From the IMG/VR virus record IMGVR_UViG_2737471824_000003: a DNA stretch of 20,534 nucleotides. One strand, 5' to 3'. The DNA is from a virus. Its lineage: Duplodnaviria; Heunggongvirae; Uroviricota; Caudoviricetes. Positions 1-20,534 of the stretch are shown here, piece after piece. Both the position numbers and the translations under genes were made by a program. Under the pieces are notes generated by a model. That model did no database searches. It worked only from the letters and a program-made list of their open reading frames with translations, and was not told where the DNA came from. How positions within the stretch are numbered: the stretch's first letter is position 1; the number at the start of each line of letters is the position of its first letter.

Positions 1-282
1 TCAATAAATCCCATCATTGCGATCAACCTCATCCTTAACCATTGATGCGAGCAGTTCTTCCAGTTTCTGCGCTGACAGCTTTACCTGGTGATCTTCAGCA
101 TCTTCCCGGGCTATTGTGGTTCGCGCAGTGGCTGATTTTGCTGACATCACCACAGGGGGCAGACGGACCATTGAACCATGGCCTCCGGAACAAATAAGGG
201 CAAAAATAACAACCACTATCGAAAGCTCACAAACTAACCGCAGCACGTTCCTGTATACGACGTGTCTGCGGCATAATCCCAA
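1..282 (-). CDS. hypothetical protein (uncertain ORF; TTG-initiated 93 aa, or 56 aa from an internal ATG at 179)
   Basis: Complete ORF with TGA at 1-3. The track start is TTG and no strong SD precedes either candidate start. Lies distal to the tfa remnant. No recognisable motif. Confidence 0.2.
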   Translation of the reverse strand: MGLCRRHVVYRNVLRLVCELSIVVVIFALICSGGHGSMVRLPPVVMSAKSATARTTIAREDAEDHQVKLSAQKLEELLASMVKDEVDRNDGIY

Positions 283-451
283 TGATTACTCCCTGACAGG
301 ATTTGCAGGCCACTCAATATCAGGTGCAGTTGATGTATCAACACGATTCAACAATACCCGATATTTATTCCATGCCTCCAGCAACGATCTTTCTTCCGCC
401 GTTGCGATTTCCAGATCTACAGCATCCTGCAGTGGCGCAATATACTCACTG
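236..451. repeat. direct repeat copy A (~215 bp): 3' end of tfa plus its downstream hairpin
   Basis: Aligns by eye at high identity with 1286-1500 (aaccgcagcacgttc...gcgcaatat[a/g]ctcactg). The sequence diverges immediately 5' of this block. Confidence 0.75.
238..271 (-). terminator. degenerate stem-loop (copy of the tfa-distal hairpin)
   Basis: ccgcagcacgt...acgtg-t-ctgcgg: same arms as the 1288-1320 hairpin but with a one-base bulge. Confidence 0.3.
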
Positions 452-555
452 AATTCCTGGATGTAGAACTGTGTGGTGACGGTCTTCCAGCCATTCGGCT
501 CCTGCTGTATCGAAGCATACCAGGCTATTTCAATATCGCTATGCTGCGGCAGCAT
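286..555 (-). CDS. tail fiber assembly protein paralog, short form (89 aa; Tfa C-terminal domain with divergent N-terminus)
   Basis: C-terminal ~50 aa ([44 protein letters not shown]) nearly identical to the C-terminus of the full tfa at 1335-1919. ATG at 555 is preceded by aaggggttaa. Could be a functional short Tfa or a module-exchange remnant. Confidence 0.55.
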
Positions 556-611
556 TTAACCCCTTGTAATTCATCGCCATAATTGATTTAATTCACAAAT
601 AAAACTATAAC

Positions 612-1280
612 ATGGTGAAATTAATGAAAAAAAACACAGATGATGGGGCTAAAATTTACACACCACTTACCCTAAAGCTTTATGACTGGTGGGTTTTGGG
701 AGTATCAAATTGGCTTGCATGGGGATGTCCTACAAAGGAACACCTTCTTCCACACTTTCTGGAACATTTAGGTAACAACCATCTGGATATTGGTGTTGGA
801 ACTGGGTTTTACCTTACTCACGTACCTGAGAGTAGTCTGATATCTTTAATGGATTTGAACGAAGCTAGCCTGAACGCGGCATCTACAAGGGCTGGGGAAT
901 CAAAAATTAAACATAAAATTAGCCATGATGTTTTTGAACCTTATCCCGCGGCGTTACATGGTCAATTTGATTCCATTTCCATGTTTTACCTTCTTCACTG
1001 CCTGCCTGGAAATATAACTACAAAAAGCTGTGTAATACGCAATGCGGCGCAGGCCTTAACTGACGATGGAACTCTATACGGAGCCACAATTCTTGGCGAT
1101 GGAGTTGTGCACAATAGCTTCGGTCAAAAACTGATGCGCATTTACAATCAGAAAGGCATCTTTTCAAACACAAAAGATTCCGAAGAAGGCTTAACACATA
1201 TACTCTCAGAGCATTTCGAGAATGTTAAAACCAAGGTTCAAGGTACTGTAGTAATGTTTTCCGCTTCAGGGAAAAAATAG
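612..1280 (+). CDS. class I SAM-dependent methyltransferase, 222 aa (possible start at ATG 624); AT-rich moron
   Basis: Motif I LDIGVGTGFYL (hh-D-h-GxGxG) followed by an acidic beta-2 end (LMDLNE), i.e. a Rossmann-fold MTase. No DPPY/NPPY or PCQ motif, so not an obvious DNA MTase. Markedly AT-rich relative to the flanking tfa/stf, opposite strand to the tail genes, and bracketed by the duplicated tfa 3' segment and hairpins. Confidence 0.8.
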   Translation: MVKLMKKNTDDGAKIYTPLTLKLYDWWVLGVSNWLAWGCPTKEHLLPHFLEHLGNNHLDIGVGTGFYLTHVPESSLISLMDLNEASLNAASTRAGESKIKHKISHDVFEPYPAALHGQFDSISMFYLLHCLPGNITTKSCVIRNAAQALTDDGTLYGATILGDGVVHNSFGQKLMRIYNQKGIFSNTKDSEEGLTHILSEHFENVKTKVQGTVVMFSASGKK

Positions 1281-1285
1281 CATCC

Positions 1286-1500
1286 AACCGCAGCACGTTC
1301 TTGCTTAAGACGTGCTGCGGCATAATCCCAATGATTACTCCCTGACAGAGTTCGTAGGCCACTCAATATCAGGTGCAGTTGATGTATCAACACGGTTCAG
1401 CAACACCCGATACTTTTTCCAGGCTTCCAGCAATGAGGTTTCTTCCTCCGTTGCAATTTCCAGATCTGCAGCATCCTGAAGCGGCGCAATATGCTCACTG
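1286..1500. repeat. direct repeat copy B (3' end of intact tfa plus terminator hairpin)
   Basis: Partner of 236-451. Confidence 0.75.
1288..1320 (-). terminator. stem-loop downstream of tfa (11-bp perfect stem, 11-nt loop)
   Basis: ccgcagcacgt/acgtgctgcgg perfect inverted repeat immediately 3' of the tfa stop on the minus strand and 3' of the MTase stop on the plus strand. The T-tract is weak, so possibly bidirectional or Rho-assisted. Confidence 0.45.
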
Positions 1501-1919
1501 GCTACCTGCATCAGGTTGTTTTTTGTTTCTTCCGCCTCCCGGATCCGGAACAGTTTTTCTGCTTCCGTATCCTTCACCCAGGCTGTGCCGTTCCACTTCT
1601 GAAACTCCCCTTCCGGCGATAACCAGGTAACATTTTCCGGTAACGGACCGAGTTCAGAAATAAATAACTCGTCCCCTGACGCTACGTCATAAACCGTTTT
1701 CCCCCGATGGTCTTCAACGAGATGCCACGATGCCTCATCACTGTTGAAAACAGCCACAAAGCCAGCAGCAATATCTGGTGGTGCAATATCGGTACTGTTT
1801 GCTGGCAGACCTGTATGAGGCGGAATATATGCGTCACCTTCACCAATAAATTCATTAGTTCCGGCCAGCAGATTATAAATTTTTATGGTCCGTGCTTGTT
1901 CACTCATTCTGAATGCCAT
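1335..1919 (-). CDS. tfa: tail fiber assembly protein Tfa (194 aa)
   Basis: Near-identical from N to C terminus to the lambda Tfa as I recall it ([49 protein letters not shown]...), same length. The ATG overlaps the stf stop (TAATG). Confidence 0.95.
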
Positions 1920-4900
1920 TATGCAAGCCTCACAATATAGTTAAATGCGATGTTTTTGACGGTGTTTTCCGCGTTACCCGCAGCGTTAACGGTGATGGTG
2001 TGTCCATGTGAACCAATCGCAACGGAGTGCGTATGCGCACCAATACCTACAGTATGTGCATGTGCGCCAGAACTTGCTGCAGTACCAGACAGCGAGTGGG
2101 TATGAGCACCTGCTGACTGTGTCTGAATACGTTGATAATACGATCTATAGGAAGAAGTCTCCGGGCTTACTTGATACTGTGAATTCTGGACATAAGTGAA
2201 CCCACCGCCATCATAAAATGCTAACGCAGAACCGCCGCCTCCTGGCCAACGAATACCATTACCATGAGTATGAACACCGGCAGACCCCGTAGAGCCACTC
2301 AGACTGTGCGTATGCGCCCCGGTGTTATTCGTGGATTTAGTGCCGTAATCAAACGACGATGTGGTTTTCGTCCCTAAATCCGTACTGGATGCGCTGGCGC
2401 TGTGGGTGTGCGATTTAATGCCGTCCTGTTCCTGAGACAATACGGCCCGGCCACTGGCGGGTTTGCCCTTGATTGTCCAGCCGCGCATATCTGGAATAAC
2501 ACCTGAAGGATAGGCAATAGCCAGTTTCGGATATGCTGCCTTATCAAACGTCTGCCCCTGCATGATTGCATAACCTGCAGGTGGTGTATCTGATGGCCAC
2601 GGCAGCGGAACACCTGGCGGAAACGCTTCAATATTTGCCGAGCCGTCAAATTTTACGCCGTTAATTGTCCTTGCAGTTTGCAATTTGGTTGCTGTGCTTG
2701 CATTACCCGATAAAGATCCAGTGATACCACCACTCGCGTTTAATTTAGTTGCAATTGTAACATTGCCAGTATGGTTACTAATTATAAACGGCCTTAAGCT
2801 ATTGTGCGTACCAAGACTGTTACCCGAATCTGTCAACATAAAATATGTGTTTGATCCATCATTTCGGATAAAGAATCCATAGTTGCCATAGGCAATACGC
2901 AGACCATTTGCTGACCTTGAAATAACCTCACCAGCAGCAGTTAAACCACCTGAAAGAGTCCCTCCAGTTAATGCCAATGCCCCAATATTTGAAGGGGTCA
3001 ATGTGATATTTGCACTACCATCAAATGACACACCGTTAATCGTTCTGGCTGCCTGAAGTTTCGTGGCGGTCGCAGCATTACCTGTAGTGTTTTGATTACC
3101 GGTAGCGTTGACTCCAGGCAAGTTGATATCTGCCGATCCATCAAATGCCACGCCCCCAATCTTACGTGCTGTCTTGATCTTGGTCGCAGTATCTGCGTTT
3201 CCGGTCAAATTACCAGTAACACTACCACCAACTTTTAGTCCATTACCGATGGACACCAACCCTGATCTTAAGTTTATAGAGAATGGTCTTAATGAACCGA
3301 TGTCTCCATTTTCCCCCTCCCCTTCATTAGTCGGAATAAGATGAAGATGATCTTCGGAACGCCTAAAAATAAGGCCAAAGGCTTGGTTGAATATTCGAAG
3401 AGCATTTATCGTGCTGATTTTTAACTGCCCTCCCATTGTGTCGCCAGTTTTTTGAACTGAACTATCTTTAACAGTTTTAACTGCCTTTGGCGTTGCCGCC
3501 AGCTTTTCACTGGTGCTGTTTGTTGCACTGCTGAGCTGTACTATCCCCTTTTTCGTCGTGCTCGCATCCTCCAGCGCTACGGCGGATGCAATATCCTCTG
3601 CCCGTTTTGCTGCTGTCTCGGCGCGCGTTGCCGCGGATTCAGCAGCAACTTTGCTCTGAGATGCAGCCGTCGCACTGCCTGCCGCCTCTGATGCTTTCGT
3701 TGTTGCTGTCGTGGCACTACCTTTCGCTGCTGACGCTTGTCTGGTCGCCTCATCTTTTGAAGCAGACGCAGATGATGCCGATGACGCCGCTGAACTGGCT
3801 GACGATGCGGCTGCCGCCTTAGAGGAAGCAGCATTGTCTGCTGAAGTCTTTGCATTTGTTTCAGAGGTTTTTGCTGCAGAAGCAGACCTCGCTGCTGCAG
3901 TGGCTTGCTCAGTGGCTTTGCCAGCCTTCGTTGTGGCTGTTGAAGCGGATGATGCGGCGCTTTCTGCCGATTTTCCGGCGGCGGTGGCACTGGCTGAGGC
4001 CTGCCCGGCACTTGTTGACGCGGCACTGGCAGATAATGCAGCCGCTGTTTTTGAACCTGCCGCAGCTGAGGCGCTCTGTCCCGCTGCTGTTTCAGAAGAC
4101 TTAGCGTTCGTCTCGGACGTTTTTGCCGCCTTCGCGGAATTTCCTGCCGCCGTTGCCGAGGAAGCTGCACTACTGGCACTTGATGATGCATTCGTTTCTG
4201 AAGATTTCGCTGCCTCTTTTGAGGCCGCCGCACCCCGTGCCGAGGTGGCAGCTTCTGACGCCTTCGTGGTCGCTGTGGATGCAGAAGTGGCTGCCGATTT
4301 TTGTGATGCTGCGGCATTCGTTTCTGACGTTTTCGCGGCACTGGCGCTGGTAGCTGCCGCGCTTTTTGATGACTCTGCAGCAGCAGCACTTTTTGCTGCT
4401 TCACGGGCCTTTGTCGATGCCGTTCCTGCGCTGGAAGACGCTGACTGAGCCGACGACGCGGCCTGTCCGGCTGACGTGCTGGCGGCACGTGCTGAGGCTG
4501 CAGCATCGGTTGCATGAGTTGCCGCCTCGCTGGCTGATGCACTGGCATCGCTGGCTGATTTTTTCGCGGCTGCCGTATTCTGTGCAACCGCGGAGGCGTT
4601 ACGTGACACCTCTTCCACCATCTGCTCAAAGCGGCGCAGTGCCTCCGGTCGGACATCATCCTCCGTCATGGCACCGAGAAAATCATTCAGCGTACCTGGT
4701 CTGGAACCTTCATAGACGGTAATGGTCCCGGCATGTGAAGGCGGAAAACCTTCAACCAGCAGGGTGACGCTGTACTGACCATGCTCAACATCCATGCTGT
4801 AACGTCCGGCTTCATCCGGATTTTCAGAGGCCACCGTGTTCACCACCACCGTGCTGCTGGTTCGTCTGGCCTTCAGCACAATGGTGCAGTTCTGTACTGG

Positions 4901-4945
4901 TTTTCCTGTGCCATCTTTAAGCACGCCAGAAATTTTTACTGTCAT
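1919..4945 (-). CDS. stf: side tail fiber protein Stf (1008 aa)
   Basis: N-terminal ~120 aa match the lambdoid Stf N-domain ([21 protein letters not shown]...[14 protein letters not shown]). Followed by a ~330-aa Ala/Ser/Thr-rich low-complexity shaft, three tandem GNxxTATKLQxARTINGVxFDGSANI fibre repeats, and a His-rich C-terminus (GAHTHSLSG...[14 protein letters not shown]...NYIVRLA) typical of receptor-binding tips. Confidence 0.95.
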
Positions 4946-4958
4946 ACTTTTCCACCAA

Positions 4959-4992
4959 TAAAAAAAGCCCGCAGCAGTGACGCCACGGGCTT
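4959..4992 (-). terminator. Rho-independent terminator upstream of stf
   Basis: On the minus strand: aagcccg-(14-nt loop)-cgggctt followed by TTTTTT, lying between the terminase remnant and the stf RBS (ggtgga). Confidence 0.45.
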
Positions 4993-5169
4993 CAGGACAG
5001 TGTAACTTTACGTTTCCTCAAACGCAGTTCACCCCATAAGGTGGATGAACCTGCGTATCATAACAATATTTACAGAAGATAAATCGGCGTCTGTTGTCAG
5101 AAACGGTATCCGATACCAACAATAAATGCATCCGTTCGCCAGTCGCCACTACCGGAACCTTCATAAGCG

Positions 5170-5418
5170 TTATTCGGTGTAGGCTTCCACCAGTAACTCG
5201 AGTGCACGCGCATCAAGCTGAGAAATGATCCCTTCCGCATTCAGTTCTTCCGCCATTCGCCTGAACCAGTACTTCCCCTGCGACCCTAAATGTTGCGGAA
5301 TTTTAGGGAGACATTTTTCATCCTTTTTAGCGGTTTTTTTTGGGTCTTTAACGGGGCGCTTTGAGGGGTTGCCTCGTATCAAATGCAGGCGTGGCGGGGT
5401 TTTCAGGGGTCCTGACAT
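5170..5418 (-). pseudogene. terminase small subunit, P27 family, C-terminally truncated (82 aa)
   Basis: N-terminus carries the P27-family signature (..LIRGNPSKRPV..). Full-length members are roughly twice as long. The ORF ends ...LELLVEAYTE* about 220 bp upstream of stf, and no large terminase follows. Confidence 0.6.
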
Positions 5419-5565
5419 AATCGGTTTTACCTATCAATCATTTAATCACATTCCAAAAAAAAGTTTTCAAACCTGCGGCGATGCGAGGAAAGGTCAGGCG
5501 GCGGTACTGAGCAGCCAGGGTTGCAGAGATTTGACCTGCCCCTCCCCTACAGATGGGAACTGTTA

Positions 5566-5916
5566 TCAATTGATGCGTTCGCGCGCTGTTTTTGCTTTAT
5601 GACAGGGCCAGCACAGACTCTGCAGGTTACTGTCTGCATCCGTGCCACCATGAGCTTTCGGAATGATGTGGTCCACAGTTCTGGCTTCAACGGCTCTCCC
5701 ATTGCGCAGGCAGTTCTGACACAGATGATTATCACGCTTCAGTATGCGCGCACGTATGGCATCCCATTTCGAGCCATAGCCACGCTGGTGGCGGCTCAGT
5801 CCGCGTTGATGCTGTACCCATCCTTCGCCACGATGTTTATCGCAGTAACCAGAACTGTCTGTGGTTGTACCTGCACATCCACGCTTACGGCAGGCGCGTG
5901 GGATTCGTGGGGGCAT
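5566..5916 (-). CDS. HNH endonuclease (phage packaging-associated, HK97 gp74-like)
   Basis: C-terminal HNH motif DHIIPKAHGGTDADSNLQSLCWPCHKAKT plus Cys-rich zinc ribbon (CRKRGCAGTT..GYCDKH). Start placed at ATG 5916, which has GGAG 5 nt upstream; the track ORF extends to 6015 but lacks an RBS there. Sits immediately upstream of the P27 small terminase, the classic HNH-terS arrangement. Confidence 0.85.
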   Translation of the reverse strand: MPPRIPRACRKRGCAGTTTDSSGYCDKHRGEGWVQHQRGLSRHQRGYGSKWDAIRARILKRDNHLCQNCLRNGRAVEARTVDHIIPKAHGGTDADSNLQSLCWPCHKAKTARERIN

Positions 5917-6138
5917 ATGTACTCCAATGAAGAAGCCACCGACATAGCCTCCTCCATTCATAGTGAAACTATTTTCATCTACCCAGTAATGAATTCTTTG
6001 TAGAGTTGTGATCAATACAACTCACTAATGGAGAGGCTTGTCCAACACGTTGGACAAGTTTCCTGTTTGATTTACTGGACACTATAGAAGGACAGAATGC
6101 CTTCATCACTCGAATAACATCAATTAAGGAGGTTCAAC

Positions 6139-6261
6139 ATGTTTCATTCCACAAATCATCAGGCTGTAATTATGGCTGCATCAGCTTGTGCCACAGACCT
6201 TTTCCGCTTCACTTTGAGCCTGATTCATTTCTACCTGACCGGCTCGCCTCTATCTTTTTAA
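6139..6261 (+). CDS. small ORF (40 aa) with consensus Shine-Dalgarno, upstream of bor
   Basis: TAAGGAGGT 5 nt before the ATG. Product MFHSTNHQAVIMAASACATDLFRFTLSLIHFYLTGSPLSF has a hydrophobic C-terminus. Below the 60-aa cutoff of the ORF track. Confidence 0.3.
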   Translation: MFHSTNHQAVIMAASACATDLFRFTLSLIHFYLTGSPLSF

Positions 6262-6441
6262 TCCCCGCTTTATCCAAATTGCATTGCCAGAATGCCGACA
6301 ACAGACTGACATTCAAATCCTGACTACCTCCGATAGGCTGAGCATCCACCTATATAGTTTTAATTTTCATCAATCCATTTAACTATCGTTTAATTGTTGT
6401 CACATAGGATTCTGCCGTTTTTAACAATGCAGGATAATAAG

Positions 6442-6735
6442 ATGAAAAAAATGTTGTTTTCTGCCGCTCTGGCAATGCTTATTACAGGATGTGCTCAACA
6501 GACGTTTACTGTTGGAAACAAACCGACAGCAGTAACACCAAAGGAAACCATCACCCATCATTTCTTCGTTTCGGGAATTGGACAGGAGAAAACTGTTGAT
6601 GCAGCCAAAATTTGTGGCGGCGCAGAAAATGTTGTTAAAACAGAAACCCAGCAAACATTCGTAAATGGATTTCTCGGTTTTATTACTTTAGGCATTTATA
6701 CTCCACTGGAAGCGCGTGTGTATTGCTCACAATAA
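6442..6735 (+). CDS. bor: Bor/Iss-family outer-membrane lipoprotein (serum resistance), 97 aa
   Basis: Near-identical to lambda Bor as recalled (MKKML..ALA.LITGCAQQTFTV.NKP.AV.PKETITHHFFVSGIGQ.KTVDAAKICGGAENVVKTETQQTFVNG.LGFITLGIYTPLEARVYCSQ). Lipobox LITGC; AGGA RBS at 6432-6435. The track ORF starts upstream at 6394. Confidence 0.95.
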   Translation: MKKMLFSAALAMLITGCAQQTFTVGNKPTAVTPKETITHHFFVSGIGQEKTVDAAKICGGAENVVKTETQQTFVNGFLGFITLGIYTPLEARVYCSQ

Positions 6736-6745
6736 TTGCATGAGT

Positions 6746-6763
6746 TGCCCATCGATATGGGCA
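6746..6763. terminator. hairpin between convergent bor and Rz stops (candidate bidirectional terminator)
   Basis: tgcccat-cgat-atgggca perfect 7-bp stem located exactly between the bor stop (6733-6735) and the Rz stop (6767-6769). Confidence 0.35.
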
Positions 6764-6766
6764 GCT

Positions 6767-7228
6767 CTATCTGCACTGCTCATTAATATACTTCTGGGTT
6801 CCTTCCAGTTGTTTTTGCATAGTGATCAGCCTCTCTCTGAGGGTGAAATAATCCCGTTCAGCGGTGTCTGCCAGTCGGGGGCTGGTTGCATTATCCACGC
6901 CGGAGGCGGTGGTGGCTTCACGCACTGACTGACAGACTGCTTTGATGTGCAACCGACGACGACCAGCGGCAACATCAGCGCGCAGAGTTTCATTTTCAGC
7001 TTTCGCATTGGCTAATTCTCTCGAGTACTTTGCATCGAGTGCAGCAACATCACGCTGACGCTGCTGCATGTCAGCGATGGTGGCGATCGACTGCTTCAGC
7101 TCACTGACTTTTTTATCACGCTGTTCTTTGTAGGCGATGGCGTTATCACGGTAATGATTGACCGCCCACGACAGGCAGACGATGATGCAGATAACCAAAG
7201 CATAAATAATCGCGGCGACTCTGCTCAC
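6767..7228 (-). CDS. rz: i-spanin Rz (153 aa from GTG 7228; track ORF extends to TTG 7243)
   Basis: Matches lambda Rz (..[34 protein letters not shown]...[63 protein letters not shown]). The GTG start overlaps the endolysin stop (GTGA). Confidence 0.9.
6826..7008 (-). CDS. rz1: o-spanin Rz1 lipoprotein (60 aa), embedded in the +1 frame of Rz
   Basis: [55 protein letters not shown]: lipobox plus proline-rich core as in lambda Rz1; nested inside Rz. Confidence 0.9.
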
Positions 7229-7758
7229 TGCTCTATCCCCCAACAGGCTAATGCGCTTTCCTGGTCACGACGAATAACCTGTCCATAGCAGTTATTTGAA
7301 CGTATGCGGCAATCGCGCCCACCATCTTTTATCCACCAGCGAATCGCCTCGCATGCGCCCTTACGATCACCGGCATTCAGCCGCTTATAAAACGTCGACG
7401 GGAAACACTTACCGGGGCCAATGTTATAGGGACAGAATGACGCTATACCCGCTTTTTGTGGTTCGGTCAGTAGTACTTTAATATTGCGCTCCACCCATGC
7501 CAGCGCCTTATCACGCTCAATGGCGTTGACCTGGTCGCATTTTTCCTTCGACAGTTTCATACCGGGAAAAACGGGTTTTCCATCCACTATCGTGGCACCC
7601 CGACAGATGGTCCAGATGCCGGACCCATCGCGGTATGCCGTTGTGTGGTTACCTTCTTTTTCATCCAGAAACTGGTCGAGAATATCAGGCGCGGGCGCAC
7701 CGACGGCAATCAGTGCCAGAACGGCAGCCGACAGGCCGTATCTGATTTTTGCGTTCAT
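7225..7758 (-). CDS. R: SAR endolysin (phage lysozyme, P21 R-like), 177 aa
   Basis: N-terminal signal-anchor-release segment ([18 protein letters not shown]) followed by the T4-lysozyme-like catalytic triad context (E..D..T: [22 protein letters not shown]). Directly followed by Rz/Rz1. Confidence 0.9.
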
Positions 7759-7821
7759 GGATATTTATCAGGATTTATCGGTTTCTGCCCACGGACAGGT
7801 TTATCTGTTCCGGTCAGTGAC

Positions 7822-8172
7822 TTAAGGTTGTGATTCCGGAGGAGTCTTCAGAGAACCAGTAATTCTTCCCGGTAGCTTTCCTTTGTAGGTTATCCATACA
7901 TTCTGCGCCTCTAAAATTACGGGGCGCTTTTCCGGCGACTGCTCATCCCCTTCACATAACCCGGCAGCAACATCCAGGAAGACCTGTCTGATGCTCATTC
8001 TGGCTGCTGCCTCATAAAACTCCAGCGCGGCACCTTCAACACGGTCCAGCGAGATGTCCAGGTCAAAAATTTCACCGTCAAAGCGTTTTTTGTCCCGCAA
8101 CGCTAAAGTTACCGTAACTTTATTCTCAAAATTGCGGATCCCTTTCACAATCAGTTCATAGTTTTGAGTCAT
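7822..8172 (-). CDS. hypothetical protein between holin and endolysin (possibly DUF1327/YdfR-like), 116 aa
   Basis: Complete ORF with ATG and an upstream GGGGAG. Its position matches ydfR in K-12 Qin (essQ-ydfR-rrrQ). Assignment is by position and vague sequence recollection only. Confidence 0.45.
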   Translation of the reverse strand: MTQNYELIVKGIRNFENKVTVTLALRDKKRFDGEIFDLDISLDRVEGAALEFYEAAARMSIRQVFLDVAAGLCEGDEQSPEKRPVILEAQNVWITYKGKLPGRITGSLKTPPESQP

Positions 8173-8176
8173 TGAA

Positions 8177-8392
8177 TTACTCTCCCCGTGCCGCCTTACG
8201 ACGGTCCTCTCTGATTTTGAAATACAGGTTAGTCAGATATGTCAGCAGCCCAAACAGCAGACTCCCCAGCACGCCTATTGCCGCCCACTGAGACGGGGAA
8301 ACCCTGTCCAGCAACTGCAGGAACCAGTAGCCCGTTCCCACCGCTGACGTGGTGTATGACACACCTGTTGTGATTTTTTCCATCTGGTCCAT
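8177..8392 (-). CDS. S: pinholin (phage 21 S21-like) with dual-start motif, 71/68 aa
   Basis: [71 protein letters not shown] closely resembles P21 S21. Two Met codons three codons apart (8392 and 8383), as in holin/antiholin pairs. The track ORF (to 8497) is over-extended upstream. Confidence 0.85.
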
Positions 8393-8699
8393 ACCCCGTC
8401 TCCCGTTATCCGGAAGCTGACAACAATAAAAAAGCCACCAGTTAACTACTGATGGCTCTGATAACTCATGCAAGCGTCTCAGACGATCCACTGACACTAC
8501 CGGTGAGTTTAACGATACCTTCCATTTGACTGGCTCACTTTTTATGATGATGCCGGTGTATTTATCTCCAGCACCAGACTTTCTATCTCAACGCCATACG
8601 TTGCATTTTTGGTAATATCCGTCAGCGTCAGTGCATTTAGTCCCACTGCCAGACCGTCTTTTATGGCCTGGAATGCCGGGCCAGTACGATGACGTAGTA

Positions 8700-8888
8700 T
8701 CACTCCGGCTCAGTTGCACCACTGACCACCACATCACCTTCTGCTGCAATCGCCTGCATCAGGGTATAAGGGGTTATGGCCACCGGACTACCAAACGGCT
8801 GCCAGCCCTCTTTCAGTTTATGTGTCAGCTTTTCCGCAAGATCTGACGGCGCCGCCGCCCTGACAACATCATAGTGTTTAAATGCCAT
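8700..8888 (-). CDS. DUF1737-like small protein (62 aa)
   Basis: MAFKHYDVVRAA.PSDLAEKL...KEGWQPFGSPV... pattern recalled from DUF1737 proteins that often sit near lambdoid lysis genes. Start taken at ATG 8888. Confidence 0.5.
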   Translation of the reverse strand: MAFKHYDVVRAAAPSDLAEKLTHKLKEGWQPFGSPVAITPYTLMQAIAAEGDVVVSGATEPE

Positions 8889-9148
8889 GGTTCTTTCCAC
8901 CATCTGAAAAATAATTCTTTAAAATACCTGACATGTAATACAGAAAAAACACAAAACCATACCTTAAATAAAAACTTGATTATCAAGCAGATATGCATGG
9001 ATAAACTACAAGACGAGATATAAACCACCCTGCATTTAAATAAACAATAAACAACATCAGAAAAATAATTCTGCTCTATGGTTTACATTCAAAAATATCA
9101 TTTATACTTTTCAGAACATCACCAGCAAGGCATAAACAAGGAAACTAA

Positions 9149-9484
9149 ATGAAGTGGATTGTGATTGATACAGTTATCCAGCCATCATGCGGAATATCTT
9201 TTTCAGTCATATGGAGTAAAGTAAAATTAATAATCTGGTATCAATCGGATGCTTTCTTACCTCCTGAAAGTATATTTACACTGACTCACACAGGTATCAT
9301 GCTCAATAACAAAGTGCTACCTGTAACCATTTACAACGTAGTACCATTCAATAAAACATTCTGGAATTTAATCAAAAACAGCCAGGAATGCCCTACAAAT
9401 ACAGATAACGTATTGAATGAATGCTTTAATAACCGTTGCATTCTGCAAATATGTCCTTATGGACTAAAACAACAAAGTCCATAA
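9149..9484 (+). CDS. hypothetical protein, 111 aa, AT-rich cargo gene with rare-codon bias
   Basis: ATG preceded by AAGGA (caaggaaactaaATG). Six Cys. Five AUA (rare Ile) codons among 111. On the strand opposite to the late operon, inside the AT-rich island between the tRNAs and the lysis genes. No recognisable family. Confidence 0.45.
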
Positions 9485-9518
9485 GGAGTTTACTCACATC
9501 TGACAAAATCAATATAAA

Positions 9519-9540
9519 CAGCCCCTCCGGAGAGGGGCTG
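9519..9540 (-). terminator. Rho-independent terminator (9-bp perfect stem, 4-nt loop, T-rich tail on minus strand)
   Basis: cagcccctc-cgga-gaggggctg. On the minus strand it is followed by TTTATATTGATTTT. Sits between the convergent cargo ORFs. Confidence 0.5.
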
Positions 9541-9931
9541 GAGAGTGGCGCTATGTGCCATTGCATGGTGCCGGGTGCCTCCCGGTGAATTCAGTACCAG
9601 CACCTGAATCCGCGATTATCCCATATACCTACTCGCTGATTGCCCCTCCGCACAGGGGGATTCACCATGCCAGTTTCTTTTAACAAACTCCCCGCAAACC
9701 AGACAACAGTCAACCGCCTGAATTGTGAAGTATTTAAAAATTTCTCCCGCTAACTGATACCCGGCTAACAGTCTGGCGTTTTCTTTTTCAGCAACGGGAA
9801 AGCAACAACCACCACACCCGCCACCAGCACACTGTCAGCCAGCACTGACATTATCCGGCTGCTGCAATGCCATTCACAAAAACAGTAAGCAATCACTTTT
9901 TACCGTAACAGGTGATAATCCAGATATGTAT

Positions 9932-10285
9932 CTACCCCAGATGAGTAATCCGAAGTTCATCCATACCACAGGTCCTGGCTATTCTGTTGTACTCCTGAAC
10001 AAGAGCAAATAATTCTGAATTAGCAACCATGAACTCATCGCAAACCCTCTGTATAGCATCACTATTCAGAATAATAACGTCTCTTCCCGAAAGACGATCA
10101 GGAGCACAGAACAAAACTGTCAAACGGCTGAAGGCCTTTGCTCGTGCTGCATTGACTATATCAATACGCTGCCTAAGGATGAAACACCCCGACGCCTCAT
10201 CAATATTCACTCTACCCACACCATATGAATGATAAATATTTAATGCTGAAAAAACCATTAGACCGTATAACAAACACTCAATCAA
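9932..10285 (-). CDS. hypothetical protein (117 aa from TTG 10285; first ATG at 10258 gives 108 aa); possibly degenerate
   Basis: Only long ORF in this part of the island, with protein-like composition (..VLFCAPDRLSGRDVIILNSDAIQRVCDEFMVANSELFALVQEYNRIAR..). Neither candidate start has a convincing SD. No family recognised. Confidence 0.35.
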   Translation of the reverse strand: MIECLLYGLMVFSALNIYHSYGVGRVNIDEASGCFILRQRIDIVNAARAKAFSRLTVLFCAPDRLSGRDVIILNSDAIQRVCDEFMVANSELFALVQEYNRIARTCGMDELRITHLG

Positions 10286-10311
10286 TACTTAACAGAACTT
10301 TTATTTTTGAC

Positions 10312-10326
10312 AAACATATTATGTTT
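10312..10326. promoter_or_regulatory. 15-bp perfect palindrome AAACATATTATGTTT (candidate operator) in the promoter region of the 9932-10285 ORF
   Basis: Arms aaacata/tatgttt verified by reverse complement. Embedded in a longer imperfect dyad (ttgacaaacatattatgttttcaa) between the tRNA-Arg gene and the ORF. Confidence 0.35.
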
Positions 10327-10395
10327 TCAACAATATCCTGAGCCAGGTATATTCCAGTATAAGGCTCTGCCGGAAGGAATCTGGAAGAATGAATA

Positions 10396-10472
10396 TGGCG
10401 CGCTGTACTGGATTCGAACCAGTGACCGATTGCTTAGAAGGCAATTGCTCTGTCCGGCTGAGCTAACAACGC
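10396..10472 (-). tRNA. tRNA-Arg (anticodon UCU), 77 nt including CCA
   Basis: Reverse complement folds as a cloverleaf: acceptor GCGTTGT/ACAGCGC (one G-U pair), D-stem GCTC/GAGC, anticodon stem ATTGC/GCAAT with loop CTTCTAA, T-arm ACTGG-TTCGAAT-CCAGT, 3' GCCA. Differs from chromosomal argU as recalled, so phage-encoded. Confidence 0.9.
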
Positions 10473-10572
10473 TGAATACCGATAATGGACCGCCATCGGG
10501 GACCCGCCCCCGCACCAACAACCCTGTTATCGTGTCGTCTGCTCTTCCTGATAAGCTAATGGCGGTTTGTGA

Positions 10573-10648
10573 TGGTGGCCCTTGCTGGATTTGAACCAGC
10601 GACCTGGCGATTATGAGTCGCTCGCTCTCACCACTGAGCTAAAGGGCC
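10573..10648 (-). tRNA. tRNA-Ile2 (anticodon CAU, lysidine type; ileX/ileZ-like), 76 nt including CCA
   Basis: Reverse complement GGCCCTTTAGCTCAGTGGTGAGAGCGAGCGACTCATAATCGCCAGGTCGCTGGTTCAAATCCAGCAAGGGCCACCA: perfect 7-bp acceptor stem, anticodon loop CTCATAA, T-loop TTCAAAT. Very close to E. coli ileX as recalled. An initiator or elongator Met identity is not excluded from sequence alone. Confidence 0.85.
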
Positions 10649-10687
10649 GGGAGCAGAATAATAACGGTCCGTAATTAATTCCGCAAT

Positions 10688-10711
10688 AAAAAACCCGCTC
10701 GGCGGCGGGTT
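10688..10711 (-). terminator. candidate tR' terminator downstream of Q
   Basis: On the minus strand: aacccgc-(loop)-gcgggtt followed by TTTTTT, about 50-80 nt downstream of the candidate late promoter and upstream of the tRNAs. Confidence 0.5.
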
Positions 10712-10758
10712 GTAGAAACTCTTCTAACGTCAGGCATAAAAAGCCCATCATTATGACG

Positions 10759-10786
10759 AATTTACCACAGATTCCGGAAAAATCAA
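10759..10786 (-). promoter_or_regulatory. candidate late promoter pR' (qut region)
   Basis: On the minus strand: TTGATT (-35), 16-nt spacer, TG-n-TAAATT (extended -10), immediately 3' of the Q stop as in lambdoid late regions. Confidence 0.4.
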
Positions 10787-10791
10787 CCTTG

Positions 10792-11613
10792 TTACCTAGT
10801 TACCTTTTTTAACTGCCGCTCAGCCCATGCTTCTTCAATATCAAACCGGGTCACCAGCGCATCATAGAATTTCTTAACTGTTTTTTCCCATGACGCGCGT
10901 GTTATCTGGTTTGTCACCTCGCATATAGCATTAAATGCCTCCGTTGATGGTAGTCTTTCATAGCCACGACCACCACAACGCTGGCAGTCTCTGATAACAG
11001 GCATACCACGTTTTACCGACTCTTCACGGTGAATGGCGACACCACGCCCACGGCAATCCTTACAGGCGGTGGAAACCTCACCCTTTCCGCCACACTCCGG
11101 ACAGGCAACTTTTACCACCTCCCTGACTTTTTTCCATTCTTCCCAGTAAGACGGATACACACCTTTCGTACACTTTGCCCATACCGGCGGCTTACCATCC
11201 GGATACTGGACCTTGTTTGTAAAAACTATGCTTTCAATAAATTTTTCCCCATAGCAACAAGGGCACTGCTTTTTACTCGCTGCGCTGCGGGCATAATCCT
11301 CAAAAGCATACGAAGCCATAATGCGCATCACTACCGGTTTTATTTCTGCCGGAAGTTTTCTCAACGCCGCCACACGATCGCACCGACTGAGTGCATAATC
11401 TGCCAGTAATTCTGTTGCCCGCGCCCTGTCATTCATACTGATGCCCATTTTCCCCAGGAACGCAGAAAAACCCATCTCAGCCCGATTCTGTGTCATGCCC
11501 TGCGCGGCCATCACATCAGTGATACTCAGCGCATCTTTTGACGTTGAGGCCGATGCATCGGTCAGGCCAGGGGATTTTGGGGAGTAGTATTTCGGTAAAT
11601 CTTCCAGTTTCAT
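10792..11613 (-). CDS. Q: late-gene antiterminator Q (Phage_antitermQ-type), 273 aa
   Basis: N-terminus MKLEDLPKYYSPKSP... and multiple CxxC zinc motifs (CPCCYG, CPECGGKGE, CKDCRGRG, CQRCGGRG). Positioned immediately upstream of the promoter/terminator/tRNA/lysis block and downstream of rusA. Confidence 0.75.
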   Translation of the reverse strand: MKLEDLPKYYSPKSPGLTDASASTSKDALSITDVMAAQGMTQNRAEMGFSAFLGKMGISMNDRARATELLADYALSRCDRVAALRKLPAEIKPVVMRIMASYAFEDYARSAASKKQCPCCYGEKFIESIVFTNKVQYPDGKPPVWAKCTKGVYPSYWEEWKKVREVVKVACPECGGKGEVSTACKDCRGRGVAIHREESVKRGMPVIRDCQRCGGRGYERLPSTEAFNAICEVTNQITRASWEKTVKKFYDALVTRFDIEEAWAERQLKKVTR

Positions 11614-11627
11614 TTTTTGACCTGCTC

Positions 11628-11990
11628 TTAATGCATTATGGGGTAAATCTTCACCCCCAGACGTCCACCAGATACTGGCTGACCACGAACGATATTGATT
11701 TCATCAAACTGCTCATCGTCCATTAACACTCCCGCATGCGTCAGCGCATCCAGCGGTGCTTTCAGGATATTGTCCAGGTCGCGACGACGCTTATCCGGTG
11801 GCTCTGCAATCACCTTTATCGCCAGCCTTCCGGACAGGTTTAATTTCAGCCGCTGCTGGCGAACAATTAGCACCACATCACGGCGATAACGCTTTCCGGC
11901 CTCCGAGATGAAATACGTATTGCCATGACGTCGCCAGTAGGTATTCACCGTCGGCGGGTAAGGCAAAACAAATTCTATGCGTTCAGTCAT
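11628..11990 (-). CDS. rusA: Holliday junction resolvase RusA (120 aa)
   Basis: Conserved core ..PPDKRRRDLDNILKAPLDALTHAGVLMDDEQ.. (RusA catalytic Asp cluster). Typical nin-region position upstream of Q. Confidence 0.9.
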   Translation of the reverse strand: MTERIEFVLPYPPTVNTYWRRHGNTYFISEAGKRYRRDVVLIVRQQRLKLNLSGRLAIKVIAEPPDKRRRDLDNILKAPLDALTHAGVLMDDEQFDEINIVRGQPVSGGRLGVKIYPIMH

Positions 11991-13049
11991 TCATGCTTTC
12001 CACTTCAGGACACCCGAATTTCTCGCGTGCATTAAAAAACGAATCAGCAACAACAGCTGGCTGCCGTGTTTTTCTTCAAAATCTTTTACCCCGGCGTGCA
12101 GTTCGTTATGACATTTACGGCACAGCGGAATAACAAACAAATCATCAGCCTTTGTTCCCATACCTCCCAGGCCATGACCAATGATGTGATGCGGATCATC
12201 TGCCTGATTACCGCACGTCATGCATTTCTGCGTTTTTACCCAGCGCGTGTATACAGGCATCTCTTCCCGTTGTGGTTTCTGGCGCTGGAGATACTGAGCC
12301 GGAGACTCCGGATCAACGGCGATGCTTACTAACGTCTTTTCCTGGAGTGGGGGCTGTTGCTGGTGGACGTGAAGTGGCAGCGCAATATTTTTTGTGCGCT
12401 GCTTCAGTATGCTGGTGGCAGTCTGTTCTCCCGGTACGATGTCACTCTCACGGTATACGGAGCGGATTTTTTCCACCGGTAATCCCAGTGAACGACACAA
12501 TACAGACTCCGGAAGCGCATCAGCCACCTGATTGCAGACCGCCCACCAGGATAATTCGGCCAGCGATAACTCCCTCTCCTGCGTACCGCTGATTGCGTGA
12601 CGGATGACGTCAATCATCCATGCTGACAAGTTTTGGTGAGCAAGTTGCTCAAGTGATTCTGAGGTCTGGTCACGCAACTGGTTGTCGCAGTGCCAGCACA
12701 ACACCATTGCGCCGGTACCATAACGGTGAATGACGGTTTCACTGTGGTGATAATCACCGTGTGGCCACTGGCAGGATTTAATATGGCGCAACAGCCAGTC
12801 AGACAGTGCACCAGCGCCGCCAGCAGCACGAATCACACGCTCATTGCTGAAAAATGGCAGTAATGATTTATCCTCCGCCAGCGGCTGGCGAACGGCAGGG
12901 ACGACTCCGGATGGCAGGCCGCACATGCTTTTCGGTTCCGGCTCCACCAGCACTCGAGGATTATGAAATATCTGTATGGATTCACGGCCCGGCTTAAGGA
13001 CCACCAGCCCAAGCTCAGGCACCAGAACAGGTCTAAGTAATACCCGCAC
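11991..13049 (-). CDS. DUF968 family protein (YdfU-like), 352 aa, with C-terminal HNH-like zinc motif
   Basis: C-terminus CMTCGNQADDPHHIIGHGLGGMGTKADDLFVIPLCRKCHNELH. Size and position (between the hok region and rusA/Q) match ydfU of Qin. GTG start at 13049 has GGAGG 4 nt upstream and is coupled to the upstream stop; an internal ATG at 12926 is an alternative. Confidence 0.7.
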   Translation of the reverse strand: MRVLLRPVLVPELGLVVLKPGRESIQIFHNPRVLVEPEPKSMCGLPSGVVPAVRQPLAEDKSLLPFFSNERVIRAAGGAGALSDWLLRHIKSCQWPHGDYHHSETVIHRYGTGAMVLCWHCDNQLRDQTSESLEQLAHQNLSAWMIDVIRHAISGTQERELSLAELSWWAVCNQVADALPESVLCRSLGLPVEKIRSVYRESDIVPGEQTATSILKQRTKNIALPLHVHQQQPPLQEKTLVSIAVDPESPAQYLQRQKPQREEMPVYTRWVKTQKCMTCGNQADDPHHIIGHGLGGMGTKADDLFVIPLCRKCHNELHAGVKDFEEKHGSQLLLLIRFLMHARNSGVLKWKA

Positions 13050-13050
13050 G

Positions 13051-13323
13051 TTACCTCCAGATCCGTTGCTGGAAAGTGCGGGACGGACGTGGTGGGCGTT
13101 CGGAATAAGGCAGCCTGACAGAGATTATCCAGTGCCGATAGTCGAGACTGAGAGCTTTCTTAACCTCGAACCCGCGCCTGCGGTAAGAATGAATCAGCCA
13201 TTCGGCCTGTTCTTCAGTACATGGTGGGTGTTGGTACCAGTCGGTTTTAAATGCGTGTGAACGCCGCTCATGCCGGATGGCAAGGTCGGTATCAGAATTG
13301 TGAAATTTGGTTTTGTGCGCCAT
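13051..13323 (-). CDS. hypothetical protein, 90 aa (positional equivalent of rem in Qin)
   Basis: Complete ATG-initiated ORF between hok and the DUF968 gene. No motif recognised. Confidence 0.45.
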   Translation of the reverse strand: MAHKTKFHNSDTDLAIRHERRSHAFKTDWYQHPPCTEEQAEWLIHSYRRRGFEVKKALSLDYRHWIISVRLPYSERPPRPSRTFQQRIWR

Positions 13324-13395
13324 CTGTTTTCTCTGCTGGCGCAGCAGGTGTCAGGTGTTCAGGCTGACGTGCGAATTGTAAACCAGAATGCCAGG

Positions 13396-13422
13396 AAAAA
13401 ACAAAACCCGCCGAAGCGGGTT
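13396..13422 (-). terminator. Rho-independent terminator downstream of hok
   Basis: On the minus strand: aacccgc-ttcg-gcgggtt followed by TTTGTTTTTT. Confidence 0.5.
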
Positions 13423-13490
13423 AAGTGCGGGTGCGTTGAGGATGCCTGACACATCAGAGGTGGCGAGGGATTTCTCCCCCGCCAGGTCTC

Positions 13491-13646
13491 TTACTCCTCA
13501 GGTTCGTAAGCTGTGAAGACAGCGACCTCCGTCTGGCCGGTTCGGATTCGTACCTCGCAGAGGTCTTTCCTCGTTACCAGTGCCGTCACTATGACGGTTA
13601 AACAGATGACGATCAGGGCGATTAACATCGCCTTTTGCTGCTTCAT
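13491..13646 (-). CDS. hokD: Hok/Gef-family type I toxin (HokD/RelF-like), 51 aa
   Basis: Translates to MKQQKAMLIALIVICLTVIVTALVTRKDLCEVRIRTGQTEVAVFTAYEPEE, a canonical Hok (TM helix plus conserved Cys, C-terminal periplasmic tail). Below the ORF-track size cutoff. Confidence 0.9.
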   Translation of the reverse strand: MKQQKAMLIALIVICLTVIVTALVTRKDLCEVRIRTGQTEVAVFTAYEPEE

Positions 13647-13904
13647 AGCCTGCTTCTCCTTGACCTTTCGGTCCGTAAGAGGCTAATCTCTATGTGTCGC
13701 ATAGATATGGCCTCAGATTAATGTTAAGCGTCTTGCAGGACGCGTAATGTTAACTGGGGCTTTTCTCTATCTGCCTTTTGGTGTTCATGCCTGAGACAGA
13801 TAGCCTCAAGCACCCGCAGTAATTCTACTTAACTAAGATTTCCCCGCAAACCGTTTTTGTCCGGCACAGTAAATATCCAACTAAACCAATGGCGTTCGCT
13901 GTAT

Positions 13905-14084
13905 TTACCGCCAGTATTCAATGCACATGACCGCCATGAACACCCCTAAAAAAAGGGCATTTATATATCCAAATATTAATATCAAAACATCAACTTTTTC
14001 TATATACCTTGCTGTGAAGATGATGGGCATACATGATACGAACAACCAGAACGCAACAAACAAAAACTGCAATGCGTTTTTCAT
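13905..14084 (-). CDS. small predicted two-helix membrane protein (59 aa from ATG 14084)
   Basis: ATG preceded by AGGAGG-aata. Product MKNALQFLFVAFWLFVSCMPIIFTARYIEKVDVLILIFGYINALFLGVFMAVMCIEYWR has two hydrophobic segments. Very AT-rich. Immediately upstream of the hok locus. Confidence 0.4.
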   Translation of the reverse strand: MKNALQFLFVAFWLFVSCMPIIFTARYIEKVDVLILIFGYINALFLGVFMAVMCIEYWR

Positions 14085-14313
14085 TATTCCTCCTACAATC
14101 AATGTGCAATTACATTTAAACACACCTCAATTTGGCCGGACATATAAATATCTAAACCAGAAAAAATCACTTACATAGCGTTACAAACTCTTTAGTCTAA
14201 ATATTCATCGTAAAACATTCCCCATACTTATCAGCCCGTTCTGCGCCAGGTAGCTCATTGCCTTATCTGGGAATCTGTAATCAGGTTTCCGGATGCTGGT
14301 GGATTTTCGCGTT

Positions 14314-14571
14314 TTAGTTGTTCATAAAAGTGCACAGCTTTAACCAGTTCTTCTGATGTAACCGGGACTGGCGGGGCAGTGAATAAGGCCTGAATTTCAT
14401 AGTTCGGCCTGTCGTTACAATCCTCTTTTTTCGGTACATATTTCCAGTCACCAGACCACTACTTCCCCTGAAAGTCCGTAACGCCTTTTTTTTCACGTAG
14501 CGATATCGCCATGCCACTGTTTTTGCTTGCCCCGCCGTTTCATGCCCTTCCTGATAATTAACCTCGCTCAT
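14314..14571 (-). CDS. basic small protein (85 aa in the 0 frame) containing an A_AAA_AAG slippery heptamer; a -1 shift would extend it to ~105 aa (stop at 14255-14257)
   Basis: ATG overlaps the stop of the upstream 58-aa gene (ATGA). In-frame heptamer A AAA AAG at 14425-14431 (minus-strand sense). The -1 frame is closed by TAG 11 codons upstream of the site and open for 56 codons downstream, with a more protein-like composition (..TSEELVKAVHFYEQLKRENPPASG..). Confidence 0.45.
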   Translation of the reverse strand: MSEVNYQEGHETAGQAKTVAWRYRYVKKKALRTFRGSSGLVTGNMYRKKRIVTTGRTMKFRPYSLPRQSRLHQKNWLKLCTFMNN

Positions 14572-14744
14572 TCATCGCCCCACTCATCACAATATGCTTC
14601 GACCGGAGTTTTTCCTGCTTCATAATCATCACGCCATGCTTCAGCATCAGCAGCACTGCCACCACGTAACTCTGCATAGTCCATTAACAGTTCATGCCAT
14701 TCTTCAAAACTGACGTTGTATTTAGTTGAACCAAAATCAGCCAT
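14568..14744 (-). CDS. small acidic protein (58 aa)
   Basis: ATG with GAGGAAG upstream. Product MADFGSTKYNVSFEEWHELLMDYAELRGGSAADAEAWRDDYEAGKTPVEAYCDEWGDE. Its stop overlaps the start of the next gene. Below the ORF-track cutoff. Confidence 0.4.
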   Translation of the reverse strand: MADFGSTKYNVSFEEWHELLMDYAELRGGSAADAEAWRDDYEAGKTPVEAYCDEWGDE

Positions 14745-14919
14745 TTTGTTCTTCCTCTTCGTCTTTTATTTCGTGATATGAGTAATTGCAGTAGTTAAAG
14801 AAAATATCTTTTGCTTCGTCATGTATTTCATCAGGCGTCGCATCATCATCCACTTCGAATTCATCCTCGAAATCTCCACCGGCTATTCCCGTTTCAATAA
14901 TTATTTTAAACTTTCGCAT
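14737..14919 (-). CDS. small acidic protein (60 aa)
   Basis: ATG-initiated; strongly acidic (DFEDEFEVDDDATPDEIHDEAKD...DEEEEQNG). A GNRA-type hairpin (14927-14942) lies just upstream. Confidence 0.45.
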   Translation of the reverse strand: MRKFKIIIETGIAGGDFEDEFEVDDDATPDEIHDEAKDIFFNYCNYSYHEIKDEEEEQNG

Positions 14920-15012
14920 TTAACTACCGCCCTTTCGGGCGGCCTCCTGATGTTCTGAGGGTGCAGAAATCCCTCCGGTTAAGGATTAAATTTTTAACAG
15001 AGCTAAATTTAA

Positions 15013-15426
15013 TTATTCAGTTCTGGATTTTGTCGCCCTGCGTATCCGCGCTTTCGCGTTACGCTCAATCTGAATTAGCTTTTCTATATTTTTTCGCCTT
15101 TCCCGCTCCTCCTGACGCAAGAGCCTTACATCATCTGCCAGTCTGGTTTCTCTTTTCGCCACAGAGAGCATCCAGTCAAATGGCTCCACAACTGCACCGC
15201 AGATTTTACAGCGGACCTGACGCTCTTTTTCGTCAACCCGGACAGAGGCGTGATGACAATATGGTCTTTCCGATGGCTCATAAAGAAAATTAACCTGATT
15301 ACGAGGGTCATCCTCTTTTACCGGAAATAAAACGATATTGCTTAACTCATCCTCTGGTTTTATTTCCATGCTCCTCTCCTTTGATGCGAATGCCAGCGGT
15401 AATTGAAGCCTGATAGCTAATTTCAC
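15013..15426 (-). CDS. hypothetical protein with zinc-ribbon-like CHH...CKIC motif (137 aa from GTG; 118 aa from ATG 15369)
   Basis: GTG 15426 is preceded by AGGAGG (7-nt spacer) inside a repeated GGTAATTTTCAGGAGG element. Charged/coiled C-terminus. Confidence 0.5.
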   Translation of the reverse strand: MKLAIRLQLPLAFASKERSMEIKPEDELSNIVLFPVKEDDPRNQVNFLYEPSERPYCHHASVRVDEKERQVRCKICGAVVEPFDWMLSVAKRETRLADDVRLLRQEERERRKNIEKLIQIERNAKARIRRATKSRTE

Positions 15427-15849
15427 TCACAGTACCGCCTCCTGAAAATTACCCTGATAGAAAGCCAGTACACGCTGCATAGCTTCACTCTTCCGGCACT
15501 CGCGACAGATTATGTTTAGGCGACTGTCGTAGCGACGTATTTCTCCGTCAGGTAACGACCAGATAAGGTCCGGATCAACCACAGCAGGTTTCTTCACCTT
15601 TGCCCTCGAGAGTTTTTTGCGGGCGTTTTGCCAGTCCTTACGCGCCTGTTCAGAGGGGAATAACCCGTAGCCGGAGTTGTATACATCGCCGCTGGCAACC
15701 AGCTCTCTTGCGAGAACGCTCATCAGATATCTTGTCGCACCTGTCTTGACTTCCAGTTGCCGTAACGTCTCACGCCCACTCTGGCGTACGAGTTCAACAA
15801 CCTGCCCTTTAATTTTTTCTCGCTCTTCTTGTGTAAAAACTTTTGCCAC
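15427..15849 (-). CDS. hypothetical protein, 140 aa (possible DNA-binding accessory protein of the replication module)
   Basis: GTG start preceded by the same GGTAATTTTCAGGAGG element. No Walker motif, so not a DnaC-type loader. Confidence 0.5.
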   Translation of the reverse strand: MAKVFTQEEREKIKGQVVELVRQSGRETLRQLEVKTGATRYLMSVLARELVASGDVYNSGYGLFPSEQARKDWQNARKKLSRAKVKKPAVVDPDLIWSLPDGEIRRYDSRLNIICRECRKSEAMQRVLAFYQGNFQEAVL

Positions 15850-15889
15850 AAGCCCTCCTGAAAATTACCTCATGACCAGAAATCAACAC

Positions 15890-16966
15890 TTACCCCCTGA
15901 AGCCCGGTGGAATTTCGGTATCCGGTTCAGAAATATGATTCACACAACGCTGGTTGTTCGTGCCGCTTACCGGGAGCAGCCAGGGGTTTTCAAAATTCCG
16001 GTCCGGTCCAAAAAACGTCGTCGCTCGCTGAACAAATTCCGTTCCCGTTTTCCCGGTAGCCGCAAGGTATCTTGCGTAACGCCTCACGCCATCCAGCATG
16101 GCCTCTGGTGGCACCCCCTCGCGTAATCTGGCTTTCCAGGCACTGAAAGCGGATTTCTTCGGGTTTGCCCCGGCACGCAACGGGTATTCCCGCCAGACCT
16201 GTTCGAACACATCAGGATAATCCACTCGTCCCATAGGCTGCCCGGTGTTTTCCGGGACTACCCGATCGGCTTCCCGCTGAATGGCGGAATCGGCTTCAGG
16301 CTGCTGAAGTTGGTGTGATTGCTCCTGCCTTGCGGTCATCACCTGCTGCACAGCGCCCGAATCGGCTTTCAGCGCATACGCTGAATCGGCTTCCGGTGTC
16401 GTGCCTGCGGGCTGGCCAGGAGTGACGGTCTGAACATCCCCTGCCTGGTTCGTGGCGTTTTTTACGCCATGGACCATAGTGTTTTGATCTTCTTGATCTG
16501 TATCTTTATCTGTATCTTTATCTGTCGTGACTCGTCGTGACATGTGCGTGACATTTCGTGACTCGCCGTGACAATCTCCATTTTGTTCCCGCTTTCTTTC
16601 CCTCTCTCGCTGCGCCCTCTTGCGCTCTGCCGGAGATTTTGCGGTTTGCGAAATATTGCCGTTGTCCTCTTTCAGCACCTGGCGTTTTTCCCATCCAGTG
16701 ATTAAATCACCATCAAGTATCCGCCCCTGCATCGTCTGCAAAATTGAATCAATTACCTCTTCTGTCACGTCGAGCGCACTTGCCAAATCTTCTGTCGTGA
16801 CATCAATGTGACCTCGCGTGACATTTCGTGACGCGCTCACCAGGAGGTGGATATACACTGCCATCACTGTTGCAATTGACTGCCCTGACACCCTGGCAAT
16901 TGTTCGCCACTTAGGGTCATTTGGCATGTCATGCCATAATCTGAGCCAGGCGTTAGCCATACTCAC
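15890..16966 (-). CDS. replication initiation protein (lambda O / YdaU-like replisome organiser), 358 aa, with the origin iterons inside the gene
   Basis: Position immediately downstream of the cro/cII-like genes. Helical-phase CGTGAC iterons plus an AT-rich tract lie inside the coding sequence, as in lambda O/ori. Conserved C-terminal block (FEQVWREYP..KKSAFSAWKARL). Start may be ATG 16960 rather than GTG 16966. Confidence 0.65.
   Translation of the reverse strand: MSMANAWLRLWHDMPNDPKWRTIARVSGQSIATVMAVYIHLLVSASRNVTRGHIDVTTEDLASALDVTEEVIDSILQTMQGRILDGDLITGWEKRQVLKEDNGNISQTAKSPAERKRAQRERERKREQNGDCHGESRNVTHMSRRVTTDKDTDKDTDQEDQNTMVHGVKNATNQAGDVQTVTPGQPAGTTPEADSAYALKADSGAVQQVMTARQEQSHQLQQPEADSAIQREADRVVPENTGQPMGRVDYPDVFEQVWREYPLRAGANPKKSAFSAWKARLREGVPPEAMLDGVRRYARYLAATGKTGTEFVQRATTFFGPDRNFENPWLLPVSGTNNQRCVNHISEPDTEIPPGFRG
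16525..16572. repeat. iteron cluster 1: five (T/G/C)CGTGAC repeats at 10-11 bp phasing, adjacent to an AT-rich tandem repeat (16486-16524)
   Basis: CGTGAC at 16526, 16536, 16547, 16557 and 16567. Flanked at lower coordinates by gatcttcttgatctgtatctttatctgtatctttatctg (GATC sites, tandem tctgtatcttta). Confidence 0.6.
16795..16832. repeat. iteron cluster 2: four (C/T)GTGAC repeats at ~10 bp phasing within the initiator N-terminal coding region
   Basis: tcgtgac 16795, tgtgac 16807, gcgtgac 16816, tcgtgac 16826; an inverted gtcacg copy at 16764. Confidence 0.5.
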
Positions 16967-17031
16967 CTCTTCTGATACCGAATCTTTTTACTCACGAGTT
17001 GCCGGAAGTGATTCGATATGGCTATTATCAC

Positions 17032-17457
17032 TCAATGCACTGCCACAGCATTTCCTGCCGGGCCACCACGGTTCATCTGATTGAAACCGGCGATTGCCAC
17101 TGCGACAAAATCATCAGCGTCTCTCACCAGTCGCTCCCGCGTCTCCACCAGCTCCCGAAAATAAGCTGAACTGTGGCTGCGCATTCTGGCCACCAGCAAA
17201 GGTGGCATTGCCTTTTCGATCGCTGGTAACAACGCCTGAATTTTTTCAACTGCATCAGGGGTATCTTTCTCTACCCAGCGGAAAATTTTCTGGGTATTGC
17301 GAGCCAGGGCTTCCGGATGGCTGTCGTCATACAGTTCTGGGAACGTCATACCCAGTTCAAAATAAGCCTGGGTTATTTCAGCTGCCGGAACTTTTTCACC
17401 GTCCGGATGCGCCCAGGCATTCATCGCCATGCGGATGTGTTCATGCTTGATTTTCAT
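17032..17457 (-). CDS. ydaT: YdaT-like protein (CII functional analogue of Rac/CP-933P-type immunity regions), 141 aa
   Basis: N-terminus MKIKHEHI.. and position directly after the cro-like gene match YdaT as recalled. Its start overlaps the 3' end of the ydaS-like ORF. Confidence 0.65.
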   Translation of the reverse strand: MKIKHEHIRMAMNAWAHPDGEKVPAAEITQAYFELGMTFPELYDDSHPEALARNTQKIFRWVEKDTPDAVEKIQALLPAIEKAMPPLLVARMRSHSSAYFRELVETRERLVRDADDFVAVAIAGFNQMNRGGPAGNAVAVH

Positions 17458-17722
17458 GAATCAAGCTCCTAGAAAGTGGTTGTGTTAACGTTTTGGTATC
17501 TTCCAGCTCGGGCCAAATATTCATCCAATCAAAAGGCCTTAGTTGCTGACGTGTAACTTCACCATTACTGGCTCGCTCAATAAGGACACATAACGATGCC
17601 CCTAACACTTGACCTTTACTCAATGCCTTTCTTAGATAACCGATGCTGGTACCACACTCGCATGCAAACATACGCTGTTCATCTGACGAAAGAGAATTGA
17701 GAAATATTCTTAATTCTTCCAT
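17441..17722 (-). CDS. ydaS: Cro-like HTH regulator (YdaS/DUF1019-like), 93 aa
   Basis: HTH region ..CECGTSIGYLRKALSKGQ.. and the ..GEVTRQQLRPFDW.. tail match the YdaS pattern. Divergent from the repressor gene across an operator-rich intergenic region. Confidence 0.7.
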   Translation of the reverse strand: MEELRIFLNSLSSDEQRMFACECGTSIGYLRKALSKGQVLGASLCVLIERASNGEVTRQQLRPFDWMNIWPELEDTKTLTQPLSRSLIHENQA

Positions 17723-17751
17723 AGCTACTCCTTAGTAAACACAGCAAAGAA

Positions 17752-17787
17752 TACCCACAGGTAAACAAAAGTCAATACCCACAGGTT
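17752..17787. promoter_or_regulatory. OR-like operator region: two TACCCACAGGT(A/T) dyads plus a ggtaaacaa/ttgtttacc inverted repeat between the cro-like and repressor genes
   Basis: TACC-N4-GGTA half-site symmetry at 17752-17763 and 17776-17787. The same dyad family recurs downstream of the repressor gene. Confidence 0.55.
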
Positions 17788-17822
17788 GTTTACCTTGCGG
17801 TAATCGCATCTATTATTTACCT

Positions 17823-18242
17823 ATGGACAAATATGAATTTAGACGACAGCAACTCATCAAAATTCGTGATGAGAAATGCGATGGTAAAGCGGTTAACGTG
17901 GCCAGAAAGATCGGGCGCGAGCCTTCTTATGTATCAAGAATGTTGTACCCAGAGGGGAAAAAGGGAAAAAAACGGATCGCTGATGATATGGTGGAGATTA
18001 TCGAAGAGTCCTTTGGGTTACCCCGGGGATGGATGGATGGTATCGTTTCATCATCAACGAACACAGCCTCCAGTTATGAAACAAGGGTTCTAACGCCACG
18101 ACAACGTATTTTTTTAGATCTCTTAGACGAACTGCCAGAAAGTGAAGCGGATAAATTATTAAAAACTCTTGAAGAGAAAAAACAGTATTACAATATGATC
18201 TACGAAGAAATCCGTAAAAAGAAAGCACAAAACGCATCATAG
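17823..18242 (+). CDS. prophage repressor (CI-like, HTH_XRE-type), 139 aa
   Basis: HTH ..KAVNVARKIGREPSYVSRMLY.. near the N-terminus. Divergently transcribed from the cro-like gene and flanked on both sides by related palindromic operators. Confidence 0.7.
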   Translation: MDKYEFRRQQLIKIRDEKCDGKAVNVARKIGREPSYVSRMLYPEGKKGKKRIADDMVEIIEESFGLPRGWMDGIVSSSTNTASSYETRVLTPRQRIFLDLLDELPESEADKLLKTLEEKKQYYNMIYEEIRKKKAQNAS

Positions 18243-18281
18243 CTCACCAAACAACTAGTCACCAGTTAAGACACCGCGAAA

Positions 18282-18321
18282 ATTTACCCATGGGTATTTA
18301 CTTTTTAAATACCTATGGGTA
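18282..18321 (+). promoter_or_regulatory. OL/pL-like promoter-operator for the rightward dicB operon
   Basis: Perfect palindrome TACCCATGGGTA (18285-18296) and TACCTATGGGTA (18310-18321) bracket a candidate promoter (-35 TTTACC, -10 TTAAAT/TAAATA). Confidence 0.5.
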
Positions 18322-18507
18322 TCCTTCTTTTCATGCCAACCCACCCCGCCCCACAGAATGCAGGGCAATACTTCGAGTTACCAGGCAGTGGTCAGGGGTT
18401 AAGTAGCCAGCCCGAGGCGTAAGAACATGACGGCAGGGTTCAACTTTAATAACTATGCAGCAGGTTTTTGTTCCGCTACCCCGGCGTTAAGGGGAAATGA
18501 GGTCAGC

Positions 18508-18663
18508 ATGGATACTATCGATCTTGGCAACAACGAATCTCTGGTGTACGGCGTGTTTCCAAACCAGGACGGCACCTTCACCGCAATGACGTATACAAAA
18601 AGCAAAACGTTTAAAACCGAAAATGGTGCCCGTCGCTGGCTGGAAAGAAACTCAGGTGAGTGA
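18508..18663 (+). CDS. ydfA: DUF1391 small protein (YdfA/YdaF-like), 51 aa
   Basis: MDTIDLGNNESLVYGVFPNQDGTFTAMTYTKSKTFKTENGARRWLERNSGE, with GAGGT 6 nt upstream. First gene of the dicB-type operon. The track ORF starts upstream at 18427. Confidence 0.7.
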   Translation: MDTIDLGNNESLVYGVFPNQDGTFTAMTYTKSKTFKTENGARRWLERNSGE

Positions 18664-18664
18664 T

Positions 18665-18793
18665 ATGGATTTTGACACAATCATGGAAAAGGCTTACGAA
18701 GAATACTTCGAAGGCCTTGCCGAAGGCGAAGAAGCTCACAGCTTCAACGAATTTAAACAGGCGCTTTCCAGTTCGGCAAAATCTAACGGCTGA
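18665..18793 (+). CDS. ydfB: YdfB-like small protein, 42 aa
   Basis: MDFDTIMEKAYEEYFEGLAEGEEAHSFNEFKQALSSSAKSNG; start 2 nt after the ydfA-like stop (coupled). Below the track cutoff. Confidence 0.55.
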   Translation: MDFDTIMEKAYEEYFEGLAEGEEAHSFNEFKQALSSSAKSNG

Positions 18794-18822
18794 TAAGCGA
18801 AACAGCACCGCGAGGAATCAGT

Positions 18823-19041
18823 ATGCAGAAACGAGAACCCGTCATCATCGCGCCAGACTATACCGATGATGAACTTTATGAGTGGATGCACCAGAAAATT
18901 AATGCAGCGCAGGATCTGAAATGGGCCAATGAAGCCAGGGCTAAGCAGGCTGAAAATCTGTCCGCTCTGGAGCAGGATATCACCAATCTGGAAAAAGCAG
19001 CGGCATTAAGCATTGCCAGAATGATTACATACCCGCGTTAA
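18823..19041 (+). CDS. ydfC: YdfC-like protein, 72 aa
   Basis: ATG with GAGGAA upstream. Its position and size match ydfC of Qin. Confidence 0.55.
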   Translation: MQKREPVIIAPDYTDDELYEWMHQKINAAQDLKWANEARAKQAENLSALEQDITNLEKAAALSIARMITYPR

Positions 19042-19382
19042 TAGCTAACCAACGAAGCTAAGGTTGGTAATTAAGGAGTTCTCCACGGGTGAGGTGGAGT
19101 GCGTGCGCCGGACACGGGTGAGCATCCGGCACTGACAGTTTACTGAAAGGATATTTCCCTGAAAAGTCAGACCATAACGCGAAAGCGCACGGCGAGGTAG
19201 CTGGTTCATAGATAGCCTGTCGTTAAATTTTCGTCGACCGTGCGCTTCCGGTTGTGGCACTCCGCGAAATGGCGCGGCGGTAAGTATGGCGGGGTTATTC
19301 CTTCCCCCGTTGAGGACACCGGGTTGTCAGGTTGACCATACGCTTAAGTGACAACCCCGCTGCAACGCCCTCTGTTATCAAT

Positions 19383-19435
19383 TTTCTGGTGACGTTTGGC
19401 GGTATCAGTTTTACTCCGTGACTGCTCTGCCGCCC
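19383..19435 (+). ncRNA. dicF: DicF small RNA (antisense regulator of ftsZ and other targets), 53 nt
   Basis: Sequence TTTCTGGTGACGTTTGGCGGTATCAGTTTTACTCCGTGACTGCTCTGCCGCCC followed by a T-tract. Matches K-12 DicF as recalled; located between ydfC and dicB. Confidence 0.8.
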
Positions 19436-19609
19436 TTTTTAAAGTGAATTTTGTGATGCGGTGAATGCGGCTGAGCGCACGCGGAACAGTTAAAACCAAA
19501 AACAGTGTTATGGGTGGATTCTCTGTATCCGGCGTTAATTGTTAACTGGTTAACGTCACCTGGAGGCACCAGGCACCGCATCACAAAATTCATTGTTGAG
19601 GACGCGATA

Positions 19610-19798
19610 ATGGAAACGTTATTACCAAACGTTAATACGTCTGAAGGTTGTTTTGAAATTGGTGTCACTATCAGTAACCCTGTATTTACTGAAGATGCCA
19701 TTAACAAGAGAAAACACGAACGGGAGCTATTAAATAAAATATGCATTCTTTCAATGTTGGCCCGTTTACGTCCGATACAAAAAGGATGCTGGCAATGA
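19610..19798 (+). CDS. dicB: cell-division inhibitor DicB (62 aa)
   Basis: METLLPNVNTSEGCFEIGVTISNPVFTEDAINKRK.ERELLNKICI.SMLARLR...KGC.Q matches DicB, with GAGGA upstream. The track ORF (19505) is over-extended. Confidence 0.85.
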   Translation: METLLPNVNTSEGCFEIGVTISNPVFTEDAINKRKHERELLNKICILSMLARLRPIQKGCWQ

Positions 19799-19986
19799 AT
19801 ACAGCATTTGCACTTGTTCTGACAGTTTTTCTTGTTTCCGGAGAGCCAGTTGATATTGCAGTCAGTGTTCACAGGACAATGCAGGAGTGTGTGACTGCAG
19901 CAACCGAACAGAAAATTCCCGGTAACTGTTACCCGGTCGATAAAGTTATTCACCAGGATAATAACGAAATCCCGGCAGGTCTTTAA
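19795..19986 (+). CDS. ydfD: YdfD lysis-associated small membrane protein (63 aa)
   Basis: MNTAFALVLTVFLVSGEPVDIAVSVHRTMQEC.TAATEQKIPGNCYPVDKVIHQDN.EIPAGL. The start overlaps the dicB stop (ATGA). Confidence 0.8.
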   Translation: MNTAFALVLTVFLVSGEPVDIAVSVHRTMQECVTAATEQKIPGNCYPVDKVIHQDNNEIPAGL

Positions 19987-20078
19987 AACAGTTCCGTAAT
20001 AAACATCCGATTTCATTCTTATATGCCAGCAATGGCAGGGATTTGTTCACCCTTAAATCTGTAATGAGGTAAAACAAA

Positions 20079-20534
20079 ATGAGTAAAGTCTTTATTTGCG
20101 CCGCCATTCTGGACGAACAGGCAATACAGGAAGAAGGTGCCGTCGCTGTAGCTACTGCCATTGAAGCCGGTGATGAACGTCGCGCCCGCGCAAAATTTCA
20201 CTGGCAATTCCTGGAACATTATCCGGCTGCTCAGGACTGCGCTTATAAATTTCTTGTTTGCGAGGATAAACCCGGTATACCCCGCCCTGCCCTCGATTCC
20301 TGGGATGCTGAATATATGCAGGAAAACCGCTGGGATGAGGAGTCTGCTTCTTTTGTCCCGGTTGAGACTGAATCCGATCCGATGAACGTCACTTTTGACA
20401 AGCTGGCCCCTGAAGTACAGAACGCTGTCATGGTTAAGTTCGACACATGTGAAAACATCACCGTTGATATGGTTATTAGCGCACAGGAATTGTTGCAGGA
20501 AGACATGGCAACATTCAACGGACATATCGTTGAA
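20079..20534 (+). CDS. ydfE: YdfE-like protein, 5' part only (runs off the window end)
   Basis: ATG 20079 with an upstream TGAGGT. Reading frame MSKVFICAAILDEQAIQEEGAVAVATAIEAGDERRARAKFHWQFLEHYPAAQDCAYKF... is open to the last base; follows ydfD as in Qin. Confidence 0.65.
   Translation, partial: MSKVFICAAILDEQAIQEEGAVAVATAIEAGDERRARAKFHWQFLEHYPAAQDCAYKFLVCEDKPGIPRPALDSWDAEYMQENRWDEESASFVPVETESDPMNVTFDKLAPEVQNAVMVKFDTCENITVDMVISAQELLQEDMATFNGHIVE

Follow-up and report, generated by a model that had tools for sequence, protein, structure and literature searches.

What is a methyltransferase gene doing between two copies of the 3' end of a tail-fibre assembly gene, how did it come to be there, and what might it methylate? 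In the 20,534-nt stretch of viral DNA analysed here (IMG/VR record IMGVR_UViG_2737471824_000003; "the window"), the region in question is a copy of ybcY–tfaX, an accessory module widespread among the lambdoid prophages of E. coli; it lies just downstream of stf–tfa, toward the right-hand end of a defective prophage that occupies ompW. Taken as a whole, the locus is best explained by the combination of this widespread module, a captured methyltransferase of small-molecule or lipid type, a chimeric TfaX and repeat-mediated exchange, a reading to which we assign a probability of about 0.8. The result matters in practice only to a modest degree: the cassette need no longer be seen as rare or odd, there is base-level evidence for the conserved tfa 3' segment plus hairpin as a recombination joint swapping lambdoid-prophage cargo, and TfaX finds an explanation as a gene-fusion scar.

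From the left, the window opens on the 3' fragment of a DUF4376-type tail-fibre/chaperone gene (1-189, minus strand) that extends past the window end and is classed as a pseudogene from the RefSeq annotation of NZ_AP021946.1, a 100%-identical genome. The residues encoded from 1-147 match PHROG 7703 and 1141, and a truncated ompW, marking the prophage end, lies ~300 bp to the left beyond this fragment. A left direct repeat (236-462), found by repeat search, combines a palindromic hairpin (238-271; CCGCAGCACGT…ACGTGTCTGCGG) with a tfa 3' segment and overlaps a TfaX-like chimeric ORF of 89 aa (286-555, minus strand). A divergent spacer of 68 bp (556-623) separates this ORF from the gene for a ybcY-type class I SAM-dependent methyltransferase (624-1280, plus strand, 218 aa). 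There follow the right direct repeat (1286-1511), made up of a second hairpin (1288-1320) and the true tfa 3' end; the full-length lambda-type tail-fibre assembly gene tfa (1335-1919, minus strand, 194 aa; Caudo_TAP, E = 1.4e-43); and the side tail fibre gene stf (1919-4945, minus strand, 1008 aa; Pfam phage_tail_N, Gp34_trimer and Collar). Positions 1286-2017, which include tfa, share 93.9% DNA identity with lambda.

A reading of the sequence by itself had called the arrangement unusual, an impression that a comparison with E. coli K-12 removes: the module is already known and annotated there. The cryptic prophage DLP12 carries tfaD, ybcY and tfaX arranged and oriented as in the window, with 96.7% DNA identity to window positions 309-1773 and the same promoter spacer; the methyltransferase gene, 98.9% identical in DNA to K-12 b0562 over the core and conserved in synteny, belongs to the YbcY orthologue group, and the annotation of phage PhiR26_1 also names it YbcY. 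The two copies differ in detail. K-12 ybcY (b0562) is a pseudogene through a 2-nt deletion at the start codon, whereas the window copy is intact; K-12 TfaX has 61 aa as against 89 aa here; and in K-12 a truncated tfaD precedes appY–ompT, while the window module abuts the DUF4376 fragment and the ompW attachment site. (Slippage in an A8 tract was considered as the origin of the K-12 frameshift and rejected, the lesion being the start-codon deletion.) Of 5426 complete E. coli genomes, 3836 (~70-71%) contain the core of the module (556-1285) at no less than 95% identity, a genome-wide count from BLAST coverage thresholds, base-by-base alignment being confined to a dozen loci. Genomic copies number 4882 altogether; the unique core also occurs, again at 95% identity or above, in about 15 sequenced lambdoid phages. 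Because it is annotated in K-12 and carried by prophages in ~70% of genomes, the module is ordinary rather than new. In the literature, ybcY and tfaX were found only in lists and a SELEX promoter table, with no functional study, and nothing was found joining methyltransferase, tail fiber assembly, moron and lambdoid.

The repeats are present and direct, as first described, but longer than the ~215 bp originally given: they measure ~227 bp, pair 236-264 and 266-462 with 1286-1314 and 1315-1511, are spaced by 1049-1050 bp and share 86-88% identity, interrupted by a single indel of 1 nt. Since the two tfa ends are direct and not inverted repeats, a relic of an invertible segment of the Gin/Pin type was ruled out. 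Both repeats combine the 3' end of tfa with a strongly folding hairpin (-18.8 to -28.5 kcal/mol, z -3.3 to -4.8), but the term "terminator" is only plausible for these hairpins because neither 238-271 nor 1288-1320 satisfied the U-tract requirement of a terminator scan. The strong hairpin that follows the methyltransferase stop codon, itself lacking a U-tract, has a counterpart in all E. coli-type cassette copies searched (14 loci), and the left-hairpin element also follows lambda tfa and recurs between lambda ea47 and ea31. The left repeat is composite, of resident-prophage type from 236 to ~330 and of cassette type from ~331 to 462; collinear homology to other cassette-bearing phages begins at 331 or 309. 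The right boundary of the cassette varies as well, homology running through stf or stopping at 1773, 1455 or 1320, and the right repeat adjoins the methyltransferase gene in ~60% of genomes with the gene, whereas some cassette copies (in Turner and PhiR68_2) have none. In these last two phages, pin sits between tfa and the module.

Can the two repeats exchange with each other? The proposal that they mediate the presence or absence of the cassette called for a survey of related prophages with and without it, and two cassette-free genomes, L029 and L030, bear it out. Both carry the same prophage without the 1049-bp cassette and match, in one piece, a simulated 951-bp recombinant; only 1 of 306 and 8 of 3435 flanking positions in L029 depart from the window. 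The one tfa end of each genome is chimeric: apart from a few patchy sites it follows the left repeat as far as 306 and the right repeat from 346 onward, and the diagnostic sites of both genomes place the crossover within a 39-bp stretch identical in both repeats (307-345, equal to 1356-1394). Judged from these alleles, the two repeats do recombine with each other. TfaX shares the conserved tfa 3' segment with the adjacent real tfa, which places a direct repeat on either side of the cassette. In the mechanism we propose, homologous recombination between these repeats removes or installs the 1049-bp cassette and carries it from one prophage to another with other tail-fibre genes. On this reading, positions 236 to ~330 of the window, the outer stretch of the left repeat, are the resident prophage's own tfa end and hairpin.

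The exchange could also have run as a gain, with the cassette-free L029 and L030 ancestral and a cassette from a PhiR26_1-like phage entering the resident tfa 3' end by homologous recombination, through single-crossover integration of a circular intermediate or through unequal exchange. Such a reaction is the exact reverse of deletion, and window positions 331-1511 are 99.2% identical to PhiR26_1 while the sequence left of 331 is identical to that of the empty-site prophages. It would, however, require both crossovers inside one short resident segment, and the isolated left-type sites within right-type sequence (367 and 373 in L029; 355 in L030) resemble heteroduplex repair following recombination between two copies. 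Deletion between direct repeats is also mechanistically simpler; gain is a possible history of the window copy, but less likely than not.

How did a tfa 3' end come to lie on both sides of the methyltransferase gene? The earlier interpretation was a duplication by insertion, the methyltransferase gene having entered tfa or the space behind it and duplicated the tfa 3' end, with the left ORF a small functional Tfa having its own ribosome-binding site. Direct repeats do bracket the gene, and the ORF at 286-555 is intact, has AAGGGG 4 nt upstream of its ATG and matches PHROG 2341 over its full length. Its N-terminus, however, is not that of a Tfa: the PHROG 3893 match is N-terminal only, and the ~35 N-terminal residues (roughly 450-555) derive from the gene of an unrelated phage protein of 79 aa in that family, the rest being a tfa 3' end. 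Residues 1-37 share 76% identity with an intact 79-aa Citrobacter ORF, a full-length PHROG 3893 member divergently paired with an 89%-identical methyltransferase. To the Caudo_TAP profile only the C-terminal 56 residues match (profile positions 75-130 of 131), so that the domain of the lambda Tfa type is not full-length and lacks its N-terminal two thirds, and RefSeq marks the ORF as a pseudogene. The left copy therefore joins a tfa tail to a gene of PHROG 3893 and is not the product of a simple insertion duplication, and the left repeat's outer stretch (236 to ~330) is found in this prophage type only. Against insertional duplication there are, further, the boundaries themselves, which fall at 236, 309 or 331 on the left and at 1320, 1455, 1773 or through stf on the right, and the three kinds of TfaX C-terminus (61, 89 and 101 aa) found at ~99% DNA identity; we consider it unlikely. 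On the fusion reading, TfaX is probably a remnant, given that phages vary in how the protein ends. As the 89-aa ORF corresponds to a full-length family, PHROG 2341, some function of TfaX is possible.

The methyltransferase itself seems to be a captured bacterial gene. Homologues at 50-70% identity are stand-alone chromosomal genes in Gamma- and Betaproteobacteria, those at 55-70% sitting in unrelated contexts, and a one-genome-per-species collection contains 527 candidate stretches encoding a relative. In a neighborhood comparison of 72 loci from other species (67 of them usable), neighbors were conserved within genera only, and no cross-genus partner gene was found. By sequence reading, the Pseudomonas neighbor is crotonase-like, and Proteus has IbrA/IbrB-like neighbors. 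A concern raised at the outset was that the gene might be a broadly conserved chromosomal gene merely flanking the prophage; it is indeed chromosomal in other genera, whereas the E. coli copies are carried within prophages. The original module may have consisted of the methyltransferase and the divergent 79-aa gene (PHROG 3893), and in E. coli phages the 3' part of the latter would have been replaced by a tfa 3' end, giving rise to the chimeric remnant TfaX.

In its present setting the gene is a moron-type accessory gene, as had been suggested. In lambda, tfa runs directly into ea47 without a methyltransferase, and both lambda and the near-isogenic prophages of L029 and L030 lack the cassette while matching its flanks. 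The gene was also described as AT-rich; its GC content is below that of the flanks, but with 41% GC against ~44-51% (200-bp windows) it is only modestly so. The moron concept is reportedly due to Hendrix and colleagues; lambdoid examples include lom, bor and, in the b region, ea47 of lambda. Like these, ybcY is an extra gene of different base composition, present in some otherwise collinear phages and missing from others; it has a predicted promoter of its own and a candidate hairpin terminator, and lambda ea47 fills the same slot, bracketed by two copies of the same hairpin. Unlike the lambda morons, its cargo is a methyltransferase of bacterial chromosomal origin; and the ybcY bracket differs from a hairpin-only bracket in including 130-190 bp of tfa coding segment, and so offers homologous recombination more sequence to work on than a hairpin would by itself.

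What kind of enzyme is YbcY? The predicted 222-aa class I methyltransferase with motif I LDIGVGTG was confirmed as an ORF open from 612 to 1280 on the strand opposite tfa. Its real start is probably ATG 624, giving 218 aa, because homologues begin at M5 and PHROG 2132 covers residues 5-222; in a 25-sequence alignment, M5 is the start in all but one homologue (P0004, which begins three residues earlier), and LDIGVGTG is invariant. From the sequence comparisons the gene is conserved and under purifying selection (dN/dS = 0.11-0.22). Methyltransf_12 (37.5 bits, cut-off 30) and Methyltransf_23, _25 and _11 all exceed their Pfam gathering scores, but Pfam returned generic methyltransferase domains only, with no substrate assignment. 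An AF2 model (pLDDT 90) predicts the seven-stranded β-sheet of class I (Rossmann-fold) SAM methyltransferases, and the Foldseek comparison proposed earlier for the substrate class gave, as nearest structures to this model, almost exclusively small-molecule and lipid enzymes, in a flat and distant set of matches (15-21% identity, TM up to about 0.66-0.68). With PmtA (8ys9), JHAMT (7ec0), PfPMT (3uj7), BelI (9fce), DhpI (3ou2) and Coq5 (4obw) the model shares a seven-stranded Rossmann-like fold, an N-terminal helical lid, motif I GxGxG and acidic residues after strands 2 and 3; the family-invariant motifs YDWWVL…N..AW.C.T, HCLPG and YN.KGIF.N..D, by contrast, set YbcY apart from every characterized enzyme retrieved. 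On the model, YbcY resembles small-molecule or lipid methyltransferases, not DNA ones, and our best guess at its substrate is a common small host metabolite or lipid, not DNA, RNA or a virion part.

More specific assignments fared poorly. No NCBIfam family claims YbcY, a search of the curated models giving sub-threshold matches only, and sequence and profile searches of the PDB gave only weak JHAMT and UbiG matches over the SAM core. Quinone methyltransferases (UbiG/UbiE/RquA) were rejected, RquA NF038261 scoring 16.9 bits against a cut-off of 175 and the PDB matches to UbiG reaching only E = 7e-4 to 2e-3, confined to the SAM-binding core. YbcY might be a PmtA-like phospholipid N-methyltransferase that remodels the lysogen membrane, for example by converting phosphatidylethanolamine to its monomethyl derivative: R. 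thermophilum PmtA (8ys9) is the top Foldseek match (TM 0.65-0.68, similar length), and the N-terminal helix of YbcY is Trp-rich and conserved. The NCBIfam PmtA match is weak, though, with the equivalog model NF045882 at 15.7 bits against a cut-off of 390, and the likeness in fold is distant; we hold this identity to be improbable. Equally speculative is a broader lysogenic conversion, in which YbcY would methylate a host envelope lipid or abundant metabolite (e.g., PmtA-like, on phosphatidylethanolamine) and so alter the properties of the cell surface, the adsorption of phages or fitness across most natural E. coli; with the K-12 gene a pseudogene, such a phenotype would have escaped notice. 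Modification of nucleic acid, protecting phage DNA from restriction or serving defense or anti-defense, is conceivable for this phage-borne gene in a moron hot spot but very improbable: the 218-aa protein has no target-recognition domain, its 222-aa translation contains neither motif IV (D/N/S)PP(Y/F/W) nor PC of the N6-A, N4-C and C5-C DNA methyltransferases, no DNA-methylase Pfam family matched, PADLOC gave no significant defense match (only mad2, at E = 0.019), the nearest structures are almost all of the small-molecule kind, and the chromosomal homologues stand alone, without a partner gene. The main question raised is which substrate serves a conserved methyltransferase of ~70% of E. coli that is also widespread in Proteobacteria; since the strain usually used for tests, K-12, is naturally null for ybcY, the question is a cheaply testable one.

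Expression of ybcY can be considered from its spacer. Genomic SELEX, done in vitro and for a strain in which ybcY is a pseudogene, located a site for RpoD and H-NS between K-12 ybcY and tfaX, and the promoter published for it is TTGATT-17-TATAAC (PMC3946193). The window has the same hexamers at 583-588 and 606-611, 17 nt apart. In a lysogen, ybcY is probably transcribed from this σ70 promoter of its own within the 68-bp divergent spacer and probably silenced by H-NS, with transcription probably ending at the palindromic hairpin just past the stop codon. The predicted -10 (606-611) leaves almost no leader ahead of ATG 624, and the promoter scan also returned a second candidate spanning 556-583.

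The first 2000 nt of the window (1-2000) match at 100% identity a segment of a lambdoid prophage, itself defective, which several E. coli genomes carry in ompW beside the trp operon. The side tail fibre gene (stf, 1919-4945, minus strand, within the first 5 kb) is accompanied by a lambda-type tail-fibre assembly gene (tfa, 1335-1919, minus; 194 aa; Caudo_TAP, E = 1.4e-43), and downstream of tfa lies a plus-strand ORF (612-1280) that contains LDIGVGTG and scores above the Pfam gathering thresholds for Methyltransf_12, _23, _25 and _11. The start codon of this methyltransferase is most likely ATG 624: in a 25-sequence alignment the homologues all begin at the fifth residue of the ORF, except one (P0004) that begins three residues earlier, and the PHROG 2132 match covers residues 5-222. 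To its left is an 89-aa ORF (286-555, minus) that matches Caudo_TAP in its last 56 residues only. Direct repeats (236-462 and 1286-1511; 86-88% identity, a single 1-nt indel, spacing 1049-1050 bp) bracket the methyltransferase gene, and a palindromic hairpin (238-271 and 1288-1320) opens each of them. Both hairpins fold much more stably than shuffled sequence and lack the U-tract required by the terminator scan. The repeats, the opposite-strand methyltransferase and the short Tfa-like ORF of the sequence-only reading are thus all confirmed, with minor corrections.

The K-12 cryptic prophage DLP12 has the same arrangement, its genes being named tfaD, ybcY (b0562, a pseudogene) and tfaX; in PhiR26_1 the gene is annotated as "putative uncharacterized protein YbcY". 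Of 5426 complete E. coli genomes, 3836 have the cassette's unique core (556-1285), with as many as four copies in one genome and a best copy that is at least 95% identical in each; the cassette also occurs in about 15 sequenced temperate coliphages. A methyltransferase adjoining tail-fibre genes, earlier considered unusual, is therefore the common state in E. coli and no oddity; the module itself, correctly described at the outset, is a well-known and very common one. Copies 99% identical to the E. coli prophage gene in two MAG contigs labelled "Bacillus sp." (L032) and "Planococcaceae" (L042) are most likely E. coli contamination of the bins. Relative to the intact allele, K-12 ybcY carries a 2-nt deletion, equivalent to window 626-627, that removes the likely start codon, so K-12 and its knockout collections tell nothing about ybcY function.

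The left Tfa-like ORF, tfaX, appears to be a fusion scar. Its residues 1-37 are 76% identical to the N-terminus of an intact 79-aa ORF which, in Citrobacter, is divergent from and adjoins an 89%-identical methyltransferase gene, and which is a full-length member of PHROG 3893 and a relative of HK225 gp28; at about residue 36 the 89-aa ORF changes over to the tfa C-terminus. Its length varies at about 99% DNA identity (61 aa in K-12, 101 aa in PhiR26_1, 89 aa in the window), and RefSeq labels it a pseudogene. The intact Citrobacter pair, set against this tfa-tailed, variable-ended ORF, indicates that the original module consisted of the 79-aa gene and the methyltransferase gene, the tfa 3' end later taking over the 3' part of the former. 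Neither a functional small Tfa nor a simple duplication of the tfa 3' end on insertion is supported by a PHROG 3893/tfa fusion with three alternative ends.

The limits of the module differ among copies. Collinearity with the window starts on the left at 331 in PhiR26_1, PhiR29_1, 2G7b, ev243, PhiR49_1 and Turner, and at 309 in K-12 and PhiR68_2. On the right, homology continues through stf in some copies and ends at 1773 in K-12, at 1455 in 2G7b, ev243 and PhiR49_1 (a tfa stub only, followed by different fibre genes), and at 1320 in Turner and PhiR68_2, whose module and tfa are separated by ynaE and pin; the methyltransferase gene is joined directly to a tfa 3' segment in about 2297 of the 3836 genomes that carry it. 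The outer part of the left repeat (236 to about 330, hairpin included) is restricted to the window's prophage type and identical to prophages without the cassette, so the unusually long 227-bp repeat of the window itself arose through crossing over within the tfa tail.

When the simulated product of recombination between the repeats (951 bp) was searched against all complete E. coli genomes, it matched in a single piece in two, NZ_CP043406.1 and NZ_CP048934.1, which carry the same ompW prophage with the cassette absent. Compared with the window, one of these empty-site genomes has just 1 difference in 306 flank positions and 8 in 3435 tfa–stf positions, so that the two prophages are near-isogenic, with or without 1049 bp. 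At diagnostic sites the empty-site tfa end is left-type through 306, except for a right-type 254, and right-type from 346 on, with isolated left-type sites just within the right-type part (two in one empty-site prophage, L029, and one in the other, L030). The switch falls within 307-345, the sole long identical stretch of the repeats. This chimeric pattern is the prediction of homologous recombination between them, and supports the proposal that they mediate loss or transfer of the cassette. Loss from a window-like parent is the favoured direction, because the patchy left-type sites resemble heteroduplex repair; gain through the reverse reaction is the less likely alternative.

Lambdoid phages seem to use the hairpin repeatedly as the boundary of a cargo slot. 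Lambda (L003, 894-952 and 2498-2540, compared with window 214-272) has two copies of the same 34-bp palindrome on either side of ea47, the first after tfa and the second between ea47 and ea31; the sequence on the outer side of the second is similar to that at the left flank of the window. The slot after tfa is therefore empty in L029 and L030, which have one hairpin copy, and is occupied by ea47 in lambda and by methyltransferase–tfaX in the window, the cargo in both being bracketed by hairpin copies.

The methyltransferase gene has the usual features of a moron, as first proposed. Lambda tfa DNA is 92-94% identical to the window, yet there tfa and its hairpin run directly into ea47; the gene lies on the strand opposite to tfa and stf, and its GC content (41%) is below that of its flanks (about 44-51% in 200-bp windows). 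The hairpin follows its stop codon in all E. coli-type copies searched for it. In K-12, genomic SELEX mapped a site for the RpoD holoenzyme, together with binding of H-NS, to the spacer between ybcY and tfaX, with TTGATT-17-TATAAC as proposed promoter (PMC3946193); these elements are at 583-588 and 606-611 in the window, and the same in eight phage copies. We infer that the intact allele is expressed.

The AlphaFold model of the enzyme is confident (pLDDT 90), and its best Foldseek matches in the PDB include phosphatidylethanolamine N-methyltransferase, juvenile-hormone acid methyltransferase, phosphoethanolamine methyltransferases, NodS and natural-product enzymes; none of the curated NCBIfam models claims it. 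We conclude that it is probably a small-molecule or lipid methyltransferase. The suggested nucleic-acid or anti-defence role is unsupported: the sequence lacks a DNA-methyltransferase catalytic motif and recognition domain, and PADLOC gave no significant match.

In Salmonella, Enterobacter and Yersinia, homologues at 55-70% identity stand singly on the chromosome, outside phages and in unrelated surroundings; further ones occur in variable islands. The one-genome-per-species scan turned up 527 stretches encoding a relative, those at 50% identity or more extending to Pseudomonas, Xanthomonadales and Oxalobacteraceae. With dN/dS of 0.11-0.22 against closer homologues, these stand-alone relatives indicate an old, conserved bacterial function acquired by E. 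coli phages. Gene neighbours are conserved within genera only. In Proteus (L077, L078, L089, L090, L095, L101) the homologue adjoins a gene pair resembling a ParB-nuclease and a PAPS-reductase, an IbrB/IbrA-type assignment read from the sequences by eye rather than by family-library scan, and at 11 Pseudomonas loci a same-strand crotonase-like gene follows it; both neighbourhoods are genus-specific.

Elsewhere in the prophage, RefSeq annotation of an identical genome shows, at 5097-5418, a truncated P27-family small terminase gene almost directly joined to a lom fragment, then stf. The entire head and tail gene block is deleted, so the prophage is defective, like DLP12. RefSeq also places an IS2 insertion in the early region (14468-15696) and further accessory genes at 6442-6735 (iss, a bor-like serum-survival lipoprotein), 9149-9484 (iraM, an anti-adaptor) and 13491-13646 (hokD, a toxin). 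Two tRNA genes (10396-10472 and 10573-10648) lie downstream of the Q-like antiterminator gene; by ARAGORN they are Arg(TCT) and Met(CAT), the second being tRNA-Ile in RefSeq, presumably on the basis of a lysidine-modified CAT anticodon.

Follow-up and report, generated by a model that had tools for sequence, protein, structure and literature searches.

The locus examined here raises the question of how the small terminase gene (terS) of a lambdoid prophage came to lie close to the side tail fibre gene (stf), with terL and the head and tail-shaft genes missing. The locus forms part of the window, by which we mean the whole stretch of 20,534 nucleotides that was analysed (IMG/VR record IMGVR_UViG_2737471824_000003). 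A sequence-only reading of the window had called the arrangement a deletion scar, and this is borne out when the window is aligned with an intact prophage of E. coli KMi006. It is very probable that one deletion of ~17.9 kb in a lambdoid prophage fused terS to lom, upstream of an intact stf. The features on which the argument turns are collected in Table 1.

Table 1. Coordinates of the features flanking and forming the junction, in window positions.
Feature	Position	Strand	Description
Tail fibre assembly gene tfa	1335-1919	minus	Intact, 194 aa; Pfam Caudo_TAP 1.4e-43
Side tail fibre gene stf	1919-4945	minus	Intact, 1008 aa
Native lom terminator	4954-4993	minus	13-bp G+C-rich hairpin and T-run in the lom-stf spacer (terminator scan)
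3' remnant of the Ail/Lom outer-membrane protein gene	5097-5168	minus	72 nt covering the final 23 codons and the stop; not in frame with terS'
Deletion junction	5168-5171		lom identity ends at 5168; terS identity continuous from 5171
Truncated P27-family terS (terS')	5170-5418	minus	Codons 1-82 and a junction-made TAA stop
HNH-terS spacer with probable cos-like packaging site	5419-5565	minus	147 bp; conserved block ~5494-5551
HNH endonuclease gene	5566-5916	minus	Intact, 116 aa; packaging-associated type just upstream of cos and terS

The intact sibling and the deletion junction

A search with the lysis-HNH side of the window returned many prophages at 99.7-99.9% identity. The best of these is an intact prophage of KMi006 (NZ_CP091691.1, 1.48-1.52 Mb, locus L007), which is situated at the same ompW site; its relatives with an intact module include JNEC-KY204, PD23 and MINF_1A. 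The stf and HNH proteins of KMi006 are identical to those of the window, and the lysis cassette, iss, Q and the tRNAs are common to both. Window positions 3074-5168 align with L007 positions 1-2095 at 99.95% identity, and positions 5168-11989 align with L007 positions 19998-26820 at 99.3% identity. The interval missing from the window is L007 2096-19997, a stretch of 17,902 bp. It contains terS codons 83-160, terL, the portal, prohead protease and major capsid protein genes, the genes for the connector, head closure, gp10-like, tail completion and major tail proteins, the chaperones and the tape measure, an M-like protein (annotated “phage tail protein”), L, K, I and J, and lom codons 1-176. 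The head, tail and packaging-motor genes are thus missing from the window, while the collinear KMi006 prophage has them between the same flanks. The absence of terL, portal, head and tail-shaft genes, as asserted in the sequence-only reading, was confirmed: no terL, portal, head, capsid or tail-shaft gene was found in the window or in the prophage of a public genome that is 99.99% identical to it. KMi006 differs from the window in its replication and immunity region, which belongs to another mosaic and is 84-96% identical or unalignable, and its prophage is best regarded as a sibling and not as the literal parent. The prophage of strain 2-331 was rejected as the pre-deletion reference in favour of that of KMi006: it occupies potB instead of ompW, and in the lom-stf part it is only 87.6% identical to the window.

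The junction was read by three-way in-register comparisons, with strains 2-331 (L002) and NCCP15648 (L003) and then with the intact sibling. Alignment with an intact relative had been recommended for mapping the breakpoint, and the KMi006 comparison places it at 5168-5171. On the plus strand, the window reads ...TTCATAAGC GT TATTCGGTG..., the lom parent reads ...TTCATAAGC AAGGTCAAT..., and the terS parent reads ...GTGATGCCG G TATTCGGTG...; the BLAST alignment breaks at query positions 569/572, and the 40-mer of the junction is CCGGAACCTTCATAAGCGTTATTCGGTGTAGGCTTCCACC. Base-by-base comparison reveals that C5168 and G5169 (CG) match the terS side too, so that the microhomology does not exceed 1-2 nt. 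The base T5170 is absent from both parents and turns terS codon 83 from TAC (Tyr) into a TAA stop. This base may be a filler, a later point mutation, or a prior nonsense mutation followed by a deletion that ended 1-2 nt away, three origins that are indistinguishable. The same junction is present in the window and in two independent complete genomes, and it is therefore not an assembly artefact.

Two routes to the deletion were considered and rejected. For a homology-mediated event, the 40 nt on either side of each breakpoint offer only a 7-mer direct repeat (offset ~15 nt, away from the junction) and a 6-mer inverted repeat, no more than chance would give. For an IS-mediated event, the junction carries no IS end or foreign sequence, and at most 1-2 nt are unexplained. 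The sharing of no more than 1-2 nt, the single non-parental base and the lack of an IS remnant suggest that illegitimate, homology-independent recombination caused the deletion, and not an exchange between repeats or between prophages.

The sequence-only reading had proposed an independent or mosaic origin. In a mosaic, the HNH-terS' side and the lom-stf side would derive from two prophages, in tandem or at separate loci, that were joined by inter-prophage recombination. Strain NCCP15648 (NZ_CP009050.1, 20498-40569) lends this some substance, as its ompW prophage has a lom-stf-tfa end 99.8% identical to that of the window and, in place of a P27/HK97-type one, a lambda-type head and terminase module with gpFI, a head decoration protein and a Nu1/A-type terminase. 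At the level of sequence, it shows whole-module swapping of the structural region at the ompW site. However, the one KMi006 prophage provides both flanks (99.3-99.95% identity; stf and HNH proteins identical) with order and orientation unchanged, so that a deletion within a single parent is enough; the junction also lacks the homology for a homologous inter-prophage exchange. A mosaic origin is therefore very unlikely.

The proposed independence from Qin, in contrast, stands. Qin of E. coli K-12 was said to have the same kind of defect with another terminase family, and the parallel holds: a small-terminase gene lies against side-tail-fibre genes, terL and the head and tail genes are missing, and the gene set essQ/ydfR/rrrQ/rzpQ, ydfT(Q), ydfU, hokD, dicF/dicB and ydfA-C resembles that of the window. 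Nevertheless, the terminase of Qin is the lambda Nu1-type NohA, whereas that of the window is P27-type. The stfQ gene of Qin is truncated (320 aa) and overlaps nohA, whereas stf of the window is intact and the right breakpoint falls in lom. Qin is integrated at ydfJ/rspB and the window prophage at ompW. The differences in terminase family, right breakpoint and integration site indicate that the two scars are independent events.

The packaging remnant and the fibre genes

The HNH product, of the HK97 gp74/phiP27 L34 kind, matches the Pfam HNH model over positions 1-47 of 47 (E=1.9e-16, 60.4 bits) and aligns end to end with PDB 5h0m, a solved phage HNH endonuclease (E=1.3e-14). Since the latter alignment begins at residue 1, the ATG at 5916 is taken as the start codon. 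The protein is RefSeq WP_001135103.1, and the intact KMi006 prophage carries the same accession. HNH genes beside cos and terS are a widespread arrangement (PMC3592412). The order of HNH, 147-bp spacer and terS' agrees with that of phiP27 (NC_003356), in which cos is annotated, and of Shigella phage SfIV, and the HNH and cos region is 79-82% identical to these phages. Both of them are complete phages, whereas the window keeps HNH, the cos-like region and 82 terS codons. HK97 likewise has an HNH gene (gp74) at the genome end, beside cos and the genes for gp1 (TerS) and gp2 (TerL). In this phage, gp74 stimulates cos cleavage by the terminase, for which TerL is required and TerS acts as guide (PMC11331095). 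A corresponding stimulation of terminase-dependent cos cleavage may be a property of the HNH protein of the window; the comparison is functional only, and the TerL motor is absent from the window.

Alignment of the spacer maps the annotated cos-site of phiP27 onto window positions 5494-5503 and the right end of the SfIV genome record onto position 5511. The block GGGGAGGGGC(A/G)GGTCAAATC, which adjoins the phiP27 cos and the SfIV end, is conserved in the window, phiP27 and SfIV. The 10-nt cos core differs from that of phiP27 (CGCCGCCTGA vs CGCCCGCCCC). A cos-like site is thus probably retained in the spacer, an assignment that follows the annotation of these relatives.

In the 82-aa terS' product, residues 49-81 match only positions 2-34 of 98 in the Terminase_4 model (PF05119), and the score of 22.1 bits is below the gathering cut-off of 24.7 bits. 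The 160-aa terS protein of the siblings, in contrast, covers positions 2-97 at 89.7 bits, and its first 82 residues in KMi006 are identical to the whole of terS'. RefSeq labels the stump a pseudogene, “missing C-terminus”. Judged by these alignments, terS' is a fragment of a P27-family member and not a member itself. The gene following terS in the siblings is terL, whereas terS' is followed by the lom remnant and stf. The ORFs, the Pfam matches and the KMi006 comparison all agree with the earlier description of a packaging module reduced to HNH and the first 82 codons of terS, and the question whether 82 aa might be the full length is answered by the 160-aa siblings with their full Pfam coverage. 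A phmmer search against the PDB returned no solved homologue of the window terS. DNA binding by HK97 TerS needs the oligomerisation core (residues 24-124) and the C-terminal helix (residues 125-145) (PMC11331095). By this analogy, which is a functional one only, a stump of 82 residues would have lost terS function and, with TerL absent, would be unable to package DNA.

On the fibre side, the lom remnant translates to AYEGSGSGDWRTDAFIVGIGYRF*, the C-terminus of the 199-aa Lom of KMi006. The full Lom of NCCP15648 matches PF06316 over positions 1-199 of 199 (414 bits), and the lom of the window is far from such a full beta-barrel ORF; RefSeq labels it a pseudogene, “Ail/Lom family, missing N-terminus”. 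The terminator sequence, whose hairpin and T-run span 4993-4964, is identically placed downstream of the intact lom in NCCP15648 and KMi006. The ~220 bp that separate terS' from stf consist of ~72 bp from the end of lom and, for the rest, of the native lom-stf spacer. The sequence-only reading was hence right in placing a terminator and then stf ~220 bp after terS, but terS does not abut stf, as the lom remnant lies between them and the terminator is that of lom.

The stf product contains a full phage_tail_N domain together with Gp34_trimer, Collar and Phage_fiber matches in Pfam, and is RefSeq WP_000216487.1, identical to the KMi006 protein. We also note two ORFs inside stf in other frames or on the other strand, 3577-4659 (minus strand, 360 aa) and 3711-4448 (plus strand, 245 aa); these are by-products of the Ala/Ser-rich low-complexity region of stf (~aa 120-470), not genes. 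The 3' end of tfa is duplicated (236-451 vs 1286-1500, 88% identity), and a class I SAM-dependent methyltransferase gene in the opposite orientation (612-1280, plus strand) is located between the two copies. The duplicated ends and the methyltransferase gene look like the remains of an alternative tail-fibre/tfa cassette with an inserted cargo gene. An Rfam match above the gathering threshold, IS009 RNA, falls inside tfa (1378-1576, minus strand).

Distribution of the junction and the intact module

A 202-bp junction probe, counted at a coverage of at least 80%, was found in 2 of 5,426 complete E. coli genomes, at a single place in each. The deleted 17.9-kb module is present at a coverage of at least 80% in 631 of the 5,426 genomes, where the median number of matching places is 3. 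The scar is a rare lineage marker, in contrast to the common intact phage.

The window is 99.99% identical to the first of the two junction genomes, E. coli WP2-S18-ESBL-08 (NZ_AP021946.1), with 1 SNP between them. The sole structural difference is an IS2 in the public genome at window 14372-14376, a 5-bp overlap of the flanking matches. The second genome, MLI105 (NZ_CP116929.1), is 99.98% identical (3 SNPs) apart from an ISEc12 at window 8506-8513, an 8-bp overlap of the flanking matches. Both target sites are empty in the window; the deleted prophage is thus known from three isolates, of which the window is the least decayed. Since the three isolates share the junction and differ by 1-3 SNPs and private insertions, the deletion is older than the IS2 and ISEc12 insertions and has been inherited. 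In both public genomes, the prophage is bounded on the left by a 3' fragment of ompW, with yciE and the trp operon adjoining. The other end in NZ_AP021946 is xis-int, and the MLI105 stretch that was examined reaches as far as IS2 and the exonuclease gene, before int. In KMi006, int adjoins an intact ompW. By its boundaries and its missing late genes, the element resembles cryptic lambdoid prophages of the Qin/Rac/DLP12 kind.

Another IS2 is located past the window end in both junction genomes (L001 37751-38979; L005 38535-39763), where it interrupts the exonuclease gene after ~920 nt. In K-12 Qin, ydfE is interrupted by IS2E at about that position (compare L008 20844-21549). The matching positions could stem from a common ancestor or from gene conversion among Qin-like prophages that occupy different loci.

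The abundance of intact relatives bears on whether the remnant could still be mobilised. HNH and cos might let an intact sibling phage, superinfecting or co-resident, package the element as happens with cos-bearing satellites: both the cos-like region and HNH are intact, and the 631 genomes above attest that sibling phages sharing this packaging module are common. However, the prophage measures ~24-26 kb and the intact sibling ~42 kb, so that a monomer would reach ~60% and a dimer ~120% of unit length, neither of them within the lambda range. Lambda cos packaging tolerates roughly 78-105% of unit length, a lambda figure that may not hold for the capsid of the intact sibling. In addition, the stump bears no sign of selection, the breakpoints look arbitrary, IS elements are accumulating, and neither junction genome has a second P27-type terS 5' end. 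Helper-dependent packaging is highly improbable on these grounds. If it were to occur, a ~25-kb prophage with iss, hok/sok, dicB/DicF and tRNA cargo would be mobilisable by intact siblings that share its terminase specificity, and the decayed prophage would be an accidental cos-satellite.

It is also conceivable that the prophage is rearranged and complete, its structural genes having moved elsewhere with particles still being made, given that most E. coli genomes carry several lambdoid prophages (the median of 3 matching places noted above). This was checked in the two public junction genomes, which are near-identical to the window. No structural genes lie within the prophage stretch of either, the 202-bp probe matches each at one place only, and neither is among the best 60 records with the full 17.9-kb module at an identity of at least 97.5%. 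These genomes contain no relocated near-identical copy of the module, and a rearranged but complete prophage is extremely unlikely. Diverged modules in their other prophages are irrelevant to the window element.

There is next to no chance that the 82-aa ORF encodes a true small terminase of reduced length or a protein that is functional in some other way. An open frame, a native start with ribosome-binding region and conservation in three isolates are in its favour, but these isolates are near-clonal and their agreement carries no weight. The protein is 100% identical to 160-aa proteins over their first 82 residues, its match extends over 33 of the 98 positions of the Pfam model and scores below the gathering cut-off, its stop was built at the junction, and no P27-type terS of ~82 aa was found beside an intact terL among the relatives examined.

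Course of the deletion and the genes retained

A single deletion within one prophage, the preferred reading, took the following course. The window contains a lambdoid prophage that is integrated at the 3' end of ompW and originally had a late region of the phiP27/HK97 type, ordered as lysis, bor/iss, HNH, cos, terS, terL, portal, protease, capsid, connectors, tail, tape measure, L/K/I/J, lom, stf and tfa. The deletion fused terS, 2 nt beyond codon 82, to the last 72 nt of lom, and the gene for the packaging ATPase was lost together with all head and tail-shaft genes. What is left is a prophage of ~24-26 kb without the means of particle production. Its Q-dependent late unit now comprises only holin-YdfR-lysozyme-Rz/Rz1, HNH, the probable cos, terS', 'lom, stf and tfa, and the early genes and the cargo (iss/bor, hokD-sok, DicF/dicB and two tRNAs) are kept. 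From the missing genes, no infectious particles would be expected on induction. The stf-tfa pair is plausibly still part of the Q-antiterminated late transcript, because it now lies ~0.6 kb downstream of HNH in the same orientation.

That lysis and cargo genes are kept, as had been proposed, is confirmed by Pfam and RNA gene detection. Pfam recognises an intact P21-type holin, lysozyme and Rz of the lysis cassette, the Q antiterminator and bor/iss. Retention of immunity is suggested by gene position only: a 139-aa ORF (17823-18242, plus strand) in the repressor position is divergent from a YdaS/cro-like gene and ydaT, has no Pfam match and is hypothetical in RefSeq.

Further observations concern the cargo. 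The iss/bor lipoprotein gene (6442-6735, plus strand; Pfam Lambda_Bor 3.7e-30) is situated between Rz and HNH and is transcribed against the late operon; upstream of its start, positions 6327-6400 are 98.6% identical to lambda. Rfam matches above the gathering threshold comprise STnc100 sRNA (9510-9699, minus strand), the sok antitoxin next to hokD (13644-13815, minus strand) and DicF sRNA upstream of dicB (19384-19435, plus strand). Two tRNA genes are present downstream of Q (10396-10472 and 10573-10648, both minus strand). One is Arg(tct), and the other has a CAT anticodon that ARAGORN assigns to Met and RefSeq to Ile (lysidine-type Ile2).

Surveys of prophage decay have reported that terminase, portal and structural genes are preferentially lost, that tail-fibre genes are kept and that transposases accumulate (PMC7744054). 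The pattern in the window is that of documented prophage decay. The scar itself is routine and already annotated, both stumps being RefSeq pseudogenes, and its significance outside annotation is small. For one prophage-inactivating deletion, the comparison fixes the exact breakpoints, the 17.9-kb content and a likely mechanism, and it reveals no new system. The KMi006 prophage and the window element form a clean before/after pair, which could be used to illustrate prophage decay or to type strains.

Follow-up and report, generated by a model that had tools for sequence, protein, structure and literature searches.

The anti-adaptor IraL of uropathogenic Escherichia coli CFT073, the product of c1429 (PMC12890032), has been shown experimentally to act on RssB and to stabilize RpoS; it binds only RssB's N-terminal domain and acts in the logarithmic growth phase, and its gene lies on the prophage or island located at potB (Hryckowian et al., 2014; PMC4045071). 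IraM of strain K-12 (b1160), whose gene is found beside the e14 prophage, has been described as a stabilizer of RpoS under Mg2+ starvation and differs from IraL in binding both domains of RssB. The late-operon slot between Q and the phage tRNAs on one side and the lysis genes on the other is occupied by cspB/cspF in the Qin prophage of K-12, whereas the gene order in the Stx2a phage Stx2_EH1910 is tRNAs, stx2A, stx2B, STnc100, an iraM-like gene on the opposite strand, nanS-p and holin. The small RNAs of the STnc100 family are known from prophage late regions, where they directly follow cargo genes and end in a rho-independent terminator (PMC12711010; bioRxiv 10.64898/2026.05.13.724894). STnc_100 has been detected in outer-membrane vesicles (PMC12370729), and the overlapping small RNA EcOnc27 binds Hfq (PMC12711010).

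The DNA analysed here, referred to as the window, is the whole stretch of 20,534 nucleotides of the tailed-phage record IMGVR_UViG_2737471824_000003. Its late genes lie on the minus strand in the order Q, a tR'-like terminator, tRNA(CAT), tRNA-Arg(TCT), the cargo slot, a DUF1737 reading frame, holin, YdfR, lysozyme and Rz, so that the coordinates of Q, tRNAs, holin, lysozyme and Rz bear out an earlier, sequence-only reading that had located a cargo island at 8890-10395 between the Q-tRNA block and the lysis genes. We consider, with a probability of about 0.9, that this interval is the cargo locus carrying iraL in a Qin-like lambdoid prophage of the kind that CFT073 harbours at potB, and that it is not one system but a mosaic made up of four cassettes, independent of each other, and a decayed esterase gene. 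Positions 8890-10400 align over their full length with positions 1342550-1344070 of CFT073 at 99% identity, and the prophage backbone (6990-20083) matches that of CFT073 at 86-98% with the same gene order. The neighbours shared with the CFT073 prophage comprise the tRNAs, the DUF3927 gene, the DUF1737 remnant and a class II holin; the CFT073 prophage differs in that an IS200 and a third tRNA are also present between Q and the slot. The AT-rich island is an already characterized locus, from which only the gene of a 92-aa protein stands out, being unannotated. The features of the region are as follows, listed from Q toward the lysis genes.

10792-11613, minus strand: Q, with its stop at 10792.
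10711-10692, minus strand: tR'-like intrinsic terminator from the terminator scan (7-bp GC-rich stem plus T tract), between the Q stop and the first tRNA.
10573-10648, minus strand: phage tRNA with CAT anticodon, called Met by ARAGORN and tRNA-Ile by PGAP in a near-identical genome.
10396-10472, minus strand: phage tRNA-Arg(TCT).
9932-10210, minus strand: gene of the 92-aa protein (phrog_2873), GTG start at 10210.
9765-9896, minus strand: gene of a small hydrophobic DUF3927 protein of 43 aa (PF13064), annotated by PGAP, 35 nt downstream of the 92-aa gene.
9510-9699, minus strand: gene of an STnc100-family small RNA (Rfam RF02076).
9540-9519, minus strand: strong intrinsic terminator ending STnc100 (terminator scan).
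9454-9487, plus strand: hairpin of 12 bp spanning the iraL stop codon (RNAfold, -17.5 kcal/mol).
9149-9484, plus strand: iraL, encoding a 111-aa anti-adaptor of RssB from the IraM family (NCBIfam NF007393).
9082-9148, plus strand: iraL promoter and 5' UTR, with the 5'-RACE start at A9116.
8700-8903, minus strand: N-terminal part of a nanS-p remnant with a DUF1737 domain (60.9 bits; phrog_143 positions 1-58 of 634).
8542-8703, minus strand: C-terminal part of the nanS-p remnant (phrog_143 positions 582-632 of 634).

The island had been described as about 1.5 kb of strongly AT-rich DNA, and it is indeed the poorest in GC of 381 sliding windows of 1506 bp (39.4% GC, compared with 47.9% for the whole window). 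The bias is patchy, however, with values of 28% for the iraL promoter region, 34% for iraL and 32% for the stretch upstream of the 92-aa gene, whereas the centre of the slot is not AT-rich at all (55% GC in STnc100, 50% in the DUF3927 gene). Two convergent reading frames separated by 447 bp are present as previously noted, one on the plus strand (9149-9484, 111 aa) and one on the minus strand (9932-10285, 117 aa if counted from a TTG codon). Neither had been assigned to a family, but both belong to one, the spacer between them also contains members of known families, and both frames appear as intact cargo genes, not as housekeeping or structural fragments or decayed remnants.

The plus-strand frame matches the NCBIfam model NF007393 over residues 1-110 with 162 bits (cut-off 121) and is nearly identical to CFT073 IraL (WP_000871291.1), sharing 109 of 111 amino acids and 333 of 336 nucleotides (98% of the protein and 99% of the DNA sequence); the two differences, V25I and I98T, are conservative. 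Identity amounts to 63% with K-12 IraM and to 73% with the copy of the Stx2a phage, and the protein carries a four-residue C-terminal extension relative to IraM. A phmmer search of the PDB returned the IraM structure 8twd_A (E 8.7e-32, residues 1-78), providing sequence-level evidence that the fold of the IraM N-terminal domain solved in that entry is conserved in IraL. The protein contains five cysteines, not six as counted before, and all of them are conserved in the IraM family members compared (K-12 IraM and the Stx2a-phage copy). iraL has been defined by at least 95% identity to the CFT073 gene over the entire coding region, combined with a promoter region conserved to at least 96% (PMC4045071); the gene described here falls within this definition, with its 333 identical nucleotides out of 336 and four mismatches to CFT073 in the 245 nt upstream. 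In addition, the first 30 nt of the published 5'-RACE sequence (PMC4045071) match positions 9116-9145 exactly. A -10-like TATACT (9103-9108) and a -35-like TTTACA (9082-9087), both read by eye, are separated by a short spacer of 15 nt, and the hairpin at 9454-9487 is the probable iraL terminator, facing that of STnc100.

As judged from its 98% identity to CFT073 IraL, the protein would be expected to bind RssB and to stabilize RpoS against ClpXP. Binding to RssB's N-terminal domain would stop RssB from passing RpoS to ClpXP and would leave more sigma-S in growing cells. Since iraL seems to have its own sigma-70 promoter, starting at 9116, and is opposed to the phage late operon, it could be expressed from a silent prophage. 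A prophage moron raising RpoS in growing cells bears on the stress tolerance of extraintestinal E. coli, a piece of biology that is already established. The suspicion that the island holds an undescribed module for toxicity, defence or host modulation is borne out to the extent that one product, IraL, is a host-modulation factor, but the locus has already been described and there is no sign of a role as toxin or in defence. A PADLOC search of the five slot reading frames returned no match for the 92-aa product, IraL, the DUF3927 protein or the 8542-8703 frame; two weak AbiEii matches (E 0.0097 and 0.044), both to the DUF1737 remnant, were dismissed.

The spacer between the two frames had been taken for some 450 bp of hairpin-rich DNA with a terminator. 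The terminator is there, at 9540-9519 on the minus strand, but the spacer also contains the STnc100 small RNA gene and the 43-aa DUF3927 frame. The covariance model RF02076 is matched over its full length (1-206 of 206) with 132.4 bits against a gathering score of 47, and the assignment rests on this match, as the overall folding energy of 9490-9765 is unexceptional by itself (z = -1.6). Published qPCR primers for STnc_100 (PMC12370729) match exactly at 9650-9669 and 9577-9596. The element overlaps EcOnc27/sRNA103 of O157:H7, is related to PasD, and agrees with the known family members in its terminal terminator and its place directly after cargo genes; these are the 92-aa and DUF3927 genes here and stx2B in Stx2 phages, the distance from stx2B being 75 nt in the Stx2a phage L007. 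The DUF3927 protein (GRAVY 1.0), from a known family of small membrane proteins, is recognized by PF13064 with 90.6 bits (cut-off 25) and by phrog_1470 (E 8.8e-12), a family whose PHROG label, 'TciB-like', is an annotation transferred by homology. Weak Rfam matches downstream of Q (isrK, E 0.66; Trp_leader, E 0.026) were read as the hairpin of the tR' terminator and not as members of these families.

The frame on the minus strand most likely represents a genuine gene encoding 92 amino acids from the GTG at 10210. The mechanical reading frame extends further to a TTG at 10285, whereas the conserved part begins at the GTG, where all distant homologues start. The product matches phrog_2873 (E 3.2e-57), and 21 family members were found at E<=1e-3 among 1.84 billion representative sequences, the distant ones measuring 91-95 aa; identities among the aligned members range from 21 to 62%. 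No significant match to the frame was obtained in Pfam or NCBIfam searches, and a RHIM match (E 0.09) was dismissed. PGAP annotates nothing at this position in the identical genome L001, and RefSeq is equally blank there in CFT073 and in each of the 36 listed E. coli genomes that match with high identity, from a total of 1183 that carry it.

A chance open reading frame or a decayed remnant would account for this blank, and it would also fit with the non-ATG start, the missing Pfam and NCBIfam assignments and the deletions or frameshifts seen in a few sequence clusters. Moreover, changes are most frequent at third positions (36, 33, 55), but this excess does not distinguish the sense frame from one of the antisense frames, which yields a similar dN/dS: the third positions of the two frames coincide, and the test is therefore blind to strand. 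We nevertheless consider a non-coding origin improbable. Three deep comparisons with homologues of 59-62% identity gave dN/dS values of 0.26-0.27 at a dS of about 1, without any indel over 92 codons, and intact forms account for nearly all cluster members (253+175+146+370), as opposed to singletons. The strand is settled by the stops in the antisense frame (two in the window and two in L002), leaving the sense frame as the only one open in all five sequences compared, and by the conservation of both length and start in homologues of only 21-39% identity. Further points against a remnant are the phrog_2873 match, the confident structure model and the fact that PGAP does annotate the homologue of ETEC6333 (WP_001017777.1). 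If a gene is accepted, a conserved uncharacterized late-region gene is missing from the annotation of all sampled RefSeq genomes that carry it.

AlphaFold2 modelling of the 92-aa protein (pLDDT 83) yields helices at residues 3-35 and 50-81, and the product is predicted to be a generic cytoplasmic alpha-helical hairpin. A distant relationship to the nucleoid-associated DNA clamps of the GapR/UPF0335 type (DUF2312) is suggested by the profile search of PDB sequences, which GapR entries top with E values of 0.058-0.19 over aligned positions 4-50, and by the similar lengths of 92 and 89 aa. However, hhalign assigns a probability of 23% over 48 columns in the N-terminal half only, and GapR was not seen among the top fold matches listed for the model. 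GapR has a basic DNA-contacting stretch, which the acidic 92-aa protein (pI 5.7) lacks. This identity appears highly doubtful and was not adopted. The most distant homologue of the hairpin protein, L011, has a GerE regulator as neighbour and does not lie in an obviously phage-derived region; its context gave no lead on function.

A comparison of the slot in related phages shows how the locus is assembled. Its designation as equivalent to the stx position proves literally correct, because the place between tRNA-Arg and STnc100 that is filled by the 92-aa and DUF3927 genes here is taken by stx2AB in Stx2_EH1910. With respect to STnc100 and nanS-p, iraL is placed and oriented in the same way as the iraM-like gene found downstream of stx2B in Stx2a phages (e.g., LC567834). 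The content of the slot is unrelated to that of the stx2AB and cspB/cspF slots, as it includes neither a toxin nor a cold-shock gene. In the resulting slot map, tRNA-Arg is followed by a cargo cassette that varies, then by STnc100, by a reverse-strand gene that also varies and by nanS-p, with stx2AB, an AraC gene plus the 92-aa gene, or the 92-aa gene plus the DUF3927 gene as interchangeable cassettes.

The two convergent frames might still have formed a cooperating module, given that they are adjacent in AT-rich DNA within a cargo slot and that the whole island occurs in 863 of 5426 complete E. coli genomes. This expectation is largely refuted, and we attach hardly any probability to it. One of the frames encodes the characterized IraL, neither is matched by PADLOC, and the numbers of genomes containing them are unequal, with iraL and its promoter present in 1457 (about 27%) and the region of the 92-aa gene in 1183 of the 5426. 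The assumed pair does not travel together either: the Stx2a phage L007 and phage L008 have an IraM-family gene but lack the 92-aa gene, and L004, L002, L005 and L010 show the converse combination. Since the elements occur independently in related phages, they do not constitute a two-gene module, and the co-occurrence patterns in this handful of loci suggest that all of them are independent cargo.

Another possibility is that the 92-aa gene, the DUF3927 gene and STnc100 together form a single late-expressed cassette, a true equivalent of the stx cargo with a new host-directed activity, such as a protein acting with or on the small RNA or the tRNAs. The three elements are co-oriented at close spacings of 35 and 65 nt, with one terminator at the end, and take exactly the position extending from stx2AB to STnc100; a member of the 92-aa family is also found in the distant prophage L010, again just downstream of Q and tRNAs; and helical hairpins include RNA-binding arms, seryl-tRNA synthetase being among the generic fold matches of the model. 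Still, such a unit seems rather unlikely, because L004 and L002 carry the 92-aa gene and STnc100 without a DUF3927 gene, in L005 and L010 the 92-aa gene occurs in the absence of STnc100, and L008 combines STnc100 with a frameshifted DUF3927 gene and lacks the 92-aa gene. Somewhat more plausible, but still a tentative proposal that we would not favour, is that the 92-aa protein itself acts as a new late-expressed effector directed at host or phage, for example by inhibiting a host protein or defence system or by partnering the adjacent small RNA or tRNAs. This is suggested by its lack of annotation in the RefSeq sample, the purifying selection, the stx2AB position, where it comes first among the protein genes on the late transcript once Q and the tRNAs are passed, and the recurrence in distantly related lambdoid prophages.

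In the mosaic locus as we see it, Q-modified late transcripts must pass the tR'-like terminator at 10692-10711 to enter the slot. The 92-aa and DUF3927 genes, which are co-oriented with the late operon, would then be read by Q-antiterminated transcription, and a weak promoter within the AT-rich stretch 10211-10395 may contribute as well. On induction, the Q-modified RNA polymerase would be expected to pass the STnc100 terminator and to continue in antisense direction across iraL.

On the lysis side, the slot is bordered by the remains of an esterase gene. An intact NanS-p/SASA esterase of about 634 aa, with an N-terminal DUF1737 and an esterase domain, was not found here, as only positions 1-58 and 582-632 of phrog_143 are represented, and PGAP marks the DUF1737 frame as an incomplete pseudogene. 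L004 has an intact esterase gene, the 5' end of which is 89% identical to positions 8889-8731, and the region 8542-8903 is what is left of such a gene after an internal deletion.

The window holds a Qin-like lambdoid prophage with its late genes on the minus strand, arranged around the interval in question as follows:

11991-13049, minus strand, DUF968
11628-11990, minus strand, RusA
10792-11613, minus strand, Q
10711-10692, minus strand, tR'-like terminator
10573-10648, minus strand, tRNA(CAT)
10396-10472, minus strand, tRNA-Arg(TCT)
8890-10395, interval in question, after tRNA-Arg(TCT) and before the DUF1737 ORF
8700-8903, minus strand, DUF1737 ORF
following in late-gene order, minus strand, holin, YdfR, lysozyme and Rz
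near the lysis genes, plus strand, bor/iss

The sequence-only reading described the interval as a strongly AT-rich island with two convergent ORFs, an observation which stands with minor corrections. Both ORFs, 9149-9484 (plus strand, 111 aa) and 9932-10285 (minus strand, 117 aa from a TTG), are present, convergent and 447 bp apart, the 111-aa product containing five rather than six Cys residues. With a GC content of 39.4% vs 47.9% for the window, the interval ranks lowest among 381 sliding windows of 1506 bp; however, GC values computed segment by segment show a patchy distribution, with 28% upstream of iraL, 34% in iraL and 32% upstream of the 92-aa gene, but 50% in DUF3927 and 55% in STnc100. 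In its main content the interval has been described before and characterised by experiment, which leaves as new the 92-aa gene and the way STnc100 serves, cassette-like, as the boundary of the slot.

The plus-strand ORF, which the sequence-only reading assigned to no known family, is identified by its sequence as IraL of the CFT073 type. It scores 162 bits against NCBIfam NF007393 (anti-adapter protein IraM; cut-off 121), and PGAP labels the same gene IraM in strain WP2-S18-ESBL-08, whose genome is identical over the interval. The iraL gene of uropathogenic E. coli CFT073 (locus tag c1429; PMC12890032) is located on the potB island (Hryckowian et al., 2014, PMC4045071), and the fetched potB region shares the architecture of the window, in the order Q, tRNAs, roughly 500 bp that carry no annotation, DUF3927, an oppositely oriented IraM-family gene, DUF1737 remnant and class II holin. 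The interval is 99% identical to this locus across all 1.5 kb, including 109/111 residues of IraL and 333/336 nt of its gene, while the prophage backbone (6990-20083) matches at 86-98%. The first 30 nt of the published 5'-RACE sequence (PMC4045071) exactly match window positions 9116-9145, placing the iraL transcription start at A9116, 7 nt downstream of a TATACT hexamer. Compared with K-12 IraM and the iraM-like gene of Stx2a phages, the window protein is 63% and 73% identical, respectively, with all five Cys conserved in both cases, and it has a match to the IraM N-terminal domain of known structure (PDB 8twd, E 9e-32). Of 5426 complete E. coli genomes, 1457 carry iraL with its promoter at a coverage of at least 80%. 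A perfect 12-bp hairpin (9454-9487, plus strand) spans the iraL stop codon, encodes QQSP, the four-residue C-terminal extension distinguishing IraL from IraM, and faces the STnc100 terminator, forming a convergent terminator pair.

The spacer between the ORFs does contain the expected terminator, but its supposedly hairpin-rich DNA consists of elements belonging to curated RNA and protein families. A full-length STnc100 (RF02076; 9510-9699, minus strand; Rfam 132.4 bits, gathering score 47) ends in the strong intrinsic terminator at 9540-9519 (minus strand), and the published STnc_100 qPCR primers (PMC12370729) match the window exactly. STnc100 is known about 75 nt downstream of stx2B (PMC12370729, PMC12711010), overlaps the Hfq-binding sRNA EcOnc27/sRNA103 (PMC12711010) and is related to PasD (Zhu, Shabalina and Storz, bioRxiv 10.64898/2026.05.13.724894). 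Upstream of it, at 9765-9896 (minus strand), lies the coding sequence of a hydrophobic DUF3927 peptide of 43 aa (Pfam 90.6 bits, cut-off 25), which also matches phrog_1470, labelled 'TciB-like'. A PGAP pseudogene ('hypothetical protein, incomplete') at about 9555-9683 (plus strand) in the identical genome is antisense to STnc100 and probably represents a spurious annotation spread by the repeated sRNA element.

As judged from its conservation, the minus-strand ORF is a real gene, most likely of 92 codons (9932-10210, GTG start). A word-indexed protein search with the ORF retrieved E. coli and Shigella relatives only, of which full-length members at 55% identity keep the frame. Over the 92-codon core, all three deep comparisons are free of indels and give dN/dS values of 0.26-0.27 at a dS of about 1, indicating purifying selection. 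Only the sense frame is free of stops in all five compared sequences; one antisense frame gives a similar dN/dS because its third codon positions coincide with those of the sense frame, yet it contains stops in the window and in the related locus L002. The family is small: when 1.84 billion representatives were searched exhaustively with a profile, only 21 proteins reached E<=1e-3. Its distant members (21-39% identity, 91-106 aa) start where the window has the GTG at 10210, and in a different lambdoid prophage one of them is located just downstream of a tRNA and a Q-like antiterminator. In the identical genome and in CFT073, 9932-10285 has no RefSeq/PGAP annotation, and the 92-aa gene is unannotated in 36/36 high-identity genomes among the matches listed (1183 complete genomes carry it). 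PGAP does call a 62%-identical homologue in ETEC6333 (WP_001017777.1, 92 aa, GTG start), and the missing call looks like a systematic annotation gap, with RefSeq leaving out a conserved late-region gene. In two further lineages the gene follows an AraC-type regulator (L002-L004) or a DNA methyltransferase (ETEC6333). The AraC/HTH_18 regulator (241 aa; L004:2756-3481, L002:164-889) precedes the diverged 92-aa gene by 22 nt, which suggests a different cargo pairing in another prophage lineage.

Slot contents in related loci:
Window and CFT073: 92-aa gene, DUF3927, STnc100, iraL, nanS-p remnant
Stx2a phage Stx2_EH1910: tRNAs, stx2A, stx2B, STnc100, iraM-like gene (reverse strand), nanS-p, holin
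E. coli 07-4299 (L004): AraC regulator, 92-aa gene, five STnc100 copies, intact nanS-p; no IraM-family gene
ETEC6333: methyltransferase, 92-aa gene; neither STnc100 nor an IraM-family gene
Phage vB_EcoS-640R1: two STnc100 copies, frameshifted DUF3927, iraL; no 92-aa gene

The term stx-equivalent slot proves literally correct, since Stx2_EH1910 carries stx2AB between tRNA-Arg and STnc100, whereas the window has the 92-aa gene and DUF3927 there. The slot parts assort independently among these loci, and the slot elements are thus better regarded as separate morons than as a two-gene module whose ORFs travel together. STnc100 lies at the boundary between cargo cassettes in every locus examined and may double as a recombination joint besides being an sRNA gene. 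Arrays of STnc100 also occur: a single late-region slot of 07-4299 contains five full-length copies (2167-2379 and 4139-5118), four of them head-to-tail; the two copies of vB_EcoS-640R1 are at 2979-3172 and 3448-3636. At the lysis side of the slot, ORF 8700-8903 matches positions 1-58 of the 634-position profile phrog_143 and ORF 8542-8703 matches positions 582-632, identifying 8542-8903 (minus strand) as a nanS-p (NanS-p/SASA sialate esterase) gene with its middle ~520 codons deleted.

IraL of CFT073 binds RssB's N-terminal domain, blocks RpoS delivery to ClpXP and increases sigma-S while cells are growing (PMC4045071), an activity which the allele of the window would be expected to keep. Because its orientation opposes the late operon, iraL should be expressed in the lysogen from a promoter of its own. 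Upon induction, Q-modified late transcription would pass both the tR' terminator and that of STnc100, yield expression of the 92-aa gene and of DUF3927, and continue antisense over iraL.

Elsewhere in the prophage, the sok antitoxin RNA of the hokD locus (13644-13815, minus strand) and the DicF sRNA (19384-19435, plus strand) are consistent with a Qin-like prophage, and the tail-fibre region contains a full-length Rfam IS009 match (1378-1576, minus strand; 225 bits). In CFT073, an IS200 and one additional tRNA-Arg separate Q from the slot. WP2-S18-ESBL-08, otherwise 99.99% identical to the window, contains an IS2 insertion (14487-15819 of its locus) at window position ~14372-14376, which is absent from the window.

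Follow-up and report, generated by a model that had tools for sequence, protein, structure and literature searches.

The window analysed here is a 20,534-nt stretch of DNA, and its PGAP annotation shows a degraded lambdoid prophage from which most of the head and tail genes have been lost. A short tRNA cassette was distinguished between the gene for the Q antiterminator and the lysis and accessory genes, on the strand of the late transcript (order on the minus strand: Q, 10792-11613; tRNAs, 10396-10648; holin, 8177-8392). The following features were found in the cassette and its surroundings:

612-1280, plus strand: class I SAM-dependent methyltransferase gene, a moron at the tail-fibre end (Pfam methyltransferase domains; 4 ATA, 1 AGG, 0 AGA)
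9149-9484, plus strand: iraL, encoding an RssB anti-adaptor, paralogue of IraM (homology, NCBIfam; 5 ATA in 111 codons, 0 AGA, 0 AGG)
9510-9699, minus strand: STnc100-family sRNA-like element (Rfam RF02076, 132 bits, gathering score 47)
9765-9896, minus strand: small DUF3927 gene with a TciB-like PHROG match (Pfam PF13064, E=6e-26; phrog_1470)
9932-10258, minus strand: candidate ORF of 108 codons just downstream of the tRNAs, unannotated by PGAP (phrog_2873, E=2e-69; 3 ATA, 3 AGA, 3 AGG)
10396-10472, minus strand: tRNA-Arg(UCU) gene, argO-like, predicted to read AGA and AGG (ARAGORN, Rfam)
10486-10566, minus strand: decayed homologue of argN, tRNA-Arg(UCG) (alignment to argN of an Stx2 phage, MFE fold, allele survey)
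10573-10648, minus strand: tRNA-Ile2 gene, anticodon CAT, ileZ-like (ARAGORN, Rfam, comparison with K-12, PGAP as tRNA-Ile)
10658-10686, minus strand: candidate sigma-70 promoter of the tRNA cluster, TTGCGG, 17-nt spacer, TATTAT (motif and conservation)
10692-10711, minus strand: tR'-like intrinsic-terminator hairpin with a T run, between Q and tRNA-Ile (7-pair stem with 5 GC pairs, tail TTTTATTGCG)
10759-10786, minus strand: putative pR'-like late-promoter element, TTGATT, 16-nt spacer, TAAATT (sequence reading)
10792-11613, minus strand: Q antiterminator gene, immediately preceding the tRNA cassette (Pfam PF03589 Antiterm, E=6e-55; PGAP 'antitermination protein')

Both intact tRNA genes, which the initial annotation had reported as Ile2-CAU and Arg-UCU, were recovered by ARAGORN and scored highly with the Rfam tRNA model (72.5 bits for the CAT tRNA and 68 bits for the tRNA-Arg), and both encode their CCA ends. 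The CAT tRNA agrees with K-12 ileX at 68 of 76 positions and with ileY at 70 of 76, the core of the anticodon stem-loop being identical. In the comparison of sequence determinants for TilS, it carries the C4-G69 and C5-G68 pairs. By these characters it is a tRNA of the Ile2 type, ileX-like, and is predicted to decode AUA once the host has modified it with lysidine. The tRNA-Arg agrees with K-12 argU at 57 of 77 positions, with the anticodon loop CTTCTAA common to both. Anticodons and anticodon loops are thus shared with ileX/ileY and argU, which are chromosomal genes, whereas the tRNAs of the window are extra, prophage-borne copies.

The two genes are separated by a 100-nt spacer (10473-10572), in which neither ARAGORN nor Rfam called a tRNA. 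A cryptic functional third tRNA was rejected, because an Rfam search of the spacer at E<=10 returned no tRNA match and only one meaningless lncRNA match. The earlier statement that no third cloverleaf exists there is therefore correct as regards tRNA calls, but positions 10486-10566 of the minus strand can be aligned with an Stx2 phage's tRNA-Arg(TCG), and a cloverleaf-like shape persists in the MFE fold. Acceptor stem, D arm, T stem and CCA survive in it; a 7-bp stem closed by a 3-nt loop stands in place of the anticodon arm, and the T loop reads GCGGGT, vs TTCGAGT in intact argN. Judging from its sequence, the middle tRNA of the cassette is a non-decoding cloverleaf relic. In the allele survey, Arg(UCG) had decayed in at least two independent events, with Ile2 and Arg(UCU) intact at those loci, and this repeated loss of the one and retention of the others fits selection specifically on the decoders of AUA and AGA/AGG. 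Across 26 loci, the number of edits per nucleotide per locus was 0.014 for the relic and 0.017 for the tRNA-Arg (an earlier, alignment-based version of this count was confounded by structurally different loci), and since there is no clear difference in rate, we make no claim of faster decay of the relic. The two genes differ in the type of change: paired T-stem changes, which preserve the helix of the variant allele, in the tRNA-Arg, and poly-G slippage together with an uncompensated change in the relic.

Two promoter-like elements and a terminator precede the cluster. The element at 10759-10786, which was not flagged in a scan for consensus promoters, resembles lambda pR' (-10 TAAATT). The candidate promoter TTGCGG-N17-TATTAT ends 9 nt before the 5' end of the first tRNA, with a GC-rich stretch between them. 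The pattern TTG-N20-TATTAT has a single match in the window (0.25 expected), and TTG and TATTAT are conserved in 34 of 38 distinct upstream variants, which comprise at least four unrelated upstream contexts and 15 different spacers. The tRNA cluster thus probably has its own promoter. A parallel with K-12 ileX was dropped, because the spacing upstream of that gene does not match this geometry. Q-modified polymerase may also read through the terminator between Q and the tRNAs into the cluster after induction. A literature search returned no usable published expression data on prophage tRNAs.

A close known counterpart is the ileZ-argN-argO cluster of Stx2/933W-type phages; a literature search under these gene names gave no relevant results. 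The gene order and the site (downstream of Q, upstream of accessory and lysis genes) are the same, tRNA-Ile2(CAU) being first and tRNA-Arg(UCU) last in both, and a promoter-like TTG-N17-TATTAT lies upstream, as in the window. The Ile-Arg(TCG)-Arg(TCT) cassette of an Stx2 phage shares 86.9% nucleotide sequence identity with the window over 300 nt, spacer included. The differences concern (i) the middle tRNA-Arg(UCG), which is intact in the Stx2 type and a decayed relic here, (ii) the anticodon loop of Arg(UCU), CTTCTGA in the Stx2 phage and CTTCTAA in the window (one position), and (iii) the downstream cargo, stxAB and nanS-p in the former vs the phrog_2873 ORF, the DUF3927 gene, the STnc100-like element and antisense iraL in the latter. 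Three tRNAs are carried by Stx2 phages and two by phiP27 (PMC4631060). The prophage of the CFT073 potB island (Hryckowian et al., 2014; PMC4045071) is of the same type as that of the window, with the same gene order from dicB to the terminal methyltransferase, and is 98% identical across window positions 8401-10690. It differs in having an IS200 between Q and the tRNAs, three tRNAs (its argN being intact) and the full complement of head and tail genes, which are mostly deleted in the window. In the isolated phage mEp460_ev081, the segment that holds Q, the terminator, the two tRNAs and the relic is 100% identical to the window, and identity is 99.85% from position 10900 down to 9562. The sequences part at about 9562, and the phage has other genes where the window has iraL. 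The tRNA cassette sits between mosaic breakpoints. The cassette, the idea of its role in translating rare codons, and iraL are already known; Stx prophages and lambdoid prophages in general are customarily described as carrying a tRNA cassette that helps with rare codons.

Codon usage was compared with a K-12 sample of 13,141 codons, in which AGG and AGA are the two rarest codons, CGA is next and AUA is fourth, so that the tRNAs of the cassette decode three of the four rarest. ATA amounts to 2.8 and AGA+AGG to 1.1 per 1000 codons in the host sample, and to 10.5 and 19.0, respectively, in the phage genes of the window; the prophage's own genes are thus 4-fold (AUA) and 17-fold (AGA+AGG) higher, and most of the cognate rare codons fall in them. 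The larger, intact CFT073 relative gave a similar picture, with 90 of 105 ATA and 130 of 142 AGA+AGG codons in the phage's own genes. Its early genes contain 9.7 ATA and 17.1 AGA+AGG per 1000 codons, vs 7.1 and 8.9 in the late genes, and in genes of the lysis cassette the three codons combined reach 32-80 per 1000. Highly expressed structural genes of this relative avoid these codons (the major capsid protein has 0), so bulk production of virions does not depend on the tRNAs.

The cassette is modular and extremely common. Of 5,426 complete E. coli genomes, 3,061 (56%) carry it, at 7,597 places in total, with up to 13 copies per genome and many different neighbours. Behind the same tRNA-Ile2 its content is polymorphic, being Arg(TCG)-Arg(TCT), Arg(TCT) alone or Lys(TTT)-Thr(TGT)-Gly(TCC), and further-reduced variants occur, e.g., with tRNA-Ile only. 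The gene iraL was found at 1,605 places, the cassette being about five times more frequent, and is accompanied by three, two, one or no tRNAs.

We consider it probable (roughly 0.6) that this is a cassette of the ileZ-argN-argO type, presumably self-promoted, which provides the phage, and AT-rich acquired genes generally, with decoders that are in short supply. The region would be the standard lambdoid rare-codon tRNA cassette, in a variant with a decayed middle tRNA, occupying the accessory-gene slot between Q and lysis. The cluster would be driven by its own sigma-70-type promoter (TTGCGG-N17-TATTAT, 9 nt upstream) and, after induction, could also be transcribed by Q-modified polymerase passing the preceding terminator. 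The transcripts would be matured by host enzymes, with TilS placing lysidine on C34 of tRNA-Ile2, and the extra tRNA would make decoders of AUA, AGA and AGG more plentiful for all that is AT-rich in the cell; the beneficiaries would be the early, lysis and accessory genes of the phage and other acquired genes. The gene iraL would be at most one of many users of AUA; it is separate from the cassette and antisense to it, has a promoter of its own and shares the slot by chance. That these phage tRNAs compensate for rare codons is a hypothesis stated in the literature (PMC7946995; Bailly-Bechet et al., 2007, as cited there). Lambdoid phages carrying these tRNAs are neither better nor worse codon-adapted than those without them (PMC4631060), which weakens any strong adaptive claim.

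Of the alternatives, the one that survives best, although we regard it as unlikely, is that the cassette is a passenger without present function, young or hitch-hiking in a recombination-prone mosaic joint, and will decay as argN did. The loss of most structural genes from the prophage removes much of the codon demand on the phage side, and the tRNAs may thus be neutral or serve the host only. The mosaic breakpoints flanking the cassette, the middle tRNA already decayed (with its poly-G length variation and uncompensated stem change) and the variants with further losses, such as those with tRNA-Ile only, point the same way. Nevertheless, the two tRNAs that remain are intact and share 100% identity with their counterparts in an isolated phage, the T-stem changes in the variant tRNA-Arg allele are paired and keep the helix, the promoter hexamers are conserved while their spacers vary, and more than half of the E. 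coli genomes retain the cassette, in as many as 13 copies.

It is improbable that the tRNAs are present specifically to express the adjacent AT-rich cargo (iraL and the methyltransferase), as a co-adapted pair comparable to ileZ-argN-argO and stx; this had been suggested by the initial annotation, which described the neighbouring genes as enriched in the matching codons. Its count of five AUA in the 111 codons of ORF 9149-9484 was accurate, and its estimate of about tenfold above the E. coli average was fair (45 per 1000 codons vs 2.8 in the host sample). The ATA density of iraL also exceeds that of the core genes of the window (Fisher p=0.008, uncorrected), although two core ORFs are higher still. 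Further points in the same direction are the morons of the CFT073 relative, with 18.0 ATA per 1000 codons vs 7.9 in its other genes (OR 2.3, p=0.005), the proximity of iraL to the cassette (0.4-3.2 kb) at about 28 of the 124 loci sampled, the Stx2A gene of the reference phage, with 15 ATA, 6 AGA and 2 AGG in 319 codons, and the probable autonomous promoter, which would give tRNAs in lysogens. However, iraL contains neither AGA nor AGG, and its codons therefore match tRNA-Ile2 but not tRNA-Arg(UCU). In the methyltransferase, credited with several AUA and AGG codons, the former are indeed present (4 ATA), but there is a single AGG and no AGA, and the gene lies about 9 kb away, at the opposite end of the prophage; iss lacks all three codons. 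The proposed excess of rare codons in cargo over other prophage genes holds, weakly, for AUA in iraL, and within the window it extends neither to AGA+AGG nor to the three codons combined (about 25 per 1000 in cargo vs 29.5 in core genes).

The AUA excess itself corresponds to the expectation from base composition. The share of ATA among the Ile codons of iraL is 38%, vs 43% predicted from third-position composition, and K-12 iraM itself has 8 ATA in 107 codons. A relation with GC, counted within Ile and Arg codons, was seen only in the larger CFT073 relative, where the proportion of rare codons among synonyms is accounted for by gene GC (p=3e-4 and 7e-13), with no further contribution from moron status (p=0.75 and 0.59), so that the enrichment of morons vanishes after correction; among the 33 short ORFs of the window, GC content and rare-codon density were uncorrelated. 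The genomic distribution also argues against a pair: most cassettes are without iraL, one locus (L130) has iraL without any tRNA nearby and another (L129) has it with tRNA-Ile only, and no consistent linkage between cargo and tRNAs was found across the genomes. IraL of the window is identical at 110 of 111 amino acids to the protein of the CFT073 potB prophage and shares 63% identity with K-12 IraM (NCBIfam NF007393, 162 bits vs a cut-off of 121), and its gene is antisense to the tRNAs and the late operon. CFT073 IraL binds RssB and stabilises sigma-S, the iraL promoter has been mapped, and a clone with iraL only, extending from -100 relative to the transcription start through the coding region and thus carrying no tRNA gene, raised sigma-S in K-12 (PMC4045071). 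The codon match between the tRNAs and iraL looks like a by-product of AT-richness and not a special partnership. The general idea that the tRNAs support AT-rich acquired genes is compatible with the codon data, whereas a match to the adjacent cargo is unsupported. The useful outcome is a negative one: the apparent match is explained by AT-richness and a shared accessory-gene slot, and adjacency is therefore not evidence of co-adaptation unless corrected for base composition.

Equally doubtful is a role in counter-defence or back-up, in which the phage copies would replace tRNAs depleted by anticodon nucleases of the host or of competitors, or by host shut-off, and the variation of the cassette would reflect an arms race and not codon usage. 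In its favour are the polymorphic content of the cassette behind the same tRNA-Ile2, including the Lys(TTT)-Thr(TGT)-Gly(TCC) variant, and the one-position difference in the anticodon loop of the Stx2 phage Arg(UCU); tRNA-Lys(UUU) is a target of anticodon nucleases, and tRNA-Arg is cleaved by colicin D. Against this, the anticodon loop of the tRNA-Arg in the window equals that of host argU and the anticodon stem-loop of the tRNA-Ile equals that of ileX, so there is no sign of an escape mutation; we know of no nuclease targeting tRNA-Ile2; and it is precisely the tRNAs reading the scarcest codons that have been kept, as predicted if the cassette supplies decoders. Least probable of all, and in our view very unlikely, is the combined proposal that the relic is kept for a tRNA-like role in processing or spacing, or as the origin of a small RNA, in a self-promoted tRNA operon, and that the content of the cassette (Arg-Arg, relic-Arg or Lys-Thr-Gly) follows from an arms race with tRNA-targeting defences and not from codon supply.

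As regards the other neighbours, a homology search with the ORF at 9932-10258 found only near-identical sequences of E. coli and Shigella and no function, and a strong terminator hairpin (9519-9540) forms the end of the STnc100-like element. For phage genomics, three minor points may be of interest: (i) the repeated decay of argN with retention of the AUA and AGA/AGG decoders, (ii) the promoter-like motif conserved directly upstream of the tRNA cluster, and (iii) the Lys-Thr-Gly alternatives behind the same tRNA-Ile2.

The window is a degraded lambdoid prophage adjoining an ompW fragment and yciE/yciF, with most of its genes on the minus strand. It is 99.9% identical to part of the chromosome of E. 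coli WP2-S18-ESBL-08, except for an IS2 element in the early region of this closest genome match (L001 16069-17297), which is missing from the window. The early region comprises, in order, dicB/ydfABC, a cI/cro-like pair, a replication gene, hokD/sok, DUF968, RusA and Q, and downstream of Q come two tRNA genes, a handful of small accessory genes and the genes for lysis (holin, lysozyme and Rz). Beyond these lie iss/bor, terminase and lom fragments, a tail fibre gene and a terminal methyltransferase gene (612-1280); head and tail genes are mostly absent. The following features were distinguished:

19384-19435 (+), DicF Rfam match, upstream of dicB
13644-13815 (-), sok Rfam match, beside hokD
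10792-11613 (-), Q antiterminator gene, end of the early region
10786-10759 (-), late-promoter-like element (TTGATT, 16-nt spacer, TAAATT) just past the Q stop codon, read from the sequence
10711-10692 (-), terminator-like hairpin and T run, after the late-promoter-like element
10686-10658 (-), promoter-like TTGCGG-N17-TATTAT directly after the hairpin, ending 9 nt before the tRNA-Ile 5' end
10573-10648 (-), CAT-anticodon tRNA (ARAGORN; Rfam tRNA model, 72.5 bits; PGAP name tRNA-Ile)
10396-10472 (-), tRNA-Arg(tct) (ARAGORN; Rfam tRNA model, 68 bits)
9932-10258 (-), putative coding ORF of 108 codons (phrog_2873 match, no PGAP annotation)
9765-9896, DUF3927 gene of the accessory interval
9510-9699 (-), STnc100-family element (Rfam, 132 bits) and strong terminator, between iraL and the DUF3927 gene
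8177-8392, holin gene
7225-7758, lysozyme gene
1378-1576 (-), IS009 Rfam match (225 bits), inside a tail-fibre-assembly gene

Both tRNA genes proposed in the initial annotation are thus called by ARAGORN and by the Rfam model. The CAT gene is identical to K-12 ileX and ileY at 68 and 70 of 76 positions, respectively, shares their anticodon stem-loop core, and has the pairs C4-G69 and C5-G68 and an encoded CCA; this likeness identifies it as a predicted Ile2-type (AUA-reading) tRNA. The Arg gene matches K-12 argU at just 57 of 77 positions, yet the anticodon loop of the two is identical (CTTCTAA), whereas that of the tRNA-Arg(UCU) of Stx2 phage phi346 (L002 2716-2792) is CTTCTGA, with G for A.

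The initial annotation found no third cloverleaf in the spacer 10473-10572, and no tool (ARAGORN, Rfam) calls a tRNA there; nevertheless, the spacer aligns over its full length to Arg(TCG), the second of the three tRNAs in the Ile-Arg-Arg cluster located upstream of stx2 in phi346. This argN relic retains the acceptor stem, D arm, T stem and CCA, and its MFE fold is still cloverleaf-like; the anticodon arm has given way to a 7-bp stem and 3-nt loop, and the T loop reads GCGGGT versus TTCGAGT in intact argN. The cassette is of the ileZ-argN-argO type, without a functional argN. Among 124 IMG/VR loci with the same tRNA-Ile 3' half, 60 carry Ile-Arg(TCG)-Arg(TCT) and 33 carry Ile-Arg(TCT), 29 of the latter with the relic allele of the window, in which poly-G tracts vary in length and one change in a stem is uncompensated. 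A distinct relic with an 80-nt deletion occurs in 3 loci, and intermediate forms in others (L053, L088). Hence there was more than one decay of argN, in loci whose AUA and AGA/AGG decoders remained intact. The tRNA slot is modular: behind the same tRNA-Ile2, Lys(TTT)-Thr(TGT)-Gly(TCC) replaces the Arg genes in approximately 17 of the 124 loci (L007-L126, e.g., L024; H90 and H187 in E. coli genomes). Rarer combinations behind this gene are Lys-Arg and Arg(CCG)-Gly.

The cargo ORF 9149-9484, on the strand opposite to the tRNAs and the late operon, encodes an IraM family protein (NCBIfam, 162 bits; cut-off 121) with 63% identity to K-12 IraM, and shares 110 of 111 amino acids with the product of a gene of the CFT073 potB prophage. 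The latter is iraL, encoding an RssB anti-adaptor that stabilizes sigma-S in the logarithmic phase (Hryckowian et al., 2014; PMC4045071). It has its own mapped transcription start, and a plasmid carrying iraL only, from -100 relative to this start through the coding region and without a tRNA gene, raised sigma-S in K-12 (PMC4045071). The window prophage is of this potB type, with the cassette adjoining the published iraL.

In 5,426 complete E. coli genomes, the cassette was found at 7,597 places in 3,061 genomes (up to 13 copies per genome) and iraL at 1,605, spread over 1,446 genomes; 863 genomes contain the full arrangement of the window. The number of tRNAs beside iraL is three, two or one; the distance varies, and iraL is always antisense. 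A prophage with a different Q gene (L130) carries iraL without a tRNA within 4 kb, and phage mEp460_ev081 has a Q-tRNA module 100% identical to that of the window, with other genes in place of iraL. The cassette and iraL therefore share an accessory-gene slot and do not form a unit.

The hypothesis that such phage tRNAs compensate for codon use has been published (PMC7946995); another study records three tRNAs in Stx2 phages and two in phiP27, and detected no effect of such tRNAs on codon adaptation overall (PMC4631060). In 36 K-12 genes sampled to represent the host (13,141 codons), ATA, AGA and AGG occur at 2.8, 0.7 and 0.5 per 1000, AGG and AGA being the two rarest sense codons of the sample and ATA the fourth rarest. 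The initial annotation reported that the tRNAs adjoin cargo genes enriched in the matching rare codons, and suggested that they support expression of such genes; the observation was partly confirmed. iraL does contain 5 ATA in 111 codons, but no AGA or AGG; the methyltransferase gene has 4 ATA, no AGA and a single AGG, not several.

Rare codons per 1000 in the window (cargo: methyltransferase, iss, iraL, hokD)
Phage core genes: ATA 10.5; AGA+AGG 19.0; combined 29.5
Clear cargo genes: ATA 20.8; AGA+AGG 4.2; combined ~25

The specific reading that the tRNAs serve the adjacent cargo is at best weakly supported: iraL exceeds the core genes in ATA (Fisher p = 0.008, uncorrected), but by the comparison with the other prophage genes that the initial annotation proposed, the reading is refuted for the Arg codons and for the combined count. 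Two core ORFs exceed iraL in ATA density and six ORFs in combined density. ATA makes up 38% of the Ile codons of iraL, where third-position composition predicts 43%, and K-12 iraM has 8 ATA in 107 codons.

The CFT073 potB prophage, an intact relative (98% identity over 8401-10690 of the window), gave more power. ATA reaches 18.0 per 1000 in its morons and 7.9 in its remaining genes (OR 2.3, p = 0.005); for AGA+AGG the values are 14.4 versus 11.5 (not significant). In a binomial regression, gene GC tracks the ATA share of Ile (p = 3e-4) and the AGR share of Arg (p = 7e-13), and moron status has no added effect (p = 0.75 and 0.59, respectively). The phage's own genes hold 90 of the 105 ATA and 130 of the 142 AGA+AGG codons; these codons are abundant in the lysis cassette and in several early genes (32-85 per 1000), and structural genes largely avoid them (none in the major capsid protein).

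The late-promoter-like element and hairpin after Q resemble the lambda pR'-tR' arrangement. The promoter-like motif before tRNA-Ile, separated from it by a GC-rich stretch, is the single match of its kind in the window (0.25 expected). Of 38 distinct upstream variants, drawn from four or more unrelated contexts and with 15 different spacers, 34 retain its TTG and TATTAT, which suggests that the tRNA cluster is an autonomous transcription unit. Judging from these signals, the cluster would be transcribed from its own promoter and, after induction, also read through by Q-modified polymerase. The tRNAs would then be on hand in the lysogen as well as at a late stage of infection, and would serve generally as decoders of AUA, AGA and AGG. 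In CFT073, the interval that separates the terminator after Q from the promoter-like motif is exactly where an IS200 (L127 16700-17158) is inserted.

The putative ORF 9932-10258, which directly follows the tRNAs and has their orientation, contains 3 ATA, 3 AGA and 3 AGG and ranks second in the window for combined density; a homology search returned only near-identical E. coli and Shigella sequences. A recurrent mosaic breakpoint, at which mEp460 and many E. coli prophages leave the window, is located near 9562, inside the STnc100 element. In 8542-8903 (-), a DUF1737 fragment and a 53-codon ORF (4 ATA among 5 Ile codons), matching phrog_143 (634 positions) at its C-terminal end, look like the N- and C-terminal remnants of one large gene; we guess that it was nanS-p-like, from synteny with the Stx2 phage, in which NanS is encoded downstream of stx. 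Finally, the methyltransferase gene is flanked by tail-fibre-assembly gene fragments (236-451 and 1286-1500) forming direct repeats (88% identical), an arrangement also present in CFT073, and it looks as if a cassette had been inserted in the tfa region or exchanged there.

Follow-up and report, generated by a model that had tools for sequence, protein, structure and literature searches.

The hokD (relF) gene of K-12, which lies in the Qin prophage, stands behind relBE and has no leader of its own. A gene for the same toxin is present in the 20,534-nt stretch of viral DNA analyzed here (the window), on the minus strand, and the question was whether it is arranged as in K-12 or belongs to a hok/sok locus with its own mok and sok. 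Very probably it is part of an intact type I toxin-antitoxin cassette of the hok/sok family, a hokD allele with mok and sok of its own, in the nin region of a lambdoid prophage. The complete hok/sok-type locus spans about 13396-13850 and is not a K-12-style hokD fused to relBE. A previous inspection of the letters and predicted ORFs (the sequence-only reading) had placed the locus at 13491-13900; this span was too short on the 3' side, where fbi and the terminator also belong to the locus. Coordinates of all elements are collected in Table 1.

Table 1. Elements of the hok/sok locus and other RNA matches, numbered along the window.
Feature	Position	Strand	Basis
Putative hok/mok promoter	13822-13850	-	Aligns with the R1-type promoter region
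Predicted full-length mok-hok mRNA, about 420 nt	13396-13815	-	5' end at tac, 3' end at the terminator U-run
hok mRNA leader, Rfam RF01794	13644-13815	-	Covariance-model match
tac (GGGUGCUUGAGG)	13804-13815	-	mRNA 5' end
ucb / anti-SD box AAGCCCC	13756-13762	-	Predicted folds
mok: SD GAGG 13711-13714, ATG 13700-13702, stop TGA 13643-13645	13643-13714	-	Sequence
Hypervariable patch	13696-13708	-	Per-column variability
mok-start stem-loop UCUAUG-CGACA-CAUAGA, putative Sok-target hairpin	13689-13705	-	Predicted folds
dcb box GCCUC	13679-13683	-	Predicted folds
hok SD AGGAGA	13655-13660	-	Motif position
hok CDS, 51 aa	13491-13646	-	Pfam, PHROG, HokD identity
hok SD + CDS unit	13491-13660	-	Sequence
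fbi (CCUCAACGCACCC)	13429-13441	-	Complementary to tac, one bulge
Intrinsic hok mRNA terminator AACCCGC-TTCG-GCGGGTT + T-run	13396-13422	-	Terminator search
Putative Sok promoter	13660-13689	+	Alignment to sokW and R1-type loci
Putative Sok RNA, about 70-75 nt	13696-13769	+	Predicted fold; both ends predicted
Other Rfam matches in the window	1378-1576, 9510-9699, 10399-10648, 19384-19435	-, -, -, +	

The toxin gene and its K-12 counterpart

An ORF scan of the window identified an ATG-started ORF of 51 codons, hok, with the product MKQQKAMLIALIVICLTVIVTALVTRKDLCEVRIRTGQTEVAVFTAYEPEE. Toxins of the Hok/Gef family are about 50 aa long and combine an N-terminal transmembrane helix with a conserved periplasmic tail that contains Cys. 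The window protein belongs to these small membrane toxins: it matched all 42 profile positions of Pfam HOK_GEF (PF01848) with 82.9 bits (cut-off, 22 bits; E=1.2e-23) and PHROG 251, 'MokW-like host killing' (E=2.8e-33), and it is identical to WP_000813254.1, which RefSeq names HokD in a K-12-type strain as well as in loci nearly identical to this one. On the strength of the Pfam and PHROG matches, a chance ORF was rejected. The sequence-only reading had proposed a HokD/RelF-like Hok of 51 aa at this position, and the HOK_GEF match and the identity to K-12 HokD confirm it. As also stated there, the gene is missing from an ORF list with a 60-aa cutoff, because it is only 51 codons long.

Codon 47 of hok (13506-13508, minus strand) specifies Tyr47 and reads UAC followed by G (CUUACGAA). 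The hokD mRNA of K-12 undergoes low-level (6%) A-to-I editing, and editing supplies a Cys at a conserved C-terminal position (HokB position 46) in HokC, HokD and HokE (PMC12214031). In our own alignment HokB position 46 corresponds to Tyr47 of the window protein. As the coding sequences are identical, the editing site of K-12 hokD is also present in the window.

In the K-12-type genome, hokD is immediately preceded by relB and relE. Pairwise alignment with the window showed that similarity starts exactly at the hok SD (AGGAGAAGCAGGCTATG, window 13660) and extends to window 13397, so that the breakpoint of the K-12 rearrangement is precise, with relE-side sequence abutting the hok SD. From this SD through fbi and the terminator the two DNAs are nearly identical, they encode the same Hok protein, and their downstream neighborhoods are similar (a DUF968 protein and an antiterminator). 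K-12 lacks the promoter, tac, ucb, mok, the Sok target and the Sok -10, with relBE in their place, whereas the window has all of them. The terminator is retained in K-12, and its fbi is an orphan whose tac partner has been lost. The statement in the sequence-only reading that K-12 hokD is co-transcribed with relBE and lacks sok was correct.

We considered whether the window locus might itself be of the relF type, that is, a hok gene with no sok or mok of its own and expressed as the tail of an upstream operon, like relBE-hokD in K-12. Identity of the toxin to K-12 HokD would suit such an operon, as would the fact that hok points in the same direction as the prophage genes ahead of it. However, the window carries a family-typical leader of about 155 nt that is missing from K-12, this leader matches its Rfam model from end to end, and no relBE is present upstream of hok in the window. 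Together with the start of K-12 similarity at 13660, these observations led us to reject the arrangement at the sequence level, and we give it almost no credence. Alignment and folding of the leader, which had been suggested as a way to decide the matter, revealed tac, fbi and a putative sok promoter and favored the complete hok/sok arrangement; a lack of conserved sok and mok elements had been named as the mark of a relF-type operon, and these elements were found.

Elements of the hok mRNA and the predicted antisense gene

A generic promoter scan reported no sigma-70 sites in 13300-14000 at its thresholds. Both promoters were instead placed by alignment to the R1 and hokW promoters; the scan missed them because their hexamers are weak, the -35 of the hok/mok promoter matching at only three of six positions. 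This putative promoter consists of a -35 TTTGCG (13845-13850), a 17-nt spacer and a -10 TAGAAT (13822-13827), located 6 nt before the presumed start at G13815. Among 78 related loci, TAGAAT was present in 70 and TTTGCG in 40. Homology to hok mRNA of R1, together with the first position of the Rfam model, set the 5' end of the mRNA, and the ends of all RNAs described here are inferred.

The leader matched RF01794 on the hok strand over model positions 1-157 of 157, with 106.7 bits (gathering score, 59) and E=1e-23, so that the window has the structured hok 5' leader of the family as described by its covariance model. RF01794 is named 'sok antitoxin (CssrC)', and its consensus opens with tac, closes with the hok AUG and is sense to hok. 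The model marks the leader of the hok mRNA and not the antisense Sok RNA, and the strand of a match would mis-annotate sok.

The predicted fold of the ~420-nt mRNA had an energy of -175.1 kcal/mol, compared with -125.4 +/- 6.0 kcal/mol for shuffled sequences (z=-8.36). In this full-length fold, tac was paired with 13429-13441 through 12 pairs and one bulge, and the mok SD was paired with 13756-13759 in ucb. The tac/fbi duplex (-21.5 kcal/mol) was equalled by 28 of 2000 shuffled 3'UTRs and is thus of only moderate significance alone. Since tac is invariant across 68 close relatives, covariation was sought in more distant loci, and there the pairing survives two-sided changes, as GGGCGC/GCGCCC in a Pantoea locus and as GGCGC/GCGCC in the R1-type locus. 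Long-range closure of the 5' and 3' ends by tac and fbi was accordingly found in silico. The fbi element is kept in 72 of the 78 relatives and the terminator hairpin in 62; in the window this terminator is the single terminator-like site in 13300-14000.

RefSeq annotates a 59-aa 'hypothetical protein' (WP_001112736.1) opposite hok, at 13270-13449 on the plus strand, overlapping the hok 3'UTR, fbi, the terminator and the next gene. This is probably a spurious call over structured RNA.

The mRNA was also truncated in silico at four 3' ends (13442, 13445, 13450 and 13455). When it ended at 13450 or 13455, the predicted folds contained a tac/ucb stem, with tac paired to 13756-13762, and a mok-SD/dcb stem, with the mok SD paired to 13679-13682. 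When it ended at 13442 or 13445, tac was placed in a different, local 5' hairpin. The R1-type locus, folded likewise as a positive control, gave its published end pairing. In plasmid R1 the transition from full-length to truncated mRNA is a switch to tac/ucb and mok-SD/dcb pairing (PMC9841398), and the modeled 13450 and 13455 folds match this conformational switch. The ucb box is the most conserved part of the leader, with 0.011 differences per column, and the outer stem GAGGC/GCCUC formed by the mok SD and dcb was kept in 97.7% of cells across variants.

The putative Sok promoter lies inside the leader, convergent with hok, and is composed of a -35 TTGACC (13660-13665), an 18-nt spacer and a -10 TAATCT (13684-13689), with a start at about G13696. 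Its -10 aligns with TATCCT of the R1-type locus and with TAACCT, the hexamer whose mutation Takada et al. used to silence sokW (primer YO-421; PMC8621323). The aligned hexamer in the 78 relatives was TAACCT in 60, TAATCT in 11 and, by reading of the hexamers, CAATCT in 7. The predicted Sok RNA begins with a 13-nt single-stranded 5' tail that is complementary to the mok start region, continues with a long hairpin and closes with UUUUCUCU (the U-run); its fold was predicted at -33.8 kcal/mol (z=-5.1). The same layout of tail, hairpin and U-run was predicted for hokW, for Rac, for a variant with an unrelated hairpin sequence and for the R1-type locus. An antisense sok-like RNA had been expected in the leader, and the expectation holds to the extent of a candidate promoter and a predicted RNA design.

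Variation of mok and of the putative Sok-target hairpin

In mok, 8 nt separate the GAGG from the ATG, and the frame comprises 19 codons (MRHIEISLLRTERSRRSRL) whose UGA overlaps the hok AUG (AUGA). The sequence-only reading had expected the leader to contain the mok overlap. A mok frame is indeed present, but it is not the long overlapping frame of R1 type, as it stops after 19 codons on the hok start. On paper mok has its own SD and a translation that reaches the hok initiation region, in a form unlike that of R1 and unlike MokW.

The spacing of mok was compared in 80 IMG/VR loci that encode an identical HokD. The mok ATG lies 57 nt before the hok ATG, in frame, giving a 70-aa 'MokW', in 66 of these loci. 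The arrangement of the window, with a 56-nt spacing and a 19-codon mok ending in AUGA, was found in 11 and is a minority allele; the remaining three had no tac, and two of them were of the K-12 relE type. Rac-type phage (Rac 442/2) has a 58-nt spacing with an R1-like +1 overlap. Compared with the majority allele, the window lacks 2 nt immediately behind the mok ATG and has 1 nt more ahead of the hok SD, through a deletion and an insertion respectively. A separate lineage (L024 type) differs from the majority allele by two opposite 1-nt indels and retains the 57-nt spacing.

A search with the 83-nt mok/sok core returned a full-length match of 100% identity at the top rank and 777 complete-genome records in the band of at least 99% identity, with an ST131 strain among the matches listed in that band. 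The mok allele of the window is not a private mutation, and the exact core at the top rank together with the 777 records argues against a decaying one-off copy. Mutagenesis of R1 showed that mok translation has to reach the hok start and need not go further (PMC9841398), and for this reason a 19-codon mok should, by analogy, still couple to hok. The minority mok and the loop shortened to 5 nt could alter either the coupling or recognition by Sok.

The hypervariable patch overlaps the 5' arm and loop of the hairpin at the mok start and doubles as the template of the Sok 5' tail. Across 68 distinct related sequences its variability was 0.33 per column, compared with 0.06-0.09 in neighboring leader segments and with 0.006 in the hok CDS, a figure that is partly built in because the sample was chosen for identical Hok. 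A hairpin was kept in all 18 sequence variants of the region; in the window it stands in a different register from the majority and has a loop of 5 nt, compared with 7-9 nt in most other variants. At least nine distinct loop sequences occur beside identical HokD. RNAalifold, run on all 18 variants, recovered no structure in the mok-start region except the outer SD/dcb stem. By pair counting, 90% of cells were paired in the inner hairpin versus 27-62% in slid controls; no two-sided pair changes were seen in this hairpin across the 18 variants, and the column shuffle was uninformative. The inner hairpin is supported by persistence, not by covariation.

Among five genomes with at least two comparable leaders, a small sample, co-resident copies differed in the patch in four. 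Within that sample the differences fit insulation between paralogous Sok RNAs. We tentatively suggest, while judging it less likely than the contrary, that rapid diversification of the patch, roughly 4-5 times as variable as the leader segments beside it, keeps co-resident hokD and hokW cassettes independent, that the identity and frame of Mok would be free to drift, and that the 19-codon AUGA mok would be a working termination-reinitiation switch. On that suggestion the frame could drift, and the 56-, 57- and 58-nt forms persist, because only the transit of ribosomes to the hok start matters. Within an incomplete coverage of the literature, no specific account was found of mok frame variants or of cross-talk between the Sok RNAs of hok paralogs, and the most recent survey of Hok diversity expressly set the analysis of Mok and Sok aside.

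Related systems, distribution and proposed function

The only close relative with experiments is hokW-sokW of Sakai prophage 5 (Sp5) and Stx phages, for which HokW toxicity, sokW antitoxin activity, both RNAs and membrane localization have been shown (Takada et al. 2021, PMC8621323). Production of HokW is RecA-dependent after prophage induction, and the experiments extend to toxin release on induction (PMC8621323). The two cassettes, both on lambdoid prophages, are about 91% identical in nucleotide sequence over 443 nt, from the promoter to fbi. They share tac, ucb, the predicted Sok hairpin, the mok SD, dcb, the hok SD and fbi, and have the Sok -10 at the same place. The first 44 residues of HokW are identical to those of the window Hok, whereas the C-terminus of HokW differs (...VFVDYESEK). 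Further differences are that MokW is a 70-aa in-frame extension (57 nt) and the window mok a 19-codon ORF (56 nt), that the loop of the Sok target differs in sequence, and that downstream of fbi hokW-sokW has sequence unrelated to that of the window, which holds its terminator there. The position in the phage genome is also different, the window locus being situated between the replication genes and DUF968/RusA/Q.

The plasmid-borne hok/sok (parB) of R1, for which post-segregational killing has been demonstrated, is organized like the window locus, its promoter and tac being followed by ucb, the mok SD and mok, the Sok promoter, hok, fbi and the terminator. Pairing of the mRNA ends is predicted alike in both, and R1 Sok has the same design of 5' tail and hairpin, with a shorter hairpin. 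The leader and 3'UTR align in blocks only, the Hok sequences are clearly divergent (HokW is 44% identical to R1 Hok; PMC8621323), and the R1 mok is a 70-codon +1-frame overlap (58 nt) in contrast to the 19 codons (56 nt) of the window. The chromosomal hokC/mokC/sokC (gef) and other chromosomal hok loci are about 82% identical to the window over the SD-hok region and conserve the tac/fbi pairing, but they encode another toxin subfamily and occupy a fixed chromosomal position. According to the literature as cited in PMC12214031, the K-12 copies of these loci have been inactivated by IS elements.

At least 80% of a 521-nt cassette query was found in 3815 of 5426 complete E. coli genomes, the median being 2 places per genome and the maximum 10, and P1-like plasmids and lambdoid phages, Stx phages among them, carry the cassette as well. 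Phage records label it mokW/hokW, host killer protein or 'RelF'. Positions 5168-20534 of the window share 99.8% identity with a prophage located next to ompW in strain PD23, the best-matching genome; the window is a mosaic lambdoid prophage, with the left 5 kb of different origin. The hok gene is co-oriented with the operon of the early-right (nin) region in which it lies, and all neighboring genes from the cro-like regulator to Q are on the hok strand.

Several other features of the surroundings were recorded. In strain WP2-S18-ESBL-08 an IS2 (locus L001, 5205-6433) is located about 650 bp upstream of the hok promoter of a cassette identical to this one at 100%, which recalls the IS insertions beside K-12 hok loci. 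Just upstream of the hok promoter of the window, in a patch of 35% GC, a 59-codon ORF (13905-14084, minus strand) with a strong AGGAGG Shine-Dalgarno sequence encodes a hydrophobic product (MKNALQFLFVAFWLFVSCMPIIF...). It had no Pfam or PHROG match and is unannotated in the near-identical RefSeq prophage; the product may be a moron-like small membrane protein. Other Rfam matches in the window were IS009 (225 bits), STnc100 (132 bits), two tRNAs downstream of the Q antiterminator, and DicF near dicB-type genes.

The cassette would be expected to work as follows. Transcription from its weak promoter would yield a ~420-nt mRNA, closed in full length by tac/fbi, with the mok SD held by the upstream ucb. 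Removal of the 3' end would allow tac to pair with ucb, and the mok SD would move to dcb; this fold switch was seen in silico, as were the coupling geometry and the Sok design, whereas the processing of the mRNA is assumed from R1 and hokW-sokW. From the convergent promoter in the leader would come a Sok RNA of ~70 nt, with a free 5' tail complementary to the mok start hairpin. By analogy with the same two systems, Sok would bind the processed mRNA at this hairpin and block mok translation, leading to cleavage of the duplex by RNase III. Translation of Hok would require ribosomes started at mok; in the window these would read the 19 mok codons through the hok SD and stop at the UGA that overlaps the hok AUG.

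If the window resembles R1 and hokW-sokW further, hok would be silent while Sok is present. Once Sok synthesis stopped, the unstable Sok would disappear and the stable hok mRNA would be translated, so that Hok would depolarize the inner membrane and kill the cell. We infer prophage induction as the trigger; loss of the prophage could be another. Early-right transcription would run head-on into the Sok promoter, offering a possible route to loss of Sok. Loss of sokW has been reported for Sp5 (PMC8621323); depletion by early-operon read-through is proposed here for the window only and is not carried over to Sp5. Post-segregational killing is not established for chromosomal or prophage copies.

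Two alternatives concern what the cassette does, not how it is built. With the right anatomy it might still be functionally dead or attenuated, a silent relic from which no Hok is made, the indels having moved mok off its usual frame and shrunk the loop. Such decay would agree with the distribution of mok forms, 66 of 80 identical-HokD loci keeping the 57-nt in-frame mok and 11 the 56-nt form, and with a loop of 5 nt where most other variants have 7-9 nt. It would also agree with a report that native chromosomal hokA, hokB and hokC cannot bring about post-segregational killing (Pedersen & Gerdes, cited after a preprint) and with the description, in PMC12214031, of K-12 hok copies other than hokB as inactivated. 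However, the mok stop overlaps the hok AUG in the classic coupling arrangement (AUGA), the toxin CDS is unchanged, and the mok SD and start, tac, ucb, dcb, fbi, the terminator and the aligned hexamers of both promoters are all present. The exact allele was retrieved at 100% identity at the top rank, with 777 complete-genome records at 99% or above and an ST131 strain among those listed, and it exists in several slightly diverged versions, unlike a recent knockout. We consider a dead cassette improbable.

The same mechanism could alternatively serve defense, with no role in maintenance or lysis: shut-off of host transcription by superinfecting lytic phages would deplete Sok, resulting in abortive infection or exclusion. 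The content of the window favors neither role. A preprint found no enrichment of hok near defense systems, and the sole experiment on a close relative showed a positive effect on the phage's own release (PMC8621323). A defensive function is unlikely in our view, though less so than a dead cassette.

The intact cassette that we favor belongs to a class of systems that has been described before, and for practical purposes the locus itself is known too. Its identification is mostly a matter of annotation: the gene is labeled hokD in RefSeq, but sok and mok carry no annotation in the three records that were inspected. Anyone familiar with K-12 alone would wrongly assume an antitoxin-less hokD driven by relBE. 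The window displays the undisturbed hokD locus and shows that the K-12 rearrangement severed it precisely at the hok SD. Less ordinary are the 19-codon minority mok and the hypervariable loop of the Sok target. If real, the frame polymorphism and the hypervariable loop would bear on how many near-identical RNA antitoxin systems coexist in one cell without cross-talk.

Follow-up and report, generated by a model that had tools for sequence, protein, structure and literature searches.

Introduction

The –1 frameshift site of Escherichia coli dnaX joins the slippery heptamer A_AAA_AAG to a Shine-Dalgarno-like (SD-like) element and a downstream stem-loop. Given stimulators, few heptamers are as efficient in E. 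coli as A_AAA_AAG (PMC4066793; PMC5009743); in reporter assays, heptamers without stimulators give just 2–10 times the background of about 0.055% (PMC4066793). Some –1 slippage is expected at A_AAA_AAG as a physical property with the single tRNA-Lys of E. coli (PMC5009743), and a class of corrective frameshifting, acting on indels, is recognised (reviewed by Atkins et al., 2016; PMC5009743). Beside these systems stand the pseudogenes that the RefSeq annotation pipeline (PGAP) flags in the cryptic lambdoid prophages of E. coli.

Here, we analysed a window of 20,534 nucleotides (IMG/VR record IMGVR_UViG_2737471824_000003), which belongs to a lambdoid prophage of E. coli. An initial annotation had drawn attention to A_AAA_AAG in a small open reading frame (ORF) of this window, and had offered two readings of it: a dnaX-type programmed –1 frameshift, or a pseudogene inactivated by slippage. 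We conclude, with a probability of about 0.93, that the gene is a decayed prophage pseudogene and not a case of programmed frameshifting, its lesions being the growth of an A-run from A6 to A8, a TAG nonsense codon and deletions. Pseudogene status as such is already known: at exactly these coordinates (14571–14255, minus strand) the RefSeq (PGAP) annotation of E. coli FDAARGOS_536 has a pseudogene labelled ‘hypothetical protein; frameshifted; internal stop’. The same flag is found in nine other genomes, and all TAG-bearing alleles taken from RefSeq carry the words ‘frameshifted; internal stop’.

Results

The ATG-initiated ORF lies on the minus strand at 14571–14314, with its start codon at 14571–14569, and encodes 85 amino acids (aa). 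Recomputation of coordinates and phase agreed with the initial annotation: the AAAAAAG heptamer is located at 14431–14425 (minus strand) and is read CGA AAA AAG in the ATG frame, i.e., in the X_XXY_YYZ phase, a phase that is found in alleles with an A8 run only. Also as annotated, the –1 frame is shut ahead of the heptamer by TAG 14461–14459 and is open beyond it for 56 codons (EDCNDRPNYE...DSQIRQ), up to TGA 14257–14255. The product of a –1 slip at the heptamer, previously put at about 105 aa, is 105 aa by translation, and its hypothetical transframe junction peptide is ...GNMYRKKEDCNDRPNYEIQALF..., i.e., ...MYRKK-EDCNDRP.... The heptamer is not enriched in the window, where AAAAAAG occurs 9 times against an expectation of 5.8 ± 2.4, with 10 of 100 shuffles reaching 9.

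The same ORF also contains an A8 homopolymer (GTG AAA AAA AAG; 14493–14486, minus strand), 60 nt upstream from the heptamer. Relative to the A6 run of intact orthologues it has gained two nucleotides (alignments A1, A2, and A4; allele table), and it is the real frameshift lesion of the ORF, which the initial annotation had overlooked. When 171-aa proteins were compared with the window by tblastn, the matches fell into three frames, namely aa 1–28 at 14571–14488, aa 27–100 at 14491–14270, and aa 146–171 at 14285–14208. Measured against the syntenic intact 171-aa orthologue (tblastn, alignments A2 and A4, and the gene order of loci L090–L092), the whole remnant of the ancestral gene spans 14571–14205 on the minus strand and ends with the ancestral stop codon, TGA 14207–14205. 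Within it, the TAG at 14461–14459 (minus strand) is a nonsense codon of the ancestral frame, and intact copies have CAG, CCG, TCG, ATG, CTG, or GCG in its place. At the heptamer site, intact copies read CCG ACA AAA GAG (P-T-K-E) and the window reads, in the ancestral frame, CCG AAA AAA GAG (alignments A1, A2, and A4); the substitution of ACA by AAA at 14431–14429 (Thr47Lys) is what creates the heptamer. Compared with the 171-aa orthologue, the window copy has lost two internal segments, one of 90 nt and the other of about 59 nt (tblastn and alignments), and the junctions lie at 14297–14288 (minus strand; alignments A2 and A4). The 90-nt deletion is common to the window and to strains CE10 and W, and another deletion (55 nt when measured against CE10) brings TGA 14257–14255 into frame.

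Taken together, the A8/A6, TAG/sense, and ACA-to-AAA differences from intact copies show that the ‘–1 frame’ of the initial annotation is the ancestral coding frame. By the same alignments, the 85-aa ORF consists of 28 native codons followed by 57 out-of-frame codons, so that everything beyond codon 28 is a +2-shifted nonsense frame. Substitutions at G74, R80, and V85 were also considered as a signal of decay. This signal was withdrawn, since the variants of the window (E74, H80, and L85) are found elsewhere in the family, in P0013 and P0127.

A protein search returned 1013 single-frame homologues of 109–209 aa, and overall the intact relatives measure 104–209 aa, each in one frame. They include a 119-aa version in locus L003 and a syntenic 171-aa version, P0020, at L090:2501–3016, where the order of neighbours is as in the window (DUF977, DUF7167, a 58-aa gene, the phrog_660-type gene, hok, and DUF968). 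For the orthologue comparison, 80 IMG/VR loci were retrieved and tabulated. The frame was open throughout the first 91 codons in 86 loci (39 unique sequences), three of which fell outside the scoring pattern of the allele table. The 83 scorable intact copies all have A6 at the first run (interrupted as AAGAAA in one). At the TAG position they carry sense codons, and where the window has the heptamer they read ACAAAAG or ACCAAAG; the heptamer itself was present in none of the 83. Residue 47 is Thr in 114 of 114 scorable close homologues, and the block G40-D41-W42-K43-Y44, part of the motif GDWKYVP, is invariant in alignment A3. Across the 86 intact copies, the ancestral frame has a median dN/dS of 0.20 and a third-position divergence twice that of positions 1 and 2, which points to purifying selection on this frame. 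Alignment of orthologues had been proposed by the initial annotation as a way of deciding between its two readings, and it did recover intact single-frame versions with a different A-run length, among them the 104-aa allele P0127 (locus L099), which has the same 3′ end as the window copy.

Homology to protein families followed the same division. The intact 171-aa protein P0020 matches the phrog_660 profile end to end (aa 2–171, E = 1.2e-72), whereas the 85-aa ORF of the window gives a weak match over aa 2–31 only (E = 0.006), and its zero frame past codon 28 matched no protein family in the PHROG search. By these matches, the window copy would belong to phrog_660 by descent, not as an intact member. 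In an exhaustive HMMER search, three short modules (aa 15–70, 60–115, and 108–171) recurred in phage proteins of 59–389 aa. No Pfam or NCBIfam model was found for the intact family, PHROGs gave families of unknown function only, and a PDB sequence search returned only spurious low-complexity matches to designed proteins. An AlphaFold2 model built from a 34-sequence alignment had a mean pLDDT of 46.5 and a pTM of 0.34, too poor for a fold search.

We surveyed alleles in 99 loci plus the window, of which 97 sequences (96 loci and the window) were scorable. AAAAAAG at the heptamer site was confined to TAG-bearing alleles among these 97. The TAG-bearing alleles differ in the length of the first run, with A6 in six loci (e.g., CE10 and W), A7 in two, and A8 in three sequences including the window; for the two A7 alleles (strains NT1F25 and 13P460A), a sequencing error in the homopolymer is conceivable. 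Loci L087 and L088 are TAG alleles with further single-base deletions. Starting from the ATG, the reading frame stops at the TAG in A6 alleles and at a TGA ahead of the heptamer in A7 alleles, and the heptamer is reached in phase in A8 alleles only. Because the heptamer is already present in alleles that combine A6 with TAG (CE10 and W), it is older than the A8 insertion. The coexistence of A6, A7, and A8 alleles with further indels means, in turn, that the frame relationship that frameshifting needs is not conserved.

To place these alleles in the species at large, a 121-nt query across both A-runs was compared with 5,426 complete E. coli genomes and gave 1,403 matching records. At 99% identity or more there were 608, nearly all of them A8 in the rows sampled; another 599 had 95–99% identity and were largely A6 with TAG, and 196 had 90–95% identity and were intact types. 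The frequencies were estimated from bands of identity and from a spread sample of 60 rows; counting A8, A7, and A6 exactly by short BLAST queries was rejected, because such alleles would escape a search with a 28-nt seed and a low-complexity filter. The A8 allele is common on this measure, with about 600 of the 5,426 complete genomes at least 99% identical over the 121 nt. The locus is present in some 2,223 E. coli genomes, and an O25b:H4-ST131 genome has it. The A8 frequency fits equally well a cryptic prophage inherited clonally in successful lineages, and a selected state could look alike.

The P0127 allele (L099:1501–1815) lies in the same gene neighbourhood and is open in a single frame over 104 aa. 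Its 3′ half is near-identical to the window, including the ...ASGNLITDSQIRQ* end, so that its C-terminus is that of the window’s –1 frame, but it has no TAG (AAT CTG), reads ACAAAAG at the heptamer site, and shows neither net gain nor net loss at the first run. This allele was found on one contig only and is probably a recombinant, since its 5′ part resembles the intact alleles. Two other alleles illustrate the variety of the locus. P0149 reads YVPKKEDC in frame and then enters the same ...HQSRLHQKNWLKLCTFMNN tail by a different frameshift, and P0248 is a 59-aa allele in which an in-frame deletion has removed the whole damaged segment. The locus is strongly mosaic, and its decay has followed several independent routes.

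Stimulatory elements were sought on both sides of the heptamer. The arms of the weak stem described in the initial annotation (AGGCC...GGCCT) are present at 14410–14406 and 14390–14386 on the minus strand and could pair in a hairpin of 5 bp with a 15-nt loop, beginning 14 nt after the heptamer (14410–14386). By folding, however, this is not a stimulator: the 70 nt past the heptamer fold no better than shuffled sequence (–14.6 versus –13.3 ± 2.7 kcal/mol, z = –0.49). In the intact L003 copy, one arm is disrupted (AGACC...GGCGT). The 30 nt before the heptamer (TAGTGGTCTGGTGACTGGAAATATGTACCG) hold no SD-like motif of the GGAG/AGGA type 6–17 nt upstream, and Rfam at gathering thresholds gave no frameshift element and no family in the gene region. 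The AGGCC hairpin is not credible as a stimulator.

The genome of E. coli FDAARGOS_536 is 100% identical to the window over a 651-nt query around the gene. Its RefSeq annotation over the window span lists portal and terminase genes, lysis genes, the Q antiterminator, RusA, DUF968, and hokD/sok, followed by a replisome organizer, Cro/CI, and dicB. The pseudogene is flanked by hokD and by three small genes located after DUF977, and sits between the replication genes and hokD. On its upstream side, an intact 58-aa gene with a phrog_519 match (14744–14568, minus strand) overlaps it through the sequence ATGA, in which the TGA of the former overlaps the ATG of the latter, and the DUF7167 gene (14919–14737, minus strand) in turn overlaps the 58-aa gene. 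The DUF7167 gene, the 58-aa gene, and the pseudogene start at 14571 are thereby chained by overlapping stop and start codons over 14919–14568 on the minus strand, an arrangement that suggests translational coupling. DUF7167 has an internal stop in strains CE10 and W.

Directly downstream of the pseudogene is a complete hokD toxin gene (13646–13491, minus strand) with the sok antitoxin RNA (13815–13644, minus strand; Rfam, 106.7 bits). Between the pseudogene and sok/hokD, positions 13650–14200 form an AT-rich stretch (35–39% GC) without RefSeq annotation. It contains a hydrophobic 72-aa ORF (14123–13905, minus strand) with no PHROG match, and an 85-aa plus-strand ORF overlaps the latter; at about this position, the phage record ON470612 has a coding sequence (CDS) labelled ‘hornerin’. 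Most of this stretch is missing from the L090 locus, which has the intact 171-aa gene, and about 195 nt nearest hok align (about 13640–13834).

Other genes of the same prophage are also flagged as damaged in RefSeq: a Cro/CI-family regulator is frameshifted (17684–17441, minus strand), and a DUF1737 gene (8885–8700, minus strand) and a hypothetical CDS (9552–9677, plus strand) are truncated. This fits a decaying, cryptic prophage. Rfam additionally placed in the window IS009 (1576–1378, minus strand), the sRNA STnc100 (9699–9510, minus strand), two tRNAs (10648–10399, minus strand; tRNA-Arg and tRNA-Ile according to RefSeq), and the DicF antisense RNA (19384–19435, plus strand).

Discussion

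The disabling lesions found against intact homologues are a +2 change in the A-run, a TAG codon, and two deletions (90 nt and about 59 nt); they are accompanied by marks of relaxed constraint, i.e., the A6/A7/A8 alleles, the extra indels of L087 and L088, and a T47K substitution at an otherwise invariant residue. Once the window copy is repaired, its overall dN/dS against intact copies is still about 0.2, and the decay would therefore be recent. The order of events can be proposed from the distribution of the lesions. The change of a sense codon to TAG (14461–14459), the ACA-to-AAA change (Thr47Lys) that makes AAAAAAG, and the 90-nt 3′ deletion would have come early, since all three are common to CE10 and W, with a further 3′ deletion later. 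The last step would have been growth of the GTG-A6-G run to A7 and A8, most likely by replication slippage. The A8 run shifts the ATG frame by +2 into 57 meaningless codons, leaving the ancestral frame to persist as the open ‘–1 frame’, and it is only because of this upstream +2 shift that the heptamer stands in the X_XXY_YYZ phase. The initial annotation was thus right about the kind of event in its pseudogene alternative and misplaced the site; the inactivating slip lies not at the heptamer but at the A-run 60 nt upstream, together with a probably older TAG.

The remnant is probably still translated through its ATGA overlap with the upstream 58-aa gene, and if so, a small fraction of ribosomes may slip –1 at the heptamer incidentally. 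Nothing indicates that such slippage is selected or useful. A transframe product would replace residues 29–49 with out-of-frame sequence and would be without the invariant GDWKYVP motif. Transcriptional slippage on the A8 run was considered as a separate means of rescue and rejected: an A9 transcript restores the ancestral frame, which meets the TAG nine codons later.

The alternative that survives best, and which we still consider very improbable, is selected corrective frameshifting, in which the A8 run carries ribosomes past the TAG and the heptamer returns a minority of them to the ancestral frame, giving a useful 105-aa protein at a low level. The frame arithmetic works, as a +2 shift leads past the TAG and an in-phase heptamer leads back; the A8 allele is frequent, and corrective frameshifting of indels is an accepted category (PMC5009743). 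Against this, residues 29–49 become junk and the invariant block G40-D41-W42-K43-Y44 is lost, A7 and other indel variants coexist with A8, and no stimulators accompany the heptamer. Moreover, the heptamer is older than A8, as CE10 and W testify, and hence was not gained as compensation. It is just as improbable, in our estimate, that the A8 run and the in-phase heptamer are kept as a selected bypass of the TAG, by which a trickle of a 105-aa variant keeping the conserved C-terminal modules would have some function in the cryptic prophage. Were the corrective reading true, bacteria would offer here a natural case of two lesions rescued together by slippage of the ribosome; the evidence does not favour this.

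Programmed –1 frameshifting of the dnaX type, by which the 85-aa zero-frame product and the 105-aa transframe product would be made in a set ratio, has in its favour a heptamer in phase in the ATG frame, a –1 frame open for 56 codons, and the high efficiency that this heptamer reaches in E. coli with stimulators (PMC4066793; PMC5009743). However, the heptamer occurs in no intact orthologue, and sister alleles with A6 or A7 either terminate before it or read it out of phase. Neither did the surroundings of the heptamer yield structure beyond that of shuffled sequence, an upstream SD, or an Rfam frameshift element, and heptamers in such a setting reach 2–10 times a background of about 0.055% (PMC4066793). 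The initial annotation had proposed two products, of 85 aa and about 105 aa, from one gene. The zero frame has no homologues past codon 28; conservation of both the zero-frame and the transframe product was not seen, and the signs of purifying selection are on the ancestral frame only. We regard programmed frameshifting, the least expected outcome but for the two readings that follow, as effectively refuted by these comparative data.

A phase-variable (contingency) gene, switched on and off by changes between A6, A7, and A8, would fit the differing lengths of the run in alleles that are near-identical elsewhere. Wherever the run varies, however, the TAG is present too, such that no run length gives a full-length product, and intact alleles are uniformly A6, one of them interrupted as AAGAAA; TAG-free alleles with a variable run length were not seen among the 99 loci scanned. 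The chance that this reading is correct seems to us close to nil. The same can be said of an assembly or sequencing artefact in a gene that is really intact, for although homopolymer length errors are common in long-read assemblies, this reading is already refuted by the recurrence of A8 in hundreds of independent complete genomes and by additional lesions, the TAG and the deletions, that are independent of the run.

We therefore return to the decayed pseudogene as the preferred reading, and it holds a caution for the annotation of frameshift sites. When a real gene has recently suffered a frameshift, an efficient slippery heptamer downstream of the lesion will have just such a long open –1 frame after it, since the ‘alternative’ frame is none other than the former coding frame. 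Comparison with orthologues quickly settles the question of slippery site versus decay. Gene callers disagree at this locus, where one GenBank phage record (URC10046.1) lists the 85-aa ORF as a hypothetical protein and RefSeq calls a pseudogene.

Set beside the described systems, the locus shares with the –1 site of E. coli dnaX an identical heptamer, which the ATG frame of the window reads in the same phase. It differs in that it lacks an SD about 10 nt upstream and a stable hairpin 5–8 nt downstream, in that its heptamer is not conserved, and in that its zero-frame product is not a conserved protein. With corrective frameshifting as reviewed by Atkins et al., 2016 (PMC5009743), it has in common an indel and a nearby shift-prone site that could restore the frame for a minority of ribosomes; here, by contrast, evidence of selection is absent, the slippery site predates the indel, and the restored product is without the invariant motif. 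Among phrog_660 and the mosaic small ‘ead/Ea22-like’-associated proteins of lambdoid phages, the repaired ancestral frame matches the family, whereas the window copy, unlike the members, is disrupted. The closest likeness is to the PGAP-flagged pseudogenes of cryptic lambdoid prophages of E. coli, which are alike in having intact homologues, in combining a homopolymer indel with a nonsense codon and deletions, and in having close relatives that bear further, different lesions, as at this locus. Nothing material differs from these pseudogenes, and the one curiosity is that a +2 shift puts a pre-existing AAAAAAG into the slippery phase.

Follow-up and report, generated by a model that had tools for sequence, protein, structure and literature searches.

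A probable replication origin inside the initiator gene of a lambdoid prophage, with a second, co-varying iteron array in the codons of the predicted DNA-binding domain

For the phages lambda, SPP1 and TP901-1 it is experimentally established that the replication origin resides inside a gene (PMC7466680, PMC6316719, PMC5737612, PMC8965321). The viral DNA considered here, a stretch of 20,534 nucleotides (IMG/VR record IMGVR_UViG_2737471824_000003, Caudoviricetes) hereafter called the window, raises the question whether its replication gene is another such case, and what a second cluster of the same short repeat is doing in the same gene. In the searchable literature we found neither a description of this origin nor an experiment on this initiator family; a paper on the "Eru" replication regions of Stx phages mentions neither iterons nor this initiator.

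The gene lies on the minus strand at 15890..16960 and encodes 356 amino acids. As listed, the open reading frame has 358 codons (15890-16966, minus strand) and a GTG start at 16966. The start is most likely the ATG at 16960 rather than this GTG, because the N-termini of relatives read MANAWLRLWH and a GAGG precedes the ATG, 5 nt upstream. The phrog_3729 profile, "replication initiation protein", matches the whole ORF (E 2e-255, aa 3-358 against profile positions 1-356), and a match of phrog_1701, "DnaD-like helicase loader", covers aa 130-358. NCBI/PGAP annotates relatives as "phage replisome organizer" or "DnaT-like ssDNA-binding domain-containing protein". The Pfam scan of the initiator yielded nothing above threshold: PF09681/TIGR01714 (Phage_rep_org_N), aligned over profile positions 1-119 of 121, scored 16.2 bits (E 0.01), below its cut-off of 23.3, and at E ≤ 1 PF09681 matched just 2 of 43 relatives. 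By its profile matches, the ORF is a predicted phage replication initiator.

The protein is predicted to consist of a winged-helix N-domain (aa 1 to ~95), a basic helix (aa ~110-131), a disordered linker (aa ~130-160) and a C-terminal DnaD/DnaT-like domain (aa ~200-356). An AlphaFold (AF2) model based on 47 homologues reached a mean pLDDT of 72, i.e., moderate confidence. It shows the N-domain helices 4-14, 16-25, 29-45, 56-63 and 67-77, the last two of which form the helix-turn-helix, a loop at 46-55 and a beta wing at 78-87; the long basic helix 110-131 is followed by disorder at 130-158 with a pLDDT of ~40. A Foldseek search of the modelled N-domain against the PDB gave no significant match (best E 0.23). 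The non-significant list (E > 0.2) is composed mostly of winged-helix regulators of the CRP/FNR, MarR and GntR types, which is a weak hint.

Upstream of the initiator gene are found a cI-like repressor on the opposite strand and then cro/YdaS-like and cII/YdaT-like genes; downstream follow a DUF977/Ren-like gene and a zinc-ribbon gene. No gene for a phage helicase or a P-like loader follows the initiator here. By its gene order, the region is the early right operon of a lambdoid prophage. Elsewhere in the window DicF, a sok RNA, Q, RusA, and lysis and tail-fibre genes are seen.

The first cluster of repeats, which we call the linker array, extends over 16526..16572 (minus strand). As the earlier note had stated, it comprises five direct copies of CGTGAC, read on the plus strand at 16526, 16536, 16547, 16557 and 16567, with spacings of 10, 11, 10 and 10 bp. 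On the gene strand the copies read GTCACG, the extended unit being about (T/A)GTCACG(A/G)CGA and ~10.25 bp long. Repeat finding, including TRF, likewise recovers a 10-bp array at 16524-16573. The five copies encode aa 130-146 and occupy nt 389-435 of the gene. In the rest of the window (~20 kb, both strands) there are just 5 scattered copies of CGTGAC, and 300 windows simulated with a Markov-1 model contained at most 1 or 2 same-strand copies per 50 bp versus the 5 observed. The clustering of the iterons is far beyond chance.

Directly adjoining the last iteron of this array is an AT- and purine-rich stretch of 40 nt at 16486..16525 (minus strand; gene nt 436-475), a putative DNA-unwinding element. 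Its gene-strand sequence is ACAGATAAAGATACAGATAAAGATACAGATCAAGAAGATC and encodes TDKDTDKDTDQED; it contains 70% A+T and, on the coding strand, 72.5% purine. The GC minimum of the region, 27.5% at 16480-16519, falls here, against ~50-65% in the surroundings. The AT-rich tandem repeat with GATC sites that had been reported next to the first cluster was recovered by TRF as the 12-bp unit TCTTTATCTGTA, repeated 2.9 times at 16491-16525, and the two GATC sites lie at 16486-16489 and 16495-16498; the number of units varies from 2 to 4 among the E. coli copies. In the AF2 model, both the linker array and the AT-rich stretch encode parts of the disordered segment between the domains. The AT-rich stretch is immediately followed by an inverted repeat (16446..16476, without strand assignment; 13-bp arms, 5-nt loop), which resembles a terminator on the plus strand; whether it is part of the origin is uncertain. 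DnaA boxes were sought near the origin with up to 1 mismatch, and none was found.

The second cluster, the N array, is located at 16796..16832 (minus strand) and has the orientation of the linker array. It had been described as four repeats. Three are exact copies of CGTGAC (plus strand, 16796, 16817 and 16827), but the fourth, TGTGAC at 16807-16812, is degenerate by one mismatch, and an additional inverted copy at 16764..16769 (plus strand) had escaped the earlier note. The array encodes aa 43-55, which in the AF2 model close helix 3 and form the loop leading to the helix-turn-helix. The relation between the two arrays is close: a 39-nt stretch is 72% identical, and an exact 11-nt repeat, TCTGTCGTGAC, occurs at 16521 and again at 16791, which puts the arrays 270 bp (90 codons) apart, in agreement with the distance initially estimated. 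The GC content near the N array is ~47-52%, and no AT-rich run adjoins it. The inverted copy lies 27 nt downstream of the N array in gene direction and extends to a 12-nt match, TGTCACGTCGAG, to the complement of linker copies 2 and 5. The residues it encodes, D64-V65-T66, precede helix 67-77 and form the turn of the modelled helix-turn-helix; the copy is kept at the same place in most relatives of the GTCACG type. An antisense promoter inside the arrays was considered and abandoned, since the one weak match (9/12 to consensus) is formed by the iterons themselves and was judged uninformative.

How does this arrangement compare with the origins already understood? The similarity to lambda ori that had been suggested for the first cluster is borne out by position: linker array and AT-rich run cover nt 389-475 here, whereas the annotated iterons of lambda O begin at nt 349, run to nt 433 and are followed by the AT run acaaaagacactattacaaaagaaaaaagaaaagatta. 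In both cases the origin occupies a central part of the initiator gene, where the linker that joins a DNA-binding N-domain to the C-domain is encoded. In both, transcription passes first through the direct sites and then through an AT-rich run whose coding strand is rich in purines; cro- and cII-like genes and a divergently oriented repressor lie upstream of the gene; and N-domain plus origin form a cassette that recombines with different C-domains. The differences are equally clear. PF04492 (Phage_rep_O) matches O at 5.7e-36 but not the present protein. Lambda has four 18-bp palindrome-like sites (ATCCCTCAAAACGAGGGA-like) that are ~20-24 bp apart, while here an asymmetric 6-bp core recurs every 10-11 bp; and no P-like loader gene follows the initiator in our case. 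As had also been pointed out, the second cluster departs from the lambda arrangement: the four sites are the only ones known in lambda, and a second array in the N-terminal coding region is lacking there.

SPP1 is the second case. Inspection of the sequence of its gene 38 reveals boxes spaced by ~11 bp at nt ~360-410 and then an AT-rich run at nt ~418-450; the AB boxes of oriL, which are bound by G38P, and the unwinding element suffice for replication in vitro (PMC5737612, PMC6316719). As here, phased short direct repeats directly precede an AT-rich unwinding element within the initiator gene, and the proteins have in common the name "replisome organizer" and a DnaD-like C-terminal part. Similarity of the N-domains, however, is undetectable, PF09524 matches the C-terminal part of G38P but not that of our protein, and gene 38 has no second array of boxes in its N-terminal codons. 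SPP1 further differs in encoding its own loader and helicase and in having a distant second origin, oriR. A remote origin of the latter kind was looked for and not found, neither in the window nor in the complete 40-kb genome of the related phage Evi (gene 98% identical), which has no clusters besides the two in the gene. Homology of the initiator to lambda O or to SPP1 G38P was also considered and rejected, as the hhalign probabilities were 0.15% and 0.1%, respectively.

TP901-1 is the third case. The repeats bound by its ORF13 lie in the gene that encodes this protein and act as the origin (PMC8965321); by inspection, the repeats in rep lie at nt ~310-345 and the AT-rich run at nt 350-415. 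TP901-1 ORF13 and Rep2009 of Tuc2009 thus resemble the present system in having direct repeats inside the initiator's own gene as the origin, but the N-domain of TP901-1 belongs to another family (HTH_36, Pfam), and exact k-mers disclose no second array in its N-terminal part. The four initiators, the one discussed here and those of lambda, SPP1 and TP901-1, carry different N-domain families. By layout, then, the linker array with the AT-rich run is an ordinary design of the lambda type, in a predicted initiator that is not a member of the O family.

A total of 270 loci of relatives was collected by tblastn against phage records, four scans of viral contigs and one scan with one genome per species. 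The viral-contig scan seeded with the window returned only E. coli copies with 97-99% identity; diversity came from seeds of distant relatives and from the species-level scan. Of 5426 complete E. coli genomes, 2210 carry the cassette, and relatives occur across Gamma-, Beta- and Alphaproteobacteria and in some Acidobacteria. In Pseudomonas phage P7869 and Aeromonas phage pAEv1818 the N-domain alone is shared (68% identical); their C-domains differ, and the gene after the initiator codes for a primase/helicase in P7869 and for a "replicative helicase" in pAEv1818. Both phages nevertheless display four GTCACG spaced by 10 bp at gene nt ~129-165 and, ~30 nt further, an inverted copy; in the linker, AGATAAAGATA comes after three or four copies located at nt ~388-420. 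The two-array layout is thus kept while C-domains and neighbours differ, which leaves the N-domain as the sole constant partner of the repeats.

The architecture is maintained even where the word has changed: Ralstonia phage Hennie has GCAACG in both arrays, a metagenomic podovirus CGAACG. In 43 non-redundant genes the best periodic (10-11-bp) hexamer of the linker, picked de novo, recurs 3-5 times in the N region; in ~2.8 kb of DNA flanking these genes 0-4 copies are found on both strands. The word types, GTCACG, GCAACG, GTGACG, GTAACG and CGAACG, differ by lineage, and the top word is identical in both arrays in 40 of 41 genes, the exception having lost its N array. The joint change of the word is also seen in the data with one genome per species. 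GTCAC-type origins occur among Hennie-like as well as among MW202785-like N-domains; the word types hence do not simply follow the protein clades, which points to several independent switches. The covariation has to be read as one that rests on only ~4-6 independent switches, with shared ancestry uncorrected.

A periodic linker array is present in 103 of 108 non-redundant relatives, and in 82 of these (~80%) the same word also forms an N array. In 92 of 95 relatives, the A+T content of the 40 nt that follow the final linker copy exceeds that of the gene (mean 64% vs 43%), and this stretch is purine-rich (74% vs 56%), often with words such as AGATAAAGATA. Conserved and co-varying, the second array in the codons of the predicted DNA-binding domain is the new feature of this system. 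Two options had been offered for it, an autoregulatory site or a second initiator-binding array; its covariation with the first cluster across five motif types speaks for the latter. Taken together, the gene very probably contains the replication origin of a lambdoid prophage, with both arrays sharing one binding specificity.

A plausible course of events can be outlined. After induction, rightward transcription from the promoter on the cro side would lead to synthesis of the initiator. Its winged-helix N-domain would bind the phased copies on one face of the helix, so that a multimer similar to the O-some could be formed at the linker array; this complex would strain and open the adjacent AT-rich element, and the C-terminal DnaD/DnaT-like domain would recruit the helicase machinery of the host. 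The N array would serve the same N-domain as a second set of sites, which would join the complex by looping over ~230 bp and add binding capacity. The protein would accommodate the arrays by placing them in a loop and in a disordered linker.

For the N array we tentatively favour an auxiliary role, in which it may join the same nucleoprotein complex by looping. Looping with added binding capacity fits the observation that relatives without an N array carry more copies in the linker (5.3 vs 4.3, p = 0.0014, not corrected for phylogeny). Of 103 relatives, ~16 have no N array, in three it is located further upstream or inverted, and in one of the relatives (L268) five inverted copies replace the direct array. 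Since the N array can be absent or moved, it is not an indispensable part of the origin.

The main alternative, which we regard as somewhat unlikely but take seriously, is that the N array is a control element outside the firing complex. Initiator bound there could act as an autoregulatory roadblock that stops or slows RNA polymerase within the initiator gene; the array could also titrate initiator, or handcuff by pairing with the linker array on another DNA copy. Two arrays with one initiator-binding word are familiar from iteron plasmids and phage-plasmids, e.g., incC/incA of P1, incB/incC of F, and ori/crr of phage P4. Their initiators belong to other families, only one of the two arrays adjoins the unwinding element, and the arrays are found in non-coding DNA, on either side of the rep gene or separated by kilobases. 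Control arrays of such plasmids, for instance P1 incA, limit initiation by titration or handcuffing. Like incA, the N array is a second array of the same iterons away from the unwinding element; in contrast to P1, F and P4, both arrays here reside within coding sequence and are a mere 270 bp apart. A control function would also be compatible with the word, and hence the inferred specificity, that the N array shares with the origin array, with the lack of an AT-rich element at its side, with its being dispensable, movable and invertible in evolution, and with its location in the 5' portion of the initiator reading frame. As a roadblock, however, the linker array would be equally effective, and a second one would add little. 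Promoter prediction revealed no promoter overlapping the N array, the higher number of linker copies in genes without it is better explained by shared binding capacity, and the origin of a lytic phage has a less obvious need for copy-number control than that of a plasmid.

A stricter version of the looping idea would be an obligatory bipartite origin, in which a loop of ~230 bp brings the initiator bound at the N array to the linker array, with the helical register fixed. We consider this improbable. Measured between the end of the N array and the start of the linker array, copy to copy, the distances cluster at 209-211, 218-221, 227-231, 238-242 and 249-250 bp; the permutation p is ≤ 0.0002 for a period of 10-10.25 bp and 0.002 for 10.5 bp, values not corrected for phylogeny. 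Distances quantised in steps of ~10 bp fit a fixed register, but growth of the arrays by whole units may give the same result.

Could the repeats serve another protein or process altogether, as partition centromere, packaging site, target of a host factor or signal in the initiator mRNA? Centromeres of plasmids and phages also have phased 10-bp repeats, the binding of the initiator to the repeats is deduced from sequence, and in RNA the inverted copy might base-pair with one of the direct ones. Yet the arrays travel with the N-domain while neighbours and C-domain are exchanged, their position and the AT-rich run match three experimentally defined origins, and the five inverted copies of L268 argue against a strand-specific RNA signal. 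Explanations of this kind appear very unlikely.

There remains the explanation that the repeats are a by-product of the protein sequence. The reading frames already speak against it. The linker copies are in frames 1, 2, 0, 2 and 0, those of the N array in frames 2, 0, 1 and 0; because copies occur in all three frames and the period of 10-11 bp is not a codon period, no peptide repeat dictates the DNA repeats. In a set of 25 non-redundant genes of the GTCACG type, the codons under the N array are frozen: A43 is GCG, S44 TCA, V47 GTC, G50 GGT, H51 CAC, V54 GTC and T55 ACG in 25 of 25 each, T48 is ACG in 23 of 25, and V65, under the inverted copy, is GTG in 22 of 22. Adjacent residues that are equally conserved use 3-5 codons (S61, e.g., is encoded by AGC, AGT, TCA or TCG), and the mean share of the top codon is 92% under the N array as against 53% (Mann-Whitney p = 6e-7). 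The earlier note had conceded that its proposal would fall if the repeats were dictated by a conserved peptide motif without conservation of the DNA in relatives; what is found is a mixture of frames and a conservation of the DNA that exceeds that of the protein. To judge from these patterns, selection on the DNA itself keeps both arrays.

The peptide, in turn, follows the DNA. The loop encoded by the N array accepts insertions of extra iterons (in E. albertii and in the relatives L102, L214 and L212/216/217), and its sequence switches wholesale with the DNA word, e.g., SRNVTRGH versus TATQGNADATRGN. The residue after an invariant Arg-Gly is His, Asn or Asp only where the iteron encodes it; in GTCAC-type genes without an array at that spot it is H, H, D, Y, E or S. 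This variation weakens the idea of a "self-encoding" system in which the loop residues would themselves be the determinants of specificity. By this pattern, the loop peptide is a passenger of the DNA word and not a specificity determinant. In the model, the arrays coincide with loop and linker segments of low confidence, so that the DNA elements are placed where nearly any peptide should be acceptable to the protein. That the repeats merely reflect a peptide motif (SRNVT or VT) or an internal duplication without function at the DNA level is therefore hardly credible: SRNVT does recur at aa 44-48 and 134-138 (counted from ATG 16960), and the 39-nt similarity with its exact 11-mer, 270 nt or 90 codons away, would suit a duplication, but the three frames, a spacing that is no multiple of 3, the invariant codons next to conserved residues with free codon choice, the wholesale change of the peptide with the word and the varied residues after Arg-Gly in array-less genes all contradict it.

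What follows from all this? The locus offers a clean natural case of overlapping codes, in which the sites that a protein binds would be written into the codons of its surface loop and disordered linker. Synonymous recoding could destroy the sites of the N array without changing the protein. Should the origin be bipartite after all, a design not described for phage origins, its firing would be sensitive to transcription and translation through the 5' coding region of the initiator, and gene conversion between the arrays, both of which occupy tolerant codons of one gene, would switch the origin specificity in one step; if true, such conversion would account for the at least five incompatible word types. 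For the phages and their hosts, the site where a prophage starts to replicate bears on the biology of induction and on annotation, and knowledge of the origin bears on origin-based tools and on decoys of the "phage-encoded resistance" kind. Finally, different iteron words imply incompatibility or exclusion between prophages that reside in the same cell.

The AT-rich stretch that adjoins the five iterons in the linker of the initiator gene contains a 12-bp unit (window 16491-16525), which encodes DKDT. Its number ranges from 2 to 4 copies in E. coli prophage copies (L182, L051 and L150 among the collected loci) that are elsewhere 97-99% identical. When the linkers of about 95 family members were compared over the 40 nt after the last iteron, near-identical words, (A/C)(C/T)AGATAAAGATA... 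or AGAGAAGA..., were found across lineages that differ in their iteron word. These shared words may simply form an unwinding element, or they may be recognised specifically by another factor.

Directly beyond the AT-rich stretch lies an inverted repeat (window 16446-16476) with 13-bp arms, 85% complementary, and a 5-nt loop. It has a terminator-like score on the + strand, i.e., antisense to the initiator gene. In the lambda ori, a palindrome is likewise present past the AT-rich region.

The C-terminal half of the initiator (aa 160-358) is about 64% shared with Stx phages 75/02 and PhiR5_2, the N-domains being unlike, and the break point between the shared and the differing parts falls directly past the putative origin. 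Downstream of the initiator (window 15013-15849), neither a helicase nor a helicase loader is encoded; the genes there are a DUF977/Ren-like and a zinc-ribbon gene. In relatives with the same N-domain, the next gene is annotated as primase/helicase, 'replicative helicase' or dnaB.

Elsewhere in the window, two RNA genes exceed the Rfam gathering score: the DicF antisense RNA (19384-19435, + strand; 76.7 bits), which marks a Qin/dic-type immunity region, and the sok antitoxin RNA (13644-13815, - strand; 106.7 bits), which marks a hok/sok-type module in the prophage. The remaining RNA features are all on the - strand. An IS009 sRNA match (1378-1576) lies within the tail-fibre-assembly ORF; the STnc100 sRNA (9510-9699), tRNA-Arg(tct) (10396-10472) and tRNA-Met(cat) (10573-10648) are located upstream of the Q/lysis region.

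The linker array and the N-terminal array of the initiator gene share an exact 11-nt direct repeat, TCTGTCGTGAC, at window 16521-16531 and 16791-16801, i.e., 270 nt or 90 codons apart. Recombination between the arrays would remove the greater part of the N-domain while keeping the reading frame; the repeat could also mediate gene conversion between them. Among the relatives, initiator genes that lack the N-terminal array (L099, L266, L227, L269, L259, L251) contain 6-8 iterons in the linker. In L261 and L267 the N-terminal array is found at gene nt ~75-107; in L268, five iteron copies are present in inverted orientation at gene nt 65-102. In L192, L102, L214, L212, L216 and L217, the loop after helix 3 (codons ~45-60) has insertions made of extra iterons. 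As the DNA array lengthens, so does this loop of the protein.
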